Origin: a virus
DNA: 64,000 bases
Strand: one strand, 5' to 3'
IMG/VR virus record: IMGVR_UViG_3300045972_000807
Coordinates: 32,001 to 96,000 of that record
The position numbers were made by a program, and so were the translations under genes. Positions 1 to 64,000 of the stretch are shown piece after piece. Under the pieces are notes generated by a model that ran no database searches, was not told where the DNA came from, and saw nothing but the letters and a program-made list of their open reading frames with translations. Position 1 is the first letter of the stretch. Each line of letters starts with the position of its first letter.

Positions 1-822
1 GATAGTAGCCGCGATGTCGGCGAGGGGCTTGGTTGTCTTGGGCAGGTCAATAGACGCGTTGGTGCGGCCTTGAGCCCAGGTACGGACAAGGCCGTACAGG
101 TCAATCACACGGACGTTATCGAAGTCAGTGTTGCACAGGTAGGCTACTTGCTCGCGGTTCAGAGTAACCTCAATGAACAGGCGATACATCGAGCCAGACT
201 GGACAATACGGAACTTGCCGTGCAGGGCGCGCAAGATGTTGGCGTCTTTGCCTTCAACGTAGGCGAACTTCAGAGCGTCGGTAGAGACTTCTTTCTCTTC
301 AACCGTAATGGAGTTGTTGGTAAAGAACTGAGTGGCCGCGTCCTGCGACGTAGACACAGCGCCCATCATCCGAGCCATGTCGGTGGTGAACGAAATAACG
401 GGGATGGAAACCTCGGCGCCTGTTGCTGTAAGGGTAACCTTAGCAAACTTGGCAGCACCCAGAGATTCCGTAACAGCCTTGGAGATAACGGGCAGCATTT
501 GACGATGCTGCTTCATTACCTTTTTGAGGTTGTTAAACGGGAATTCAGGCTTGAGGACTTCGGTTGTCACCGCGCTCCACAGCTGGACATCGCGCCAGCT
601 TTTGGAACCCATCTTGAACAGCGCAATAAGGCTGGTAACGTTGGACTTTGCCAGCGGGTAAACCTTGGTGTCCAACAGATTGGACATAGGACGCTTAGGC
701 TTGCCTGAGCCGTTGAACAGAGATAGCACAACGCCAGTGCGGGCTAACGCAGGGCCGGCCTCTACCGTGTGTGCCATCATGTTGACGGCAGGCTTTTTGA
801 AAAGGTTTAGTGCTGTAATCAT
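1..822 (-). CDS. hypothetical protein, runs off the left edge (not in ORF track)
   Basis: Manual translation from ATG at 822 (MITALNLFKKPAVNMMAHTVEAG...) is open to position 1. It starts 5 nt after the stop of the upstream gene. Confidence 0.8.
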   Translation of the reverse strand, partial: MITALNLFKKPAVNMMAHTVEAGPALARTGVVLSLFNGSGKPKRPMSNLLDTKVYPLAKSNVTSLIALFKMGSKSWRDVQLWSAVTTEVLKPEFPFNNLKKVMKQHRQMLPVISKAVTESLGAAKFAKVTLTATGAEVSIPVISFTTDMARMMGAVSTSQDAATQFFTNNSITVEEKEVSTDALKFAYVEGKDANILRALHGKFRIVQSGSMYRLFIEVTLNREQVAYLCNTDFDNVRVIDLYGLVRTWAQGRTNASIDLPKTTKPLADIAATI

Positions 823-827
823 AGGAG

Positions 828-1529
828 TTAGAACAGTTTTTTAACGCCGTTAAAAGGGTACTTGCGAACCATTGGTGTCCAGATCTTTGTCTCAATGTGC
901 TTTGCGAGCGCCTTATGAGTTTTCTTTCCGGAGACGATGGGCAGGGAGTGGCAGTAGATACTGAGGACTACAGTCGCTGCTGAACTTCCTATAAAATTGA
1001 TCACTATTGACGTTGCCGCGTTGATCTCTTTCTTGTATGATCTTTCTTCTATCTTGGTGAAGCCAGGTAGCGGATTACCTAATAGCCACTTCTCAAGCGT
1101 GGGATCCTCATTCGCCTTTAGGCGCGCGGTATTCACCACATGAAAGTTACGCTCAGCCTGGCCGGCGACTGCGGCCGTCCGGGTGGCTGAGGAGATCGTG
1201 AAGAACTTGAAGAGCTCTGTGTCGTTGCAGTATTTAACTGCCTTGACTCGATTGGATTTTAACCAATCCTCGATGCCCTTATTCACAGCCTTGGCGTTAG
1301 CATGATCGAACGGGTCAATGTCAGCATCCTTGCAGATCGAAAGGAACTGGCGAATGGTTTTCATCCAGGTATCCAGGGTATCGGTTCCCTGCGGAGTCTT
1401 TTCCAGAGCCTTCACCCAGTGCTTGAGTGCTTTATGGTTATAGGCTTTGGGGTACCTGGATACGGTTGGATTCAAGTGGCCGTCCACGCCAAGCAGTGTT
1501 AGACTTTCATTTGCGATTTTTGCTACCAT
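828..1529 (-). CDS. hypothetical protein (233 aa)
   Basis: Long ORF with ATG start that tiles with its neighbours on the minus strand; no recognised motif. Confidence 0.75.
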   Translation of the reverse strand: MVAKIANESLTLLGVDGHLNPTVSRYPKAYNHKALKHWVKALEKTPQGTDTLDTWMKTIRQFLSICKDADIDPFDHANAKAVNKGIEDWLKSNRVKAVKYCNDTELFKFFTISSATRTAAVAGQAERNFHVVNTARLKANEDPTLEKWLLGNPLPGFTKIEERSYKKEINAATSIVINFIGSSAATVVLSIYCHSLPIVSGKKTHKALAKHIETKIWTPMVRKYPFNGVKKLF

Positions 1530-1576
1530 GGCAGTTCTCTTTGTGCTTGTTGGAATGTGTATTAAAAGGTTTCAGG

Positions 1577-2263
1577 CTAACCCAAGGATTTAACGACTTG
1601 CTCAGACACGTCTCGGTATTGTGCCATCATGTAGTCAGCCATGCCCTTCTTGGCTTGCTCTACGGTAACACGGAATTCCTTGAAGTCTTCCTTGTCCATA
1701 CGGCCCTTAGCAGACTCTTGGACTAGCGTCATGCTAGTAACCAGCTGAGAAGCAATGTCCATGTAGGAAGGGCGAATGGTGCGATCAACGATAGACTGGC
1801 CTAGGTTGGCTTTGTCCTTCAACACCTGTAGGTCGCCCAGCAATTCGCGTACCGTGCTTACCAAGGTATTGAAACCGTAGATGCCTTTAGTGGATTTTGA
1901 TTCGCGGATGTGATGCTCGGCCATAGGCAGAACTTCGCATACGGATTGGATGAGTGCCTTAATGATTAGGCTGGACGCTCCATCTGCGTTGCCCATGCTA
2001 ATCATTTCTACAATCGTATCCGCCTGCGTACCGAACCGTGAGTTCAGAGCCATGACCACTTCCGGGTCTTTTATGGCTACAGGTTTGTTTCCGTTAACCG
2101 ACACCAAGGCAAGCTCAGTGCCTGTCTTGGTCTTCAGCTTAGTGGTTGGTTTCTTCTTGAGCTCTTTTGTCTTAGTGTCCACGTCCTTTGCCTTGATAGC
2201 ATCGGACTTGGGCACACGGAGTTTAGGCTTAGGAGCCTGACTAGGTTTAGTTGCAAATCTCAT
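1577..2263 (-). CDS. hypothetical protein with Lys-rich N-terminus and helical C-terminal domain
   Basis: 228-aa ORF in operon context. Confidence 0.8.
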   Translation of the reverse strand: MRFATKPSQAPKPKLRVPKSDAIKAKDVDTKTKELKKKPTTKLKTKTGTELALVSVNGNKPVAIKDPEVVMALNSRFGTQADTIVEMISMGNADGASSLIIKALIQSVCEVLPMAEHHIRESKSTKGIYGFNTLVSTVRELLGDLQVLKDKANLGQSIVDRTIRPSYMDIASQLVTSMTLVQESAKGRMDKEDFKEFRVTVEQAKKGMADYMMAQYRDVSEQVVKSLG

Positions 2264-2268
2264 TTTGT

Positions 2269-3045
2269 TTAGTGCTTTACCAACACACGGAACTGGTTAG
2301 GCAACTCCTGGATTAGCATGTAGGAATCTTGGAACATATGGCTGCGGTCGCCTACTTCTTCGTACCCAGCTTTGTCGGCTACGTGCCGTATGTCATTGAA
2401 AAAGTTAGTCAAAGCGCCCTTGGGATCCTTGGGATTGTCTTTGACCTTAAAGAGATAGTTCTCTTCATGCGTAGACGGCTGGGTAACCTTGTAGCACTCA
2501 AGGTAGAACATGTCTGAGTAATAGCCGATAGGACTTTGGGCATCGTAATGCGGGTTAGCGGCTTCTTTGAACTCTTTAGGCAGTGCTCGGCACAGGCGTG
2601 TAAAGAAGTCCATACCTGTTACAGCTTCTACCTTGATCCTTTTAGCTTTAACCTTGGACTTTACCTTGTCCACTGGGTAGGAAGCCACCACGGTTATAAG
2701 CTCTTCGCCGTAACCATTGAAGTTGCTTACGACCCCTTTTATCATGGGCATAACGTGGGCTCTTGTAAACACTAAACCGGTGTGCAACTTACCCAGTTTG
2801 TGAGCAGAGAACTCCTTAGGAGTCTTGTCCTTAGCTTCCCTTGTGAGATTAAGGTTAGGCATCTCACCGTAGATGTTCCACACTATACCGATAACCTGTT
2901 TTACCATCAGGCCTTCAGACTTACCGTCCCAGCCTTCGTTAACGGCCAACCGCTTTACTCGGGCTTCTGACACCTTGGTAGTCTCAAGTATCGCATGAAG
3001 CCAGCAAGGCATCTTCCACGGGGGTACGTATGGTTTAATAGGCAT
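2269..3045 (-). CDS. hypothetical protein (258 aa)
   Basis: ORF with 3-5 nt gaps to its neighbours; begins MPIK. Confidence 0.8.
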   Translation of the reverse strand: MPIKPYVPPWKMPCWLHAILETTKVSEARVKRLAVNEGWDGKSEGLMVKQVIGIVWNIYGEMPNLNLTREAKDKTPKEFSAHKLGKLHTGLVFTRAHVMPMIKGVVSNFNGYGEELITVVASYPVDKVKSKVKAKRIKVEAVTGMDFFTRLCRALPKEFKEAANPHYDAQSPIGYYSDMFYLECYKVTQPSTHEENYLFKVKDNPKDPKGALTNFFNDIRHVADKAGYEEVGDRSHMFQDSYMLIQELPNQFRVLVKH

Positions 3046-3048
3046 GAT

Positions 3049-3435
3049 TTAGTTGTCCTGATCTAGATAGTCCATAACAGCTTGGTACTCTTTTGGATTA
3101 GAGACCTTGCGGAATTGTAGTGCGTAGTCATCGTTGTCTTTGACCATCTGCAGTATTGAGTCTTGCGCCCCAAGCTCTTGCATTAGCTTGAGTGCTTCCT
3201 GCTCGTTACCTTTGGTGTACTCTTTAAGGAGCCCCTGGAGTAACCTGTTAGCCTTAGTTGACATTGTTTTAACTACGTTCCTAGGCGCCGGGTTACCGTC
3301 AGCCATATTGAAAGTGGAACGCCGCTCGCTAAGGATGTCTTCCAGAAGCATTGTCTTGTCGTACGCTTTAACTATAACCGAAGGCAAGGTATAGCGGTGC
3401 ATGTTTGCCATAACCCCATACTTCCGAATGCTCAC
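3049..3435 (-). CDS. hypothetical protein (128 aa)
   Basis: GTG start overlaps the TGA stop of the Nudix gene (GTGA coupling); GGAG lies upstream. Confidence 0.75.
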   Translation of the reverse strand: MSIRKYGVMANMHRYTLPSVIVKAYDKTMLLEDILSERRSTFNMADGNPAPRNVVKTMSTKANRLLQGLLKEYTKGNEQEALKLMQELGAQDSILQMVKDNDDYALQFRKVSNPKEYQAVMDYLDQDN

Positions 3436-3938
3436 AGTGTTCTCCCAAACTTCACCATAGCCAAAGTAGCCAACAGAAGCGCGTCTTCTGTTTTAAGAAG
3501 GTCTTCCAGGGAGTGCCATCGAACGTAAGCGTTCTCTTCCACCTCGCTACCGTCACCCACCGCCTGAGTAAATCCGCAACCGGCAAGGTCAGCGGAGAAC
3601 GAATGCGTTACCTTGGTGCACCCCTTGTAGGTGTACACTGGACCGTGGTAGGTCACAGCTTCTTCTAGCACAACAGCGCCAGCCTCTTCGCGAAGCTCCC
3701 TCAGGCAAGTCTGCATAGGAGTCTCGCCTGGGTCTATGGAGCCTGTTAAGCTACACAGCTTAGGCTTGTTTGAAACCGTAGCGCTCATCTGCTCGTGCAA
3801 TAGCAAAAAAGGACGGCCATCAGTGCGTGTTGAGTCGTAGCACAAGCAGGTGATGCCATCGTGGTTCTCAGCCAGGTACTCGATGCCTGAGTCTGTTATG
3901 TTGTGGCTGAACCAACCACCGTCGTAGAGTTTAGTCAT
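3432..3938 (-). CDS. Nudix hydrolase
   Basis: Nudix box GSIDPGETPMQTCLRELREEAG fits GX5EX7REUXEEXGU. Confidence 0.9.
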   Translation of the reverse strand: MTKLYDGGWFSHNITDSGIEYLAENHDGITCLCYDSTRTDGRPFLLLHEQMSATVSNKPKLCSLTGSIDPGETPMQTCLRELREEAGAVVLEEAVTYHGPVYTYKGCTKVTHSFSADLAGCGFTQAVGDGSEVEENAYVRWHSLEDLLKTEDALLLATLAMVKFGRTL

Positions 3939-4750
3939 TTTGTCGCAGTACCGTAAGCAGGCAAAAGTGGAGGTTTATTTGCTGTCAAAATCTTTGAGAT
4001 TGTCTTGTCAGCCAATAGCTTGTTGGTTGCGTTAAGCATAGGCCTGTAAAGATGCATGTTCTTGCTCTTGCGGGAAAACCCAAAGCCTATGAAAGCGTCT
4101 TTTATGCTTCCTGCGTACTTAGGTCCTCTAATGCTTCCCTGCGAAAGCATAAAATCCCCAGCGTCCTTATTAACAACCACCGCGACCTTAGTTCCCTTGG
4201 GAGACATTATCAAATTCTGAAACGCCATGATATTGCTCGAGGACAATACAACGCTTTTGGGCTTTGTTTCTTGTGCTACCAAAGAGGTTGCAGAAGGTCC
4301 AAAAGAGTAAATCGTAAAGTCACTTATTTCGTCTGAACCGGTGTCCCACGTCCAACGAGAGTCGTACGGAACAAAAAAGGCGTAAGACGAACGGACGATG
4401 GGCGTTGAGGCGTAAAGGATCTTTTCGTTACGCTCTTCCGGGTCTTCGTTAACAGTAAGCGTGAAGATTACATCCGCTTCCCCTGTGGCTACAAGCTGCA
4501 TCGACTCTTGAAAAGAATGCATCTCAGTCGTACACGAAATCTTAGCTTCAGAACAGATCGCGCTCATAACCTTAACAAGAGCCCCATCTATAACCCCGTT
4601 ACTCTTATAGGAGAACGGTGGGTATACGTGAGACACTAGCTTCAGGCTTTCCGTAGGAGCAGGCTCTTTGCTCTTTACGGGTTTACCGGCCGATACTGCG
4701 GCGATTACGATCGTCAGCAGTATGCCGCTTACGGCAAGTTTCTTAATCAT
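3935..4750 (-). CDS. periplasmic solute-binding protein family 3-like (amino-acid ABC substrate-binding fold) with signal peptide
   Basis: N-terminal hydrophobic signal (MIKKLAVSGILLTIVIAAVSA), then YPPFSY...IDG...V...IC, ...GEADVIF and FGFSRKS, typical of SBP_bac_3. Start moved to the ATG at 4750, which overlaps the upstream stop. Confidence 0.8.
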   Translation of the reverse strand: MIKKLAVSGILLTIVIAAVSAGKPVKSKEPAPTESLKLVSHVYPPFSYKSNGVIDGALVKVMSAICSEAKISCTTEMHSFQESMQLVATGEADVIFTLTVNEDPEERNEKILYASTPIVRSSYAFFVPYDSRWTWDTGSDEISDFTIYSFGPSATSLVAQETKPKSVVLSSSNIMAFQNLIMSPKGTKVAVVVNKDAGDFMLSQGSIRGPKYAGSIKDAFIGFGFSRKSKNMHLYRPMLNATNKLLADKTISKILTANKPPLLPAYGTATK

Positions 4751-5204
4751 ATTCGGTAGTCTCAAAGCAGATGTCGTCCACAGACATTGTGAACTGTCTC
4801 TGGGACAGAGTGGGCCACCAGCTGTACTCTACAGCAACACACCATTCACCCTGGACTATCTTGGGTATTATGGTGGAAGAAGCTACTTTGAAATCTTCAT
4901 CAACTGAGCTAAAGGACGTTCCGTCAATCAGGAGGTAGTCCTCAGGATGACCTTTACGGTACAGCTTGTGTGCAGAGCTTATGACTGACTTTTTAAGCCC
5001 CTTCATAGTCCTTACTTCCATAAGGATAGACGTATTCTGGGACTTGTTATGATTTACGATCACTATAGCCTCTTTTTGCCTGAAGGGAACCTCAGACACA
5101 AAGGATACCATCACGATGTACATAACTAGGAACACAAGGGCTGCTACGAGTAACCGTAGCACCCAACTGCTCACTTCCATTAGTCGCTCACTGAGCGTGC
5201 TCAT
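4743..5204 (-). CDS. single-pass membrane protein with predicted periplasmic domain (possible antiholin or holin partner)
   Basis: N-terminal TM segment (LLVAALVFLVMYIVMVSFV) followed by a soluble domain with two Cys; ATGA-coupled to the upstream membrane protein. Function is inferred. Confidence 0.6.
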   Translation of the reverse strand: MSTLSERLMEVSSWVLRLLVAALVFLVMYIVMVSFVSEVPFRQKEAIVIVNHNKSQNTSILMEVRTMKGLKKSVISSAHKLYRKGHPEDYLLIDGTSFSSVDEDFKVASSTIIPKIVQGEWCVAVEYSWWPTLSQRQFTMSVDDICFETTEYD

Positions 5205-5770
5205 TTTCCAGGCTCCTTAGTCGAGTGCTCGCTAACAGGGGCTGCTTTAGCAGCTCTTTCTGTTATAGCTTTATCGACCCATTCGGCAAATTGGGACTTT
5301 AGACCCAATAGCATAATGGCAACCAATGCCATAAATATACCCTGAACCACAGTCTTGATGAACTTTTCCTTCAAGTCCTTTTTGAGCTTCTTGTCTTCAG
5401 CTTCTTTCTCACGTTTGATCTTAAGCTGTTCAGCATACTGATCGTGATGCTCGTGATGCTCGTCTGCACTCTTTCCCGGGAGAGACTCCACAATGCTTTC
5501 GACGTGCCGTTTTATGTGCCTAACGTCGGTCTCTAGCCTAGTTAACCTATGCTCGTGTACCTGCAGAGCTGGTTGGGAAGACGCGGGGATAACAGGCGGA
5601 GTCTTGTATTCACGGCGTACAGAATGTTCCAAAGGGACAGGTTCAGAGTCTACCGGGCCATAGCCTCCCAAGGGAGCTAAGTCTGAATCTGGCGGGAACT
5701 CTTTACGCTTGTTAACGGACGGCGGCAGATCGCGCGGACGTTTAGGTTCGTTGGACTGGTCGTCGGTCAT
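5201..5770 (-). CDS. holin-like membrane protein (coiled coil, His-rich patch, C-terminal TM helix)
   Basis: HEHRLTRLE coiled coil, DEHHEHH and TM VVQGIFMALVAIMLLGL. The ATG at 5770 has a GAGG RBS. The holin role is inferred. Confidence 0.55.
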   Translation of the reverse strand: MTDDQSNEPKRPRDLPPSVNKRKEFPPDSDLAPLGGYGPVDSEPVPLEHSVRREYKTPPVIPASSQPALQVHEHRLTRLETDVRHIKRHVESIVESLPGKSADEHHEHHDQYAEQLKIKREKEAEDKKLKKDLKEKFIKTVVQGIFMALVAIMLLGLKSQFAEWVDKAITERAAKAAPVSEHSTKEPGK

Positions 5771-5814
5771 AAACACCTCATAGTTTGGATTAGGCTAGCT
5801 GAGGTTTAGTTATT

Positions 5815-6027
5815 TTATCTCCCTTTGCTAACTAACTTATCGTAATCGTCCCTACAGTCTGAATCGCAAAACCTAGGATTCATACTGCCCTCCTCGATGG
5901 GCTCTCCGCAAGCCAAACAGTACCCATTGCCTACTACAGGCTTATGCAGGTTAGCTGTTATGGCGTTAAGCGCGTCAGTCATTGAGCGCTCGTAATGGTC
6001 AGTGGCTAAGTCTACAATATCTACCAT
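5815..6027 (-). CDS. TraR/DksA-like C4 zinc-finger protein
   Basis: N-terminal DxxDxA (DIVDLA) plus CLAC...FCDSDC zinc finger in 70 aa. Confidence 0.75.
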   Translation of the reverse strand: MVDIVDLATDHYERSMTDALNAITANLHKPVVGNGYCLACGEPIEEGSMNPRFCDSDCRDDYDKLVSKGR

Positions 6028-6030
6028 GAT

Positions 6031-6528
6031 TCACCTCGCAACCTTGAACAGCTCTGGTTGCCCTTTAGGGGTTATAACCTTGGTACTCTTTTCAGCACAC
6101 ATTCCGTCTTGCATACACTCGATAATGTCTCGAGTTATATGCCTAGCCCTGAGATGCTTCACAAGAATGTGAGTCTCAATAGGCACATCGCCTTGAATTT
6201 CAATCGCCGCTAGCATACGATGCCGGCCTTCATGCCCAGTGATCTTAGCTACGCCTTCAAAATTTCCTTCTTCCCAGGCCTCTGGCACGGTTACATCAAG
6301 GAAAGGAGCACCGATAGTGCCACCCGACTTTATGTGATCCACAATCAGTTGAACCTTGTCTTTTTCCCCGTCCAAAGGAAGGGCTAAGGACAAAAACACT
6401 GAAGGTTTCATCAGTACCTGCAATCCAAAGTAGTCTATATCCGCGTTATACGGAACAGCACCCCAGCCACTTTTGTTGTCGATGGTTACCTTGGCAGTTA
6501 CACGATTTGCAATTTTGGTTATTGGCAT
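6031..6528 (-). CDS. ParB/Sulfiredoxin-N-like domain protein
   Basis: IKSGGTIGAPFLDV...ITGHEGRHRMLAA resembles the ParB-N (D/E)GxHR motif. Confidence 0.55.
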   Translation of the reverse strand: MPITKIANRVTAKVTIDNKSGWGAVPYNADIDYFGLQVLMKPSVFLSLALPLDGEKDKVQLIVDHIKSGGTIGAPFLDVTVPEAWEEGNFEGVAKITGHEGRHRMLAAIEIQGDVPIETHILVKHLRARHITRDIIECMQDGMCAEKSTKVITPKGQPELFKVAR

Positions 6529-6561
6529 AGTTTACGCTCCCGGCAGGGATAGATAGCACTC

Positions 6562-6587
6562 AGGGAGCCTCTAAGTAGAGGCTCCCT
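6562..6587 (-). terminator. stem-loop after gene 6596-7393
   Basis: AGGGAGCCTCT-aagt-AGAGGCTCCCT perfect 11-bp inverted repeat in the intergenic gap; weak U-tract. Confidence 0.6.
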
Positions 6588-6595
6588 TGAACTTC

Positions 6596-7393
6596 TTAGG
6601 ACAGACCCATCTCTTCGATTTGGGTAATAATCTTGTCCACGTACTCTTGCTGAGCCGCGTCGCCGGGGCCGGTACCGTCTTGGTTACCGTAGGCCAGCTT
6701 GTAGTAGTCCTTCATCGTGTTGATGGGTTCATTGAACACGGTGGACTTGACTCCCTTTTTGACCTTCATGTTGTCGTCTTGGTAGGCGGCAATGATGAAG
6801 TCGCTCTTGACAGTTTGCTTGCCAGCGTCAGTGATGACGATAGCGTCGCCGGTAGCGTTGGAGGACAGGCAGAATCCGTAGTCCACGTCTGTAGTCCAGG
6901 GGCCTTGTTTCACGAATGCTACCAGGTCATGGCGTTCCACGGAAGCCATGGACACACGGTTCAAACGGGGGATAGAGCCTGTGGGGCTCACGCGGGATGC
7001 TTGCACCAGGGATTCGAGATCGTCAACGCCGTTACGGGCCAGGTATTTGCCTGAGGCGCCTTCCTTCATTTCCCAGAGGGTCTTGTCATTGTTGTCCAGG
7101 TACATATTGCTGGACAGGACGCGGAAGTCCTTTGCCAGGTCAGCAATGCTTTCCACTGGGCGGGTTTCGCGGGATGCGGCAACGTAGCCAATGATTGTCG
7201 TATCGTTCAATTTGCGGAACGATGCGGCAATGGGCGCGCCGGCGCTTTTGAGAGCAGCCGTGATCGAGGCCAGGATGGACTCGCGCTTGGCGTTGGGTTG
7301 AATGGACGCAGTGACCTTAGCCAGGCTAGGGGTAACCATCTTGTATTCATGGATGGTTGCTGCGCTTACGGTGATGGGAGCTTGGTGTTTCAT
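6596..7393 (-). CDS. putative virion (head-associated) structural protein
   Basis: 265-aa ORF with a good RBS (AAGGAAA), strong codon bias and a downstream hairpin. Role inferred from context. Confidence 0.65.
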   Translation of the reverse strand: MKHQAPITVSAATIHEYKMVTPSLAKVTASIQPNAKRESILASITAALKSAGAPIAASFRKLNDTTIIGYVAASRETRPVESIADLAKDFRVLSSNMYLDNNDKTLWEMKEGASGKYLARNGVDDLESLVQASRVSPTGSIPRLNRVSMASVERHDLVAFVKQGPWTTDVDYGFCLSSNATGDAIVITDAGKQTVKSDFIIAAYQDDNMKVKKGVKSTVFNEPINTMKDYYKLAYGNQDGTGPGDAAQQEYVDKIITQIEEMGLS

Positions 7394-7413
7394 TTTGAAA
7401 GTTTCCTTGTGAA

Positions 7414-8217
7414 TTACATTAGACCGTCGTCGTTGATAGAACGATTGTTTACTTCAGTGATCTCGTCGTTAAGATCAACGACTCCATCGTTAATAAGAGC
7501 TTGCTGCTCTGCGTCGTCACCCTCCGTTACCGGAGCTCCATCGTCTATCCCGGTCCTAGTGTTCCGGGGCGTAGAGTCGGAAGTAACCACATTTGCTGTA
7601 GTCATGTCGTCCATGGATGACATAGGCATCAGAAAATCGTCTACTTCCTCGGGATACGGAGCAGGTATGTTAGCTACAGCAGGGGCGGTAGCGATAACCT
7701 GCGCGGGTGGTGGTGCAGAGGCTGCTACAGCCATACCCACAAAAGGATCGGCGTCTGTTCCGATCTGATCGGCCTCAAGGGTAGAGCAAAGCTCAATTAC
7801 CTTTTGAAGGTCGACCACAGGGGCGTCTAGCGCGTCAGCTAACTTGCTAACCTGCTCAACCGTAGGCATCGGAAATACCACCAGGTAAGCCTTCACCAAA
7901 GTCAGGATAGCGTCCTCAATAAAGAGGTCGTTAACTGGCTCAGGGTTTAAGAACTCGTCCCAGTTAACCGTCGAGGCCGTCTTAGGCTTGGCAGGTTCTG
8001 CTGGCTTTGCCGGTTCGGCCGGTTCAGCGGGCTTGGCTGGCTCAACAGGCTTAGAAGGTTTGGCAGGCTCTGCAGGTTTAGCTGGCTTAGTCGGCTCCTC
8101 CGGTTTAGAGGGCTTGGCAGGTTCAGCCGGTTTAGCAGGTTCTGCTGGCTCCTCAGGCTTCTGTTGACCAGAAGGGCCTTCCGCGGCCGTTATAGTTCGT
8201 AACTTAATTATGGGCAT
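7414..8217 (-). CDS. acidic protein with Pro/Ala/Glu/Lys-rich (KPAEPA) repeats
   Basis: 267-aa ORF with GGAG RBS, low-complexity repeats and an acidic C-terminus. Confidence 0.8.
   Translation of the reverse strand: MPIIKLRTITAAEGPSGQQKPEEPAEPAKPAEPAKPSKPEEPTKPAKPAEPAKPSKPVEPAKPAEPAEPAKPAEPAKPKTASTVNWDEFLNPEPVNDLFIEDAILTLVKAYLVVFPMPTVEQVSKLADALDAPVVDLQKVIELCSTLEADQIGTDADPFVGMAVAASAPPPAQVIATAPAVANIPAPYPEEVDDFLMPMSSMDDMTTANVVTSDSTPRNTRTGIDDGAPVTEGDDAEQQALINDGVVDLNDEITEVNNRSINDDGLM
7982..8160 (-). repeat. tandem coding repeat (K/E)PAEPAK
   Basis: About 60 aa of degenerate xPA/xPS triplet repeats are visible in both DNA and protein. Confidence 0.85.
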
Positions 8218-8265
8218 CCTAATTTCTCCATCTTACTGAATATAACATTGATCTCGCAGCGTTAT

Positions 8266-8523
8266 TTACCGCATATGCGGATGGCGTCTTGTATGACACG
8301 ACTCGCATAGCGTCATTAAATTTGCGTTGGACGTTAGACCTCCTCGGTTAAGAGACCGTATGTGGTGGGTGTGTAAATGCTGGGTTGAACCGCAGTCCAA
8401 GCATTTGTTACCGTCCCGGTCTTGGATCTCCTTTACCTTCTGGTACCAGTTCTTGCCGTAAGAGTCCCGGCGTATAACCGTTCCTCCTGAGCTGCCTTTT
8501 CTCCTGGAATTTGACAGGGCCAT
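8266..8523 (-). CDS. HNH endonuclease
   Basis: RDGNKCLDCG...HTHHI...GG...NLMTLCESCH is a canonical HNH/zinc motif; GGAG RBS. Confidence 0.9.
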   Translation of the reverse strand: MALSNSRRKGSSGGTVIRRDSYGKNWYQKVKEIQDRDGNKCLDCGSTQHLHTHHIRSLNRGGLTSNANLMTLCESCHTRRHPHMR

Positions 8524-8872
8524 TATCTGCGCTCCTAACTATGAGTGTCTTTGTTATTGGTTCGAGGGTCCACACATAATGCTGATCGCTTAGCACAGCA
8601 CTACCTGCCAACAGAGGGAAATTAGACGCCAATTCAGGAATCATAACTTCCACAACTTCCTTGAAGATTTCTCTGGGTAGTTGGCGTTGCAGGGATATGC
8701 TAGTTGTGCCTTGAAACTGATAGCTTTTCTTCTTACGGGTCACGCGTATCTTAACGTGCGCCAGCAGCCCTGAGTCATCGGCCACTACCCGCAGGACAGA
8801 TAGGTTAAGCCGTTGTGCTAAGGTTTTTAGGATCAATAGCAGGTTTGTCTTGGGTGGGGTAAACCTAGGCAT
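8408..8872 (-). CDS. hypothetical protein (3' end overlaps the HNH gene)
   Basis: ATG at 8872 overlaps the upstream stop; fills the gap between 8523 and 8865. Confidence 0.65.
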   Translation of the reverse strand: MPRFTPPKTNLLLILKTLAQRLNLSVLRVVADDSGLLAHVKIRVTRKKKSYQFQGTTSISLQRQLPREIFKEVVEVMIPELASNFPLLAGSAVLSDQHYVWTLEPITKTLIVRSADNGPVKFQEKRQLRRNGYTPGLLRQELVPEGKGDPRPGR

Positions 8873-10118
8873 AGTTGTCACCCAGCCTAGCTTGTATCAG
8901 TAGCACAGTAGACACTGTCTTTTCAAGATCTTTCTTGCCGAACAGGTAAGGCTTTATCTTGTTAGCAATGCCCATTTTTCCTGCATGAGCCAAACCGGTG
9001 TACACCAAAGCCAAGCACAGGTTAAGAGCAGTTACTACGTCAGCGCTGTCCTGTACCAAGTGCCCAAGCCAGCTTATGCCGGTATTTAGTCCCGCCATTC
9101 CCGAGATGCTCAGGATTACGCCAGTGAGACCTTCAGGATCAGCGAACAGGTCAGCAACATCGAAGTGACCTTTGAGGGCCATAACAATGGACGTCATGTT
9201 CAAGTCAGTGTTGGGGTGTCCGGTAAAGGAAGCATTGATCCACAGGTACAGGAGCAGAGCAGCTATAACTACACCGCCTACCTTAGTAAGGATGGGGTGA
9301 GCGTGAAGCACGTCGTCTACCTTGGCTGCACCGGACTTGATCTTGTCCAACCAGCCTTCTTCCTCAAGAGACTTTAGGGTCTCAATTAGCAGTTTAGGTC
9401 CAGCGTGTGCCAGCTTGACAAACGCGTTAACCAGAACCTTGAGGTTGAAGCCTATGCCCTTGAGTAGAGCGAAGATGTCCTTTTGCTTCAAGGCAACGAT
9501 GACATCCTTGATACCAATCTTTAACCCATCGACCAGCTCATGGGTAAGTTCCTTGAGATGGTCCATTAGGGCGCCCAAGGGACCCGGAATACTGAATGCT
9601 GTCTGGACACTTGGGTCCAGCGTATCAATAGTGGAACAGTAGAGCTCGTAGGTTATGTCGTTAGCTGACATAACAGGGTAACGCTTGATACTCTTTGCCA
9701 TACTGCTATGCACAAGGAACTGAGCATTAAGGCCAAGCTCTTTTAGGCACTCGTTAGCGTCAAGGCCCTTGGACTTGGCGTACTTACGAAAGATTTCAAG
9801 AACCTTTTCACAGTCCTCATAGGCCTCAGGAGCATCCTCACGAGTGATATGCTCTTCAGCAATGTAGTTCAACTGCTCAATGGCTTCCTTAGCCTTACGC
9901 TGAACAGCCTCAGGGAGCTTATGGAGTCCAGCACCACCTGTAAGAGGCTTAAGCTCAAAGTCCTTAACTTCCTTTGGGGTGAGTTCATGGTCGTAGGTCA
10001 ACACGCCGTGCCTAACACCATCAATGCCTTGGTTGCTTGGATCGTAATGCACGTAACCTTTAGGTACTGCGCCGAGTCCGGGCGGCCTGTACACTAGGCC
10101 GTATTTGAATTCTGCCAT
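8865..10118 (-). CDS. multidomain protein: N-terminal DarA C-terminal-like domain plus hydrophobic C-terminal domain
   Basis: YGLVYRPPGLGAVPKG...RHGVLTYDHELTPKEVKDFEL resembles the DarA_C consensus. The C-terminal half has several hydrophobic segments (VGGVVIAALLLYLWI). Confidence 0.65.
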   Translation of the reverse strand: MAEFKYGLVYRPPGLGAVPKGYVHYDPSNQGIDGVRHGVLTYDHELTPKEVKDFELKPLTGGAGLHKLPEAVQRKAKEAIEQLNYIAEEHITREDAPEAYEDCEKVLEIFRKYAKSKGLDANECLKELGLNAQFLVHSSMAKSIKRYPVMSANDITYELYCSTIDTLDPSVQTAFSIPGPLGALMDHLKELTHELVDGLKIGIKDVIVALKQKDIFALLKGIGFNLKVLVNAFVKLAHAGPKLLIETLKSLEEEGWLDKIKSGAAKVDDVLHAHPILTKVGGVVIAALLLYLWINASFTGHPNTDLNMTSIVMALKGHFDVADLFADPEGLTGVILSISGMAGLNTGISWLGHLVQDSADVVTALNLCLALVYTGLAHAGKMGIANKIKPYLFGKKDLEKTVSTVLLIQARLGDNYA

Positions 10119-10124
10119 TGTTAT

Positions 10125-11618
10125 TTATCTCCGAATTAGTCCGCCGTTACCCCAACCGTACGGGGTAGCTGGAGATATAGAAAGGCCAATAGGTCCTGTT
10201 GAACCGTAGCGCCCAGCACCTGCTAGGGAACCATCACCGCCAGTTAGGCCCTTAATCAGCAGGTTGCGTTTGACTTGCTTAGCGTCAGCGTCCGCAGCAG
10301 TCTTTATATCGTTAGCAAGGCTCTGATAGAACTGCGTACGATCAACTTCCAAGCTGATTGCTTGACCGGAGAAGTTGTAGGCTTTTTCGCCTTCCAATAG
10401 GTACTGTGCTTGTAGCAATTGGACTTCGGTGTACTTCAACCACAACTCCCGGATCATCGCATCCGCGTTTGTCATATTAAAAGTTGTGAACAGGCCGCCA
10501 GCACCGTTGAAAGTGTCTCGCCCACGGGCCAGCATGGTAACGATCACTGGTACAGAGAACAACTCGTCTTGGAAGCCCATGAGCGTTGTCTTAGCCTTGG
10601 AGATCATAGCCTCAACGCTCTTTACTGCCCTAAGGATAGAAGCGTTAACTACAAACAGCTGACCTGTATCGCGGTAGGCAGTACCGATTTGGTTCTTGTA
10701 CTTCCAAGAAATGATGTAGGGGTCCAAAGACGCCGCAACAGAGTTGGTATCAAAGGCAGCTTGGTAGTACCAGCCCGACGACACACGCTTGCTCTGGTTG
10801 ATCTTAATATCTTTAGCCAGGAGTGTATTGCCTACAGAGGCGTAGACATCCGCGGAGACAGAATCCCAAGCGCGATCAAGAACAATGTCGAGATAAGCCA
10901 AATCACCCACCATTTCGACAGTATCCTGCGCACCCAGGCCCACAGTGAAATTTTCGGCGACGCGGAGGTTCTCAAACGCATATTGGTTTACCGTGTTGTT
11001 AAGGTTAAGTTCCCAGCGAAGCTGGTACGTGTCGTTGGACTCAGAAGGCTCAAGCGTAGACGGAGTGTTGACTACCGCGTGGGCTTCCACCGCAACGGAC
11101 GTAGACGAAGTCGAAATCGTAAAGTCGTAGGCATTGCCGGTAGCATAAACCGTACCGCGTTTGTCCAACAAAGACCAGGTAACGTAGCCGCTGGTGACGT
11201 CTGTACCAGCAGGCAAAATAAAGAATGCCTTGCCAATCGCCGCGCCACCAATATCAATGGTGTCCATCAGAGCTTGGAAGGCAAAAGGGTTTGTATCCTG
11301 GAACTTAACAGCTATGTCTTCGCGAACTGAAACGGCTACGGTAAAGTTGTAATGGATGCCGTTGGAGTCGATGATAGCCAAGCCTATGCCGTAGCTGGTG
11401 CCGTCTAGTCCGCCCGTTACCTGCACGTCCACGATAGCCCCGTTGAGGGCCAACACCGAGAACACCAACGGTGGGTTAGTGGTAGGCGCAAGCGTGTAAG
11501 GCGTGGCGCTTGCGACACTGCTATTTGGGCCAAGTAGCGCAGACAGGTCAATCGGAACTGACCTGTCTTGCCATTGGCTCTTAACGATAACAGCTTGGGT
11601 TTGTGGGTTGTCGATCAT
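10125..11618 (-). CDS. putative neck/head-tail connector protein with N-terminal Ig-like fibre-adaptor domains
   Basis: The N-terminus (K..DRSVPIDLSALL...VQVTGGLDGTSY) resembles phage fibre-adaptor Ig folds. The helical C-terminus (YNFSGQAISLEVDRTQFYQSL) resembles jumbo-phage head-completion proteins. Confidence 0.5.
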   Translation of the reverse strand: MIDNPQTQAVIVKSQWQDRSVPIDLSALLGPNSSVASATPYTLAPTTNPPLVFSVLALNGAIVDVQVTGGLDGTSYGIGLAIIDSNGIHYNFTVAVSVREDIAVKFQDTNPFAFQALMDTIDIGGAAIGKAFFILPAGTDVTSGYVTWSLLDKRGTVYATGNAYDFTISTSSTSVAVEAHAVVNTPSTLEPSESNDTYQLRWELNLNNTVNQYAFENLRVAENFTVGLGAQDTVEMVGDLAYLDIVLDRAWDSVSADVYASVGNTLLAKDIKINQSKRVSSGWYYQAAFDTNSVAASLDPYIISWKYKNQIGTAYRDTGQLFVVNASILRAVKSVEAMISKAKTTLMGFQDELFSVPVIVTMLARGRDTFNGAGGLFTTFNMTNADAMIRELWLKYTEVQLLQAQYLLEGEKAYNFSGQAISLEVDRTQFYQSLANDIKTAADADAKQVKRNLLIKGLTGGDGSLAGAGRYGSTGPIGLSISPATPYGWGNGGLIRR

Positions 11619-11821
11619 AGGGTTTTAAGATGCTCTTGCATCTGCTCCAGCGACCACTGAGCGTGGTGCGTGAGGACTCGGCATGTTTCTTTAGCAGTAG
11701 CATCAAGCCCTGAGCCAGAGTTAACTAGAGAGCCTATACGTTTAACGATAAGCTCCAGCTTTTTGGCTTCAGAGAAAATGTCTGAAGCTGAGCTAGCTGT
11801 TTTAAGGTGCTTGATAGGCAT
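11615..11821 (-). CDS. small hypothetical protein (68 aa), possible internal head protein
   Basis: AGGA RBS; ATGA overlap with the next gene; begins MPIK. Confidence 0.7.
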   Translation of the reverse strand: MPIKHLKTASSASDIFSEAKKLELIVKRIGSLVNSGSGLDATAKETCRVLTHHAQWSLEQMQEHLKTL

Positions 11822-11834
11822 TTTGATTCCTAGA

Positions 11835-12839
11835 TTACAAAGCTGGGCACGAAATTATGGTCTTACGTTTATCAACAAACACCTGTACTAGGGTTTTGTC
11901 GTCGCCGGTAAAGTTAATGTGTCCTTTGAACTGCTTTTGGTCTCGGGTCAAGCCAGAGATCTTAGAGGTAAGCAGTTTAGTCACAGTGTCGGTAGACTCT
12001 CCGCATTCCCAGGCAGTGACCGGATAACCCGGGTTCATTAGCGTCCACGTCTTACTAGTCGCGTAACCTAATTCTTGCATTACCTTTTCAAGCTGTTTGA
12101 AAGTTTTGGAAAGCTTAGGCTTAGCAGCAGTCTCAACCGAAGCCTGGGCAGGTTTGCACTTCTTAGCCAGGTACTGAGCAGTAGGAAGGTCGCAAGTGTA
12201 AACCTTATTGGGGCCGTCCTTCTCTGTAATCAAGCGAATCTTCTTACCGTCAGAAGATTTGCGGACGCCGAACCTGTCCCCAGTCTCCAGGGACACAGTG
12301 CGCTGAGCTTCGTTCATGCCGTCAAAGCCTTTGCCGGTAAACGTGAACCAAGCGTAATCTTCGTTTGGCTTAATTCGAGATTCAATCTCAGCTGAAGAGT
12401 GCACCAGCTTCAGCTGGTTAAGCGTGTACTTTTCAGTCGACCCGTCTGCGCCTTTAGTAACCGCCCAGGGATGACCTGCAGGCTGCTTAGTCGTCTTGGA
12501 AATGTCGGTCATGAAGTCAAGAGCCTCATTCCGAGTCATAGCCTGAGGAGACTTCTGCTGCTTGCTGCCTTCAAAGTAATACACGACGTATTTACCCGGG
12601 ACGCCCGCAGCTAGGATGGGGTCGTTTAACCTGGCCTCGATAAGAAAAGCAGCTGTAAGCACAGTGCCTTCGTCCTTGTCAGAGTCCCACACGCCGTACG
12701 AGCGATCCTTGCCAGGGATCTCAGCAGAGATCGTGTCCTTGCCTTGCTCAATACGACCCTTGAACTGGATCTTTGAAGCTTCGTCCGGGTAGGCCTTCTT
12801 TACAGCAGCTTCCCACTCTTCGTAGTTCTTGATTGGCAT
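11835..12839 (-). CDS. multidomain hypothetical protein, possible internal head protein
   Basis: 334 aa made of about four short domains joined by recurring linker motifs; TAAATG junction. Confidence 0.75.
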   Translation of the reverse strand: MPIKNYEEWEAAVKKAYPDEASKIQFKGRIEQGKDTISAEIPGKDRSYGVWDSDKDEGTVLTAAFLIEARLNDPILAAGVPGKYVVYYFEGSKQQKSPQAMTRNEALDFMTDISKTTKQPAGHPWAVTKGADGSTEKYTLNQLKLVHSSAEIESRIKPNEDYAWFTFTGKGFDGMNEAQRTVSLETGDRFGVRKSSDGKKIRLITEKDGPNKVYTCDLPTAQYLAKKCKPAQASVETAAKPKLSKTFKQLEKVMQELGYATSKTWTLMNPGYPVTAWECGESTDTVTKLLTSKISGLTRDQKQFKGHINFTGDDKTLVQVFVDKRKTIISCPAL

Positions 12840-13334
12840 TTACTTCACCTTGTTCTGTTGAACAGCAGCGTAGAGAGCCTTCATGGATTGGAAGAAGTTC
12901 TCAGCGAACTCAGCTTGGTCTCGCAGAGCTTCTTCCACATAGGCCCGATGTTTGTCCAAGCCGTTGGACCATTTCTCGAATTCCTTAACGGTCTTGGCTT
13001 TCTTGATATTGGAGAAGTCAGGCGCAGCGGGGCCGTCAGCCAGATATTCCATACGTGGGTCAAACGTATCGTGACCCAGGCTATCGAAGTCCACACGGTT
13101 ACCGTTAAGGTTTAAGGCAAATGCCTCTTCCTCGCCGCTGACAGGGTTCTTAAAAGAGAACACCAGGTTTTCACCTGTGCCGTCTACAGCGTTTTTGTCC
13201 ACCTTGAGCTTGATACCGTTGTCAGCAAAGATGCCCACAACAAACTTGCCGGCGTCTTGTGCGTTCATGTCGGCCACGACAGGATTTAAGCTACGAGCCG
13301 CAATTTCCTTCAAGGCGATGTTCTTGATTGTCAT
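12840..13334 (-). CDS. hypothetical protein (164 aa)
   Basis: TAAATG junctions on both sides; GGAG RBS. Confidence 0.8.
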   Translation of the reverse strand: MTIKNIALKEIAARSLNPVVADMNAQDAGKFVVGIFADNGIKLKVDKNAVDGTGENLVFSFKNPVSGEEEAFALNLNGNRVDFDSLGHDTFDPRMEYLADGPAAPDFSNIKKAKTVKEFEKWSNGLDKHRAYVEEALRDQAEFAENFFQSMKALYAAVQQNKVK

Positions 13335-13718
13335 TTACTTGACTCCTTGGTTGTTCATAACGATACGGCCCCGGTAAAGAACTTTTCCAGGTTGCCTGGA
13401 CGATACCGGAGAATTGAATTCGGTGTAAGGCTCTTTGCCTTTGTTGGGGAGCTTCAGTGCTTCCCTAATAGAGTTTTCACCCTGGCTATAAAAGTCTTTG
13501 GAGAGCACTCGGTCAGCCGTAATCTCCACGATGTAAACAAACTTCTTTGTCCGTACATTTTCAGGATAGACAGCGAAGGTACCACCCAGGGCCTTAACGA
13601 TCTTAGCTAGTGCCTTCTCTATGGGCACTACTAGGGCGATAGTTGCCTCTTGATCTGCGGGAGTAACTACCGGAGCCGACAGGACTACCCGTTTGGCGAT
13701 TTGTTCTATTGCGGACAT
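13335..13718 (-). CDS. hypothetical protein (127 aa)
   Basis: TAAATG junctions; AAGGA RBS. Confidence 0.8.
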   Translation of the reverse strand: MSAIEQIAKRVVLSAPVVTPADQEATIALVVPIEKALAKIVKALGGTFAVYPENVRTKKFVYIVEITADRVLSKDFYSQGENSIREALKLPNKGKEPYTEFNSPVSSRQPGKVLYRGRIVMNNQGVK

Positions 13719-13985
13719 TTAGTCTTCCTTGTTAAGTAAACGGGCTGCTATTTCTCTTAGTTTAGCGCTTGCACTAGCCTTGTACAGCGCCCCAGCACCT
13801 GATTGCCTAACTGCCTTGTAGCCTAACTGCCTTAAAGTGTCCACAGCATCTGCTAAGGTAGCCGTATAGAACAGGTTACCTCCGTCCGTGATGGTAACCC
13901 ACGGTGCCGTGGCGTTAGACCTATGCTCTACTGCAGGGAGAAGTGAGCAGGCATCGTAGCCTGCTGGGACTTTAGGAAGAGACAC
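13719..13985 (-). CDS. hypothetical protein (88 aa)
   Basis: GTG start with GGGA upstream; its stop abuts the next ATG. Confidence 0.7.
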   Translation of the reverse strand: MSLPKVPAGYDACSLLPAVEHRSNATAPWVTITDGGNLFYTATLADAVDTLRQLGYKAVRQSGAGALYKASASAKLREIAARLLNKED

Positions 13986-14000
13986 AGTATTAGTCCCGTA

Positions 14001-14276
14001 TTACAGGTATTCAGAAGCTAAAGCCTGCAGCTCAGCTTTAGACAGAGTAAAGTCTTTTCGCGAGCCTTTTTGTACAGCTGATAACTGTATGCTGTTACCC
14101 ACTTTTTTAGCAAGCCCCTTATTGAGTGCCACTTTACCTGGCTCCTCAAAGGTGTCTCCTAGAGAGAATTTTTCAAGAGAAACACCCTTGGGTGCTTGTA
14201 GCTTTGTACTCGTCCAGTTCGTAGAAGTTACTAGACGAGAAGAGATAGCACTAATGGTCGTTTTATTGAAAGTCAT
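14001..14276 (-). CDS. hypothetical protein (91 aa)
   Basis: ATG lies 5 nt after the upstream stop; AAGGA RBS. Confidence 0.75.
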   Translation of the reverse strand: MTFNKTTISAISSRLVTSTNWTSTKLQAPKGVSLEKFSLGDTFEEPGKVALNKGLAKKVGNSIQLSAVQKGSRKDFTLSKAELQALASEYL

Positions 14277-14281
14277 TTTGG

Positions 14282-15505
14282 TTAGTCCTTGTTGATGTTG
14301 ATTAAGATTTGGTTAACAGCTTTGTCTGAGAGGTTGAAGCGTTCCTTGAGGAAGTCCAAGTCTTCTGCTGAAGCCGCGGGGGCATCTGTGCCGCGAAGGA
14401 TAAAGAAGCTAATGCAAGTAGACTTAACTCCCTTGTATTCCTTCTCGGTGATTGCGGCACGCATACGAGCCCGGGTTTTAACCACGAGGCCCTTAACGTC
14501 CAGGTAAAGCTGTTGCTGAATCTTGTCCACCAAAGCCTTATCACGCACGGTGGGCTTGAGGAAGAAGTTCAACTGCTGCTCTTCGCTGTTGCTTTCCACA
14601 GCCGCAATGTGCTCGCTAAACGAGAACAACTCGCGCTTGATGCTCTCAGGCGAGATAAGCAAGTCGATTTGGATACGCTTGATGTTGTTGGCGAAGTGGG
14701 AGATTTGCAGGAGGTCGCTAAGCTCGTTGGCTACGGTTGCCAACTTAGCTGGATTGATCTCGCTGGTCAGCAAAGCATTTGAAGGAGGCTCGAACTCGTG
14801 GAGCACATCCATGAAGTAGGTCTTCTTGCCCATCAGGCCTGAGCCCAGAACAAAGGACACCACAATGAACAGCTGAGGAATACGCGATCCCTTTTCGTCG
14901 ATAACGTCCTTCAGCTCGATGTACGAGCAGTAGCAAAGGTTGTCACCGTCAGGGAACAGGTAGGAGAACGTTGTGGTGTCACCGTAGGCGATTGCACGGC
15001 TAACCAGCTTTTGAATGTTCTTGATAACCAACGCAAACTCTTCAGGCATAGTTTTAGCAGCCTGATTAGAAAGGAAGTTACCGGCATCGGCCAAGCCCTG
15101 AGTGATTTGCTTGCGGACTGAAGCGATACCGGCCAGTGCTGTATTGGAGTCAGCACCCAGCGCCTTGCTCATACGGAGCTTGGCTTCGAGGGCGCCTAGG
15201 GCATCTTTGCTTTCCCAGAGGGACCGTACGATGGCAAAGTTCTTTTCCAAGTTCTTTACCAGTGACGGTTTGAGATTAGACTTGCCCGTAGGCGAGTTCT
15301 TAACATCGGGAGTGCTGAGATCGATAACAAAGTTGTTAGCAGTAGCAATTTTCTTCTGAAAGACTTTCAAAAGGCTAAGGCTGTCCGACACCGACTCTGA
15401 TATCTTAGTGAGGTCGGTTTGAACTTGCTTGAGCGTTGTGTAGGAACGCTCAGCAAACTCTTGTGCTGCGATCTCGCTGTGTGTCTTCAATTTTTTAACG
15501 GACAT
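14282..15505 (-). CDS. putative virion structural protein (407 aa, helical N-terminal half)
   Basis: Long ORF at the head of a tightly coupled gene run; no recognised motif. Confidence 0.75.
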   Translation of the reverse strand: MSVKKLKTHSEIAAQEFAERSYTTLKQVQTDLTKISESVSDSLSLLKVFQKKIATANNFVIDLSTPDVKNSPTGKSNLKPSLVKNLEKNFAIVRSLWESKDALGALEAKLRMSKALGADSNTALAGIASVRKQITQGLADAGNFLSNQAAKTMPEEFALVIKNIQKLVSRAIAYGDTTTFSYLFPDGDNLCYCSYIELKDVIDEKGSRIPQLFIVVSFVLGSGLMGKKTYFMDVLHEFEPPSNALLTSEINPAKLATVANELSDLLQISHFANNIKRIQIDLLISPESIKRELFSFSEHIAAVESNSEEQQLNFFLKPTVRDKALVDKIQQQLYLDVKGLVVKTRARMRAAITEKEYKGVKSTCISFFILRGTDAPAASAEDLDFLKERFNLSDKAVNQILININKD

Positions 15506-15551
15506 AATGTTCCATGCCTTTTATGGGATATACGATTTAAAATTGAACATG

Positions 15552-16877
15552 CTAGTATCTCTTATCAGTGTTTGGGCGTACCATCGAAGGTGTATTTGCC
15601 GAAGCCTGGGGGTTCCGCTTAGGAAGAATTATGTAGAGCTCTTGAGGCTGGCAGGGACGTACCTGGCACTCCCAACCTAGGACCGCCCTACGTTTATCGT
15701 TCCACCAATTGGAACTCGTAACCTGAAAAACTTTACCGTAAGTGCTATCGGTAATAATGTCGCCAGTGTCTACGTAGGGAATAGCAGGGGACATTACGAT
15801 CTGAAACGGGTCCGTGTTCTCAAGCTGAGTTTCCAATGAGGTTTGGTTTAGCTTGGGAAACTCGAACAGAGTCTGATTGTTGGATTGGTTGTACTGAATC
15901 TCAGCGTGTGTTGCGCTTGCGGTATCGGGATCACCTGGGAGCACAAAGGAAAATACGTGGGCGCGGCCGTCGCAGAACCGCTTCAGTTGCGATTCGTCTG
16001 TTAGACGGATTTGGTCTACAAAGATCTGGGCCGGTATAACCTTGTTACCGTTATAGAGGCGTACGCTGTCAATGCTTATTGCACCCATAGGCAGTATGGT
16101 GGGCTTGAAGGTAATAGTGCCGCCTTGGATAAGGGGCACAAAGGGCTCCATGTCTATCAATGCGTTACCCTTTACAGTGGAGTCCAGCATTTGCGATTCA
16201 AGAATAATCCGCACGCCGTTATGCACTAAAAATCCGCCTACATGGCCTGTACCGAAACAGATAGGGCAGGCTACGTCTGTAGAGACATCAAAGCCGAAGT
16301 CCATACCTGTGCCCAATACGTGGTCGAACAGCTCACGAGCAACCGTGCCTTCTCCGCTGACAGGGCCCGCGTCTGAGAAGCCGTCAGAGATTACAACGTC
16401 CGAGTTGGACGTAGCAAAGTCGTCCTCCTCAATAAAGCCTGTACCGGGGCCGCCCGAGAAGGGCTTGCTTATTAAGGGCTCTTCAGTATCGTACAAACCC
16501 AAGGGAGCCAATTGAACTCCGCCTCCACCACCGCCACCAACCATAGGGCCAAATACAGTCTTGTTGGGCACGGCGCCGTAAGGCATCGTACCAAACTGCT
16601 GACCAGTAAGGAGTTGGTTGATAACGCCCGGGCGCGCGTCGCCGTTCTCGTCCAACAGAGTTTTAGGGACCTTGCTGGCCTTAGACTGGCACGCACAAAT
16701 TATGCCGCACTTCATCTTAGAGTACAAGATAGAAGGGAAGCCTTGTACCTGAAAAGCATTGTCGTAACGGCGTGCTTGCGTGCTGACAATTCGATCTATG
16801 GATTGCCTAGCAACGTCTACAGCCCGAGTGTTAGTCGGGAGGATGCGGTTGTTGGTGGGGCGGTTTACGATTGGCAT
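15552..16877 (-). CDS. putative head-closure/neck protein with Cys zinc-binding motifs
   Basis: Split CAC and CPICFGTG motifs and a C-terminal GDII...YGKVFQV segment resemble jumbo-phage head-closure proteins. Confidence 0.5.
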   Translation of the reverse strand: MPIVNRPTNNRILPTNTRAVDVARQSIDRIVSTQARRYDNAFQVQGFPSILYSKMKCGIICACQSKASKVPKTLLDENGDARPGVINQLLTGQQFGTMPYGAVPNKTVFGPMVGGGGGGGVQLAPLGLYDTEEPLISKPFSGGPGTGFIEEDDFATSNSDVVISDGFSDAGPVSGEGTVARELFDHVLGTGMDFGFDVSTDVACPICFGTGHVGGFLVHNGVRIILESQMLDSTVKGNALIDMEPFVPLIQGGTITFKPTILPMGAISIDSVRLYNGNKVIPAQIFVDQIRLTDESQLKRFCDGRAHVFSFVLPGDPDTASATHAEIQYNQSNNQTLFEFPKLNQTSLETQLENTDPFQIVMSPAIPYVDTGDIITDSTYGKVFQVTSSNWWNDKRRAVLGWECQVRPCQPQELYIILPKRNPQASANTPSMVRPNTDKRY

Positions 16878-16885
16878 CTTTAACC

Positions 16886-17728
16886 TTACGGGGATGTTGG
16901 TGAAGGCGTTTCTAGGGCCTTATTCAGTGCGGGCATAAACGGCGCGCTACCCGGAATTAAAGCTGGTAGCAGTAACGGGGCGATTGAGAGTACGCCGTCC
17001 TTGATCTTACTAACTACAAGGAGTGGCGTACTTTCCTCTGTAGACACTGTTGTGGGGTCGATAGAGGTATCGTACAACAATGTCTGTAGCTCAGAAGCTG
17101 AAGCCGGTGTAATGCTACACCCCACGATGCGAACAGAGTTGTAGGCGTCTATGAGGGCGTTCAATTGCCGAATAGCGTCGTCTCCATCCTGTGCTATTGC
17201 GTGGAGAGATTGTTGAGTCGCGTCGTCAGGTCGGCATTGCGCTTGGTTCCCAGTTCCACCGGTAAGGGCGGGATCACTGTTGCCTTGTACACCGTCGGCG
17301 GGATGTTGGACGAGTTGACCACTGGCGGTTTGGTTGTTGAGCACGCCGACATTAGCAGCAGGCTTGCTATGAAAAACGAGCGGTTTGTTAGCTGTGGGAT
17401 TCTTGTGTGCATACTGATTCTCCTGTTTGAGGTTACCTGCGATATTATTAACATTATCCTGAAGGACTGTGCTGTTGCCCTGGGCTATACCGTTGGCAGT
17501 AGCCGCAGCTACGCTGTAGTCGCTCTTGAGTTTGTCGACTACCTTTTGGTCTTCAACAACCTTTGCGGCTAAGGCTGCGTCCCCCTTACGGGCTGCCACA
17601 TAGTAACCTGAGCCATAGATACCAATTGCTATCGCAACAACCGTTACTATCTTTGCCAGAAGGATATACGGTGTCGCGGGATTAGCTACGGGAATTACTG
17701 CGGCTGCTATTTCTGATTCTATACTCAT
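16886..17728 (-). CDS. Rz-like inner-membrane spanin (i-spanin) with extended C-terminus
   Basis: N-terminal TM (IVTVVAIAIGIYGSGYYVA), coiled coil, and IAQDGDDAIRQLNALIDAY helix. Contains an embedded lipoprotein gene. The ATG at 17728 has an AGGAG RBS. Confidence 0.8.
   Translation of the reverse strand: MSIESEIAAAVIPVANPATPYILLAKIVTVVAIAIGIYGSGYYVAARKGDAALAAKVVEDQKVVDKLKSDYSVAAATANGIAQGNSTVLQDNVNNIAGNLKQENQYAHKNPTANKPLVFHSKPAANVGVLNNQTASGQLVQHPADGVQGNSDPALTGGTGNQAQCRPDDATQQSLHAIAQDGDDAIRQLNALIDAYNSVRIVGCSITPASASELQTLLYDTSIDPTTVSTEESTPLLVVSKIKDGVLSIAPLLLPALIPGSAPFMPALNKALETPSPTSP
17194..17412 (-). CDS. Rz1-like outer-membrane lipoprotein spanin (o-spanin), embedded in Rz in another frame
   Basis: Own AGGAG RBS before ATG 17412; signal peptide with lipobox (LLMSA-C); Pro-rich mature part. 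Confidence 0.8.
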   Translation of the reverse strand: MHTRIPQLTNRSFFIASLLLMSACSTTKPPVVNSSNIPPTVYKATVIPPLPVELGTKRNADLTTRLNNLSTQ

Positions 17729-17865
17729 TTTGATCTGCTCCTGTCTGTATCTACCTAAAAACACCCATTTCTAAGTGCGCCTGAAAGTACCTAAAATAGC
17801 CGGGGAATCTACCTGTACCTAGTACAGTGTACCGTTATCCACTCTTGCCATCTACCACCTGTTCT

Positions 17866-17894
17866 AGCCTACGCTAGTGTACCTAGCGTAGGCT
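17866..17894. terminator. 12-bp stem-loop downstream of the protease gene
   Basis: AGCCTACGCTAG-tgtac-CTAGCGTAGGCT; no clear U-tract on the minus strand. Confidence 0.55.
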
Positions 17895-17905
17895 GTTTGC
17901 CTCGC

Positions 17906-18718
17906 CTATTTGTTTATGACCCAGGCGTCGGAAGTAAGGCGCATGTTGGTTACGTAGGCGTAAGGAACGCTGAAGTACCCACCAATGCCCCACTCGGGAC
18001 CCCAGCTGTTTCTGAAAAGGAAACGCTGAACCGTATCGTTGTAGCCAACCATTAGGACAGCGTGCCCACCCACGCACTTTTCTCCGGGTTTGGGCATCTG
18101 AACCTGGCCGGTGTGAGCAACCTGAGGGCCTTCAAAGGATTCGTAAAGCTGAAGTCCGCATACGATAGGAAAACCTGATGCCAAGGTTTGTTTAACCTGC
18201 AGGGGGTCCGTGTTGATGACCTGAGCAAACTTGCTTATCTTTCGAGTGGCAGCGTCAGCGTACGCAGCGTCATGAGGCTTTTGGGTAACCTTGGTAACGT
18301 CATAGGGCCATACGAGCTCTTGGCAAATACCGTAGGTGCTGAGTGCCTTGATGCCGTCATGGATGAAAGCCCCAGCGTCTTGCCCTGTTGAGTTTTCAAG
18401 AATACGTTCGTTGTAGTACGTGAAAAGCCTACTTACCTCAAAGTAAGAACCCTTTTGAGGATTGAAGGCTCCCTGCGTGTTTTCAAGATACTCAAGCGCT
18501 CCGCTGAAAGCGTGACCACTGCATGAACCAATAGGTCCCTGGTTCTCTACAGGTGAGCACCCTGGGCGCAAGTCCACAATTGGGGGCAACGAATTAGGAG
18601 CCACCAGCATAAAGTGCGGCGATGCCACCACGTCGAGGTGCGGAGCTCTGTGTGAGCGGGTTGACGCCTTAAGAGCGTAGGTATGACCTTTGGGTTTGTG
18701 TGCGGTTATCGTTGCCAT
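17906..18718 (-). CDS. papain-family (C1A) cysteine peptidase
   Basis: VDLRP..SPVENQGPIGSCSGHA (Gln and Cys), GGHAVLMVGY (His) and RNSWGPEWG (Asn): intact catalytic set. Confidence 0.93.
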   Translation of the reverse strand: MATITAHKPKGHTYALKASTRSHRAPHLDVVASPHFMLVAPNSLPPIVDLRPGCSPVENQGPIGSCSGHAFSGALEYLENTQGAFNPQKGSYFEVSRLFTYYNERILENSTGQDAGAFIHDGIKALSTYGICQELVWPYDVTKVTQKPHDAAYADAATRKISKFAQVINTDPLQVKQTLASGFPIVCGLQLYESFEGPQVAHTGQVQMPKPGEKCVGGHAVLMVGYNDTVQRFLFRNSWGPEWGIGGYFSVPYAYVTNMRLTSDAWVINK

Positions 18719-18741
18719 GTTCTTACTCTCAAATAGGGTTG

Positions 18742-19758
18742 TTATGCGTAGAAACTGGGAGCCTTGTTCTTTGTGGCTATGTTAGTGCTTTGGTAGTGCA
18801 AGTCCACCGAGTGGATGAATGGCTGTGTTCCCCCAGTGTTGGCACTTAACACAATTCTTGCAAGTATGAGCGAATCCACTTCCAGGTTAGCCAGTGGTAT
18901 AAGAGAGCCTCCAGTTATCTGGACTTCAGCAATCATGTGTTGGTACTGAGTCGTACTAGACGCCTGTACCCACGTAACAGACACAGGAGCCGTGAAAGCA
19001 GCTTGGTTAAAGCCTTTAGCCTCCGTGAGGTACGCCGTGAAGCTTACTGTCTCGTTTACGCCTGAAGCGTTCAGACTCCAGTGAACGTGAATGAATATGT
19101 CGGTGCCGGGTGCCCAGTCGTGTGGTATGTGGTAGTTGAATGACAGTTCATCGTTTATTCCAAACTGGTACTGGCTTATTGCTCCCCTGTAGGTATTCCA
19201 TGTTGGGGCAGAGCCTCCTCCGCGTACAACCATAGAGCCAATAATGTCGTGCCATCCCCAGGTTGGAGTTACCGTGTCTACCTTTATGCCGTAGCCTGAT
19301 GCCTTGTTGATAACCACGTAGTTAAACAGGTTGCTACTGCTACCTGCTACGTTGACCCAGTTAGTTCCGTCAAACTGCAAAATGTTACCTGTGGCGGGAG
19401 AGGTAAGCACCACATCCGACAATGCACTAATAGACGAGGTAACAGTAACAGGAGAACCAGTAGACGTAATTCTTCCCTTTGCGTCTACAGTGAAAGGTGT
19501 AATCTGTGTACTTACGTTGTTGTAGGTACCTGCTGTAACGCCTGAGTTAGCCAGAGTGAAAGCACCTGCGCCCCTGGACAGGCTTCCCGTAACGTCCCCG
19601 GTTACCGTAGCCGAACCTACCTCAACCACGGTGGTTCCCTTAAGGGTAAATAGCACGCCGTCGGCTGTGTTAACCGCTACCTCCCCAGCTACAAGCTGTA
19701 GGTTGGTGGGTACCTTATTCGCTACCGAAGATTTCTTCAATAGAATTGTTTGTGCCAT
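18742..19758 (-). CDS. tail-fibre-like protein with Mtd-N-like N-terminal domain
   Basis: MAQTILLKKSS...VP..L..GEVAVNTADG N-terminus, SGVTAGTY...TVDAKGRIT repeat and LSDV...LQFDGTNWVN motif; beta-rich C-terminal domain. Confidence 0.75.
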   Translation of the reverse strand: MAQTILLKKSSVANKVPTNLQLVAGEVAVNTADGVLFTLKGTTVVEVGSATVTGDVTGSLSRGAGAFTLANSGVTAGTYNNVSTQITPFTVDAKGRITSTGSPVTVTSSISALSDVVLTSPATGNILQFDGTNWVNVAGSSSNLFNYVVINKASGYGIKVDTVTPTWGWHDIIGSMVVRGGGSAPTWNTYRGAISQYQFGINDELSFNYHIPHDWAPGTDIFIHVHWSLNASGVNETVSFTAYLTEAKGFNQAAFTAPVSVTWVQASSTTQYQHMIAEVQITGGSLIPLANLEVDSLILARIVLSANTGGTQPFIHSVDLHYQSTNIATKNKAPSFYA

Positions 19759-19760
19759 GT

Positions 19761-20189
19761 TTATTTACCGTAGTTAGATTTAGGTAAGAAACAGAGTAGG
19801 TTGTACAGACTGTTAGGGCTGTATATAGCCGGGCTAGGGATAAGCAGGGCAGTAGCACACCACTCAGAGCAAAAGCTAGCGCCTTTTGGTGCTAGGTTAA
19901 AGTTGAAGAACTGATCCAAGAGAAGGAGGGCAACAGAGTACTTTGTGCCTTTAGTATCTGCAAAGTACGTTTTAACTTCCACAGCCTGAGCCCAAGGAAC
20001 TTCTACTAGGTCCCAGGTTTCAGTATCGTTAAAATCTATTTTCTTACGCCGAACTCCTCCGTCGCGTGCTGTAGACGTGTAGCCTTCGCCGTCCATAACT
20101 ATCTCACAGTGGCTATAAGGGCCGTGGGTAAACCTGCGGATAAGACTGTCTACCCAGTTACCGGGTGCTTTGTAAAAGGCTACTTGCAT
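19761..20189 (-). CDS. permuted papain-like amidase (YaeF/YiiX, C92-like)
   Basis: IRRFTHGPYSHCEI (His), GTKY and FCSEWCA (Cys) in permuted order. The ATG at 20189 has a GGAG RBS. Confidence 0.8.
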   Translation of the reverse strand: MQVAFYKAPGNWVDSLIRRFTHGPYSHCEIVMDGEGYTSTARDGGVRRKKIDFNDTETWDLVEVPWAQAVEVKTYFADTKGTKYSVALLLLDQFFNFNLAPKGASFCSEWCATALLIPSPAIYSPNSLYNLLCFLPKSNYGK

Positions 20190-20203
20190 TAGGTGTTCTC
20201 CAA

Positions 20204-20749
20204 CTAAAAGATTATTGCGTTTGGGTAAACATCCGTGTACACCAAGGGCCACATAGGTACAACGGCAACTGAGTAAAAATCGTAGTTACCTGGGTCACTC
20301 GATGCCAGCATGTTAGCATGGTGAGCCTCGGCTATTCCAAAAGTTTGCATGTCCTGAGTAGCTACTTGCATGAACACACCCAAAGCTAGTTCGGGTGCCA
20401 TCGCAACAAAATCGCCTGTCATAGTTTTCCACATGATACCGGAAGGCATGCTAGCGCCCATCATAACTAGTCCGAGGTATTGGATACGCGAGCTATTGTC
20501 GGTGTGAAACCAGTAATCTCCTACTTTTACGCCAGAAAATTTACGAAGGTCTCTATCCACTTGAATAGATTTCCACATCTGTTGTTTTACCATTTCCAAG
20601 CAGTCAGCGTCTAGCGTTTCTTGCGAGGGGAGGGCATCCCCTGAAACCCACACTAGGTTTTCGTAAACCGAGCCGTCACCCGATGACTGCACAAGAACTG
20701 TTGGGTACTTTTCAGAGATAGCCTGTATATACGTGACTGTTATAGCCAT
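20204..20749 (-). CDS. DUF4376-like tail-fibre-associated protein
   Basis: RD.RKFSGVKVGDYWFHTD..SRIQ...WKTMTGDFV.M pattern; lies directly after a fibre gene. Confidence 0.8.
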   Translation of the reverse strand: MAITVTYIQAISEKYPTVLVQSSGDGSVYENLVWVSGDALPSQETLDADCLEMVKQQMWKSIQVDRDLRKFSGVKVGDYWFHTDNSSRIQYLGLVMMGASMPSGIMWKTMTGDFVAMAPELALGVFMQVATQDMQTFGIAEAHHANMLASSDPGNYDFYSVAVVPMWPLVYTDVYPNAIIF

Positions 20750-20758
20750 TTTGCATCC

Positions 20759-21535
20759 TTAAGAAAATTCTTGAACCGTGATGCCGTTACGTGCCAGCAT
20801 ACCGTTAAACATCGCGTTCTTACCCTGGTTAACGTACCAGGTACCTGAGGCACTTGCGCCTACGTAAAGCGTATAGGTAACCGCTGAAACTGTAGAAGGA
20901 GCATCGTTAATGGTAAATGTCATAGGCACAGGTTGTCCAGACTGCCAACAGGTATTGCAGAACACGCCAATGCAGGTTGTACCTCGAAATAAAGAGGCGT
21001 TAAGTTGTCTACCACTCTGGTTGTGGTCGAACGTAAATGAGCCAGAAATGTTTATTCGGCTAGCTGTAGCGTTTGGTGTTATTACCTGGGACCAAATAGC
21101 TGTCCCTGCTGTTGATGTTGTTGGTGTACTGTTGGATATAGCTAGAAGTGTATTGCCGCTCTGTGCTGCAATTACAGATGTTTGCGACTGTAGGACAATT
21201 CCTGAACCGAAAGATACTGCTACGTTAGTTACTGAGACTATACGGCCCTTAGCGTCTACAGTGAACTGTGGAATTTGTGCTGCACTACCGTAAGTTCCAG
21301 CTACTGCGCCTGAAGCGGCTAAGGTAAGTGTTCCCGCCTGCCCTGAAATAGTGCCTGTAACGTCACCAGTAAGAGTGGCTGCGCCTATCTCTACTACCGA
21401 TGCAGTTCCGTTATTTTTTGAAAGGTAAAGCTTACCGTCGTAGGTATTTACGCCTAGTTCACCCAGTGCTAGCTGAACCGTGGTTGGCACTCGGGCAGGT
21501 ACTGACGAGCGTTTAAGAAGAATCTGTTGAGTCAT
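20759..21535 (-). CDS. tail-fibre-like protein with Mtd-N-like N-terminal domain
   Basis: MTQQILLKRSSVP..VP..L.LGELGVNTYDGKLY N-terminus, one TVDAKGRI repeat, and a C-terminal jelly-roll-like tip (ITPNATASRINI...DAPSTVSAVTYTL). Confidence 0.75.
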   Translation of the reverse strand: MTQQILLKRSSVPARVPTTVQLALGELGVNTYDGKLYLSKNNGTASVVEIGAATLTGDVTGTISGQAGTLTLAASGAVAGTYGSAAQIPQFTVDAKGRIVSVTNVAVSFGSGIVLQSQTSVIAAQSGNTLLAISNSTPTTSTAGTAIWSQVITPNATASRINISGSFTFDHNQSGRQLNASLFRGTTCIGVFCNTCWQSGQPVPMTFTINDAPSTVSAVTYTLYVGASASGTWYVNQGKNAMFNGMLARNGITVQEFS

Positions 21536-21563
21536 GTAATCGTCCTATATAGGAAAAGGAAGG

Positions 21564-21585
21564 AGGCCCGCTATATAGCGGGCCT
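21564..21585 (-). terminator. intrinsic terminator-like hairpin
   Basis: Palindrome AGGCCCGCTATATAGCGGGCCT followed on the minus strand by CCTTCCTTTT. Confidence 0.7.
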
Positions 21586-21604
21586 ATTGTCGGTCAACTA
21601 AAGG

Positions 21605-23365
21605 TTAAAAGCTTCCGCCGTCGATGGTGTCGGTGTTACGCAGGCCGTCGGTAATACCGTAGCCCGTGATAGTGGTCGGGGTACCAGTGATGGAGCTAAA
21701 CGCTGGAGTGATCGTTGTAGCCGAACCGGCAGCGGTAACACGACCCTTAGCATCCACCGTGAACGAGCTATGCTGGGTAGCAGAGTTGCTGTAGGTTCCA
21801 GCAGTTACGCCGGATGCCGCCAGGGTTACAGCAAAGCTGCCTGTGCCTGTACCGGTAGCATCGCCAGTCAGCGTGATCGTTTGATCGCCGCTGTTGGTGC
21901 CTGTCAAACCCAGGTCAGTCTTGAGCGTAGCCAGCGTGTTGACTTCAGGCGCGCCGGTACCCGCTGTCTTGCGATAGATCAGGCTGGCGGTTGCCATGTT
22001 AGCCATCTTGGCCAGAGTCACTGCACCTGCAGCAATAGTACCTGTGATTGCTGTAGTACCTGTACCAGTAACGTCACCACCCAAGGTAATTGCCTGATTG
22101 CCAGTGATGTACGCACTGGAGTCAAAAGAGGCAACACCGTTGGTCAGCTTAACCAGGCCAGTGGACACGCTGGACAAAGCCGCAATGCTTGTGAGCTTTG
22201 CGTTGAGTGCTTGCGCGTCGGTGACACCATAGCCGGCCAAGGTTGTTGGGGTACCGGTAATGGAGCTGAAAGCTGGGGCAATGGTTGTGGGGGCGCCCAC
22301 GGAGGTAATTCGGCCCTTAGCATCCACAGTGAACGAGCTATGCTGAGTTGCGCTGTTGTCGTAGGTACCTGCGGTTACGCCCGAGGCTGAAAGCGTAAGC
22401 GCGATAGAGCCTGTGCTGAGGGCTGTTGCAGACGCAGTAGCGTCACCGGTTACAGCCAGTGTCTGCGTAGAAGCCAGTTGGGCTACGTTGGTAACGTTAC
22501 CCAGGCCTACGTCTGTGCTTGTGAGCACAACAGTGCCCGATCGGCCAGCAACGCTGATTACTTCGTTGGCAATGCCGTCGATCTTGTCCCATGTAGTTCC
22601 GTCAAAAACAACAGAGTCACCAACGTTCCATTGGCTGAGTCCGTCTAAGCTAGTTGCGCCAGCAGTAGCTACCTTGTAGTAGTAACCTTTGGTTCCCGTG
22701 CTAGATACAAGCGCAGGGATATTGGTTGTAGCGTTCCACGTACCTTGGTAGTTTAATCCACCAATCAACGATGACGGGATTTGGGCTGTGGTGAGCTTAC
22801 CAGTGCCGTCCAAGGTAGCAACACCTGAAGCTGCGCCCAGTTGCGTGGTGGAGACAGCGCCGATAGCCGCAGGTGTGACGTTAACCGCAGTAGCGGAAGT
22901 AACGCGGCCCTTGGCGTCCACAGTAACCTGTGCAACTGCTGAGCTTGAACCATAGGTACCTGCGGTAACACCTGATGCTGCCAAGGTAAGAGCCACCGAA
23001 GTAGAGCCTGAACCTGTTGCGTCGCCTGTGTAGGATATCGACTGGTTGCCGGTCAGGTAGGCGCTTGTATCCAGAGAGGCCGCGCCTGCGGTCAGCTTAA
23101 CCAAGCCTGTGCTGGAAGTAGACAGGGCGGCGACAGAGGTTAGAGTAGCATTAGAAGCCTGCAGTGCGTCGGTGATACCGTAGCCAGCCAACGTTGTTGG
23201 CTTATTGAACACGGTAGCCCAATCGTTCAAAGCTACGATAGCGCCAGCCAGGTTCTTGAAGAACAGCTTGCTGTCAGCGTAGTTGATTGCTATTTCGCCG
23301 AATGCCAATGAGGGAGGTACGTTTGTGGCTGTGCCTGATTTTTTGATAAGAATTGTCTGAGACAT
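21605..23365 (-). CDS. tail-fibre stalk protein: Mtd-N-like N-terminus, repeats, C-terminal DGGSF
   Basis: Three TLxASGVTAGTY...TVDAKGR repeats, three PTTxxGYGxTD repeats, and a YQGTWNA...KID module. Confidence 0.8.
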   Translation of the reverse strand: MSQTILIKKSGTATNVPPSLAFGEIAINYADSKLFFKNLAGAIVALNDWATVFNKPTTLAGYGITDALQASNATLTSVAALSTSSTGLVKLTAGAASLDTSAYLTGNQSISYTGDATGSGSTSVALTLAASGVTAGTYGSSSAVAQVTVDAKGRVTSATAVNVTPAAIGAVSTTQLGAASGVATLDGTGKLTTAQIPSSLIGGLNYQGTWNATTNIPALVSSTGTKGYYYKVATAGATSLDGLSQWNVGDSVVFDGTTWDKIDGIANEVISVAGRSGTVVLTSTDVGLGNVTNVAQLASTQTLAVTGDATASATALSTGSIALTLSASGVTAGTYDNSATQHSSFTVDAKGRITSVGAPTTIAPAFSSITGTPTTLAGYGVTDAQALNAKLTSIAALSSVSTGLVKLTNGVASFDSSAYITGNQAITLGGDVTGTGTTAITGTIAAGAVTLAKMANMATASLIYRKTAGTGAPEVNTLATLKTDLGLTGTNSGDQTITLTGDATGTGTGSFAVTLAASGVTAGTYSNSATQHSSFTVDAKGRVTAAGSATTITPAFSSITGTPTTITGYGITDGLRNTDTIDGGSF

Positions 23366-23398
23366 GATACACTTTCTAAGGGTTGAGGTTGCAAAAGG

Positions 23399-23605
23399 TT
23401 AAAAAATTCCGCCGTCCATAACTAAGGCTTCGACGAACGTAGCAAGTTCCGTGGTGGGTAGGTTTGCCATTGGGACTAGCCCTGAGTCATCCAATGGTGC
23501 AATGCCTCCCGGCATGCCCTTCTTTTCGGAAATATCAGTTTCCACCTCGGTTTCGGTAGCTAGGGACGTATCTAGCTGGCCGGATCTTACTACGGTTCGT
23601 GCCAT
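23399..23605 (-). CDS. small fibre-associated/adaptor protein (68 aa)
   Basis: AGGT RBS; KG.PGGIAPLDDSGLVP..LP fibre motif; ends MDGGIF. Confidence 0.7.
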   Translation of the reverse strand: MARTVVRSGQLDTSLATETEVETDISEKKGMPGGIAPLDDSGLVPMANLPTTELATFVEALVMDGGIF

Positions 23606-23663
23606 GGTTTATTACCTGTTTAGTTAATTAGAGTTCCCATTAAATTGAATTTGAAGAATGCGG

Positions 23664-24599
23664 CTATTGGTTAGGGAATGGAGAACTTGTAACTGTAAAG
23701 TTTGAGGTATACCTGGCAACTCCGCTAGTAATACGCAAATCGTCCAGATAGTCCTGTGCGTAGCCGTTAGAGAACCCGCCTATGGTAAGGGGTACCGCGG
23801 CGTTGTACTGAGGTGTTCCATTCATAGTCGCAGTTCCGTCCAAAACACCATCTAGGAATACTCTAAGAGTTGTTCCCTGCTTGGTCATTGCAATATGCCG
23901 CCAGCCACTTCCTACGGCTACTGTTGTTGCCCCGGCTAGTGCGTTTGTGGTACCGTTGAAATAGAACCAAACTACGCGTCCCGTAGACCCAATACCGAAT
24001 GACCAGTAGTCACTGCCGCCTGTTGCGGTCATGTGTCCAACCTGGATTGGCTGGGTAGCAGTCCCCTTAGCCAATTGATGGTTAATCCACATTTCGATAG
24101 TGAAATCAGACTGTGCCCAGTTAGTCAATGCTGTGGTGTACGGGAACGTTGCGTAACGCGCAGTTCCGTCCATGTTCAAACTTTGGCTAAACTTTGCACC
24201 CGAACTAAAGTAAGCCATGCTATGGTTAGTAGCAACGTTGCCCTTTTGATCTGTAAGATTACCATCAAAGTGGCATAGCAAGGCTACGTTTGCAAAGTAC
24301 GGATCTGAAGCGGGTGGCTGGACCGTACAGTTAGCTGATGCCTGACCTTGGCCGTTTAAGGGGCTCCAAGGTTGCGTAGCCGTTACCGTGCAACTTCCCG
24401 CGGCAACTACAGTGGCAGTCGAACCTGCTATTGAAATAATACCCGAGTCGCTAGAGGTATATGTCCACGACGTAGTCAGAGTTGACGAAGGGGGAGTTAT
24501 AGTAAAAGGTGCATCACCAAAAGTCTTGGTGGGCATTGAAAATGTACCTAGTACAGGCATAGTATCGCCTAGGTACCCCTGTGAAGATATTATAGACAT
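23664..24599 (-). CDS. LamG/ConA-like lectin domain protein with N-terminal Ig-like domain (putative adhesin)
   Basis: DPYFANVALLCHFDG, DFTIEMWI, WRHIAMTK, LRVFLDG, YLDDLRITSGVARYTSNF. Confidence 0.85.
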   Translation of the reverse strand: MSIISSQGYLGDTMPVLGTFSMPTKTFGDAPFTITPPSSTLTTSWTYTSSDSGIISIAGSTATVVAAGSCTVTATQPWSPLNGQGQASANCTVQPPASDPYFANVALLCHFDGNLTDQKGNVATNHSMAYFSSGAKFSQSLNMDGTARYATFPYTTALTNWAQSDFTIEMWINHQLAKGTATQPIQVGHMTATGGSDYWSFGIGSTGRVVWFYFNGTTNALAGATTVAVGSGWRHIAMTKQGTTLRVFLDGVLDGTATMNGTPQYNAAVPLTIGGFSNGYAQDYLDDLRITSGVARYTSNFTVTSSPFPNQ

Positions 24600-24608
24600 T
24601 TAGTTTCC

Positions 24609-25850
24609 TTAAAACAAGCCCACGCCAGTAGCTAGCCAAGTTGTGGCGTTGACTCGCTTCATTAAGGTAGCTAAACCGTTGACTGCCAGCGTGCGCGTGC
24701 CAGTTGTAGCGGTGCCCACAAGCTTCATGGTGTCGGTAGTAACCGTGATCGTTATAGGCGAGGCAGACGTATTCAAAATCTGAATCACGGTACCAATTGG
24801 GAATGCCACGGCGCTGTTAGCTGGAATAGTGATGTTGCCCGATGCTTCTAGGCAGGTACCTCGGTCAGCTAAAGCTAGCGTGTACGCGCCTACTATTGTT
24901 TGGGGCACATCGCGTAGACGATCAACAAATGCTGTAGAAGCTATCGTAGTACCTGCGGTACCCCACACTTGAGTTGTGGTAGAGGTTACACTGATAGCTG
25001 CCGTACCTGCCAAGGTAATACGTCCTTTGCTGTCTACTTGAATCTGAGGAACGTGCGTAGCGTCACCGTAGTTACCGGCTGTAACGCCGGAGGCCGCTAG
25101 CGTAAGCGCGATAGTACCTGTACCTGAACCTGTGGCATCCCCTGTATAGGTGGTTGAAGGTGGCGTGGATGCTATAACGCTTAGCCCAGTTACACGTCCT
25201 TTGGCGTTAACCGTAATTTGAGGCGTGTTAGTAGCGTCTCCGTAGACACCTGGCGTAACACCTGTATTAGAAAGTGTAGTTGCTATTGTTCCGTTAGCCA
25301 ACGGAGTAGATGCTGCGGTAATGTCTCCGCTAAGTGCTAAGTTTACAGCACCAACATCGGCAATAGCCCGGGCTGCTGTGTAATATTTGTTTACCGTACC
25401 CTCAGTAAGGTTATCGGTGGTAGACCCAGACCAAGTACCTGTTGCTCCCTGAGGTCCTGTAGCTCCGGTTGCCCCGTTAGTCCCTATGTATCCGTTAGCT
25501 CCGGTGGGTCCTTGGGGCCCAGCTGGTCCGTCAATGCCTTGTAAACCTCGAGGGCCTGTAGCACCCGTAGCACCGTCTGACCCAACGTATCCGTTAGCGC
25601 CTGTGGGGCCTGTAGGTCCCTGAGAGCCAGTAGGGCCCTGTGGTCCCTGAATGCCAGGTATACCTTGGGGGCCTGCTGGGCCTGTTGGGCCTGTGGCCTG
25701 TTTAGCTGCCAAGTCTTGCTGAATGCCGTAGATGATACCGTCAAGCTGGACTAGGGCAGCCAGTACGGCGTCAATGTCGCCTAGACGGGCATCGTAAATT
25801 GTTCCGCCTGGTATAGGCATGTTCAAACGGGGTGTGGTACTAACGCTCAT
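24609..25850 (-). CDS. collagen-like fibre protein (paralogue of 43771-44814)
   Basis: Gly-X-Y run, two GVTxGxYG...GR repeats, and a C-terminal YTLALAD...[14 protein letters not shown]...W..TG.L fibre domain. Confidence 0.85.
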
Positions 25851-25875
25851 GATAATTTCCTTGGTTAAAAGTCTT

Positions 25876-25907
25876 AACTAGGCCTAAGAGATTTCTTAGG
25901 CCTAGTT
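25876..25907. terminator. 14-bp stem-loop after giant lectin gene B
   Basis: AACTAGGCCTAAGA-gatt-TCTTAGGCCTAGTT. Confidence 0.65.
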
Positions 25908-25917
25908 TGTTGCTACG

Positions 25918-28900
25918 TTAGTTAGTAGGGAACGCTGCGGTGGGTACTGCAAAGTCTGCGGTATACCGGCCAGTGCCCTTAGTTATACGCAGGTCATCAA
26001 TGTATCCAGCGTAGTAGTAAGTTCCTGTTCCAGCATTGTCGAATCCCACGGTAACGCCACTTGCACCTATCGTGTAGTTGGTTGTGTCTGCGTAAGAAGA
26101 TCCAACCTGAACACCGTTAACGTACATCTTAGTCACGCCGTTGACGCGGGACAGAGCGATGTGGTACCAAGTGTTTACTGCCAATACAGGGCCTGTGATA
26201 CGCGCTGCTGTGCTAACATAGTAGGTCAAGGTAGTACCTGAAGCCAGGTACAGCCAAGGGTACGTGCCGTTAGCACCCGCTGGGCGGAAGCCTAACAAGG
26301 TAGCAAACCCGTTAGCCAACGCGGTGGGATAAGTCCAGAACTCCATAGTGAAGTCACCAGTGCCCAAGGCAAGGTTGGCCGAGGAAGGTATCGTTGCGTA
26401 GTCGTTAGCCCCGCTAAGATAAAGCGATCCGTTACCAAACTTGCTGAAGCTGCTGACCTTAGCATTACCTGCCAGAACAACATCGTTAGCACCTGAGGTG
26501 TCTGTCGCCGCACCGTTGGTACCGCTAAGCAGCAACTTGGCATTACTAACCGCGGTTAGCGGGGTGGTAGAGGGCGTGAAGTTAGCTGGGTATTGAGCCG
26601 AGCCTTTAACGATACGCAGGTTGGAAATGTATCCGTTAAAGTAATAGGCTGGCGTAGTAACTACAGGGTCTGTCCTACCTACAGTGGCGCGATACGAGGC
26701 GGACCTAGTGCCAAAAGTGCTTATAGATCCTGACCCTGAAGCGATCCCGTTTATGTAGAAGGTTAAAACTCCGCCGCTAGCCACAAGAGCTATGTGATTC
26801 CACGTATTGACTGAGATAGTGGAAGTAGAACCTAACTGAGAAGCTGTATTACCTACCCCAGTGGCGTACTCAAAGTTAATAGCCCCTGTGGTAAGAATAC
26901 TTACGTCACACTGATGGTTTGCCCAGTTATTAGCCCCGCCGTCACTCAGGAAGACAATCTGTTGAATAGCAGCTAACGAGTTTGTATAAACCCAAGCTTC
27001 AATAGTGAAATCCCCAGCATTGAAGGTCGACAAAGAAGTTCCAGAGTTAGACGCAACTAAGTAATCTGTAGTTCCATTGAAGTAGATAGAGCCACCTTTT
27101 GTTTCGGCGTTGTTTCCAAACGGGCTAAACGTGCCTTGCGTTGGGTTACCTGTAGCTGTAACTGCCAAGGAGTTGGCGCTACTGTCAAGGAATACCTTGT
27201 TGGTAGACACATTCTGGGTAACGTTCTGGATGTCACCTTGTAACAACAAAGAGTTAAAGCTGAAGTACGGGTCAGTAGCACTGCTATCAGGCAATGCAGC
27301 TGTCGGTGCTGTAAAGTTGGCAGTGTACCGAGCTAGGCCGTTAGTGATTCGCAGATCGTCGATGTAGCCAGGAAAGTAGTTAAGTGCACTTGGACCGTAT
27401 CGACCTATAGTAGCCGAGCGTGCCGCGCTAGACGTATAGGTTGAGGTTGCGGTTGCGCTAGCTACACCATTAACGTACACTGTTACGGTGGTACCTACTT
27501 TGCACACAGCCACGTGTGACCAGGTATTCAAAGCAACTGTTGCCGAGCTTGTTATGTTTACCGTGCCGTCAAAGTAGCTAACCGTGTTAGCGGGCAGCAA
27601 CAAAAACTCATCCGTATTGGCAAAACTCACGATGCGTGATGTGCTGGCAGCTGTAGGATAGACCCATGCTTCAATCGTGAAGTTCCCACTGAAAGCTAAA
27701 CCCAGGCTTGGCGACGTTACTAGGTAGTCTGTGCTTCCGTTGAACTTCATAGCGCCTGTGCCGTACTTGACCACCGACGTTTGGGTGGCCGCACCGCTAA
27801 CGGTAACGATAGCGTTCTTACCAGTGCCATCCACAATGCCTGCGCCTACGCCGTTCAGCAAAAGAACCGTGTTGTTCACCGGAGCCAAGGGACCTGTGGG
27901 CACTGCAAAGTTGCTAGTGTACAAAGCTGTACCGTTAACAACTCGAACATTGCTAAGGTAACCGTTGACCAAGCCTGTGACGTCGTTCCGCATACCAATA
28001 TACATTACTGCATTTTGGCCTATCGTTGCAGCCACATTGCCAACGTAAACAGACACACCGTTAACAAAAGCGCGCAGGACGCTGCTTGAGCGAGACACGG
28101 CCAAGTGTGTCCATGTGTTGATTGGAATGTTGGCAGTAGTAGTGAGGTAACCCACTGCAGCGTAACCCCAAGCTATCTTGCCAGTTCCAGTCCCAGGAGT
28201 AATCAGGAACTGGTCACTAGAACCTGAACCGCCGGTGCAGACAATCTCCATGTCACCTGTAGTCTTAGGATAAATCCAAGCTTCAATAGTGTGGTCCCCA
28301 GCAAATATCCAGTTGCTGCTTGCAGGGGCAGTAAAGTAGTCTGTTGAGCCATTGAAGTACAGGGAGCCGCCGTGAACAGCCGGGTTGTAGGTTACGGACG
28401 AGAACGGAGAAAACGCCTGAATACTAGGAGTTCCCGAGGGAGTCAAAGTAAAGTTGCTGGCACTGTTATCCTTGAAACGGTTGCTCTGAAGAGCAAGTAC
28501 GCTTGTACCGGCTACAGCAGTCAAGGGACTTGTAGTAGGCGTGAATCCGGCCGAGTAGAGCGCTGTACCTTTTACAAGGCGGAAGTTGCTCATGTAACCT
28601 GTGAGGGGAGCCCAACCTGGAAATCCACCAAGGTTCAAAGGTTGTGAAACCGTATTGACTTCCATGGAGCTTGTATAGCCTGTTCCCGAAGCAAGAGTCT
28701 TGGACACACCGTCTATGAACAGCAACCAAGTTCCCGAAGACCGAACTACAGCAATGTGCTGCCATTTATTGGCAACTACGGCACCAGTAGGTCCTGAGAA
28801 GTAGTTGAACGCACCGCCGCCGTCAGAGCCTGCCAGTATGAAAGCACCGGTGGCGTCAACAGAAACGTACCATTGGAAGTTAGCCCAGCCACTACCCGAG

Positions 28901-31900
28901 CTGTTCTTCATGATGGGTTGGTATGCTGAGCTGACAGTGGAGTACTGCCACCATTCCATCGTGAAGTCGCCTGTACCCAGAGTGAGAGCGCTAGCTGAAG
29001 CTAAGGGCACAGTAACGTAGTCGGAACTTCCGTTAAACAGGCTGCTCCAGCTTGCTGTGGTGTACGGAGAGAACGTTGCTTGCGTAGGTGTGCCTACCCG
29101 GGTTATAGTGGCTGCGTTATAGCTGCTATCCACAACAAGGTTGTTGTTCATAGCCGGAGCTGAGTAGCTAGTGCCGTCAGCGTGCAGCAGCAAACTTACT
29201 TGATTGAAGTAAGGGTCTGCGGAACTGCTATCACCGAACGTCTGTACTGGCGGCACAAAGCCTGACCAGTAGCGTGCGTAGCCCTTGGTGAATCGGAAAT
29301 CGTCAATGTAGCCTTGGAACGCGTAGGTCGTGTCTGCCTGAGCACTACCCACAACAAAGGGCAGACTGTTGTCGTACACCGAGCCCGCCAGAGTAGCGCT
29401 TGCTCCCAAGGCACCGTTGACAAACAACGAGAAGGTATTACCCTTACGCGTCATCGCTACGTGTGCCCAGGTGTTGGCTACAAGGCTTATTGAACTCGAA
29501 AGGTTTATACCCCAGGTAGTTCCGTTAACCGATACAACCATAGCAGGGGCCAAAGGATTGAGAGTCAACTCGATGCCGTAGCCATTTACCGTCTTCTTAG
29601 CCCACACACCGCAGGGGTTGATAGTTCCAGGAGTGTTGATCCAGCACTCCACCGTGAAGTCACCGCTGCCGAAGACCAGGTTGGGGTTATGCGGGATGGT
29701 AAGGTAGTCTGTTGTACCGTTGAAGTACATGGACTTACTACCAAACTTTTTCTGGACAGTAGAGGTACGCGCACCCGCGATGGTGTTAACATCGTTCTTA
29801 CCAGTAGCGTCCACAATAGCCAGGTTAGCGCTAGTCAACAGCAGCGCGGTGTTGGCATTGGTGGTCAACGGTGTAGTAGGCACGGCGAAGCTGCCTGTGT
29901 ACCGTGCAACACCCTTGGTGATACGCACTTCGTCGATGTAGCCTGTGAAGTATTGCGAGCCCGTGCCCGTAGCGTAGTAGCCTATTCCAGCTACAGTGTT
30001 ATCGACCAGAGAGTTAGCCCAGGCAACGCTGCTATCTTTGTATCCGTTAAGATACACTGACACAACACCGCTTGTCTTAACCACAGCCAAGTGAGTCCAA
30101 GCATTCAGGGCAAGGATACCTGTAGTGGTAAGCTTCTGTGCTGTCGTGTCTGCCAAGTAAACTGTGCCGGTTGTGTTAACCGTTATCTGGATACCGGACG
30201 TAGACCCGCCCAGCACCATAGCGTACAGCGTACCCACAGTCCGTCCTGTAGGGTAAACCCACATTTCAATCGTGAAGTCACCAGTATTAAATACCAGTGC
30301 GGTGTTAGCCGGCATGTAAAAGCCGTCTGTAGTTCCGTTGAACTGCATTGAAGCACTGCCAAACTTAGATACAGCAGTGCTTAGTTTAGCACCACTGGTG
30401 GTCAACAGAACGTTCTTGCCCGTGTTGTCTACAATACCCGCGTTGGTTCCGCTCAGCAAAAACGACGTATTGGTAATTGCGGTCAGCGGTGCAGTGCTAG
30501 GAACAAAGCTAGTCGTGTAGACAGCAGACTTAACTATCCGAAGGTTGCTAAGGTAACCAGGGTAAAGCTGACCACCGGCACCTTGCGCGCCTACGTACAG
30601 TGTACCGCTGAAAGCGTCAGCCGTGTTGTAGCTGATTTGAGTAACGTTAACGCCGTTAACGTAAAGCACGCAGTTGTTAGTGCCAGTGCCTTGACGGACA
30701 ATTGCAATATGGTTCCAGGAATTTACAGGCAGGTAAGAGCTTGTAGCCAAAAGCAAGCTACCGTTTATAACAAAGGCTACTCCGGATGTTCCCGTGCCCC
30801 GGTTAACCAAAATAGCCCAACCGCTTCCCGAACCTGCGTAAGTGCCGGCGACCTGATACCCGTAAGTCGTGCTAGCACCGCTGGTATTAACCCAGCACTC
30901 CAGCGTGAAGTCACCTGCGCCAAGCATAACATTGGTGCTTGCAGGTACGGTCAAGTAGTCGGATGTTCCGTTGAAGTACAGGGAGCCACCGTTGACTGAA
31001 GAGTTGTAGGAACTGCTAACAGGGAACGGTGAACCTTGCTGCACGCTGGGAGAGCCGGTAACAGTGATAGCCAGGTTGTTTGCACTGTTGTCTTTGAAGC
31101 GTGAGCTTTGGAACAACAAAGCACCTGTGCCTGATACTGCGGTTAGCGCAGAAGTAGGAGGTGCAAAGTTGGTTGTGTAAAGCGCAGTGCCTTTCAGGAC
31201 ACGGGCGTTAGACACGCTAATGCCGGTACCGTTGAACGTAGCACCGCCTGAAGTCCAATAGCCAGAGTAAACACCAAAAGTAGTGTCTGATATTGCACCA
31301 GCAGTCGTAGCTGACCCGCCTAGCACTCCGTTGTAGAAGGCTCGAACTGTGTTACCTTGCCGGGTTATAGCAAAATGATTCCAGGTGTTATAGGAAATAG
31401 TACCTATGGTCGTGTTCATTACGTCCCAAGTGCTACCGGTTGTAGAGATATAGACGTTTACGCTTCCGGAGCTTACCGCAATAAGCCAGCTATATCCGTT
31501 CTTGGAAAGGACGGCTACGTTAGCCGGAACTGTTGTGGGCACATAAGCCCAGCACTCAATAGTGAAGTCGCCTGTACCAACCTGGGTAGCTGCTGTGTTG
31601 GCTGTGCTAACGTAGTCCGATGCTGTCGGGAAGTTAACGTTCCAGCCAGAATTGCTAAACGGGCTCTTAGAACCTTGGCTAGGGCTACCGACCTTGGTCA
31701 GCGTAAGGTTGTTGGCACTTGAGTCTACAAACACGTTGTTTTGAGCCGCATTAGCGCCGTCAGCGTGCAGCAACAGGGAGTCGTACTGGAAGTACGGGTC
31801 GGTTGAAGACACGTCTGGGAACTGAGCGTAAGGCACTGACAGTGCAGTGTAGAGGGCACTACGCGACACCCGCACGTTAGCCAAGTAACCGTTAAGATAG

Positions 31901-34407
31901 AACGGTGTGGACATTACGCCCATTGAGATACCGTTCTGACCCAAGGTGTAGTTGTTACCGGATGAGCCTCCGGTCATCACTCCGGCAACGCCGTTAACAA
32001 AAAGGCTGGTAACACCAGAGGACCTAACAGCTGCTACGTGGTACCACTGACCGGTTGATGGAGTCCAGGGCATCGAAGCGTTGTACGATCCGCTGCTGTG
32101 CGTACCAAAGTTTAAAGTGCTAGTATGCAGCGCAAGGAACCATTTGTCCACTGAGCTAGAGCCAGGTACATCGCTTTGGCAGATAGGTACATAGGTACCA
32201 GCCACAGAGTTGAAGTAAACCCATGCTTCTACCGTAAAGTCGCCGGTACCGAAGGCAAGTGTGGCCGAGGCTTGTGCTGAAACGTAATCGGTTGTACCGT
32301 TAAAGTACATCGAACCGCCGTTGGTCAAAGGCGCCCAAGCAGCTGAGGGCTCGAAGGGAGACACAGCTTGGACGCTAGGCGTACCGCTTATCGTAATAGC
32401 TTGTGACAGAGTGCTGTTGTCAGCATGCTTGTTGCCTTGGCACATCAGCAAGCTAGTACCAGGCACTGCGGTCAAGGGTACTGTGATAGGCGCAAAGTTT
32501 ACTGAGTACAACGAGATGCCCTTGGTAACACGAGCATTGCTAACGTAACCTGGGAACCATTGTGCTGCAGCCGGAATAGAACCAACGTTGGTCACCGCAA
32601 CGCTGTAGTTGGTTGCATCCATAGAGCTAGCTGTAAGCACACCGTTGATAAAAATCTTGGACACGCCACTAGCTCGGGTAACCACAATGTGGTACCAGGT
32701 GTTTAGTGCAAACGCGTAGGTAGCCGTAACCGTAGCAGCAGAGCCGTACGGGTTAAGAGTAACCGTAGTACCTGTGTTAAGGTTTACTACGGGAGCTCCG
32801 GCTGATACGCCGCCCATAAAGCTGTTGTTGGCTGCAAAGGACACTGGGTTAACCCAGGCTTCCATTGTGAAGTCGCCTGTGCCAAATACCAATGCCTGAG
32901 TAGTAGGAACTGCAAGGGAATCCGTAGTTCCATTGAAGTAGGTGCTCCAGCCTGACTGAGAGAAAGGAGAGAAGGTGCCTTGAGTTGGCGTGCCGGTCTT
33001 GGCTATTGACAAGTCGCTACCGCTAATGTCCAAGAACCCAGCGTTACCTGCAGGGCCCGAGCCTTGCAGCGTGAGCATCGAGGTATTGGTAACAACCGTA
33101 ATGGGAGAAGTGGGTGGCGTAAAAGCCGTGGTGTACATGGCTGTGCCATTTACCAGCCTAACGTTGCTAAGGTATCCGAAAAAGTAGCCGGCCGTGGCAG
33201 CGTTCACGCCAATTCGGCATGCTGTGTCTGTGTAGTTGGCAGAGGCTACAGCAGCGGCTACGCTAACGCCGTCAAGGTAAGCTGTAATCGTACCGCCCGA
33301 CCGAACATAAGCGAAATGATGCCAGGCATTGAGAGACGGGCTAGTAGATGAGGCAAATATAGCCGCACCGCCCGACCATGCTGACAAACCGCCAGTAGAG
33401 GGGCTAAGGTAGAAGCCGATACCAGTGGCATTGCCGTTTGTAGTTCTTTGATCCAGCAGTGTGCTGGTTGCAGCGCTGGGGTAAGCACTAATGTTGAACC
33501 AGCCTTCAACCGTGAAGTTGCCTGCCAGTTGGAATTGGCTATTTGCTGGGGCCATCATGTAGTCGGTTGTGCCGTTGAAGAACGCCGAGGCCGAGCTAGG
33601 TGTGTAAGAGAACGGGGACTTGGGTTGAACCTTCGGGGTACCGGTAACCGTTACTGCAAAGTTGTTTGTGCTGCTGTCTTTGAACTGAGGTGCTTGGCAT
33701 GTAAGCAGAACAGTATCTGTAGTAGTGGTTAGTGGCGTAGTAGGCGGTGTGAACGTGCTTGTATAGACAGCAGTTCCCTTCACAATTCGGAAGTTGGACA
33801 GGAATCCGGAAAGAAAGTTTCCACCGTAGCTGTTATTACCGATACGCGTTGTGTAGTTTGTAGAGTAGCTTGTAGCGTCAGTACCGCTAGTGTCAAGAAC
33901 TCCGTCTACCCACAACTTTATAGTCCCAGATTGGCGGGTAACCGCGCAGTGGTGCCATAAGTTATTTGCAATAACGGTTGTACCGGAAAGACCGGTGGGG
34001 CCCCAACGAAGAACGGGACTTGAAGTTCCAAGTGCCACGTAAGGATAAGACGAAACCGTACTAGCCCGGTTATCGTAGATAAAAGTATTCAGTTGTGCTG
34101 GAGCATTTAGCCAAAACTCAATCGTAAAATCTCCTGACCCAATAGCCAAGTTTGTATTGGCGGGTAAGGACAGATAGTCTGTACTGCCGTTAAACAGAGT
34201 GCTGTAGTTATTCCCGTCAAAAGGAGAGAACTGGTCATTGTGAACAGAACCAAAAGGTGCAATGTTCAGGTTGTTGGTGCTTGCATCTGCATTGAAAGGC
34301 GTAGCAGATGTTTCACCGTTGAGCAACAGGCTGGTGTAGCCGAAGTAGGAGTCCAGAATGGCTTGGACAGAAGCTGAAGTGCGTGAACGACGGAGGTAAC
34401 GGAACAT
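25918..34407 (-). CDS. giant multi-LamG/ConA-like lectin repeat protein B (2829 aa, 13 modules), putative adhesin/fibre
   Basis: 13 repeats of F(N)G..DY...DFT.E.W...W.H.A..R......NG...GY.SN/DD.R..G.A.YT. Confidence 0.9.
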   Translation of the reverse strand: MFRYLRRSRTSASVQAILDSYFGYTSLLLNGETSATPFNADASTNNLNIAPFGSVHNDQFSPFDGNNYSTLFNGSTDYLSLPANTNLAIGSGDFTIEFWLNAPAQLNTFIYDNRASTVSSYPYVALGTSSPVLRWGPTGLSGTTVIANNLWHHCAVTRQSGTIKLWVDGVLDTSGTDATSYSTNYTTRIGNNSYGGNFLSGFLSNFRIVKGTAVYTSTFTPPTTPLTTTTDTVLLTCQAPQFKDSSTNNFAVTVTGTPKVQPKSPFSYTPSSASAFFNGTTDYMMAPANSQFQLAGNFTVEGWFNISAYPSAATSTLLDQRTTNGNATGIGFYLSPSTGGLSAWSGGAAIFASSTSPSLNAWHHFAYVRSGGTITAYLDGVSVAAAVASANYTDTACRIGVNAATAGYFFGYLSNVRLVNGTAMYTTAFTPPTSPITVVTNTSMLTLQGSGPAGNAGFLDISGSDLSIAKTGTPTQGTFSPFSQSGWSTYFNGTTDSLAVPTTQALVFGTGDFTMEAWVNPVSFAANNSFMGGVSAGAPVVNLNTGTTVTLNPYGSAATVTATYAFALNTWYHIVVTRASGVSKIFINGVLTASSMDATNYSVAVTNVGSIPAAAQWFPGYVSNARVTKGISLYSVNFAPITVPLTAVPGTSLLMCQGNKHADNSTLSQAITISGTPSVQAVSPFEPSAAWAPLTNGGSMYFNGTTDYVSAQASATLAFGTGDFTVEAWVYFNSVAGTYVPICQSDVPGSSSVDKWFLALHTSTLNFGTHSSGSYNASMPWTPSTGQWYHVAAVRSSGVTSLFVNGVAGVMTGGSSGNNYTLGQNGISMGVMSTPFYLNGYLANVRVSRSALYTALSVPYAQFPDVSSTDPYFQYDSLLLHADGANAAQNNVFVDSSANNLTLTKVGSPSQGSKSPFSNSGWNVNFPTASDYVSTANTAATQVGTGDFTIECWAYVPTTVPANVAVLSKNGYSWLIAVSSGSVNVYISTTGSTWDVMNTTIGTISYNTWNHFAITRQGNTVRAFYNGVLGGSATTAGAISDTTFGVYSGYWTSGGATFNGTGISVSNARVLKGTALYTTNFAPPTSALTAVSGTGALLFQSSRFKDNSANNLAITVTGSPSVQQGSPFPVSSSYNSSVNGGSLYFNGTSDYLTVPASTNVMLGAGDFTLECWVNTSGASTTYGYQVAGTYAGSGSGWAILVNRGTGTSGVAFVINGSLLLATSSYLPVNSWNHIAIVRQGTGTNNCVLYVNGVNVTQISYNTADAFSGTLYVGAQGAGGQLYPGYLSNLRIVKSAVYTTSFVPSTAPLTAITNTSFLLSGTNAGIVDNTGKNVLLTTSGAKLSTAVSKFGSASMQFNGTTDGFYMPANTALVFNTGDFTIEMWVYPTGRTVGTLYAMVLGGSTSGIQITVNTTGTVYLADTTAQKLTTTGILALNAWTHLAVVKTSGVVSVYLNGYKDSSVAWANSLVDNTVAGIGYYATGTGSQYFTGYIDEVRITKGVARYTGSFAVPTTPLTTNANTALLLTSANLAIVDATGKNDVNTIAGARTSTVQKKFGSKSMYFNGTTDYLTIPHNPNLVFGSGDFTVECWINTPGTINPCGVWAKKTVNGYGIELTLNPLAPAMVVSVNGTTWGINLSSSISLVANTWAHVAMTRKGNTFSLFVNGALGASATLAGSVYDNSLPFVVGSAQADTTYAFQGYIDDFRFTKGYARYWSGFVPPVQTFGDSSSADPYFNQVSLLLHADGTSYSAPAMNNNLVVDSSYNAATITRVGTPTQATFSPYTTASWSSLFNGSSDYVTVPLASASALTLGTGDFTMEWWQYSTVSSAYQPIMKNSSGSGWANFQWYVSVDATGAFILAGSDGGGAFNYFSGPTGAVVANKWQHIAVVRSSGTWLLFIDGVSKTLASGTGYTSSMEVNTVSQPLNLGGFPGWAPLTGYMSNFRLVKGTALYSAGFTPTTSPLTAVAGTSVLALQSNRFKDNSASNFTLTPSGTPSIQAFSPFSSVTYNPAVHGGSLYFNGSTDYFTAPASSNWIFAGDHTIEAWIYPKTTGDMEIVCTGGSGSSDQFLITPGTGTGKIAWGYAAVGYLTTTANIPINTWTHLAVSRSSSVLRAFVNGVSVYVGNVAATIGQNAVMYIGMRNDVTGLVNGYLSNVRVVNGTALYTSNFAVPTGPLAPVNNTVLLLNGVGAGIVDGTGKNAIVTVSGAATQTSVVKYGTGAMKFNGSTDYLVTSPSLGLAFSGNFTIEAWVYPTAASTSRIVSFANTDEFLLLPANTVSYFDGTVNITSSATVALNTWSHVAVCKVGTTVTVYVNGVASATATSTYTSSAARSATIGRYGPSALNYFPGYIDDLRITNGLARYTANFTAPTAALPDSSATDPYFSFNSLLLQGDIQNVTQNVSTNKVFLDSSANSLAVTATGNPTQGTFSPFGNNAETKGGSIYFNGTTDYLVASNSGTSLSTFNAGDFTIEAWVYTNSLAAIQQIVFLSDGGANNWANHQCDVSILTTGAINFEYATGVGNTASQLGSTSTISVNTWNHIALVASGGVLTFYINGIASGSGSISTFGTRSASYRATVGRTDPVVTTPAYYFNGYISNLRIVKGSAQYPANFTPSTTPLTAVSNAKLLLSGTNGAATDTSGANDVVLAGNAKVSSFSKFGNGSLYLSGANDYATIPSSANLALGTGDFTMEFWTYPTALANGFATLLGFRPAGANGTYPWLYLASGTTLTYYVSTAARITGPVLAVNTWYHIALSRVNGVTKMYVNGVQVGSSYADTTNYTIGASGVTVGFDNAGTGTYYYAGYIDDLRITKGTGRYTADFAVPTAAFPTN

Positions 34408-34440
34408 AGTAATCTCACTTGTGTTGTTAAAGATGGAGAA

Positions 34441-34494
34441 ACGTGCATTGCGGCACGTAATGAAATTGAGAAGGGCCCAATTTCTGGGCCCTTC
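34441..34494 (-). terminator. two tandem hairpins between the giant lectin genes
   Basis: GAAGGGCCCA/TGGGCCCTTC at 34470-34494 and ACGTGC/GCACGT at 34441-34458, the latter followed by TTCTCCATCTTT on the minus strand. Confidence 0.6.
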
Positions 34495-34505
34495 ATTGCC
34501 TTTGC

Positions 34506-37500
34506 TTAGTTAGTCGGGAACGCCGCTGTTGGTACAGCGAAGTTACCAGTGTAACGACACACGCCCTTAGTTATACGCAGATCGTCAATGTAGCCATTGA
34601 CAAATCGGCTAGTACCAAGCCAGGCTCCAATGTATCCCTTCCAAGTTGCGGCCCAGTTAACGTAGGCGGTACCTGCGTTTCCGGTAGCTACCAACACGCC
34701 GTTGCGGAACAGTCGAGATGTAGTTCCGTTACGAGTATAAGCCCAATGTATCCAAGCACCTGCAGTAATTGCTACCGGGTCAGTAACCGACCCATAGCTA
34801 GTAGTACCGCTGATGAAGGTGGAAGTCATTACGTTGTTACTAGCTATCTCGATAACAAGACCTTCATCGCCTTGACCAGCAACCGACGTATTGGAGATAC
34901 TGAACACCCGGGTGTAAGCACTTGGTAGTGCATTCAGGTACATCCAGAACTCTATAGTGAAGTCACCTGCACCTAACTGTAGCGTCTGCTGAGGTGGCAG
35001 TACGGCGTAGTCTGTCGAGCCGTTAAGCGCAATAGAACCGCTGCCAACCTTGCTGAAGCTACTGACCTGTGCGTTACCGTAGAGCACCACATCGTTGTTA
35101 CCTGCTGTATCCGAGACACCGCTTGTTTTACCAAGCAGTAACAGCTGAGTATTGGTAACAGCCGTAAGCTGAGCAGTAGGCGGCGTAAACGCCGAGGTGT
35201 AGACCGCAGTGCCCTTAATAACCCGCAGGTTGCTAATATAACCCGGGAAAGTATCTGTAGAAGGAGTTCCGTAGATGGAACCTACTCCAAAGAATGTTCC
35301 CGTATAGTTGGTTCCGTCGGGAGTCGAAAGACCAAGAATACCGTTGATGTAAAGTTTTATTACAGACGAGGCTTTGACAACCGCAAAGTGTATCCACTGA
35401 TTTAGCACCGGTGTCACAGCCGCAATACCGGTAGTGGTGTAGTTCCCGTTATTTGAGTAAATCTGCCATGCCGTAGACCCTGTTGTACCGAAGGCAACGC
35501 TGTTTACTGTAGAACTTGGGAAGTTGGAAGTACCTTGTTGGAATACACCGTTAGCCGTAGAGTTAAAGCTGGTCATGTACACCCAGCCTTCAATCGTAAA
35601 GTCTCCAGTTCCAAATGCGTACGCTGAACTAGCTGCAGACGTAATGTAGTCCGTCGTGCCGTTGAAGTACAAGGACGCGCCATGTGTATCTGCAGAGTAA
35701 ACCGAGTTAACGGCAAACGTAGACTTAGCTTGAACGCTAGGAGCCCCAGATACCGTAAACAAAGCAGCGATCGTACTGTTATCCTTGATCCTGCTATCCT
35801 GGAAGGCCAAAAAGGACGTTCCACTTATTGCGGTAAGCTTAGCAGTAGGCACGCTAAAGTTGGTGGTGTAAACCGCAGTGCCCTTGACGATACGCATGTT
35901 GCTCAGGTTCCAGTTAGGATTACCTGCGTAGGACAAGTTCTGCTGATACACGCCTACAGCCAGAGCGTTGCCTGCCGCTGCCGATACTGCGGTTTGGGCT
36001 CCGCCGTAGTTTATACCGTTGAGGTAGAAGTACAGTGAGGCGCCTGACTTGACCACAGCTACATGGTGCCATACACCCAGTGGCATCTGGGTAGGACTAA
36101 TCCCGGATACAGTAACCGTAGTGCCTGTACCAGCGGTATAGCTAGTGAAAGCTATTCCAGATACGGTATTAACACCGTTGATGGATATTAGCCACCCACC
36201 GCCGCCTGTAAAGGTTCCAACCAGCTGATTGGCTGTGCTTCCCATTGCGTTGTACGCAGTGAAGTTAATCCAGCACTCTACCGTGAAGTCCCCACCAACA
36301 ATGTCGTAGGCCGTATTAGCCGGAGTTGTAACGTACTGGGAGCTATTAAAGTTGGTGCTCCAACCATTGTTGCTGAACGGGCTAAAGGCGCCTTGCGAAG
36401 GTGCACCGCCTGAAGTTATGGCAAAGTTGTTGGCACTGGAGTCCACAAACACGTTGTTCTTGGCTACTGTACGAGTAACGTTCTGAACATTGGTGTTAAG
36501 CAACACAGATACTTGGTTGAAGTACGAGTCAGCATCTGATGCGTTAGGCAATGCTGCGGCAGGCGGAGTGAAAGCTCCAGTGTACCTAGCAACGCCCTTG
36601 GTGAATCGGAAGTCGCTAATGTAACCTTGGAACAGGTTACCGCCTGCGTTGATTGCCCCAATGGCGGGAGCATAGGTAGTCGCACCTGCATTGATAGAGG
36701 CAGAGGCTGGTAAACCGGTAGACCCAACTAAACTTCCGTTCAGATAAGTTTTCCAAGTATTTCCGCTGCGAACATACGCCACATGACTCCACTGGTTAGC
36801 CGGTGGGTTAGGACTTGTAGCTACGTAAGGTGTTGCCCCAATATAGACGTCGCAAGTCGCAGTAGTTGCTGATATGTAGCAGCAGAAGGATGAACCAGCT
36901 GCCGTAGTACCGTCAGCTTGAGATCCATAGATAGCTTGTGTGCCTGACTGTTTAGTTGGGTAGACCCATGCCTCAATCGTGAAGTCTAAGGTACCAACCG
37001 AAAGGTGGGGCTGTCCCGTCTGAAGTCTGAGGAAGTCATTTGTGCCGTTGAAGCTAATAGCCCCAGTGCCATACTTGACCACCGAAGACTGGATAGCCGC
37101 ACCGCTAACAGTAATCACATCGTTCTTACCAGTGCCATCCACAATGCCTGCGCCAACGCCATTCAACAGCCATGCGGTGTTACCCGTTACAGCCAATGGT
37201 GCGGTAGGTGGTGTGAACGCCGCCGTGTAGAGCGCTGTTCCCTTGATTACGCGAACGTTGCTAACGTAGCCCGTTCCAGAAGAGCCGACAATACGGTTGG
37301 TCAGAGCGGTGTGGTTATAGGTATTGTTATTGAAGTCAATCAGGACTCCGTTAATAAACCTATACAGTACACCGTTGCTGCGAGATACAGCTAAGTGTAC
37401 CCACTGGTTGGACGGAACAGACCCAGCTGAGTAGATGTTGGCCCCACCTTCTTGCCAGTAAAACCCATTTAAGTAGGTCAAAAATCCCCAGGTGTTGGTA

Positions 37501-40500
37501 CCAGCCGAAGGCATAACAACGTTTAATGACGCGCTGGTCTGGTAAACCCACGCTTCAATAGTAAAGTTGCCAGTACCAAAAGCAAAATTGTCTAAGCCAG
37601 TTGTTATAGAAACTGAGTCAGTGGTAGCAGGGAAGCACATTGAGCCGCCATTCACAGCCGGGTCATAGGCGCTTACAGCTAACGGAGAGTTAGCTTGGAC
37701 ACTGGGAGTACCAGCTACAGTAAGCGCAAGGTTGTTACCCGAGTTATCCTTAAAGCGGTTGCTTTGCAGAGTCAGCAAAGAGGTACCACCAGCTACAGCC
37801 GTAAGCGGTGCAGTGGTAGGCGTAAACGCCGTAGTATAAACCGCCGTACCGTTAACTATACGAGCATTGCTAATATAGCCAGAGAAGAAGTTGGTAGAAC
37901 TAGAACCGAATCTACCTATAACCAATGCTCTAGAAGCCGTTGTGGAATAGGTTGAGGTACCTGTGGCGCCAGCTACACCGTTAACGTAAACTGTAACTGC
38001 TGTCCCAACCTTACAAACCGCTACGTGCGACCAGGAGTTTAGTGCTACAGTTAAACTGGTAGTAAAATTTGTTGTGCCATCCCAGTAGTTAACCGTGTTA
38101 GCAGGCAGCAACAAAAACTCATCCGTATTACTTGGAAAACTAAATATACGAGACGTTCCAGATGCTGTTGGGAAAACCCAAGCTTCCATTGTGAAGTTAC
38201 TGCTAAAGGCAAACCCAGTGCTGCTAGCCGTAGTTAAATAGTCAGTGCTTCCGTTAAACAAGCCACTCCATCCGTTGTTTCCAAACGGGCTAAACGTGCC
38301 TTGCGTTGGGCTACCAGTGCGAGTAACCGTAAGAGCGTTATACGAGCTGTCCACAATCACGTTGTTGTTTGCTGCTGGAGCTGAATAGCTAGTGCCGTCA
38401 GCGTGGAGCAACAGAGAGACTTGATTGAAGTACGGGTCTGTAGCACTGCTATCAGGCAGAGCCGTAGTGGGCAAAGTAAACCCAGCAAGGCCGTAGCGTG
38501 CGTAACCTTGGGTAACGCGAACGTCATCCAGGTAACCTACGAAAGCATAACCGGAAGAGTAGTAACCACCCACCACGCAGAACTGGCCTGTGTAGTTGGT
38601 TACGTCAGCCAGCATTCCAATGCCAGTGTCCATAACACCGTTGATAAACAGCTTAGTCACACCGCTCTTGCGTTGCACAGCAACGTGGTACCAGCTACCC
38701 ACAGTTATAGTCGCAACACTGGTGTACACCGAACCTGCCACAGCGACTTGAACCTTTCCAGTAACCAGTGCAAGGTCTAAACCGGTGTTGTTGGCTGGGT
38801 AACGAGTTGGTGAGATTTGGATAATTCCATTGTTAGTAACTGACTGGGGATACATCCAGGTCTCAACCGTGAAGTCGCCTGTGCCAAATGCCATTGTCGG
38901 ATTTGCTGGGTACAGAATAGCGTCGCTGGAAGAACCGCCAAAGTACAGCGAGCGACTACCAAATTTCTTTTGCGCCGTAGACGTAGTACCACCCATCGAG
39001 ATGCCGTCGTTTTTACCCGTAGCGTCCTGCGCACCGAGGTTAGTACCCAAGAGCAACAGCGAGGTACTGCTGATAGCCGCTACAGGAGAACTCGGAACTT
39101 GGAAGCTATTTGTATAACGAGACACGCCTTTGGTTATACGGAAGTCGTCGATGTATCCAGCGTAGTTTTGAGAGCCACCACTATAAGAACCCAAGGTTAG
39201 ATCAGTAGCGCCCATTGCTGTGGACTCAGTAACGGAAGCTTTAGCAACACCGTTGTGGAATATACGGGTCACTCCTGAGGTTCTGCTAACAGCCACATGA
39301 CTCCAGGTGTTAACCGCAACGCCACCGGCAGCCGGTATAGCTATGTAGCTGGAGCCGGAGTAGTAATACAGGAGTTGTCCAGTAGCGTCGCCAATCAAGC
39401 TGCCGTTACCGTCGCCCCGAGTAATAATGCGCCAGGTAGCTGGGAACGCTGTAGGGTATATCCAGCACTCTACAGTGTAGTCACCTGTTCCCATGGCATA
39501 GCCTAGAGAAGACGGAATAGTAGCATACGTGCCAACTGCACCGCTAAAGGCCAGGGAAGAAGAACCGTACTTAACTGCGGCAGTGCTAGTCTGAGCTGTA
39601 CCTAAAGTAGTTACAAGGTTCTTACCTGTGCTATCCAGCACAGCCGAGTTGGTGCCATTAAGCAGCATAGCTGTGCCGGACACCGCGGTCAGCGGGGCAG
39701 TAGGCACGGAGAATGCGCTATTGTAGAGCGCGGTGCCCTTAACAAAGCGGAAGTTGGAAATGTAGCCAACAAATCGTTGAACGTTCGTGGTGTCCCCGGT
39801 GTGACCAACAAACGTAGAGAACGCTTGTGTGCCTACCGTAGTGGACGTTGTGACCGTAGCATTCTGCACACCGTTCAACCATAAGGTGAATACGTTACCG
39901 TTACGTGTGGCCGCAACATGGTGCCAAGAGTTAGGAGCAAGCACCACGCCGGTGTTGTAGATGTTAACCGCAGTAGTGCCAGCAACTTCTAATCGCAGGC
40001 TTCCATTCCACAAGAACAAATCCCAGTTAGATCCGCCACTAGACGAAGCGCCTGTTATACCTGCGTAAGCTGGGTATGAAGCGTACTGAGGGTAAATCCA
40101 GCACTCAATCGTGAAGTCACCTGTGATGTTCAACAAAGAAGAGGGTGCAGCGCTAACTGCCTCGCTTCCTGGGAAGTACAGCGAACCGCCATTCACCGAA
40201 GCACTGTAGGAACTGCTAACTGTCAACGGACAGACAGGCACGCACTGTGAACCTCCAGCTGGCGTAACAGCTAGGTTGTACGTAGAGTTATCTTTGAAGC
40301 TGTTTGAGTTGCAGGTCAATAGCACGGTGCCAGCCACCGCCGTAAGCGGTGCTGTAGGAACAGCAAAGTTCTTGGTGTAGAGCGCTGTGCCGCGGATCAT
40401 ACGGAGGTTGCTTACATAGCCGGACATAGGGCTAGCTGATGCGAGCTGACCGATGACCAAAACTGTACCAACACCGAAGTCGGAGTAAGCTGTCTGTACG

Positions 40501-43500
40501 CCTTGCAGAACACCGTCCAGATACACACGGTAGTTGTAATCGCTACCGGAGATTGCAAAGTGGTGCCAGGTGTTCAACGTCACCGTGGTAGTACCCAGTA
40601 TGTTTCCTGAGTTGCCCTGGAATCCAACGTTCAAGAAACCGCTGGTCATTACGGACACGTTCCAGCCTGAGCCAGCACTTGTGTAGTGGTTGACGATAGC
40701 CTGACGAGTAGCGTAGGTTGATATATTGAACCAGCCTTCAATGGTGCAAGGCACGCAGTTACCTGTGGTGTCGTCACCAAAGTCAAACACGCCACCAGTG
40801 TCAGCCACAGAAATCTGTGTACCTGTAACACCTGTAAAGTAGTTGCTCCAGCCGCTATTGCCGAACGGAGAGAATGTGCCCTGGGTTGGCGTACCTGTAC
40901 GTGCTATGGTCAGGGCGTTGCTACTGGAGTCCAGGATTGTGTTGTTCTGGGCACCGTTGGAACCTTCACCGTGCAACAGCAACGAGTTGTATTGAAAATA
41001 CGGATCCGCCACCGACGAGTCAGCGAGCTGCGCGTACGGGGTGGACAAGCCTGTGTAGACGGAAGTACCGTTAACGATACGCAAGTTGGAAATGTATCCA
41101 CCGTTGAACATGCCAGTACCGTTAGCAGATGCGCCAACAGAGAACGGAACTCCAGGAGAGGTGTTAAGAGCCAAAGCACTGGTGACTGTACCTGAGACAG
41201 CGCCGTTAACCCAAAGAGTGAAAACGTTTCCAGACCTTACCAGTGCAACATGGTTCCAAGTGTTGATAGTAGCGGCAATAGTTCCCACACCACTCGCTAT
41301 ATCAAAGGATGTTCCATTGGAGCTAAGTACAGTCTTAACTATGCTAGAAGCGCCAAAGTAGATACTGAATTGCCCGAAAGATGAGGCACTAGCAAGTTTG
41401 CAGAGAATGGTGGCACCTGAAGCCGGAGTTGCTGTAGGATATACCCAGCATTCGGCTGTAAAGTTGTTTGCCCCAAACTGCAAAACCAAGGCATCGGGAA
41501 TGGTAAGGTAGTCTGTAGTACCGTTGAAGTACATTGATCCACCGTTGGTCAATGCTGACCACGCAGCCACAGGCTCAAAGGGAGAGGTCGCCTGAACAGA
41601 CACGGTACCCAACGCAGTGCAGGTAAGCGCATTCACGCTGTTGTCCAGGTAGCGGTTGCTCTGGCAAGTCAGCAGGGCTGTTCCAGGAATAGCTGTGAGA
41701 GGGGCAGTGCTGGGAGTAAAGCTGGCAGTGTAGACAGGGTCACCCTTAACCACGCGAACGTTGCTGATGTATCCGTTGAACGACAGGTTAGACGAATCGC
41801 TGTTGTAACCCACAAAGAGTGCGTTAACGCTGCTAAAGTTAAAAGCGTTGACCACAGAGTTGACAAGCACACCGTTTACAAACAGGCGAATCACGTTTGC
41901 CGAATCACGAGATATAGCTACGTGGGTCCAAACGCCGGTCTGAATAGCCGGGCCTGCTATGATGATAGATACAGCTTGAAGGCTGTAGAGGTTCAGCAGA
42001 CCCGTGGTAATGTCAATTGCGAGTTGCCAAGTGCCAGTGCCAGTGGTGTTGTACGCCCGGCTTTCAATAATCGTATTGGTAGAAGCCAAGGACAATGGGT
42101 TTACGTAGGCTTCAATACAGAACTGACCCAGTCCCATAGCAACGTTAGCTGCAGGGAAGCTAAGAGAGTTGGAAGACCCACCTGGGAAATAGTTGCTCCA
42201 GCCGTCTTGCGAAAACGGGCTAAACGTGCCTTGCGTTGGAATACCTACGCGACTTATAGCCAGATCGTTAAGGCTGGCGTCAAGGAAGCTGATGTTGTTA
42301 GCAGCGCCAGCGTTCTGCAGAGTCAGCAAGCTAGTGCCTGAGATAACGCTGAGCGCGGCCGTGGGGGGAGTGAATGAGCCAGTATAGACAGCAGTGCCTT
42401 TGACCACTCGAAGATTGCTAATGTAGCCAGGGAACGGTGTGTTGGTCAGCCAAGAACCTATGTTACCGTTTATACCCGTGAAGTTACGAGCAACCGTGGT
42501 AGAGCCGCCAGCGTCAACTCCATTAATCCAGAAGTTCCACACTGAGCTAGCGTTACGAGTAACCGCAACGTGTACCCACTGGTTTCGGGGCACCGTTGCC
42601 ACAGACGTTGAAATACCAGTAGTTGAGCCTGAGGCTGCCAGGGTACCGGTAGAGTTGAGGTTAAAGATAAGTCCGTCGTCGCTTGATACAACCGAGCTAA
42701 AGATCGTGCCTGTGCTAGCCCCAGTAGCCTGAAATACCCAGGCTTCAATTGTCAAGGAGCCTGAGCCAAACGCGTAGGCGGCCGCGGACGTAGCTGTAGT
42801 GAGGTAGTCAGTCGTGCCGTTGAAGAACGCAGACGCAGCTACTGGTGTGTAATTAAAGGGAACCTTAGGTTGCACCTTAGGTGTTCCGCTAACGGTCACT
42901 GCAAAGTTGTTGGTGCTGTTGTCTTTGAACTGAGGTGCTTGGCAAGCAAGAATTACCGTACCAGAGACAGCAGTGAGAGGTGTGCTAGACGGTGTAAAGG
43001 TTCCGTTGTAAAGAGCAGTGCCCGACACAAGACGCAGGTTAGAGATGTAACCTTTAAAGTAATAGTAAGCATTGTTGTAGCAACCAATGTTGTTTATTGT
43101 CCAAGCCGGCATTGCTGAAGCGTTGGAGTAGGTACCTATGCTTACACCGTTTACGTAGGCTGTGAATACAGAACCATTGCGAACAACAGCAATGTGCGTC
43201 CATTGGTTGTAGGTAGTCCAGGCAGCTGTGATATTGTTTGTCAGGTTACTGGCCAAGGTAATGCCCAGTTGGTCAGCAGCAGTTATCTGCACGCTAAGGC
43301 CGACGTAGCCATTGTTGAAGCCATCCAGAAAAGCTATCTGGCGTATTGAACCGGCGCCTGTGCTATCAGCATAAACCCAGGTTTCAAACGTGAAGTTGCT
43401 TGTACCCAGGTTAGCAGTAGCTGTAGTGGGAAGCGTTAGAAAGTCTGTTGTGCCGTTGAACTGCGTGCTGTAGTTTCCAGCATCGAACGGAGAAAATGTA

Positions 43501-43673
43501 TCGTTACGCACGCCACCAAATGTGGTAACGAGCAAGTTATTTGAGGACGCGTCTTGCGTGAAGGGTGCTACGGCGGTCTCGCCGTTAAGCAGCAGGCTGG
43601 TATAGCCAAAGTAAGAGTCAAGGATAGCGGCTACAGCGGTAGCAGTACGAGCACGGCGGAGGTATCTAAACAT
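34506..43673 (-). CDS. giant multi-LamG/ConA-like lectin repeat protein A (3055 aa, 14 modules), putative adhesin/fibre
   Basis: 14 LamG-like repeats. Start set at ATG 43673 because MFRYLRR matches the N-terminus of paralogue B. Confidence 0.9.
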   Translation of the reverse strand: MFRYLRRARTATAVAAILDSYFGYTSLLLNGETAVAPFTQDASSNNLLVTTFGGVRNDTFSPFDAGNYSTQFNGTTDFLTLPTTATANLGTSNFTFETWVYADSTGAGSIRQIAFLDGFNNGYVGLSVQITAADQLGITLASNLTNNITAAWTTYNQWTHIAVVRNGSVFTAYVNGVSIGTYSNASAMPAWTINNIGCYNNAYYYFKGYISNLRLVSGTALYNGTFTPSSTPLTAVSGTVILACQAPQFKDNSTNNFAVTVSGTPKVQPKVPFNYTPVAASAFFNGTTDYLTTATSAAAYAFGSGSLTIEAWVFQATGASTGTIFSSVVSSDDGLIFNLNSTGTLAASGSTTGISTSVATVPRNQWVHVAVTRNASSVWNFWINGVDAGGSTTVARNFTGINGNIGSWLTNTPFPGYISNLRVVKGTAVYTGSFTPPTAALSVISGTSLLTLQNAGAANNISFLDASLNDLAISRVGIPTQGTFSPFSQDGWSNYFPGGSSNSLSFPAANVAMGLGQFCIEAYVNPLSLASTNTIIESRAYNTTGTGTWQLAIDITTGLLNLYSLQAVSIIIAGPAIQTGVWTHVAISRDSANVIRLFVNGVLVNSVVNAFNFSSVNALFVGYNSDSSNLSFNGYISNVRVVKGDPVYTASFTPSTAPLTAIPGTALLTCQSNRYLDNSVNALTCTALGTVSVQATSPFEPVAAWSALTNGGSMYFNGTTDYLTIPDALVLQFGANNFTAECWVYPTATPASGATILCKLASASSFGQFSIYFGASSIVKTVLSSNGTSFDIASGVGTIAATINTWNHVALVRSGNVFTLWVNGAVSGTVTSALALNTSPGVPFSVGASANGTGMFNGGYISNLRIVNGTSVYTGLSTPYAQLADSSVADPYFQYNSLLLHGEGSNGAQNNTILDSSSNALTIARTGTPTQGTFSPFGNSGWSNYFTGVTGTQISVADTGGVFDFGDDTTGNCVPCTIEGWFNISTYATRQAIVNHYTSAGSGWNVSVMTSGFLNVGFQGNSGNILGTTTVTLNTWHHFAISGSDYNYRVYLDGVLQGVQTAYSDFGVGTVLVIGQLASASPMSGYVSNLRMIRGTALYTKNFAVPTAPLTAVAGTVLLTCNSNSFKDNSTYNLAVTPAGGSQCVPVCPLTVSSSYSASVNGGSLYFPGSEAVSAAPSSLLNITGDFTIECWIYPQYASYPAYAGITGASSSGGSNWDLFLWNGSLRLEVAGTTAVNIYNTGVVLAPNSWHHVAATRNGNVFTLWLNGVQNATVTTSTTVGTQAFSTFVGHTGDTTNVQRFVGYISNFRFVKGTALYNSAFSVPTAPLTAVSGTAMLLNGTNSAVLDSTGKNLVTTLGTAQTSTAAVKYGSSSLAFSGAVGTYATIPSSLGYAMGTGDYTVECWIYPTAFPATWRIITRGDGNGSLIGDATGQLLYYYSGSSYIAIPAAGGVAVNTWSHVAVSRTSGVTRIFHNGVAKASVTESTAMGATDLTLGSYSGGSQNYAGYIDDFRITKGVSRYTNSFQVPSSPVAAISSTSLLLLGTNLGAQDATGKNDGISMGGTTSTAQKKFGSRSLYFGGSSSDAILYPANPTMAFGTGDFTVETWMYPQSVTNNGIIQISPTRYPANNTGLDLALVTGKVQVAVAGSVYTSVATITVGSWYHVAVQRKSGVTKLFINGVMDTGIGMLADVTNYTGQFCVVGGYYSSGYAFVGYLDDVRVTQGYARYGLAGFTLPTTALPDSSATDPYFNQVSLLLHADGTSYSAPAANNNVIVDSSYNALTVTRTGSPTQGTFSPFGNNGWSGLFNGSTDYLTTASSTGFAFSSNFTMEAWVFPTASGTSRIFSFPSNTDEFLLLPANTVNYWDGTTNFTTSLTVALNSWSHVAVCKVGTAVTVYVNGVAGATGTSTYSTTASRALVIGRFGSSSTNFFSGYISNARIVNGTAVYTTAFTPTTAPLTAVAGGTSLLTLQSNRFKDNSGNNLALTVAGTPSVQANSPLAVSAYDPAVNGGSMCFPATTDSVSITTGLDNFAFGTGNFTIEAWVYQTSASLNVVMPSAGTNTWGFLTYLNGFYWQEGGANIYSAGSVPSNQWVHLAVSRSNGVLYRFINGVLIDFNNNTYNHTALTNRIVGSSGTGYVSNVRVIKGTALYTAAFTPPTAPLAVTGNTAWLLNGVGAGIVDGTGKNDVITVSGAAIQSSVVKYGTGAISFNGTNDFLRLQTGQPHLSVGTLDFTIEAWVYPTKQSGTQAIYGSQADGTTAAGSSFCCYISATTATCDVYIGATPYVATSPNPPANQWSHVAYVRSGNTWKTYLNGSLVGSTGLPASASINAGATTYAPAIGAINAGGNLFQGYISDFRFTKGVARYTGAFTPPAAALPNASDADSYFNQVSVLLNTNVQNVTRTVAKNNVFVDSSANNFAITSGGAPSQGAFSPFSNNGWSTNFNSSQYVTTPANTAYDIVGGDFTVECWINFTAYNAMGSTANQLVGTFTGGGGWLISINGVNTVSGIAFTSYTAGTGTTVTVSGISPTQMPLGVWHHVAVVKSGASLYFYLNGINYGGAQTAVSAAAGNALAVGVYQQNLSYAGNPNWNLSNMRIVKGTAVYTTNFSVPTAKLTAISGTSFLAFQDSRIKDNSTIAALFTVSGAPSVQAKSTFAVNSVYSADTHGASLYFNGTTDYITSAASSAYAFGTGDFTIEGWVYMTSFNSTANGVFQQGTSNFPSSTVNSVAFGTTGSTAWQIYSNNGNYTTTGIAAVTPVLNQWIHFAVVKASSVIKLYINGILGLSTPDGTNYTGTFFGVGSIYGTPSTDTFPGYISNLRVIKGTAVYTSAFTPPTAQLTAVTNTQLLLLGKTSGVSDTAGNNDVVLYGNAQVSSFSKVGSGSIALNGSTDYAVLPPQQTLQLGAGDFTIEFWMYLNALPSAYTRVFSISNTSVAGQGDEGLVIEIASNNVMTSTFISGTTSYGSVTDPVAITAGAWIHWAYTRNGTTSRLFRNGVLVATGNAGTAYVNWAATWKGYIGAWLGTSRFVNGYIDDLRITKGVCRYTGNFAVPTAAFPTN

Positions 43674-43709
43674 GATGGGGTTCTCTTGTGTTGTTAAATA
43701 TGAGACATG

Positions 43710-43762
43710 AAACAAAAACGGCGATGGGCCGTACCCTGGGAAGGGCAAAGCACACCGCCGTC
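43710..43762 (-). terminator. long interrupted hairpin with U-tract, upstream of giant gene A
   Basis: Minus strand ACGGCGGTG...CATCGCCGT with inner TGCCCT/AGGGTA stem, then TTTTGTTT. Confidence 0.6.
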
Positions 43763-43770
43763 TATAGTCC

Positions 43771-44814
43771 TTAGTTCAGGACAGCCAGGATCGTGAAGTC
43801 AACATCAGCCAAGGTAGCGTCAGGCGTAGCGGGAGCCACGATAGACAGCTTATCGCCAACGCTAAACACAATAGCCGCTTGCGTGGACAATGCACCAGTA
43901 GCACCAGCGGCAGCAAACGTAAACGTCGCAACCGTAGAGCCATTCTTTTGCAGGTTCCACACAGCACTGGCGGTTGCAGCAGTCTTTGCAGCCACAATAG
44001 AACCTGCGAGGTTTGCAGGGATTGTGAAGGCCCGGCCAGCTGTAAAGCGCAAATCCACTTGAGACGCTGCAGGCACGCCGAAGCATGAGCCTGTAATGTC
44101 GTTAGGCAGACCAGTCCAGGTTGTAACCGAAGCTGTAGACGTTACCGAAGAGCCGTCAGCGCCAGTAGCACCGGTTGCTCCTGTAGCGCCAGTAGCACCA
44201 TTGGTCCCATTGGTACCGTTGGTTCCCGTAGCGCCGGTGGGTCCAGTTGCGCCGTTGGTTCCATTAGTACCGTTAGTACCGTTAGCTCCTGTAGGTCCGG
44301 TCGGGCCAGCTACGGTTGACGCTGCGCCTGTAGCACCAGTGGGGCCTGTTGGGCCAACAGCAGTAGAGGCGGCACCGGTTGCGCCTGTGGCACCAGTAGC
44401 TCCTGTGGCACCGGTTGAGCCTGTGGCACCCGCCGCGCCGTTAGTACCTGCAGTACCGTTGGTACCTTGGGGACCAATGGGGCCTGCTGCGCCGTCGAAG
44501 CCTTGCAGGCCACGAGCACCTGTAGGACCTGCGGCGCCGTCGGCTCCTGCGGGGCCAGTTGGGCCTGTGGCTCCGTCAGCACCTTGGGGGCCTGTAGGGC
44601 CTTGAGGACCCTGAATACCGGGAACGCCTTGTGCGCCCGCCGCGCCTGTGGGACCAGTGCTCGACTTGGCTGCAACGTCTTGCTGCAAACCATAGATGAT
44701 ACTGTCCAGCTGGAACAATGCAGCTTGTGCTGCATCTATGTCACCCAGCCGAGTGTCATAGACTGTACCCCCTGGTAGAGGAAGGTGCAGGTTCGGGGTT
44801 GAACCTATGCTCAT
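43771..44814 (-). CDS. collagen-like fibre protein (paralogue of 24609-25850)
   Basis: AGGAG RBS before ATG 44814; N-terminal about 70 aa closely match the paralogue; Gly-X-Y run; C-terminal IPANLAGS...[19 protein letters not shown] beta domain. Confidence 0.85.
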
Positions 44815-44992
44815 AAATACTCCTAGTAGGAATGTGGATTTCGTTTCCGGCGCATGAGGATCAATTGCCGGGGGTAGGGGATCTGTGGTAACCGTTGGAG
44901 AGCTAACTATTTCTATACCCACATAATTTAGCGTGCTCGCAGTTACCTCGAAGCTTTTAACTTTAACCATAATTATGTGGCCCAGAAACAGG

Positions 44993-45026
44993 AAAGGCGC
45001 TGGTTGTTTTAGCAACCAGCGCCTTT
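44993..45026 (-). terminator. intrinsic terminator
   Basis: 14-bp stem AAAGGCGCTGGTTG/CAACCAGCGCCTTT followed by CCTGTTTC on the minus strand. Confidence 0.75.
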
Positions 45027-45056
45027 GTGCGTCACTTCACTACTGTCCCTCAGCCT

Positions 45057-45128
45057 TTAGGGCCAAGTTTGAGTAGGGCTAGCCCAGGTTTCGGTTGTGG
45101 AACCCCAGTTAGCTTGGATCGAAGCCAT
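45057..45128 (-). CDS. 23-aa Trp-periodic micro-protein MASIQANWGSTTETWASPTQTWP (not in ORF track)
   Basis: ATG lies 10 nt after the upstream stop with AGGGA just before it; TAA at 45057-45059; falls inside the transcript before the terminator; W every 7 residues. Confidence 0.6.
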   Translation of the reverse strand: MASIQANWGSTTETWASPTQTWP

Positions 45129-45138
45129 TGTCCCTACG

Positions 45139-47160
45139 TTAACGAAAATAGCTCACCAAGATCACATCGCCGACGAGCGGCGCTGTGTTCAAGGTGACTC
45201 CTGTTCCAGAAATTGTGTAGTCGTTGTCGCTGCCCATGTTTTGCAACACGCCGTTGACGTACAGTTGTTCTGTACCAGCGTGAGGTGTATTGGCCAGGAC
45301 GAACACAGCGTTGGTGCCATTGACGGTACCTGCTGGGATTTCGCGGACAACAACCTTGTCGTAGGTCAGATCGTTGGGCTGATCTTGTTCCAGCACATAC
45401 ACACGAGCAGCCAAGGCGGCTTCTGCGGCAGTAGCGCGGGCCAGTTCAGCACCTTCAGCAGCTGTAGCACGAGTCACTTCGGCGGCTACTGCATTGGTGT
45501 TCACCAATTCAGCGGCTGTGGCGCGCGAGGCTTCTGCGGCGATGGCTGTAGTCAGAGCGGACTCGGCAGCGGTAGCGCGAGCAGCTTCGTTCGACACCGA
45601 GGTGATGATCGGGCTGGTAGCTGAGGAGATAGCTGTGTCGCGGGCGGCGGCTTCGGCAGCAATCGCAGCTGTGTAGGCTGTGGTGATTGCAGCGTCGGCT
45701 GACGTACGGGCAGAAGCTTCAGCAGTAACGGCAGTGTTCCACAGTGCGTTGTCTGCGGCGATGGCCGTAGTGTAGGCAGTGGTGATCGAACCTTCGGCAG
45801 CGGTTGCACGGGTTGTTTCAGCACCAATGCTGGTACCCAGGGCAGCTTCAGCGGCCAGTGCGCGAGCCAGTTCAGTTGCATCGGCAGCAGCGAAGGCTGT
45901 GGAGATGGAACCTTCAGCGGCTGTAGCACGAGTCACTTCAGCAGCAACGGCTGTAGTCAGTGTGCCTTCGGCGGCAGTAGCACGTGAGGCTTCAGCTGCA
46001 ACAGCCGCGGTGAACGCGGTAGTAACAGCGGCGTCGCCAGCGATGCGTGCTGTAGCTTCGGAGTCGATGTTGCCTTGCAACACGCCTTCGGCGGCAGTTG
46101 CACGAGTCACTTCACCGGCCAGGTTGGTGGTCAGTGTGCCTTCAGCAGCAGTTGCACGGGTAACTTCAGCGGAAACAGCCGAGGTCAGAACGCCTTCAGC
46201 AGCAGTAGCGCGGGATGCTTCAGCAGCAACAGCGGCAATGCGGGCATTGGCTTCGGACGTGTCAGCGTTGGTGCGGGCCAGAACTTCGGCAGCCAGTGCA
46301 TCGGCAGCAGCTGTAACAGCAGCAGCTTCGGCAGCGGTAGCGCGAGTTGTTTCAGCGTCGGTGTAGGCAGCGGCAGCAGCAGCGATGGCCGTTTCAGCAG
46401 CAGTAGCACGTGTGACTTCAGTTGCCAGGTTTGCAGCAGTAGCCGAGGTACCAGCGAGTGCGGTGATGTTGGCTTGCAGCGTAGCTTCAGCAGCTGTAGC
46501 ACGAGTCACTTCGGCGCTGTCAGCGGACTGATAGGCAGAGGTGATGGCGCTTTCAGCGGCTTGGGCACGTGTGGACTCGGTCGTGATGGCCGTGGCGTTG
46601 TTGCCGTTGGCGGTGGACAGCGCAGCTTCAGCGGCCGTAGCGCGTGTAACTTCAGCAGCGATGCTGGTGTTCAGAGCGGATTCGGCAGCAGTTGCACGGG
46701 TGATTTCAGAGGCCAGGGCATCGGCAGATGAAGTGCTTGCAACGATCGCGGAGATCTGTGATTGCAAACCGGCTTCAGCTGTAGACGCACGCGATGCTTC
46801 AGCGGCCAGTGCTGTGTCCAGGGCCACGTCTGCTGTGAACAGAGAAGTAGCTGCGCCCAGGTAGTTGCTGTTGGTGGGGGCAACGTAAGCACCACCGGTG
46901 GTCAGGCCAGCGCCGGTCAGGGTGCCAGTGATCAGGCTTTGGATGGCAGTTGTAATGCTGCTGTCCGATGCTTCCCAAGCTTGGGTAGCGGCGTTGATGG
47001 AAGCTACGGTAGCCTCATCAGTTGCCAAGGTCGTGAAGATGTTCGCAATGTTGGTGCTGAGACCAGACAGGTATGCCTGGAACGCTGCATCAATTGCGGA
47101 CTGTGGAACGGAAGCAGTGCGTATCTGCGAGCCATTGATTGTGGTAGGGGTAGCTGCCAT
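45139..47160 (-). CDS. coiled-coil fibre protein with ExxRAxAAE repeats and small C-terminal Ig-like domain
   Basis: About 20 (A)EVTRATAAE-type repeats; C-terminus VNGTNAVFVLANTP...LYVNGVLQ...DYTISG...GDVILVSY; GGAG RBS. Confidence 0.85.
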   Translation of the reverse strand: MAATPTTINGSQIRTASVPQSAIDAAFQAYLSGLSTNIANIFTTLATDEATVASINAATQAWEASDSSITTAIQSLITGTLTGAGLTTGGAYVAPTNSNYLGAATSLFTADVALDTALAAEASRASTAEAGLQSQISAIVASTSSADALASEITRATAAESALNTSIAAEVTRATAAEAALSTANGNNATAITTESTRAQAAESAITSAYQSADSAEVTRATAAEATLQANITALAGTSATAANLATEVTRATAAETAIAAAAAAYTDAETTRATAAEAAAVTAAADALAAEVLARTNADTSEANARIAAVAAEASRATAAEGVLTSAVSAEVTRATAAEGTLTTNLAGEVTRATAAEGVLQGNIDSEATARIAGDAAVTTAFTAAVAAEASRATAAEGTLTTAVAAEVTRATAAEGSISTAFAAADATELARALAAEAALGTSIGAETTRATAAEGSITTAYTTAIAADNALWNTAVTAEASARTSADAAITTAYTAAIAAEAAARDTAISSATSPIITSVSNEAARATAAESALTTAIAAEASRATAAELVNTNAVAAEVTRATAAEGAELARATAAEAALAARVYVLEQDQPNDLTYDKVVVREIPAGTVNGTNAVFVLANTPHAGTEQLYVNGVLQNMGSDNDYTISGTGVTLNTAPLVGDVILVSYFR

Positions 47161-47228
47161 GATGGATATTTCTCCGGGGGTTGAATTAAACTAACACACT
47201 AACAAAAAGAGTATCTTTGCAAAGACGT

Positions 47229-47918
47229 TCAATACGTGTACTCCACTATAACATTGTCAAAGGAATCCGGGTTAAAGTAATTATTTTGCCAGCCGATTGT
47301 TGCCCCAGCTATGAGGAAGTCTCCGCCGTAAGTGTACCGTATACCGTTTATCCAGATGACCACGCTAGGTGGGTCCAATGGGGTGTGAAGCAATTGCTTA
47401 TTACTAAGCCCTGTTTCACTTATTGCTATAAGCTCCTGAGTTTTAGTTCCGGTGGCTGGCGTTATTGTGCCAGCCACCGCATCCAAAATGTTACGCTCAT
47501 CAACAGCAAAGGCCTCAGCCGTATTGCCTGTGACAAGCTCGGTGTACACTGCGTCTGAGGGCAGCATACCTAGTTTGAGGTTTGGGGTTACCTGAGCCAA
47601 TAGACAAGCTGTTGAGTTGGTTACCGCGTCAACCTCGTCACCTGGTTCGTCCCATAAAATTGTACCACTTAAGGTACTCTGGTCTATGGGGGTAGCAGCC
47701 GTTAAGACGTATCTATGGAAGATACCTGGTATCTGCATGAACGTATTAACGTCGCTTGCAGGTATGTAAAGAACAAACCCAGGTGTAACGTCGTAGGCAC
47801 CGTTACCGGTAGCATCAGCTTGGTTAGAGAACTGGGCTGATTCAAATGTGTATTCTCCAGCGTTTCCAGTAGGCGTAAAGGCGCTGACTGTTAAAGCTGC
47901 ATTTATTGGACGCGCCAT
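47229..47918 (-). CDS. two-domain putative fibre adaptor (paralogue of 51310-52152 N-domain)
   Basis: RPINA...GNAGEY.F...NQADATGNGA N-domain; C-domain resembles the C-domain of 45139-47160. Confidence 0.75.
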   Translation of the reverse strand: MARPINAALTVSAFTPTGNAGEYTFESAQFSNQADATGNGAYDVTPGFVLYIPASDVNTFMQIPGIFHRYVLTAATPIDQSTLSGTILWDEPGDEVDAVTNSTACLLAQVTPNLKLGMLPSDAVYTELVTGNTAEAFAVDERNILDAVAGTITPATGTKTQELIAISETGLSNKQLLHTPLDPPSVVIWINGIRYTYGGDFLIAGATIGWQNNYFNPDSFDNVIVEYTY

Positions 47919-47930
47919 TACATTCAACCT

Positions 47931-49022
47931 TTAGAAGGACATTAGGAATACGATACCTGTCGTGCTTGCGGGCAAGGCGCCATACTGGAACATATTCCAG
48001 CTTGTACCACTTACCACAGCTATCGTGTTGCCCACAGCGCTAAGGCTAACACCATCTTGGCGAACCTGTTGGACTGGAACTATAGCGTTGTCAAAGCTAC
48101 TCCATGCGCCAGTGGGCTGGACTGGTATTGTCAAATTGTACGAGGTACCTGTGCGAGTGCCAGTTGCCAAGTGAATACGCATACCCAGCAACGTTATGTT
48201 GCTAACACCAGCAGGTGCGGTTAAGATACCTGCATTGATGTTGTTAACACCAGAGGCATTATGGGCAAAGGTGTAGCCCATAGAGTACGCTGCAGCTGTA
48301 CCCGAAGAACCACCAGTACCGCTGGAAGTAATTGTGAAAGTATTGGTAGTTACCGCGGTGATTAGACCGTTCTGAAACTCCACGTTAGCGTTGTGGACGA
48401 TAACCATCTCGCCGACAGAGTGACCGTGACCGTTGTCAGTGATAACCAGGTTTGTGCTGGTTTGTGCCCACGAAAGGCCGGTGGTAACGGGGGCGCTAGT
48501 GGCAACCCACACGGATTGACCTGTTGTGGTGTTGACTGGATAGCGGCAGGTTGTATCGTAAACCTTAGATACGCCACCGCCAGTGCCGCCAGATGCGCTA
48601 ATAGTGCCGTCACCTGCGATAGTAACGCCGGTACCCTGCTTTACGCCGCCCAGTACAGATGAGCTTGCAACAGGCAAGGTGTACGCTGAGGGGATAGAGG
48701 GTGTACCTGACAGATCGCTATAGGCGCCGGATAAGGCAACCGCAGCCAGGCTGGAGGTATTGGCTTTACCAGAAATTGCCGTAGCAACCTGCGCGGCTGT
48801 CTGGTAGCCAGCGTCATTGGTAAAGCCTGAGATAACAGTCGGTACTACGACCGCTGTAGTTTGAACGGAGTTGTCAGAAAACTTAACGCCTGAAGAGCCA
48901 GCAATTAGCTGTGCAGCTTTGAACGAGCCGGGCGTTGACAGCGCATTGGCACCTTCGCGCAATAGCTCTGTGTCAGTGCCAAAGTGTATGTGATTTCTCG
49001 CGTTGTCAATTATTATGGACAT
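47931..49022 (-). CDS. short fibre protein whose C-terminal domain is paralogous to that of the collagen protein 52171-55911
   Basis: FTNDAGY, SGAYSDL and LGGVK.G.G..I repeats, then an about 210-aa shared domain. Start moved to ATG 49022, downstream of the hairpin. Confidence 0.8.
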   Translation of the reverse strand: MSIIIDNARNHIHFGTDTELLREGANALSTPGSFKAAQLIAGSSGVKFSDNSVQTTAVVVPTVISGFTNDAGYQTAAQVATAISGKANTSSLAAVALSGAYSDLSGTPSIPSAYTLPVASSSVLGGVKQGTGVTIAGDGTISASGGTGGGVSKVYDTTCRYPVNTTTGQSVWVATSAPVTTGLSWAQTSTNLVITDNGHGHSVGEMVIVHNANVEFQNGLITAVTTNTFTITSSGTGGSSGTAAAYSMGYTFAHNASGVNNINAGILTAPAGVSNITLLGMRIHLATGTRTGTSYNLTIPVQPTGAWSSFDNAIVPVQQVRQDGVSLSAVGNTIAVVSGTSWNMFQYGALPASTTGIVFLMSF

Positions 49023-49053
49023 TGCTTGGTCGCCCTTCAAATCTTTAATAGAA

Positions 49054-49082
49054 GGGCCGGTGAATAAAATAAACACCGGCCC
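49054..49082 (-). terminator. terminator-like hairpin after 49105-51288
   Basis: GGGCCGGTG...CACCGGCCC followed by TTCTATT on the minus strand. Confidence 0.65.
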
Positions 49083-49104
49083 CGACGTAACCCACTAGCG
49101 TTGA

Positions 49105-51288
49105 TTAGACGATAGTGGTAGTTTTGATGCCAACAACCCAGGTGATCGAAGTTGCAGCAGCGCCTTGCACAGTGATGGCCAGACCGCTACCATCGGTAGA
49201 CGCATTTGCATCCCACGAGGTGTCTTCCAGGGCGATGATGTCTTTCAACACACTGCCGCCGACGATGCTGATAGTGCCTGCAACGTTCTTGATAGCGCCT
49301 TCGAGTGTGAAAGCACCAACCAATGCGCCGCCAGCTGTCTTGCCAACTACGTCAGCAGTGAACTGCACCACGGCGCCTGAGGCCACGGCCACGGTCAGAG
49401 CAGAAGTTGCAGTAGCGTCGGTTGTAGGCACTGTAGCCACGGCAGTACGAGTACCAGAGCCGCCGGCCAGCAGAGTTGCACCAGTCACGCTCAGGACACC
49501 AGCACCGTCAACAGCCAGACCAGAACCTACCTTCACACCGCCCAGCACCGAGGCAGTAGCCACGGGCACAGCAGTCAGGTAACCTGCGTCGTTGGTGAAC
49601 GCTGACACCACGGTAGGTACGGTCGGAATGGTGGGAGCACCAGACAGATCAGCGTATGCACCAGTGGTTGCCACAGTAGCCAGTGAGGCTGTAGTAGCGT
49701 AGGCGGCCAGGGCGGAGGTCAGGACGTAGCTGGACAGCGAAGCGGTCGTGGCGTACGAAGACAGAGCCGAGGTCAGAGCGTAGGGAGCCAGTGCGGTAGC
49801 AACGTTGCCAGCAGTTTGATAACCAGCGTCGTTGGTGAACGAAGACACGGTTGTGGGGACTGTCGGGATCGTTGGGGTACCGGTCAGGTCAGCGTATGAG
49901 CCTGACAGAGCAACAGCAGCCAAGCTGGAAGTGTCAGCCTTGCCAGCGATTGCGGTAGACACATTGGCAGCGGTCTGGTAGCCAGCGTCGTTGGTGAACA
50001 CGGACACCAGAGTCGGGATCGTCGGGATCGTCGGTGCGCCAATCAAAGCACTGTAAGCGCCGGAGAACGCAACAGCAGCCAGGTCAGCAGTGTTTGCCTT
50101 GAAGGCAACAGCAGTGGTCAGCGCAGCAGCTGCAGACTCGTCAGCAGCCAGGGCCGTTGCGATTTCAGCCAGTGTATCCAGTGCCGTAGGAGCAGCGCCT
50201 ACAACAGCAGCGATTGCGGCGGTGACTTGAGCAGCAGTCTGGTAGGTGGAGTCATTGGTGAACGCGCTAACGTTGGTAGGCACGGTCGGGATTGTGGGCT
50301 TGTTAATCAGGTCAGAGTACGAACCTGAAGTAGCCACGGTAGCCAGGGCGGTAGCGTCCACCTTGCCAGCGATTGCTGTAGCAACGTTTGCTGCGGTTTG
50401 GTAACCGGAGTCATTGGTGAAAGCAGAAACCACGGTAGGAACCGTGGGGATTGTGGGCAGGCCCAACAGGTCGGAGTACTGGCCAGATGTAGCCACTGTA
50501 GCCAGTGACGACGTTGTAGCGTAAGCGCCCAGGGACACCACAGTAGCGTAGGCGGCCAACGAAGCGTTGGTAGCGTATGCCGACAGGGAAGACGTTGTGG
50601 CGTAAGCCGACAGGGAAGCGATCGTTGCGTAGTCACCCAGAGCAGTAACCACTTGAGCGCTGGTCTGATAGCCGGCGTCGTTGGTGAATGCGCTCACCAC
50701 TGTAGGTACGGTCGGGATCGAAGGCTTGTTGCTCAGGTCGGTGTAGGAACCTGTAGTTGCCACTGTAGCCAATGCCGAGCTGAGAGCGTATCCAGCGTCA
50801 TTGGTGAAAGCAGAAACCACGGTAGGAACCGTGGGGATCGAAGGCTTGCCGGTCAGGTCAGAGTACACGCCGGAGAACGCAACAGGTGCCAGAGCAGAGG
50901 CGTCAACCTTGCCAGCAACAGACGTTGTCAGCGCAGCAGCAGCGGATTCATCGGCAGCCAGGGCAGCAGCGATTTCAGCCAGAGTGTCCAGTGCTGTAGG
51001 AGCAGCGCCTACAACAGCAGCAATCGCTGCGTCCACAGTGCTTGTCACATTGGCAGCAGTTTGGTAGCCAACGTCATTGGCGAAGTCACTGACCTTGGTC
51101 GGCACAGTAACGACGGTGGGAGTAACGAGATCCAAGCCACCCGAAGATGTATTGAACGCGAGCACTTGGCCGTTTTGCGCGGACGTGGTGTCCGGAAAAA
51201 CGATAGTACCAACGCCAGATGCGGGGCCACGCAGTACCAAGCCACCGGCTGTGCCAGCATTGTCAAGAACGATACCTTTGATTGTCAT
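49105..51288 (-). CDS. tail-fibre stalk protein with PTIPTVPTxVSxFTNDAGY / LATVATSGSYSDL repeats
   Basis: About 8 FxNDxxY repeats, two GAAPTALDTLAEIA modules and a C-terminal beta domain; GGAG RBS. Confidence 0.85.
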   Translation of the reverse strand: MTIKGIVLDNAGTAGGLVLRGPASGVGTIVFPDTTSAQNGQVLAFNTSSGGLDLVTPTVVTVPTKVSDFANDVGYQTAANVTSTVDAAIAAVVGAAPTALDTLAEIAAALAADESAAAALTTSVAGKVDASALAPVAFSGVYSDLTGKPSIPTVPTVVSAFTNDAGYALSSALATVATTGSYTDLSNKPSIPTVPTVVSAFTNDAGYQTSAQVVTALGDYATIASLSAYATTSSLSAYATNASLAAYATVVSLGAYATTSSLATVATSGQYSDLLGLPTIPTVPTVVSAFTNDSGYQTAANVATAIAGKVDATALATVATSGSYSDLINKPTIPTVPTNVSAFTNDSTYQTAAQVTAAIAAVVGAAPTALDTLAEIATALAADESAAAALTTAVAFKANTADLAAVAFSGAYSALIGAPTIPTIPTLVSVFTNDAGYQTAANVSTAIAGKADTSSLAAVALSGSYADLTGTPTIPTVPTTVSSFTNDAGYQTAGNVATALAPYALTSALSSYATTASLSSYVLTSALAAYATTASLATVATTGAYADLSGAPTIPTVPTVVSAFTNDAGYLTAVPVATASVLGGVKVGSGLAVDGAGVLSVTGATLLAGGSGTRTAVATVPTTDATATSALTVAVASGAVVQFTADVVGKTAGGALVGAFTLEGAIKNVAGTISIVGGSVLKDIIALEDTSWDANASTDGSGLAITVQGAAATSITWVVGIKTTTIV

Positions 51289-51309
51289 ATAGACTCCGAG
51301 TTAAGGCAG

Positions 51310-52152
51310 TTAAGCCGTGAAAATTGTCAGCGTAGTTGATGCTGACCAGTTGAGGGAAGTTGCGGAAGATCCAGTTACCTGAATATCGAGAGCGCCTGTA
51401 GCTGCATTGGCTGAGGCCTGCGCGTCCCAGCTCGTATTAGAGCGCGCCACTATAGTTGTTAGGGTGTTGCCCATAAGGGCTAGTGTATTCAAATTGTCAT
51501 CCATGTAGAGCGTACCTTCGATGATAAAGATACAACGCTGATTAGGCGCGCCTGCTCTGTGGCCTACTACTATGGTGCGGAAAACAGCAGTGCTCAAACT
51601 GGGCAAAGTCAAATCTTGAACGGGACCCAGGGTAAGCGGTGTTGCGTTGGTTGTGGAACCTGAGACGTCTATAGTCGTAGTTACAAGACCCCCGCCCCCG
51701 CCACCCAGGCCAATGTTGTCAGTAACATCCCTAGAGTCCAACACCATAGCCTGGATGTCGGAACCGCTAGGCAAGTTGGCATACACAGCGTTGCTGGGAA
51801 CAAGGCTAAGCCCATGGTTGGGCGTAGCCTGCGCTAGCATTACATAGGCGCCACTAGACGGAATGTCTACCTCAGCAGTAGGCTCATCCCACAGCATAGT
51901 TCCGCTCAAGAGACTGGCACCTGTTGGGCTTACTGAGGTAAGCTTGTATCGGTGCATGGCTCCTGATACAGGACTGCCAGTGTTAACGTCTGTGGGCTGG
52001 ACATAGACTTTGCAGCCTATGGTAATGTCCGCCGCGCCGTTGCCTGTGGCATCCGCTTGGTTGTCAAAGTTAGCGTCAGTGAAGGAATACTCGCCTGCGT
52101 TCCCAGTACCTACGAACGAACTAACGAATAGGGTTGCGTTTATTGGCCGCAT
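51310..52152 (-). CDS. two-domain putative fibre adaptor
   Basis: N-domain paralogous to 47229-47918; poly-Gly linker; C-domain resembles the C-domain of 49105-51288. Confidence 0.75.
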   Translation of the reverse strand: MRPINATLFVSSFVGTGNAGEYSFTDANFDNQADATGNGAADITIGCKVYVQPTDVNTGSPVSGAMHRYKLTSVSPTGASLLSGTMLWDEPTAEVDIPSSGAYVMLAQATPNHGLSLVPSNAVYANLPSGSDIQAMVLDSRDVTDNIGLGGGGGGLVTTTIDVSGSTTNATPLTLGPVQDLTLPSLSTAVFRTIVVGHRAGAPNQRCIFIIEGTLYMDDNLNTLALMGNTLTTIVARSNTSWDAQASANAATGALDIQVTGSSATSLNWSASTTLTIFTA

Positions 52153-52170
52153 TTATAGCATCCTTACTGA

Positions 52171-55100
52171 TTAGAAGTTAGCCAGGATAACGATGCCAGT
52201 TGCGGACGCTGGAAGCGCCCCAAACTGGAACGCCGCGAAGCTACCACTGATTGATGTTGCAATGGTGTTACCCACTGCGCTGAGAGTAGTACCGTCCTGC
52301 CGAATTTGCTGGACTGGAATCCATACGTCATCCATGCTTGTGTCTCCACCAGCACCGTTAAGGATGCCAGCCGGGACATTCAGCGTGTAGGTTGTACCTG
52401 TCCGTGTGCCTGTTGCCAGGTGAATACGGACACCCATGAGCTGAATGTCTGCACCTGCAGTAGCTGGGGCGCTTATTGTGCCTCCGCTAATAGAACCAGA
52501 AGGTCCGTTATGTGCAAACGTGAAGCCCATCGTGTAGTTACAGCTAAAGCCCATTGCGGCTCCTGCACCGCTACTGGTAACCGTAAACGTATTTGCAGTA
52601 ACCGAGGTAATCAACGCTACTTGGTAATCCACATTGGCATTACGGATGATAGCCAGATCGCCTACCGAGTGACCGTGAGCGTTGTAGGTCAGAGTAAGTG
52701 CTGTACCTACCTGAGCCCACTGCACACCCACACGAATCTGAGAAGCACTGGTAACTGAGACAGCAAGTCCCGTAGTGGTCAGAACCTGATAGCGCGACAC
52801 AGTATTGTGGATAACGCCGATCATTGCTCCGCCAGGTCCCTGTGCTCCGTCTGCTCCAGTAGCACCGGTTGCACCTGTGGGGCCTGCTACGGTTGAGGCC
52901 GCACCAGTAGCACCGGTTGGTCCTGCTGGGCCAGTAGAGCCTGTTGGACCTGCTGGACCTGCTGGTCCAGGTACTGTAGACGCCGCGCCTGTTGGGCCGT
53001 TTGCACCAGTAGGCCCAACAGGACCTGCTACGGTTGAAGCGGCACCTTGGGGTCCTGTAGCACCTGTGGGTCCTGCTACACCTTGAGGTCCAGGTACTGT
53101 AGAGTTTGCACCTTGGGGTCCAGTAGGACCTGCAGGGCCGGGTACTGTTGAGGTTGGGCCTGTGGCTCCCGTTGGACCTACGGTACCTTGGGCTCCCGTA
53201 GGACCTGTGGGACCTGCTGACCCTTGAAGACCTGCGGGTCCAGTGGGTCCAACGATAGCGCCTACGTCTACCCAGGCTGAGCCACTCCAAGTGTACAGGT
53301 TACCGTCAGCTGCAACCACGTATGAGTCGTTAGTTGCCTGTCCGGTAGAAGGCAAACTAGCTACAGTAGCTACAGTTCCCTTCATGTTTATGCCCACACC
53401 CGCAGGGCCTTGGGCGCCAGTGGGTCCTGCTACGCCAGTTGTACCTGTTGCTCCGTTTGCGCCTGTGGGTCCAGCGGGGCCCGCAGAACCAGTATTGCCA
53501 GTTGGGCCTGTAGGTCCTGCGACACCAGTAGTTCCCTGGATACCCTGAGAACCTGTGGGGCCAACCGCTCCAGTGCTACCGGTTGCACCTGTAGGACCAG
53601 CTACGCCAGCTGAGCCTTGGGCACCGGTGGGGCCTGCAGGGCCAGCTGGGCCGGCAGAACCTGTAGGGCCAGCAACCAAGCTAGCAGCACCTGTCGCGCC
53701 TGTTGGTCCAGCGGGGCCAGTAGCACCGGAGGGACCTGCGACACCAGTAGTACCCTGGATACCTTGGGCGCCAGTAGCACCCGTCGGGCCTACAATAGCG
53801 CCTACGTCTGTCCAAGCTGAGCCTGTCCACGAGTACAGGTGTCCGTTAGCCGACACCACGTAGGCGTCGTTAACAGCTGAGCCTGTTGCTGGAAGAGCAC
53901 CAACCGTCGCTACAGTACCTTTCAGGTTTATGCCAATGCCAGCTATACCTTGTGAGCCTGTGGCACCAGTGGGGCCAGCAACGCCGGACACACCTTGTGA
54001 GCCTGTAGCACCAGTAGGTCCGGTTGAGCCTGTGGGTCCTGCTACAGTGGACGCCGCGCCAGTAGCACCTGTGGGGCCGGTCGGGCCAGTGTTACCAATA
54101 GGTCCTTGAGCACCTTGAGCTCCAGCAGGTCCTTGCGAACCAGACGTGCCTGTTGCACCTGTAGCACCGTTTGCACCTGTGAAGCCGATAGGGCCTACAG
54201 CGCCTTGAGGACCTGTTGCGCCTACAGAGCCTGTAGCGCCTGTTGGTCCAGCAACGCCAGTGGTTCCCTGCGCGCCAGTAGCTCCCGTTGGGCCGGCTAT
54301 ACCTTGTGCGCCAGTAGCTCCAGCAACGCCTTGAATACCTTGGGCGCCGCCGTTACCTTGCAGACCCTGAATGCCTTGTGAGCCGGCAGGGCCTGTAGAA
54401 CCTGTGGGGCCTGCAACGCCTTGCGAACCAGCAGGTCCCTGAGCGCCAGTAGGGCCAACCGAACCTTGGGGACCCTGGATTAGGCCAACGTCAATCCAGC
54501 CAGCTCCATTCCACGAGTACAGGTGTCCGTTAGCGTTAACGACATACGCATCGCTTTGGGTAGCCGTTGTGGGCAGGTTAGCTGTTGTGGCTACGTTACC
54601 CTTCAGGTTGATACCAATACCTGCAGAACCTTGGATACCTTGTGCTCCAGTAGCGCCTGTTGGTCCAGCAACGCCAGTGGTTCCCTGCGCGCCAGTAGCG
54701 CCAGTAGGCCCAACGTTACCTTGGATACCTTGGATACCTTGAGTACCTTGTGTACCCATAGGGCCCAGGCCACCAACAGGTCCAGTTGCGCCAGTGGGGC
54801 CTGTAGGTCCCTGAGAGCCAGTGTTTCCTTGAATACCTTGGAGGCCTTGCAAGCCTTGTGGGCCTTGATTACCCTGAGGTCCAACCACAGTAGACGCCGC
54901 GCCGGTTGCACCAGTAGCTCCCTTAGGACCTGTGGCACCTGCAACTCCAGGCACACCTTGAGGACCTTCAACGGTACTGTCAGCGCCTTGAGGACCTTGA
55001 GGACCTGTTGGTCCCATTAGGCCTTCGCTGCCTGGAGCACCAGTGGGTCCAACAGTACCGGGCTGCATTGGCACCACGAGCGACTCAGCAAAGAACGTCG

Positions 55101-55911
55101 CAATGTCGCCGTTCTCGAACAGGTTGTTCCACGGTGCTGTGGTCTTGAAGTGGTAGCAGTCAGTAACCACGCCGTCAACACGATACAGGACGGTACCAAC
55201 CATCGAGCATGTGCGAGCGATACCGGCATTTGCACCGGTACGTGGAGTGACAAAGAATGAGATTGTGCGATCTACCTTGGACAGCGCGCCTAGGCTAGCA
55301 CTGTTTACAGGTATGTAGATGCTGGTGAAGTCTGACGCTGCGATAGTCAAATCGCCCAGGTTGTAGGAACCTGCGAGACGCCAAGAGCTACCGTCGGACA
55401 CTGCGATCAGGGACTTGCCTGAGATCACATAGGTATTTGTAATACCTGTTTCCTGAGTGTACGTCGTAGAGTCCGCCGCGTTAGGCAGTGCGTCAACAGA
55501 CGGCAGGACGTTCAGGTTACCGGCCGCAGCTGAGAGGGCCACCGGGGAGAACGGTGCGCGACCGCCTGCCTGCATAGGCAAGATACAAGCAACAGAAACG
55601 TTGTCTGTAATAGGAATGTCGGAATCGGACGAACCCAGTGCGACGCAGACGCCGTTAAAGTACAGTCCGATCTCGCCCATTACGATAGCTGGGCTACCGA
55701 GGCCGTGAGAGATTGAAACGGAAAAGGACGGAGAGCCTCCGTCCATTCCTGTCAAGGGCGCTTGTCCGTAATAGACTTTAGCTCCGTGAATGTCAGTGTC
55801 GTTACTTGTGGCTATATAGCCACTGGCATTGCCGACCGCGAAGTCCAGGCTGCTTGGCACGCCCGTAGTAGCGAACAACTGATAGCCGTAATTGGTTAGT
55901 GCGAAAAGCAT
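52171..55911 (-). CDS. long collagen-like tail fibre with putative N-terminal baseplate-anchor domain (1246 aa)
   Basis: About 750 aa of Gly-X-Y interrupted by three GINxKG...W.DVG.I.GP knots. The N-terminus (LTNYG...FAVG...GEIGLY) resembles myophage fibre anchor domains. Confidence 0.85.
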
Positions 55912-55982
55912 AGTAGGGCGTGCCTTTGTCGAAGATGAATTAAGGGCGCCCTAAGGCGCTCAAGATAAAATTGTTTAGAGTT

Positions 55983-58799
55983 TCAGAACTCTATTGGTGG
56001 AGGTGGAGTTAGATAACTTATTGTTCCGTTAGTTTTATAGGCATAGATTGAAGTACCGTCCCAGTAACAGGGTCCTGCAGGTGGAGAATCCGAACCGTGG
56101 GACATAGGGAACCAAGATAGACCGTCATCATAGGAATAGGCTCCCAAGGTTAGGCCGGTAACAACAAAGCACTTATTCCCAAATCCCAGTCCATTGTAGG
56201 TTGTAAGAGCCTTGGTTTGCGACCAGGTGTTAGACGGGGTATAGTAGGTGTGAATACCTGCACTGCTAACAGCTACGCCGTTAACTTCTCCTAGACAGAA
56301 GTCAAACGTTGTTCCGCCCTGTACCGTATTCGGACCCGAAGTCCAGTTTGCACCGTCGTCAAAAGAAATTATGCAAGAGTCATAAGCATAGATGTAGTTG
56401 TAATCCATGAACCAGGTGTTGTTACCCAGGTACCGTGTGTTACCGCTTCCACCCCAGACGCCGTTACCTAATGGGCTATTAGCTGGAACAGGAAGAAGGT
56501 TCCAGGTTACACCGCCGTCGGTCGACCTATGGGCACCCATAGTGTTTATTACCTGGCGGCCCCAGCTGTCTCCCGAAACCAACACGTTAGTAGTAGGATT
56601 ATAGTCTATGGAGTTACGCAATGGCGTAGAGTAGTTAGACCCAAGGACCTTGCTGGTCCAGATAAAGCCATCTGTGGAGTAGTACATCGTGCCTTGGGAC
56701 TTTACGTTGTACTGCCCAGAGTTGGTGATAGCCCAGCTTGTTACCTCATAGCCGAAATATCTTGGCTCCCATGTTTTACCGTCGTCAGTAGACTTTAAGG
56801 CGCATATAGCGTTACCAGAGTACATAACCCCGGCAGCGTCCCTACGCATACCAACCATGTGAACAGGTTGAAGCATAGCGTCGGTGTGCCAAGTTACGGC
56901 GTCATCTGACCAAACTCTAAAGCTTGTAGCAACTTGAAAAGAAAGATGGAACCTGCCTTGCGGAGTACAGGTTATGAAGTAGGGAATGCCTGAGCAAGGT
57001 ACCTTAACGGTTGTCCAGGTTACACCCATGTCGTCGGTGTACGCTATGCTTGTCCCAAGCTGAGCCGCACCGGCTGCGACTAAACCTACTACTCGGCTCC
57101 CATTGCTGGCAAAATCTGAAAATATAGCCAATGGGGTTACACGCTTTGTCCACGTTAAGCCGTCAGGAGAGACAATGACCTCCTTGGTGTTAGTGGTCAT
57201 TATGTAATAGGTACCTGTCCAGATGTGGTACCCGCCAGCCGCGCCTACCCCGGTTGGGAACGTAACTTTATTCCAGTTAACTCCGTCTGCGGAATACACA
57301 ATATGGCCAGCACCGGTGGCAAGGAACTGGCTACCGTTCCAGGATAGTCCCCGGAAGTTAGCTGCGGCTGCGGGAGTCTTGGCTACGTTCTTTATCCAGG
57401 TAAACCCACCGTCTTGTGAACAGTCAATAAACCCGGAGTTTCCGCCCAAAACTACCGTACCACCCACACCTGCACCACAGTAAACCTGGACCGCCGTAAA
57501 GCTACTGCCAGTAAGAGTTGGCGATGATACCGTAGTCTGAACATCGTAGTACCAGTCCAGACCGTTATAGGTCATGAATAGCTTGGTAGCAGTGGTAAAC
57601 AAGGCAGTGAAGGCTCCACAATCCCAAAGCTTATATGTCGCAGGAGCACTGAATACTGTGGTACCGCAATTCCACCAGGTGTCTCCTCCATTATTGGAGT
57701 AGAACATTTTGTTGGATATGTTGTAGGCAAATAGACCTAGACTTGTTGCCGTTACGCTGTGCAGATTAGAGCAGGACCCTGTAGTTAGGTCAAGTGCTGG
57801 AGTGGACTTGGTTATTTCCCAGTTTAGACCTTGGTCGGGAGAACGGCCAAAATAATAAGACTTGGCGTGACCAAAAATCCAGTTTCCGTCTGAGCAGTAC
57901 ATGGTGTATGCTTCAGGATACTTGGATAAGTCTCTTGTCCAGTTTGCACCGTCAGGAGAAGTGAATCGCTTCCCGCCGAAGTTAACTACAAACTGCGAAC
58001 CTGTCCAGCAGCCTGGCGTAGGCTGTGAAGGACCTGTGCCATCGCCACCCGCCGCTACGAGACCGGTAGAGGCCCCGGTCCAAGTAACTCCGCCGTCCTG
58101 AGTTGAAAACCAGTACCCACCGGAGATGGTCATAAATACGGCTTGCCCAGCATTGTTGGTAAGAAATCCAGCTACGGCATTCCCAACGTTAAAGATACCT
58201 GCGTAGGCAAAGTTCTTTAGGACCCATGTCGTCCCATTAAAGGTCAAGGTGTCCAGTATGTACGAGGTACCTGACCTGCCGTAGCCGTAAAAGGCAAATA
58301 CTGAACCAGCGCCGCACCAAGCCACGCCGGTATAGGTTCGAGTGCCGTACTGGTTATTTATACCAGTGAAGCCAATAAAGTCTGTGGTTGCGTACGACTT
58401 GAAATAACCCATAAACATATAGGTATTACCATCGTAGGCCACACCCAACAATTGGGTATTGGCTGTGTCCGGCATAACTATTCTTTTCCATGTAACCGTA
58501 TCTGTGGAGTACATGGCAAACTGGGTTGTAGTAGTGCCGTCGCTTTCGCTACCTACAACTATCCAACCCCAACCCACCCAGAGAACCTGAGTTAGCATAG
58601 AACCCAAGGTGGCTATTGTGGGTATAGCGTCCCAGGTTAATCCGTCGGAGGACAAGCGCACGGTACCATGGTTACCCACAGCTAAGCCGTACCCGGGTCC
58701 CCAAGCCATGCTCTTTATTAACTCTAGAGAATGCTTTTGGTACCACACCGGGGGATTACGAGATTTGCCGTAGTAAGGTTCTACAAGTAGCTTGGACAT
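55983..58799 (-). CDS. BNR/Asp-box repeat beta-propeller protein (sialidase-like fold), putative receptor-binding protein
   Basis: Many SxDGxxW repeats (SSDGLTW, SPDGANW, STDDGKTW, STDGGVTW). ATG 58799 overlaps the upstream TAA (TAATG). Confidence 0.85.
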   Translation of the reverse strand: MSKLLVEPYYGKSRNPPVWYQKHSLELIKSMAWGPGYGLAVGNHGTVRLSSDGLTWDAIPTIATLGSMLTQVLWVGWGWIVVGSESDGTTTTQFAMYSTDTVTWKRIVMPDTANTQLLGVAYDGNTYMFMGYFKSYATTDFIGFTGINNQYGTRTYTGVAWCGAGSVFAFYGYGRSGTSYILDTLTFNGTTWVLKNFAYAGIFNVGNAVAGFLTNNAGQAVFMTISGGYWFSTQDGGVTWTGASTGLVAAGGDGTGPSQPTPGCWTGSQFVVNFGGKRFTSPDGANWTRDLSKYPEAYTMYCSDGNWIFGHAKSYYFGRSPDQGLNWEITKSTPALDLTTGSCSNLHSVTATSLGLFAYNISNKMFYSNNGGDTWWNCGTTVFSAPATYKLWDCGAFTALFTTATKLFMTYNGLDWYYDVQTTVSSPTLTGSSFTAVQVYCGAGVGGTVVLGGNSGFIDCSQDGGFTWIKNVAKTPAAAANFRGLSWNGSQFLATGAGHIVYSADGVNWNKVTFPTGVGAAGGYHIWTGTYYIMTTNTKEVIVSPDGLTWTKRVTPLAIFSDFASNGSRVVGLVAAGAAQLGTSIAYTDDMGVTWTTVKVPCSGIPYFITCTPQGRFHLSFQVATSFRVWSDDAVTWHTDAMLQPVHMVGMRRDAAGVMYSGNAICALKSTDDGKTWEPRYFGYEVTSWAITNSGQYNVKSQGTMYYSTDGFIWTSKVLGSNYSTPLRNSIDYNPTTNVLVSGDSWGRQVINTMGAHRSTDGGVTWNLLPVPANSPLGNGVWGGSGNTRYLGNNTWFMDYNYIYAYDSCIISFDDGANWTSGPNTVQGGTTFDFCLGEVNGVAVSSAGIHTYYTPSNTWSQTKALTTYNGLGFGNKCFVVTGLTLGAYSYDDGLSWFPMSHGSDSPPAGPCYWDGTSIYAYKTNGTISYLTPPPPIEF

Positions 58800-59197
58800 T
58801 AGGTTCTCACATAAAGGGTAACGCAATAGGCGTCGGACGGTTGCCCCATAACGTTTACAATCCGGTACCCGAAGGCGTCAGGTCCCCGGTAAGTTATCTT
58901 AGGCGTGTATGCCAACCCTAACTGATTTTCTGAGATAGTAGCAATGCCGTTGGCTGGCTGGGACAGAATCTCGATTGTACACCGGTACCCTCCCTGAAAC
59001 TGCCAAGCCGTATGATTGTCTGCCTTTGATATTAGCTTAGGGTCTATGGGGTAAGCCCCTTGAATAAGCCATTTGCTAAGGTCTATTACGAAAGGCCTTA
59101 AAACCTGGGTTGCTGGCGTGTGGACCAAAATGTCCTCGGCCACTGGTATGAAGTGCCTAAAGAAAGGCTGGGTAAGTTTTATGGAATGTCCTGCCAT
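58799..59197 (-). CDS. small virion protein with Ig/cadherin-like (Big_9-like) domain
   Basis: ILSQPANG.A.......YTP...Y.GPDAFGYRI pattern. Confidence 0.7.
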   Translation of the reverse strand: MAGHSIKLTQPFFRHFIPVAEDILVHTPATQVLRPFVIDLSKWLIQGAYPIDPKLISKADNHTAWQFQGGYRCTIEILSQPANGIATISENQLGLAYTPKITYRGPDAFGYRIVNVMGQPSDAYCVTLYVRT

Positions 59198-59201
59198 GAT
59201 G

Positions 59202-62200
59202 TTAACCGCCTTGCACGTACCACTTAAGCGGTATTACGTTGTTGCTAATGGGCATGTCTATCAGACAATTGCGGCTAGTTACTCCCACGGGAACCACGTA
59301 CATATACGCCTTAGTAGGAACCGCAATACCGTTCTTATAGACCACTGTGTTGAAACCGTACGCCCGGACGTTAACGTATCCAGCTTTTGTGCCTGCCGCT
59401 ATAGCTAGAGCAGCCGTAGTGTACAGGTGTTGCTGGGTGTCTACGGGACCGCCGCCTGAATCTCCGATAACATACGTCAGCATGGGGTTAGGCGTATTGG
59501 CCAAGACTTCAGAGTGTCTTGTGTTCCTAACGAATCCCATACTAAAGGTTTTCTGGAAACGCTTTACTGTGAACCCCTTGTCCATAGTCGGGGTAAAGTA
59601 CATAGCGTTACCGCGTACTTTGGGTATCGGGGGTACCCAGTCAGCCAGCTTCTCACCCATGTTATTATAGGGAATGTACTCGTAATCTCCAAAGTGCTGG
59701 TTAGACAGAACAGACAGAACTGGGTCAATGTGCTCAGCAAGTGCTGTAGCTAGGTTCTGGCCCTGTTCATAGAACCTTTCTCCTTCAACCATCTTTCTTC
59801 CAGGGACGTACTCATACGAAACGTCTATTTCAAGGAAGCTTAGTAGTGACCCAGCGCTGTATTCCCTTTCGCCTACTTCTCTGAAGCTACTTAGGACTGG
59901 TTTATCGAATTCAAAGTCTACAAAGTTAGGGAAGTTTTCTCTAGCTTTAGCGTAGGCAGACAGATGTCCGCCCTCAGTGAAGTCGGTGCTTAAACCTTTC
60001 TCAAAGCTGTTGGTGACTTGTGGAGCCTTTAGCCCAATTCTTGTACCGTACTGGAATTCTTTAAGAACGTAGAAGTCAACAAGAGTCTGCTGCCTAATCT
60101 CGGCGGCAAACCAGTCAGCGTAGGCGGGGCTATTGGCCTTTCCTAGCTCGGCTTCAAACCAATCTGCATACGCAGGGCTATTGGCTTTACCTAGCTCTGC
60201 GTCGAACCAGTCAGCGTAGGCTGGACTAGTAGACAAGCCAACTTCAGCAGTATAAGCATCTACTAAGCTAGGAAAGTTTCGGCGAGTAAAGCTTTCAAAC
60301 TCTTGTGTGGCTTCCGACAGGGACAGGTGTGGTTTCTTAACGGCCTGTTCGTAGTACATGTCTACAAACCGGCCAGGTGCTTTCTGTATGTTAGGCGCCT
60401 GACCATCGACGTACAGTGAATAAACGGTAAAGTTCCCGAATACCGTAGGCGTTACAACCGGCAAAGAGTTAACTACCGTTGTTATGTCTACAAGGACATT
60501 TACAGACTTATACGCCAAGGAGGCTATGGTAGCGCTAAGGGACCCCACAATCTGGATTGTGTCTCCAAGCCCCGCCGTCGTGGGTCCCCCGTACACAGGA
60601 GAGCCACCGTTAACCGCAATTCCCCAGGTAGGGTCATCCAGGGTGAGGGTAATGCTAACCCCGGGACTGATACCTGTTATGGGCACGGACGCTGAATTGC
60701 AGTAGGCACCGGCAGGTACGTCGTAAACGTTGTCAAAATAAACAGGATCGGGAATCGCATCGCCTATAGTACGCGTTACCCAGGGAGTCTTAGACCGGCT
60801 ACCCGCTTGCAGCAAGGGAAGAGCGTTGGTAGTGTAATACTTTGAACTTACGGGGTTCTCAGTCAGCGTTACCGTGGCTCCGTTGTTAACTACTGCGCTA
60901 GTAGAGGTAACGTTAAATGCCGAGCCGGTAACAGCTATAGAAAGATTAAGATTTGAGGGTACGCTTACCGTTATAGATTTTGCTAAGCCAGACACGGTAA
61001 CAGCGTTAGACACAGCTGCCGTAGACACGGGCACGTCTAAACTTGAGGTAAACGAGACTGCGTCTATAGGTGTTATAGCGTTTAGCCTATTCTGCTGCGT
61101 AGCAAGATCAGAGTACAAGCACTGAGCCCATATGCCTCCAGCGCCGTCATAGCTTAGTGCTGAGACAGGGTGCGGCATAGAAATCTGGCGGAGCAAAGCC
61201 AGAGTATTGGGATCAAAAATATCTATGAGGTTTGAGCCGTAGTGACCTACCCACACGTTACCGTTAGTTTTGTCTACAGCAACACAGCTAGGCACACCCG
61301 AACACTGGATGTAGGTAACTGCGTACGAGTACGAAATTCTAGCCAAGGCATTGCTGAAAGAGCAGGCTACCCAAGAGTTCATTCCGTTGTCTACACAGAT
61401 GTCCCAAGGGTCGCAGTTAGGCAAAGATATGTTTGCTACAATAGTGTCCGCGCTATTCACGACTACGACTCTGCTATTGTAGACGTCAACTACCCAAACT
61501 TTGTTAGCGTTATCTACCACCACTTGCCGCAGACCGCCTAAGGTAGACCCGCCTAGACTTATGTACTTGGACAGAACATACGTCGAACCAGATAGGACTA
61601 TCTTGGCAAGCGTGTTATTAGACATCGAAACATAGACAGCTGAGCCTGTTATGTCGCTATCTGTTCCGTAAGGCGCGAGTGCCCCAAAAGATATGTCAGC
61701 GTTAGTCCCGCTAGTGTCCCGCAGGAGCCCCAGAGCTCCGTTATACAAGGTTACGAACCGTCGAGTAGCAATCTGTGCTGTACTCATAACGTACTTGGGT
61801 GCGTAGCACTCGTCGTACACGGTGTAGCCTGCGGGATTCGCAGATGACCCAACCACAGCACCGGCCAGGTTCAGCTTGTAGGTAATTCCCTCATAGTAAG
61901 ACATCGAGTGGATGAACGTGCTTAAACTAGCGTCCGTTCCAACCGATGGGTTATACAAAGAAGTGGCCGAGGTTATCCCGTAAGTGCTAACGTCTATCTT
62001 GTAGATAGAGTTGTTCTGGTTTAGTGCTGCCTTTGCAGGATTAAACGGGGAATCTATTGACAGGGCGGGGTTGCCTGTAGGCGTAACCGTTATGGCAAGT
62101 CCGGAGTAGTCTGTCTTAGTACCGTCCAAAACAGTAAGAAGCGATGTGCCCGGAACAGCTGTCAAAAAGGTTGGGCTAGGCGTAAAGTTAGAAACATAGA

Positions 62201-63671
62201 GGGCAGTGCCCTTAATTATTCTAAAGTTAGAGAGCTTACCGCTTAGGAAAAACGGAGTTGACATTGTGCCAAGCACAACACCCGCTTGGGATAATGTGTA
62301 CCCGTTACCTGTTGCTGCCCCTGTGGCTACGCTAGCTATGCCGTTAACAAAAAGGCTTGTAACGCCAGAGGACCTAACCGCCGCTACGTGATACCAGGTT
62401 CCCGTAACAGGGACCCAGGGTACGGATACGTTGTAGGCTCCGCTGTTGTGCGTACCAAAGTTTAAGGTGTTGCCGTGAACAGCAAAGAACCATTTATTGG
62501 TTGAACTAGATCCTAAGACGTCGCTCTGACAAATAGGAACGTAGGCTCCCGCCAGCGAGTTAAAGTAGACCCAGGTCTCTACGGTGAAGTCACCTGTACC
62601 AAGTGCTAAGGCAGCATTGGCGGACACCGTAAGGTAGTCTGTTGTACCGTTGAAGGACGTGCTGAAGGCGTTTAGCCCGCCTGCGCCCAAGTCGTAGAGA
62701 GCCTTACCCTGCAGGGAATTTTTTACCCATAGGTCTGTAGAACTCTTTGTGGTAACAGACCAGTAGGTTTTAAAGGTAGCCCCTACGGAAACGCTGACGT
62801 AGGTTGTAGTGTCGTAGTTAGGGTCTGAAGCTGAGGTTACGGAGACTCTTATTAGGTCTCCATTTAGCACAGTAGCGGTCTGGCTTACCAGGGCTACGCC
62901 GTTCTTAAACAGGGTAGCGCCTGCACTAACGGTAACGCTAACTGTGGCGTTAGTGTCTAACCCTGCTACGATAACGTTGTTTGACGCTACCGGAGTGTTA
63001 AAGGCTGCGCCAACCACATTGGTGAACGTAAAACCCGTAGGTATGTCTTTAGGCGCGTTAGTTACGGCAAAGAATGTGTCGTAGGTATTGCCAATGAACA
63101 GAGGAATCTGGATACTAGCGCTATACTGCGACGGCGCAGTTAGCACCACGGCTATCTGGTCTCCCAAAACAGCTGTGGTTACTGTAGTACCTAAGGCAAC
63201 TCCGTTCTTTATCAGCTTAGCACCAAAAAGATTAGGTACGCTGACGGGAATTGCCAGGGCAGCCGTGGTGGCTATTACTGCTACAGCGTTTGTCGTATGC
63301 GCTGTGTTTCTTGTTATTGTGTTCGCGTCAGTAAGAGAGAACTGTAAGGGGTTCTGAGAACCTGTTACGGTAAAGTCTGCGGCTGTTACTGCGGAAAAGG
63401 AATACTGGAAACCGTTAACGGTTATTATCGCATGGACTGCGGTATTGTAGGCACTGCTTGTGGTTACCTGGACTTGAACCGCGGTTGTACCTCCGTAGCT
63501 AGCAGCCTGACCACGGTTTGCCCCGTTAGCATAGAAAGATACGCCAGCCTGCGTGGTGGAAACGCTTATAGGTCCTACTACTGAGAGAGGAGCAGACAGC
63601 ACTACTGTGTTAGTAGGCTGGTTTGTGAGGGGCGGTACTATACTGCTGTAGTTAAGCAGGGAAGCGGTCAT
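59202..63671 (-). CDS. large multidomain virion protein: Ig-like repeats, one LamG module, beta-propeller, low-complexity C-terminal region (1489 aa)
   Basis: F.FT......SN.V.V.G repeats, GTGDFTVETWVY LamG module, and VVVDNANKVWV / ICVD....SWV / VAVDKTNGNVWV propeller blades. Confidence 0.8.
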   Translation of the reverse strand: MTASLLNYSSIVPPLTNQPTNTVVLSAPLSVVGPISVSTTQAGVSFYANGANRGQAASYGGTTAVQVQVTTSSAYNTAVHAIITVNGFQYSFSAVTAADFTVTGSQNPLQFSLTDANTITRNTAHTTNAVAVIATTAALAIPVSVPNLFGAKLIKNGVALGTTVTTAVLGDQIAVVLTAPSQYSASIQIPLFIGNTYDTFFAVTNAPKDIPTGFTFTNVVGAAFNTPVASNNVIVAGLDTNATVSVTVSAGATLFKNGVALVSQTATVLNGDLIRVSVTSASDPNYDTTTYVSVSVGATFKTYWSVTTKSSTDLWVKNSLQGKALYDLGAGGLNAFSTSFNGTTDYLTVSANAALALGTGDFTVETWVYFNSLAGAYVPICQSDVLGSSSTNKWFFAVHGNTLNFGTHNSGAYNVSVPWVPVTGTWYHVAAVRSSGVTSLFVNGIASVATGAATGNGYTLSQAGVVLGTMSTPFFLSGKLSNFRIIKGTALYVSNFTPSPTFLTAVPGTSLLTVLDGTKTDYSGLAITVTPTGNPALSIDSPFNPAKAALNQNNSIYKIDVSTYGITSATSLYNPSVGTDASLSTFIHSMSYYEGITYKLNLAGAVVGSSANPAGYTVYDECYAPKYVMSTAQIATRRFVTLYNGALGLLRDTSGTNADISFGALAPYGTDSDITGSAVYVSMSNNTLAKIVLSGSTYVLSKYISLGGSTLGGLRQVVVDNANKVWVVDVYNSRVVVVNSADTIVANISLPNCDPWDICVDNGMNSWVACSFSNALARISYSYAVTYIQCSGVPSCVAVDKTNGNVWVGHYGSNLIDIFDPNTLALLRQISMPHPVSALSYDGAGGIWAQCLYSDLATQQNRLNAITPIDAVSFTSSLDVPVSTAAVSNAVTVSGLAKSITVSVPSNLNLSIAVTGSAFNVTSTSAVVNNGATVTLTENPVSSKYYTTNALPLLQAGSRSKTPWVTRTIGDAIPDPVYFDNVYDVPAGAYCNSASVPITGISPGVSITLTLDDPTWGIAVNGGSPVYGGPTTAGLGDTIQIVGSLSATIASLAYKSVNVLVDITTVVNSLPVVTPTVFGNFTVYSLYVDGQAPNIQKAPGRFVDMYYEQAVKKPHLSLSEATQEFESFTRRNFPSLVDAYTAEVGLSTSPAYADWFDAELGKANSPAYADWFEAELGKANSPAYADWFAAEIRQQTLVDFYVLKEFQYGTRIGLKAPQVTNSFEKGLSTDFTEGGHLSAYAKARENFPNFVDFEFDKPVLSSFREVGEREYSAGSLLSFLEIDVSYEYVPGRKMVEGERFYEQGQNLATALAEHIDPVLSVLSNQHFGDYEYIPYNNMGEKLADWVPPIPKVRGNAMYFTPTMDKGFTVKRFQKTFSMGFVRNTRHSEVLANTPNPMLTYVIGDSGGGPVDTQQHLYTTAALAIAAGTKAGYVNVRAYGFNTVVYKNGIAVPTKAYMYVVPVGVTSRNCLIDMPISNNVIPLKWYVQGG
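60098..60227 (-). repeat. 48-nt tandem coding repeat, about 3 copies (SPAYADWFxAELGKAN)
   Basis: Three consecutive SPAYADWFxAE units with synonymous divergence. Confidence 0.85.
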
Positions 63672-63691
63672 TTAGGAGCCTTAAATAGATT

Positions 63692-63715
63692 ACGGGGTAG
63701 CACACGCTACCCCGT
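63692..63715 (-). terminator. stem-loop after the rightmost gene
   Basis: ACGGGGTAGC-acac-GCTACCCCGT. Confidence 0.6.
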
Positions 63716-63735
63716 CATTTTACCTAAGCTAGGTT

Positions 63736-64000
63736 TTAGGCCATCGGGCCGCCAGCAGTCAGCATCAACAGACGCATACCGGTGTTGTTAGCGTCAGTTG
63801 CGCTCATCGCCTTGTAGGTGCGAGGAGTGGACTCGCCGTACACTGTCAAAGGTACGTCCGTGTAACCGGCAACCACGTTGGCACTGGTGTACGCGATCAT
63901 GTCCAGTTCGCTGGTGTACGCGTAACGCTGCGTATTCAAGCCGTTCGGGAAAGTGATAACGTACTTGTTATTTTCCGAGATGGCCACTTGCGGCTGGACG
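63736..64000 (-). CDS. C-terminal part of a putative virion structural protein (5' end outside the window)
   Basis: The frame stays open to the right edge (...VQPQVAISENNKYVITFPNGLNTQRY...); strong codon bias; followed by a hairpin. Confidence 0.75.
   Translation of the reverse strand, partial: VQPQVAISENNKYVITFPNGLNTQRYAYTSELDMIAYTSANVVAGYTDVPLTVYGESTPRTYKAMSATDANNTGMRLLMLTAGGPMA

Follow-up and report, generated by a model that had tools for sequence, protein, structure and literature searches.

Our analysis identified X and Y as a previously undescribed pair of protein end domains, which very probably act as a reusable joint between the C-terminal end of one tail-fibre segment and the N-terminal start of the next. 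The pair occurs twice in the window analyzed here (a stretch of 64,000 nucleotides from an uncultured giant phage), within a block of six adjoining tail-fibre genes, all encoded on the minus strand. The role as a joint is suggested by three features taken together: the constant order of an X-ending gene followed by a Y-starting gene, the presence of Y at the head of long fibres, and the existence of "extender" proteins that begin with Y and end with X.

Each of the six genes corresponds to a real open reading frame (translations checked), at the coordinates given in the preliminary description of this DNA, and the ATG starts chosen for 47931-49022 and 47229-47918 match those of their orthologues. 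The first gene, P0001 (52171..55911; 1246 aa), encodes an N-terminal domain, a long collagen-like stalk with three interruptions, and a C-terminal X domain of about 212 aa (52174..52809; residues about 1035-1246). The protein matched tail-fibre PHROGs, and its stalk matched the Pfam Collagen family (PF01391; E = 1.4e-67, 223.7 bits against a cut-off of 27.2, 11 stretches); apart from this collagen stalk, P0001 and P0004 gave no Pfam match. P0002 (51310..52152; 280 aa) starts 18 nt past the P0001 stop, has its own AAGGA ribosome-binding site, and combines an N-terminal Y domain, the proposed plug (51709..52152; residues 1-148), with a Z1 domain (51313..51687; residues 156-280). Its predicted structure contains two beta domains separated by a low-confidence linker, Z1 being modeled as a jelly-roll-like beta sandwich. 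P0003 (49105..51288; 727 aa) has a short N-terminal domain, a stalk of FTNDAGY repeats and a C-terminal Z1' domain (49108..49476).

The second triplet begins with P0004 (47931..49022; 363 aa), which carries an N-terminal domain, about 1.5 FTNDAGY repeats and a C-terminal X' domain (47934..48569). P0005 (47229..47918; 229 aa), which starts 12 nt past the P0004 stop, consists of Y' (47475-47918) and Z2 (47232-47471), and P0006 (45139..47160; 673 aa) of an ExxRAxAAE coiled-coil stalk with a C-terminal Z2' domain (about 45142-45366). A strong minus-strand hairpin terminator of 14 pairs (44993..45026) closes the block. On the same strand, a weak terminator-like hairpin lies between the two triplets (49073..49088; 6 pairs, T-rich tail), a kind of site that is no more frequent in the region than in shuffled sequences.

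The preliminary description had proposed that the two triplets are built from paralogous domains, and all the motifs that it quoted were found in our alignments. BLASTP confirmed the paralogy of X with X' (P0001 residues 942-1246 against P0004 residues 79-381; 45% identity, E = 2.7e-58), of Y with Y' (P0002 residues 2-147 against P0005 residues 6-151; 51% identity, E = 4.5e-48), and of Z1 with Z1' (P0002 residues 191-269 against P0003 residues 643-717; 36% identity over 80 aa, E = 1.2e-6), the latter also by Smith-Waterman alignment with shuffling (P = 1.9e-6; score reached in 0 of 500 shuffles). The claimed homology of Z2 and Z2' stood only in part: it was not detected pairwise (BLAST E = 5; Smith-Waterman P = 0.07), a profile comparison was suggestive (hhalign E = 4e-4, probability 34%), and the use of intermediate sequences from other loci gave E = 1.2e-7, a value driven in part by the Z4/Z4' pair. 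Together, these comparisons point weakly to a relationship. When isolated, Z2' hit DUF4183 (PF13799) at E = 5.9e-4 and 20 bits, below the cut-off of 25.1, and Z2 of P0005 had no match to this family. The stalks, which had been described as unrelated, are not all so: P0004 has FTNDAGY-type repeats as in P0003 (BLASTP E = 6e-21) and looks like a shortened form of P0003 in which X' replaces Z1'.

Domains X and Y are strongly conserved at opposite ends of the proteins that carry them. Clustering at 50% identity divides the X family into 364 clusters, almost all of which have the domain at the C-terminus, and Y is N-terminal in all proteins carrying it among the loci surveyed. Mean column identity in the alignments was 56-63%, and the best-conserved parts include the very last residues of X, which ends in an invariant Phe, and the very first residues of Y (M-x-R-P-I-N). 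The predicted structure of X is all-beta (pLDDT 84). Foldseek/VIA comparison of this model matched a common small beta-barrel sub-domain (residues 28-102; phi92 endosialidase, Z = 8.9), and the one match to the whole domain was an uncharacterized uncultured-phage protein in BFVD. Neither X nor Y had a match in Pfam or PHROGs, and their profiles found none among PDB sequences; the Peptidase S74 intramolecular chaperone (PF13884), considered as a candidate for X, was not supported, with no Pfam or PDB sequence match obtained. Among cultured phages (50,697 phage records), a megablast search with the complete region and tblastn searches with X and Y found nothing. Scanning viral contigs with single sequences was equally fruitless, and homologues there were found by using alignments as the query.

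The survey of gene neighborhoods, based on loci found with Y, with X or with full-length Y proteins as the query, agreed with the claim that X homologues are followed by Y genes, with no evaluable locus against it. In about 65 evaluable junctions (about 30 of them distinct), an X-ending gene lies immediately 5' of a Y-starting gene, with no exception to the order and a gap of 3-37 nt, save for a single locus with a 550-nt insert. The X-ending gene was directly upstream in 11 of 11 viral loci found via Y; the same order was seen in 13 of 13 viral loci found via X (two of them new relative to the Y search), in all 36 metagenome junctions that could be evaluated (one being the insert case), and in assembly loci L005, L031, L032, L034, L042 and L043. 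Even among distant X homologues, two of three are followed by a Y-like gene (HMM E = 5.5e-23; hhalign E = 3.8e-6). In addition, the X and Y identity matrices are correlated (r = 0.37 over 18 pairs; Mantel test, 9/5000), and the pair links stalks of different kinds, including collagen, beta-repeat and coiled coil.

Proteins headed by Y are not restricted to short ones such as P0002. Their lengths form a continuum from 220 to 2561 aa, and outside this phage Y opens fibres of 570-2561 aa, some of them collagen-like. The Y...X extenders occur in chains of the form [..X][Y..X][Y..], as seen in L015/L016 and L031. The preliminary description had presented X and Y as a reusable plug-and-socket pair; gene order, Y-headed long fibres and extenders all speak for the reusable pair, and its physical interface is the part that we infer. 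A complex prediction with three copies of X and three of Y residues 1-110 scored 0.00 and gave no answer, which speaks neither for nor against binding, and the shortening of Y may have removed part of the interface. From the genomic evidence, we consider it highly probable that X and Y bind.

The role of the Z domains is less clear-cut. The proposal that the second domain of a Y protein matches the end domain of the next fibre was supported in about 12 of 17 distinct loci, covering at least four Z types, but it is not universal: no match to the next fibre was found in L018/L048, where Z resembles an ordinary fibre tip (phrog_22284 C-terminus), or in L019, where the gene after Y-Z lies on the other strand. 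The Z1/Z1' match recurs with significance in L005 (P = 8.6e-8) and L056 (P = 1.7e-8), and the pair also aligns in L042 and L043. Other matches to the next fibre involve Z3 (E = 3e-15), Z4 (E = 3e-12), an Ig-like Z2* in L005 (P = 0.0016) and a Z2 type in L068 (P = 9e-4). From one lineage to another, the second Y protein changes its Z domain in step with the N-terminus of the stalk protein after it, and Y and the coiled-coil repeats stay; the C-terminal domain of that stalk changes along with Z in the window and L005, and is cut off in L042/L043. Z1' sequences form a separate clade (support 100/99), and concerted evolution of Z1 and Z1' was rejected on this ground. Judged by sequence, Z1 and Z2 appear to be old paralogues of the end domains borne by the fibres whose genes come next, P0003 and P0006 respectively.

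In structural comparison, the Z1 model matched the C-terminal domain of T4 gp9 best (VIA Z = 10.5, rmsd 2.8 over 111 residues, 6% identity); Z1, whose part of the model has a pLDDT of only about 65-80, may be an eight-stranded beta sandwich superposable on gp9 residues 170-285. This gp9 domain serves as a coaxial socket for the long tail fibre (PMC3004832). Tailspike end domains matched nearly as well (Z = 8.7-10), and the Z1 fold is predicted to be shared both with the gp9 fibre-socket domain and with ordinary tailspike end domains. More generally, domains of the Z type match C-terminal ends found in families of fibre and virion proteins.

In our preferred reading, which builds on the observed domain homologies, domain positions within proteins and synteny, the six genes would encode segmented tail fibres whose pieces are joined non-covalently, C-terminal end to N-terminal start, in gene order. 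X would be a roughly 210-aa all-beta knob at the end of one trimeric fibre, and Y a roughly 150-aa domain that opens the next protein and docks to X. In this phage the joint would occur at two places (P0001 to P0002 and P0004 to P0005), and elsewhere it would also couple long fibres and Y...X extender pieces. The Y-Z proteins would act as adaptors, with the N-terminal strand of the next fibre fitting into Z as its socket, and the block would yield either one fibre or two in series, P0001-P0002-P0003 then P0004-P0005-P0006; in addition, P0003 and P0006 could attach to Z' ends of their own kind. All physical contacts between the pieces are inferred from these features, and we favor this complete explanation, adaptor role included, tentatively, at a little under even confidence. 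For the adaptor role we count the likeness of Z1 to the gp9 domain, the matching of Z with the next fibre, the joint change of Z and the next N-terminus, a short N-terminal motif shared by P0003 and P0004, and the precedent of phage A-1(L) discussed below. Against it stand the loci in which Z has no matching neighbor, the tip-like matches of Z, the otherwise unlike N-terminal domains of P0003 and P0004, an ordinary 693-aa fibre that ends in a Z1'-type domain in a phage without X, Y or an upstream Z1 (12-kb locus), and the fact that neighboring fibre genes often share C-terminal domains even without Y.

Several of these same observations suit a different arrangement, in which the X-Y joint is real and Y-Z is a plug-on distal end-piece. 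The fibres would then be P0001+P0002 and P0004+P0005, with P0003 and P0006 as separate fibres anchored elsewhere, and Z and Z' would belong to one class of receptor-binding or trimerizing end domains, the neighbor's domain having been copied once long ago and both copies kept. The resemblance of Z types to the C-terminal ends of annotated tail-fibre and virion proteins and to tailspike end domains fits this arrangement, as do the short Y-Z proteins of L018/L048 and L019, the partnerless Z1'-type fibre, the continuous lengths of Y proteins, and the frequent sharing of C-terminal domains by adjacent fibre genes in these loci, whether Y is present or not. It leaves unexplained, however, why at least four unrelated Z types pair with the very next fibre gene and why Z is replaced between lineages together with both the N-terminus and the C-terminus of the next protein; nor does it readily account for Z1 and Z1' persisting side by side as ancient paralogues without homogenization. 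We regard it as a serious, if somewhat doubtful, possibility. On the narrower question of what Y-Z does, the data fit a nucleator or co-assembler and a short plug-on end-piece about equally well.

A coupling of tip to tip, in which the Y protein would hold, through its Z trimer, the homologous Z' trimer at the end of the next fibre, leaving the two fibres joined in opposite polarity or looped, draws its sole support from the homology and co-variation of Z and Z'. We consider it very improbable, since it would leave the N-termini of P0003 and P0006 free and would not explain why the stalk N-terminus changes along with Z, and we know of no precedent for it among phage fibres. Small proteins that are encoded right after a fibre gene and bind the C-terminal end of that fibre are known in Tfa of lambda and Mu and gp38 of T2, and the small Y-Z protein is likewise encoded directly after a fibre gene, to which it is tightly coupled. 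Nevertheless, it is hardly credible that Y-Z serves the X-bearing fibre as an assembly chaperone or as an adhesin of the gp38/Tfa type: Pfam and PHROGs gave no match of Y-Z to the Tfa/gp38 families, chaperone families were not matched in Pfam, PHROGs or PDB sequences, and Y also stands at the start of very long fibres (up to 2561 aa), which is not expected of a chaperone. Finally, that X and Y make no contact and mark a conserved recombination boundary would suit mosaic fibre loci and wholly genomic evidence, but is scarcely probable for large, folded, strongly conserved domains that keep fixed protein ends despite very different stalks and follow one order at every evaluable junction.

The N-termini of the stalk proteins bear on how the triplets might be connected. 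Among 1184 N-termini, a motif near the N-terminus, I-x-[LI]-[DNE]-N-[AS], which was defined post hoc, occurred in the P0003-type and P0004-type families only. As these two proteins are partial paralogues, the shared motif may merely reflect common descent. Past the first dozen or so residues their N-terminal domains are not significantly alike, and a chain through homologous whole N-terminal domains failed as an explanation (P > 0.05 in the window, 0.03 in L005). The N-termini of P0006 and P0007 showed no significant likeness, and the N-terminus of P0003 or P0006 was not found on any other protein of the 172-kb record. Judged by ribosome-binding sites and GC3, neither P0003 nor P0006 stood out as a highly expressed major subunit.

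A handful of model phages have provided the known examples of segmented and branched fibres, whose joints are idiosyncratic, few being recognizable by sequence. In the long tail fibre of T4, the products of the consecutive genes gp34-gp35-gp36-gp37 are joined end to end in gene order (PMC5537660). The present block resembles it in having consecutive fibre genes in which a C-terminal end would meet the next piece, a contact suggested here by gene order and the terminal position of the domains. Pfam, PHROGs and PDB sequence searches gave no sequence relationship to T4 gp34-37 or gp9, and the stalks match generic fibre PHROGs only. Moreover, T4 uses each joint once, one of them being a monomeric hinge, whereas the X-Y pair is reused within one genome, in hundreds of protein clusters and on the Y...X extenders.

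A parallel for the proposed chain is the neck fibre of the Anabaena myophage A-1(L), gp82-(gp81)n-gp80, in which the C-terminal domain of the anchor gp82 is like the extender gp81, extender trimers join head to tail via N-terminal hairpins, a tip caps the chain, and the anchor/extender/tip ratio is 1:14:1 (Yu et al., 2024; PMC10966104). A similar anchor-extender-tip logic can be read in Y-Z1, P0003 and P0004 and in the triplet of 130, 544 and 265 aa in L005, and the homology of Z1 with Z1' corresponds to that between the anchor's distal domain and the extender's end domain. The families are unrelated, however; the extenders here would not be beads but long stalks of 450-730 aa, the chain would hang from the end of another fibre through X-Y, and the many extender copies per A-1(L) fibre have at most a putative counterpart in P0003 and P0006. 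Branched receptor-binding protein complexes, such as CBA120 TSP1-4, Klebsiella KP32-type RBP1/RBP2, RaK2/phiK64-1 and phiKp24, likewise have modular, transferable docking elements and several fibres or spikes per particle (PMC8825819, PMC13352976, PMC10253068, PMC9700779). They dock near the particle, by way of N-terminal domains for anchoring or branching and of short conserved peptides, and so produce branches; in our system, the socket would be the far, C-terminal end of a fibre, leading to serial extension.

X and Y form a single cognate domain pair that very probably marks a joint, lacks a match in Pfam, PHROGs, PDB sequences and cultured phage genomes, and recurs in hundreds of protein clusters of uncultured large phages. 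If the X-Y contact is true, fibres made by several genes could be recognized straight from metagenomic sequence, and the pair could provide a compact, portable connector for host-range engineering or for protein fibres of defined composition. The matched Z domains lead to a testable idea, namely that some phage fibres lengthen as a primer is extended with repeated long subunits, comparable to what the A-1(L) neck fibre does with beads. A further possibility, which we consider rather unlikely, is that all six proteins form one serial multi-segment appendage on a single baseplate-anchored collagen fibre, with three orthogonal joints and with P0003 and P0006 polymerizing; if true, it would amount to a natural, re-usable construction kit for phage fibres. 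The three joints in such an appendage would be X with Y, Z1 with an N-terminal strand, and Z2 with an N-terminal domain, and self-addition of P0003 and P0006 would make parts of the fibre polymeric and variable in length.

Our analysis showed that the six consecutive fibre genes at window 45139-55911, designated P0001 to P0006 in order of transcription, are real ORFs, as the preliminary description had proposed. All genes of this region lie on the minus strand, within a long virion module whose products include a head-tail connector as well as collagen-like fibres and a pair of giant proteins (3080 and 2829 amino acids). The window covers positions 32001-96000 of an IMG/VR virus record that comprises 171,756 bases and is 65% complete by CheckV estimate, which implies a very large phage. 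A 14-pair hairpin terminator (44993-45026, minus strand) follows P0006 and a weak hairpin (49073-49088, minus strand) follows P0003; the two fit a division into two three-gene units, P0001-P0003 and P0004-P0006, but the overall number of sites in the terminator scan did not exceed that of shuffled sequence. GC content is 54-58% over the fibre block (window 44001-56000) and 49-51% in its flanks; since GC3 is not elevated (0.44-0.57), this shift stems mainly from Gly/Ala/Thr-rich coding and not from foreign origin. P0003 holds an identical 18-nt hairpin plus tail twice (50817-50834 and 50430-50447), because its stalk repeat unit is present as near-identical DNA copies.

The two triplets had been described as built from the same domains, and BLASTP among the six proteins bears this out for most of them. 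The end domains of P0001 and P0004 (X and X') are paralogous, with 45% identity over 310 amino acids (E 2.7e-58), as are the start domains of P0002 and P0005 (Y and Y'; 51% over 146 amino acids, E 4.5e-48). The second domain of P0002 (Z1) resembles the end of P0003 (Z1'), with 36% identity over 80 amino acids (E 1.2e-6; Smith-Waterman against shuffles, P 1.9e-6). The corresponding likeness between the second domain of P0005 (Z2) and the end of P0006 (Z2') is weak: it is not significant in pairwise comparison (BLASTP E 5; Smith-Waterman P 0.07) and emerges when five Z2-like domains linked to Y are combined into a profile (E 4e-4, at a probability of only 34%), in an alignment spanning the NG...G-D-[FY]-x-I-x-G core. 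Adding one intermediate sequence per side brought the profile comparison to E 1.2e-7, a value that leans on another, clearly homologous pair. Contrary to what had been stated, the stalks are not all unrelated, given that the short P0004 stalk is of the same repeat type as that of P0003.

Neither X nor Y had a match in Pfam, PHROGs, PDB sequences or 50,697 deposited phage genomes. Clustered at 50% identity, the X family recovered by an exhaustive profile search numbers 364 clusters with E <=1e-3, of which 122 have E <=1e-30. These proteins range from ~220 to >2000 amino acids, and in nearly all of the matches listed the similarity reaches the last residues, identifying X as a C-terminal end domain. 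X was modelled as a confident all-beta domain (pLDDT 84, pTM 0.80); the whole domain had no convincing relative among solved structures, and its fold recurs in one uncharacterised uncultured-phage protein in BFVD (TM 0.88). A 4855 amino acid protein, P0166, contains 19 copies of a sub-domain equivalent to the small beta barrel within X (profile positions 39-90).

Y homologues were gathered from a 5.8-billion protein set, viral contigs and metagenome contigs. Y is N-terminal in every homologue retrieved; one distant Y-like protein (L035:3388-4920) differs in carrying an extra N-terminal segment of ~100 amino acids, so Y does not strictly start the chain in all lineages. Wherever a Y locus extends far enough upstream to be judged, the fibre gene before Y has X at its end. 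The two Y genes of the window begin 18 and 12 nt beyond the X stop codons, and both have an AAGG-type ribosome site of their own. The metagenome contigs yielded 38 Y occurrences (37 loci): two are at contig ends, 35 have an X gene ending 3-37 nt upstream, and in the remaining locus (L068) the distance is 550 nt, with a small insert (5446-5994) and a terminator-like hairpin in between. Conversely, in the comparison that the preliminary description had singled out as able to disprove the pairing, all 13 loci retrieved with X, including two missed by the Y search, carry Y immediately downstream. Of three distant X homologues, one precedes the L035 protein, in which the Y-like domain behind the 100-aa extension is clear (HMM E 5.5e-23); the gene after the second encodes a more remote Y-like domain (hhalign E 3.8e-6, 87% probability), and that after the third a protein in which no likeness to Y could be detected. 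The X-then-Y rule is supported as firmly as a comparison of genomes allows.

The best-conserved positions include the last residues of X (an invariant terminal Phe) and the first of Y (M-x-R-P-I-N), which suggests that both termini contribute to a contact; in line with the preliminary description, we infer a joint between the two domains. Across 18 X-Y pairs, the X and Y identity matrices are correlated (r 0.37, reached in 9 of 5000 permutations) and one subgroup is marked out by both partners; this lends the pairing weak support, as shared ancestry contributes. Y also heads fibres of 570 to 2561 amino acids, several of which have collagen-like repeats in common with the preceding X-bearing gene. 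Proteins with both a Y start and an X end occur in runs of the form [..X][Y..X][Y..] (L015/L016 and L031), an architecture that one would predict for extender pieces of a serially built chain and that fits poorly with a chaperone role.

The preliminary description further held that the second domain of the Y protein is matched to the end of the next fibre. This applies in ~12 of 17 distinct evaluable cases. Four other diverged phages (L005, L042, L043 and L056) retain the complete six-gene arrangement; their Y identity to the window is ~45-57%. Z1 matches the next C-terminus in the window, L005 and L056 (P 1e-6 to 1e-8), and in L042 and L043 it aligns and groups in the Z1/Z1' tree. Other domain types behave likewise: Z3 in L034, L051 and L053 (E 3e-15; P down to 3e-16), Z4 in L032 (43% identity, E 3e-12), a Z2 type in L068 (P 9e-4) and an Ig-like Z2* in L005 (P 0.0016) and, by eye only, in L031 and L054. 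The claim fails in L018/L048, where a 155-aa Z has no likeness to the next protein and matches the C-terminus of a tail-fibre PHROG, and in L019, where the gene after Y-Z is on the opposite strand. In L010, where a contig end leaves no downstream gene to evaluate, a weak-sensitivity scan found no second Z2*-type copy in the record. In L056, the stalk gene is separated from the Y-Z1 gene by an inserted gene (2955-3671), possibly homing-endonuclease-like, for a 238-aa basic protein.

In the tree of Z1-type domains, a single clade (100/99) holds all Z1', which indicates an ancient duplication whose two copies have remained neighbours and rules out recent gene conversion as the source of the Z1/Z1' likeness. 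Z1' is the slower-evolving partner (42-67% identity, against 27-44% for Z1); the divergence of Z1 approximates the Y rate among close relatives and is faster at depth, without being hypervariable. The matching is frequent and evolutionarily maintained.

We tentatively read Z as an adaptor, at a level of belief approaching an even balance. As a socket, Z would accept the N-terminus of the fibre encoded next, and would resemble Z' since both would take the same kind of plug. This reading draws on the fact that Z, the next N-terminus and the C-terminal domain vary together between lineages: the window and L042 have Z2 where L005 and L043 have Z2*; the N-terminus of the following coiled-coil protein splits likewise, as does its C-terminal domain where available, while Y and the ExxRAxAAE repeats stay constant. 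Z and the next N-terminus are also contiguously encoded, as X and Y are. Moreover, a Y-free triplet in L005 (16531-19395; 130, 544 and 265 aa) follows an anchor/extender/tip logic, with homologous ends in the first two proteins (44% identity, E 2.5e-25) and homologous starts in the last two (P 8e-7). Finally, a short N-terminal motif is restricted to P0003-type and P0004-type proteins (5/5 genomes with the six-gene arrangement; no other among 1184 N-termini). Against the adaptor reading, this motif was defined after the sequences had been seen, the two families are partial paralogues, and the N-terminal domains of P0003 and P0004 are not alike outside it.

Alternatively, Y-Z could be the distal end of its own fibre, and the neighbour a separate fibre that bears an end domain of the same class. 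We consider this somewhat less likely than the adaptor reading: it accommodates L018/L048 and L019 as well as the look of the Z domains, and leaves the repeated Z/Z' pairing unexplained. The P0002 model, of moderate confidence (pLDDT 65), has two beta domains and a poorly predicted helix-containing linker. Z1 best matched the C-terminal domain of T4 gp9 (Z 10.5, rmsd 2.8, 111 residues), followed by the end domain of Klebsiella phage Kp9 fibre gp42 (Z 10.0), a Klebsiella phage gp9-like baseplate chain (Z 9.4) and Acinetobacter tailspikes (Z 6.5-8.7). In T4, the gp9 domain receives the long tail fibres coaxially (PMC3004832). The predicted fold is compatible with a socket and is equally that of ordinary distal domains. 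An ordinary 693-aa fibre on an unrelated small phage contig (L047:4264-6345) ends in a Z1'-type domain (HMM E 3e-17), and its 12-kb locus contains no X, Y or upstream Z1.

T4, A-1(L) and branched receptor-binding complexes already provide examples of segmented fibres with docking ends. In the experimentally described A-1(L) neck fibre, the C-domain of the anchor gp82 is like the extender gp81, of which ~14 trimers are joined head to tail via N-terminal hairpins, and gp80 forms the cap (PMC10966104). The logic of the adaptor reading is exactly the one shown there. What is new is the X-Y pair of domains, the way it is reused and how widely it is spread among uncultured phages. The domain grammar itself is real.

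Downstream of the six-gene block (window 23664-44814, minus strand) there is another repeated pattern. P0007, which probably starts at 44814, and a 413-aa protein (24609-25850) are collagen fibres with N-termini alike by eye. The 3080-, 2829- and 311-aa proteins encoded after them have a C-terminal domain in common (P 6e-9 to 5e-12), and the two giants also share their N-termini.
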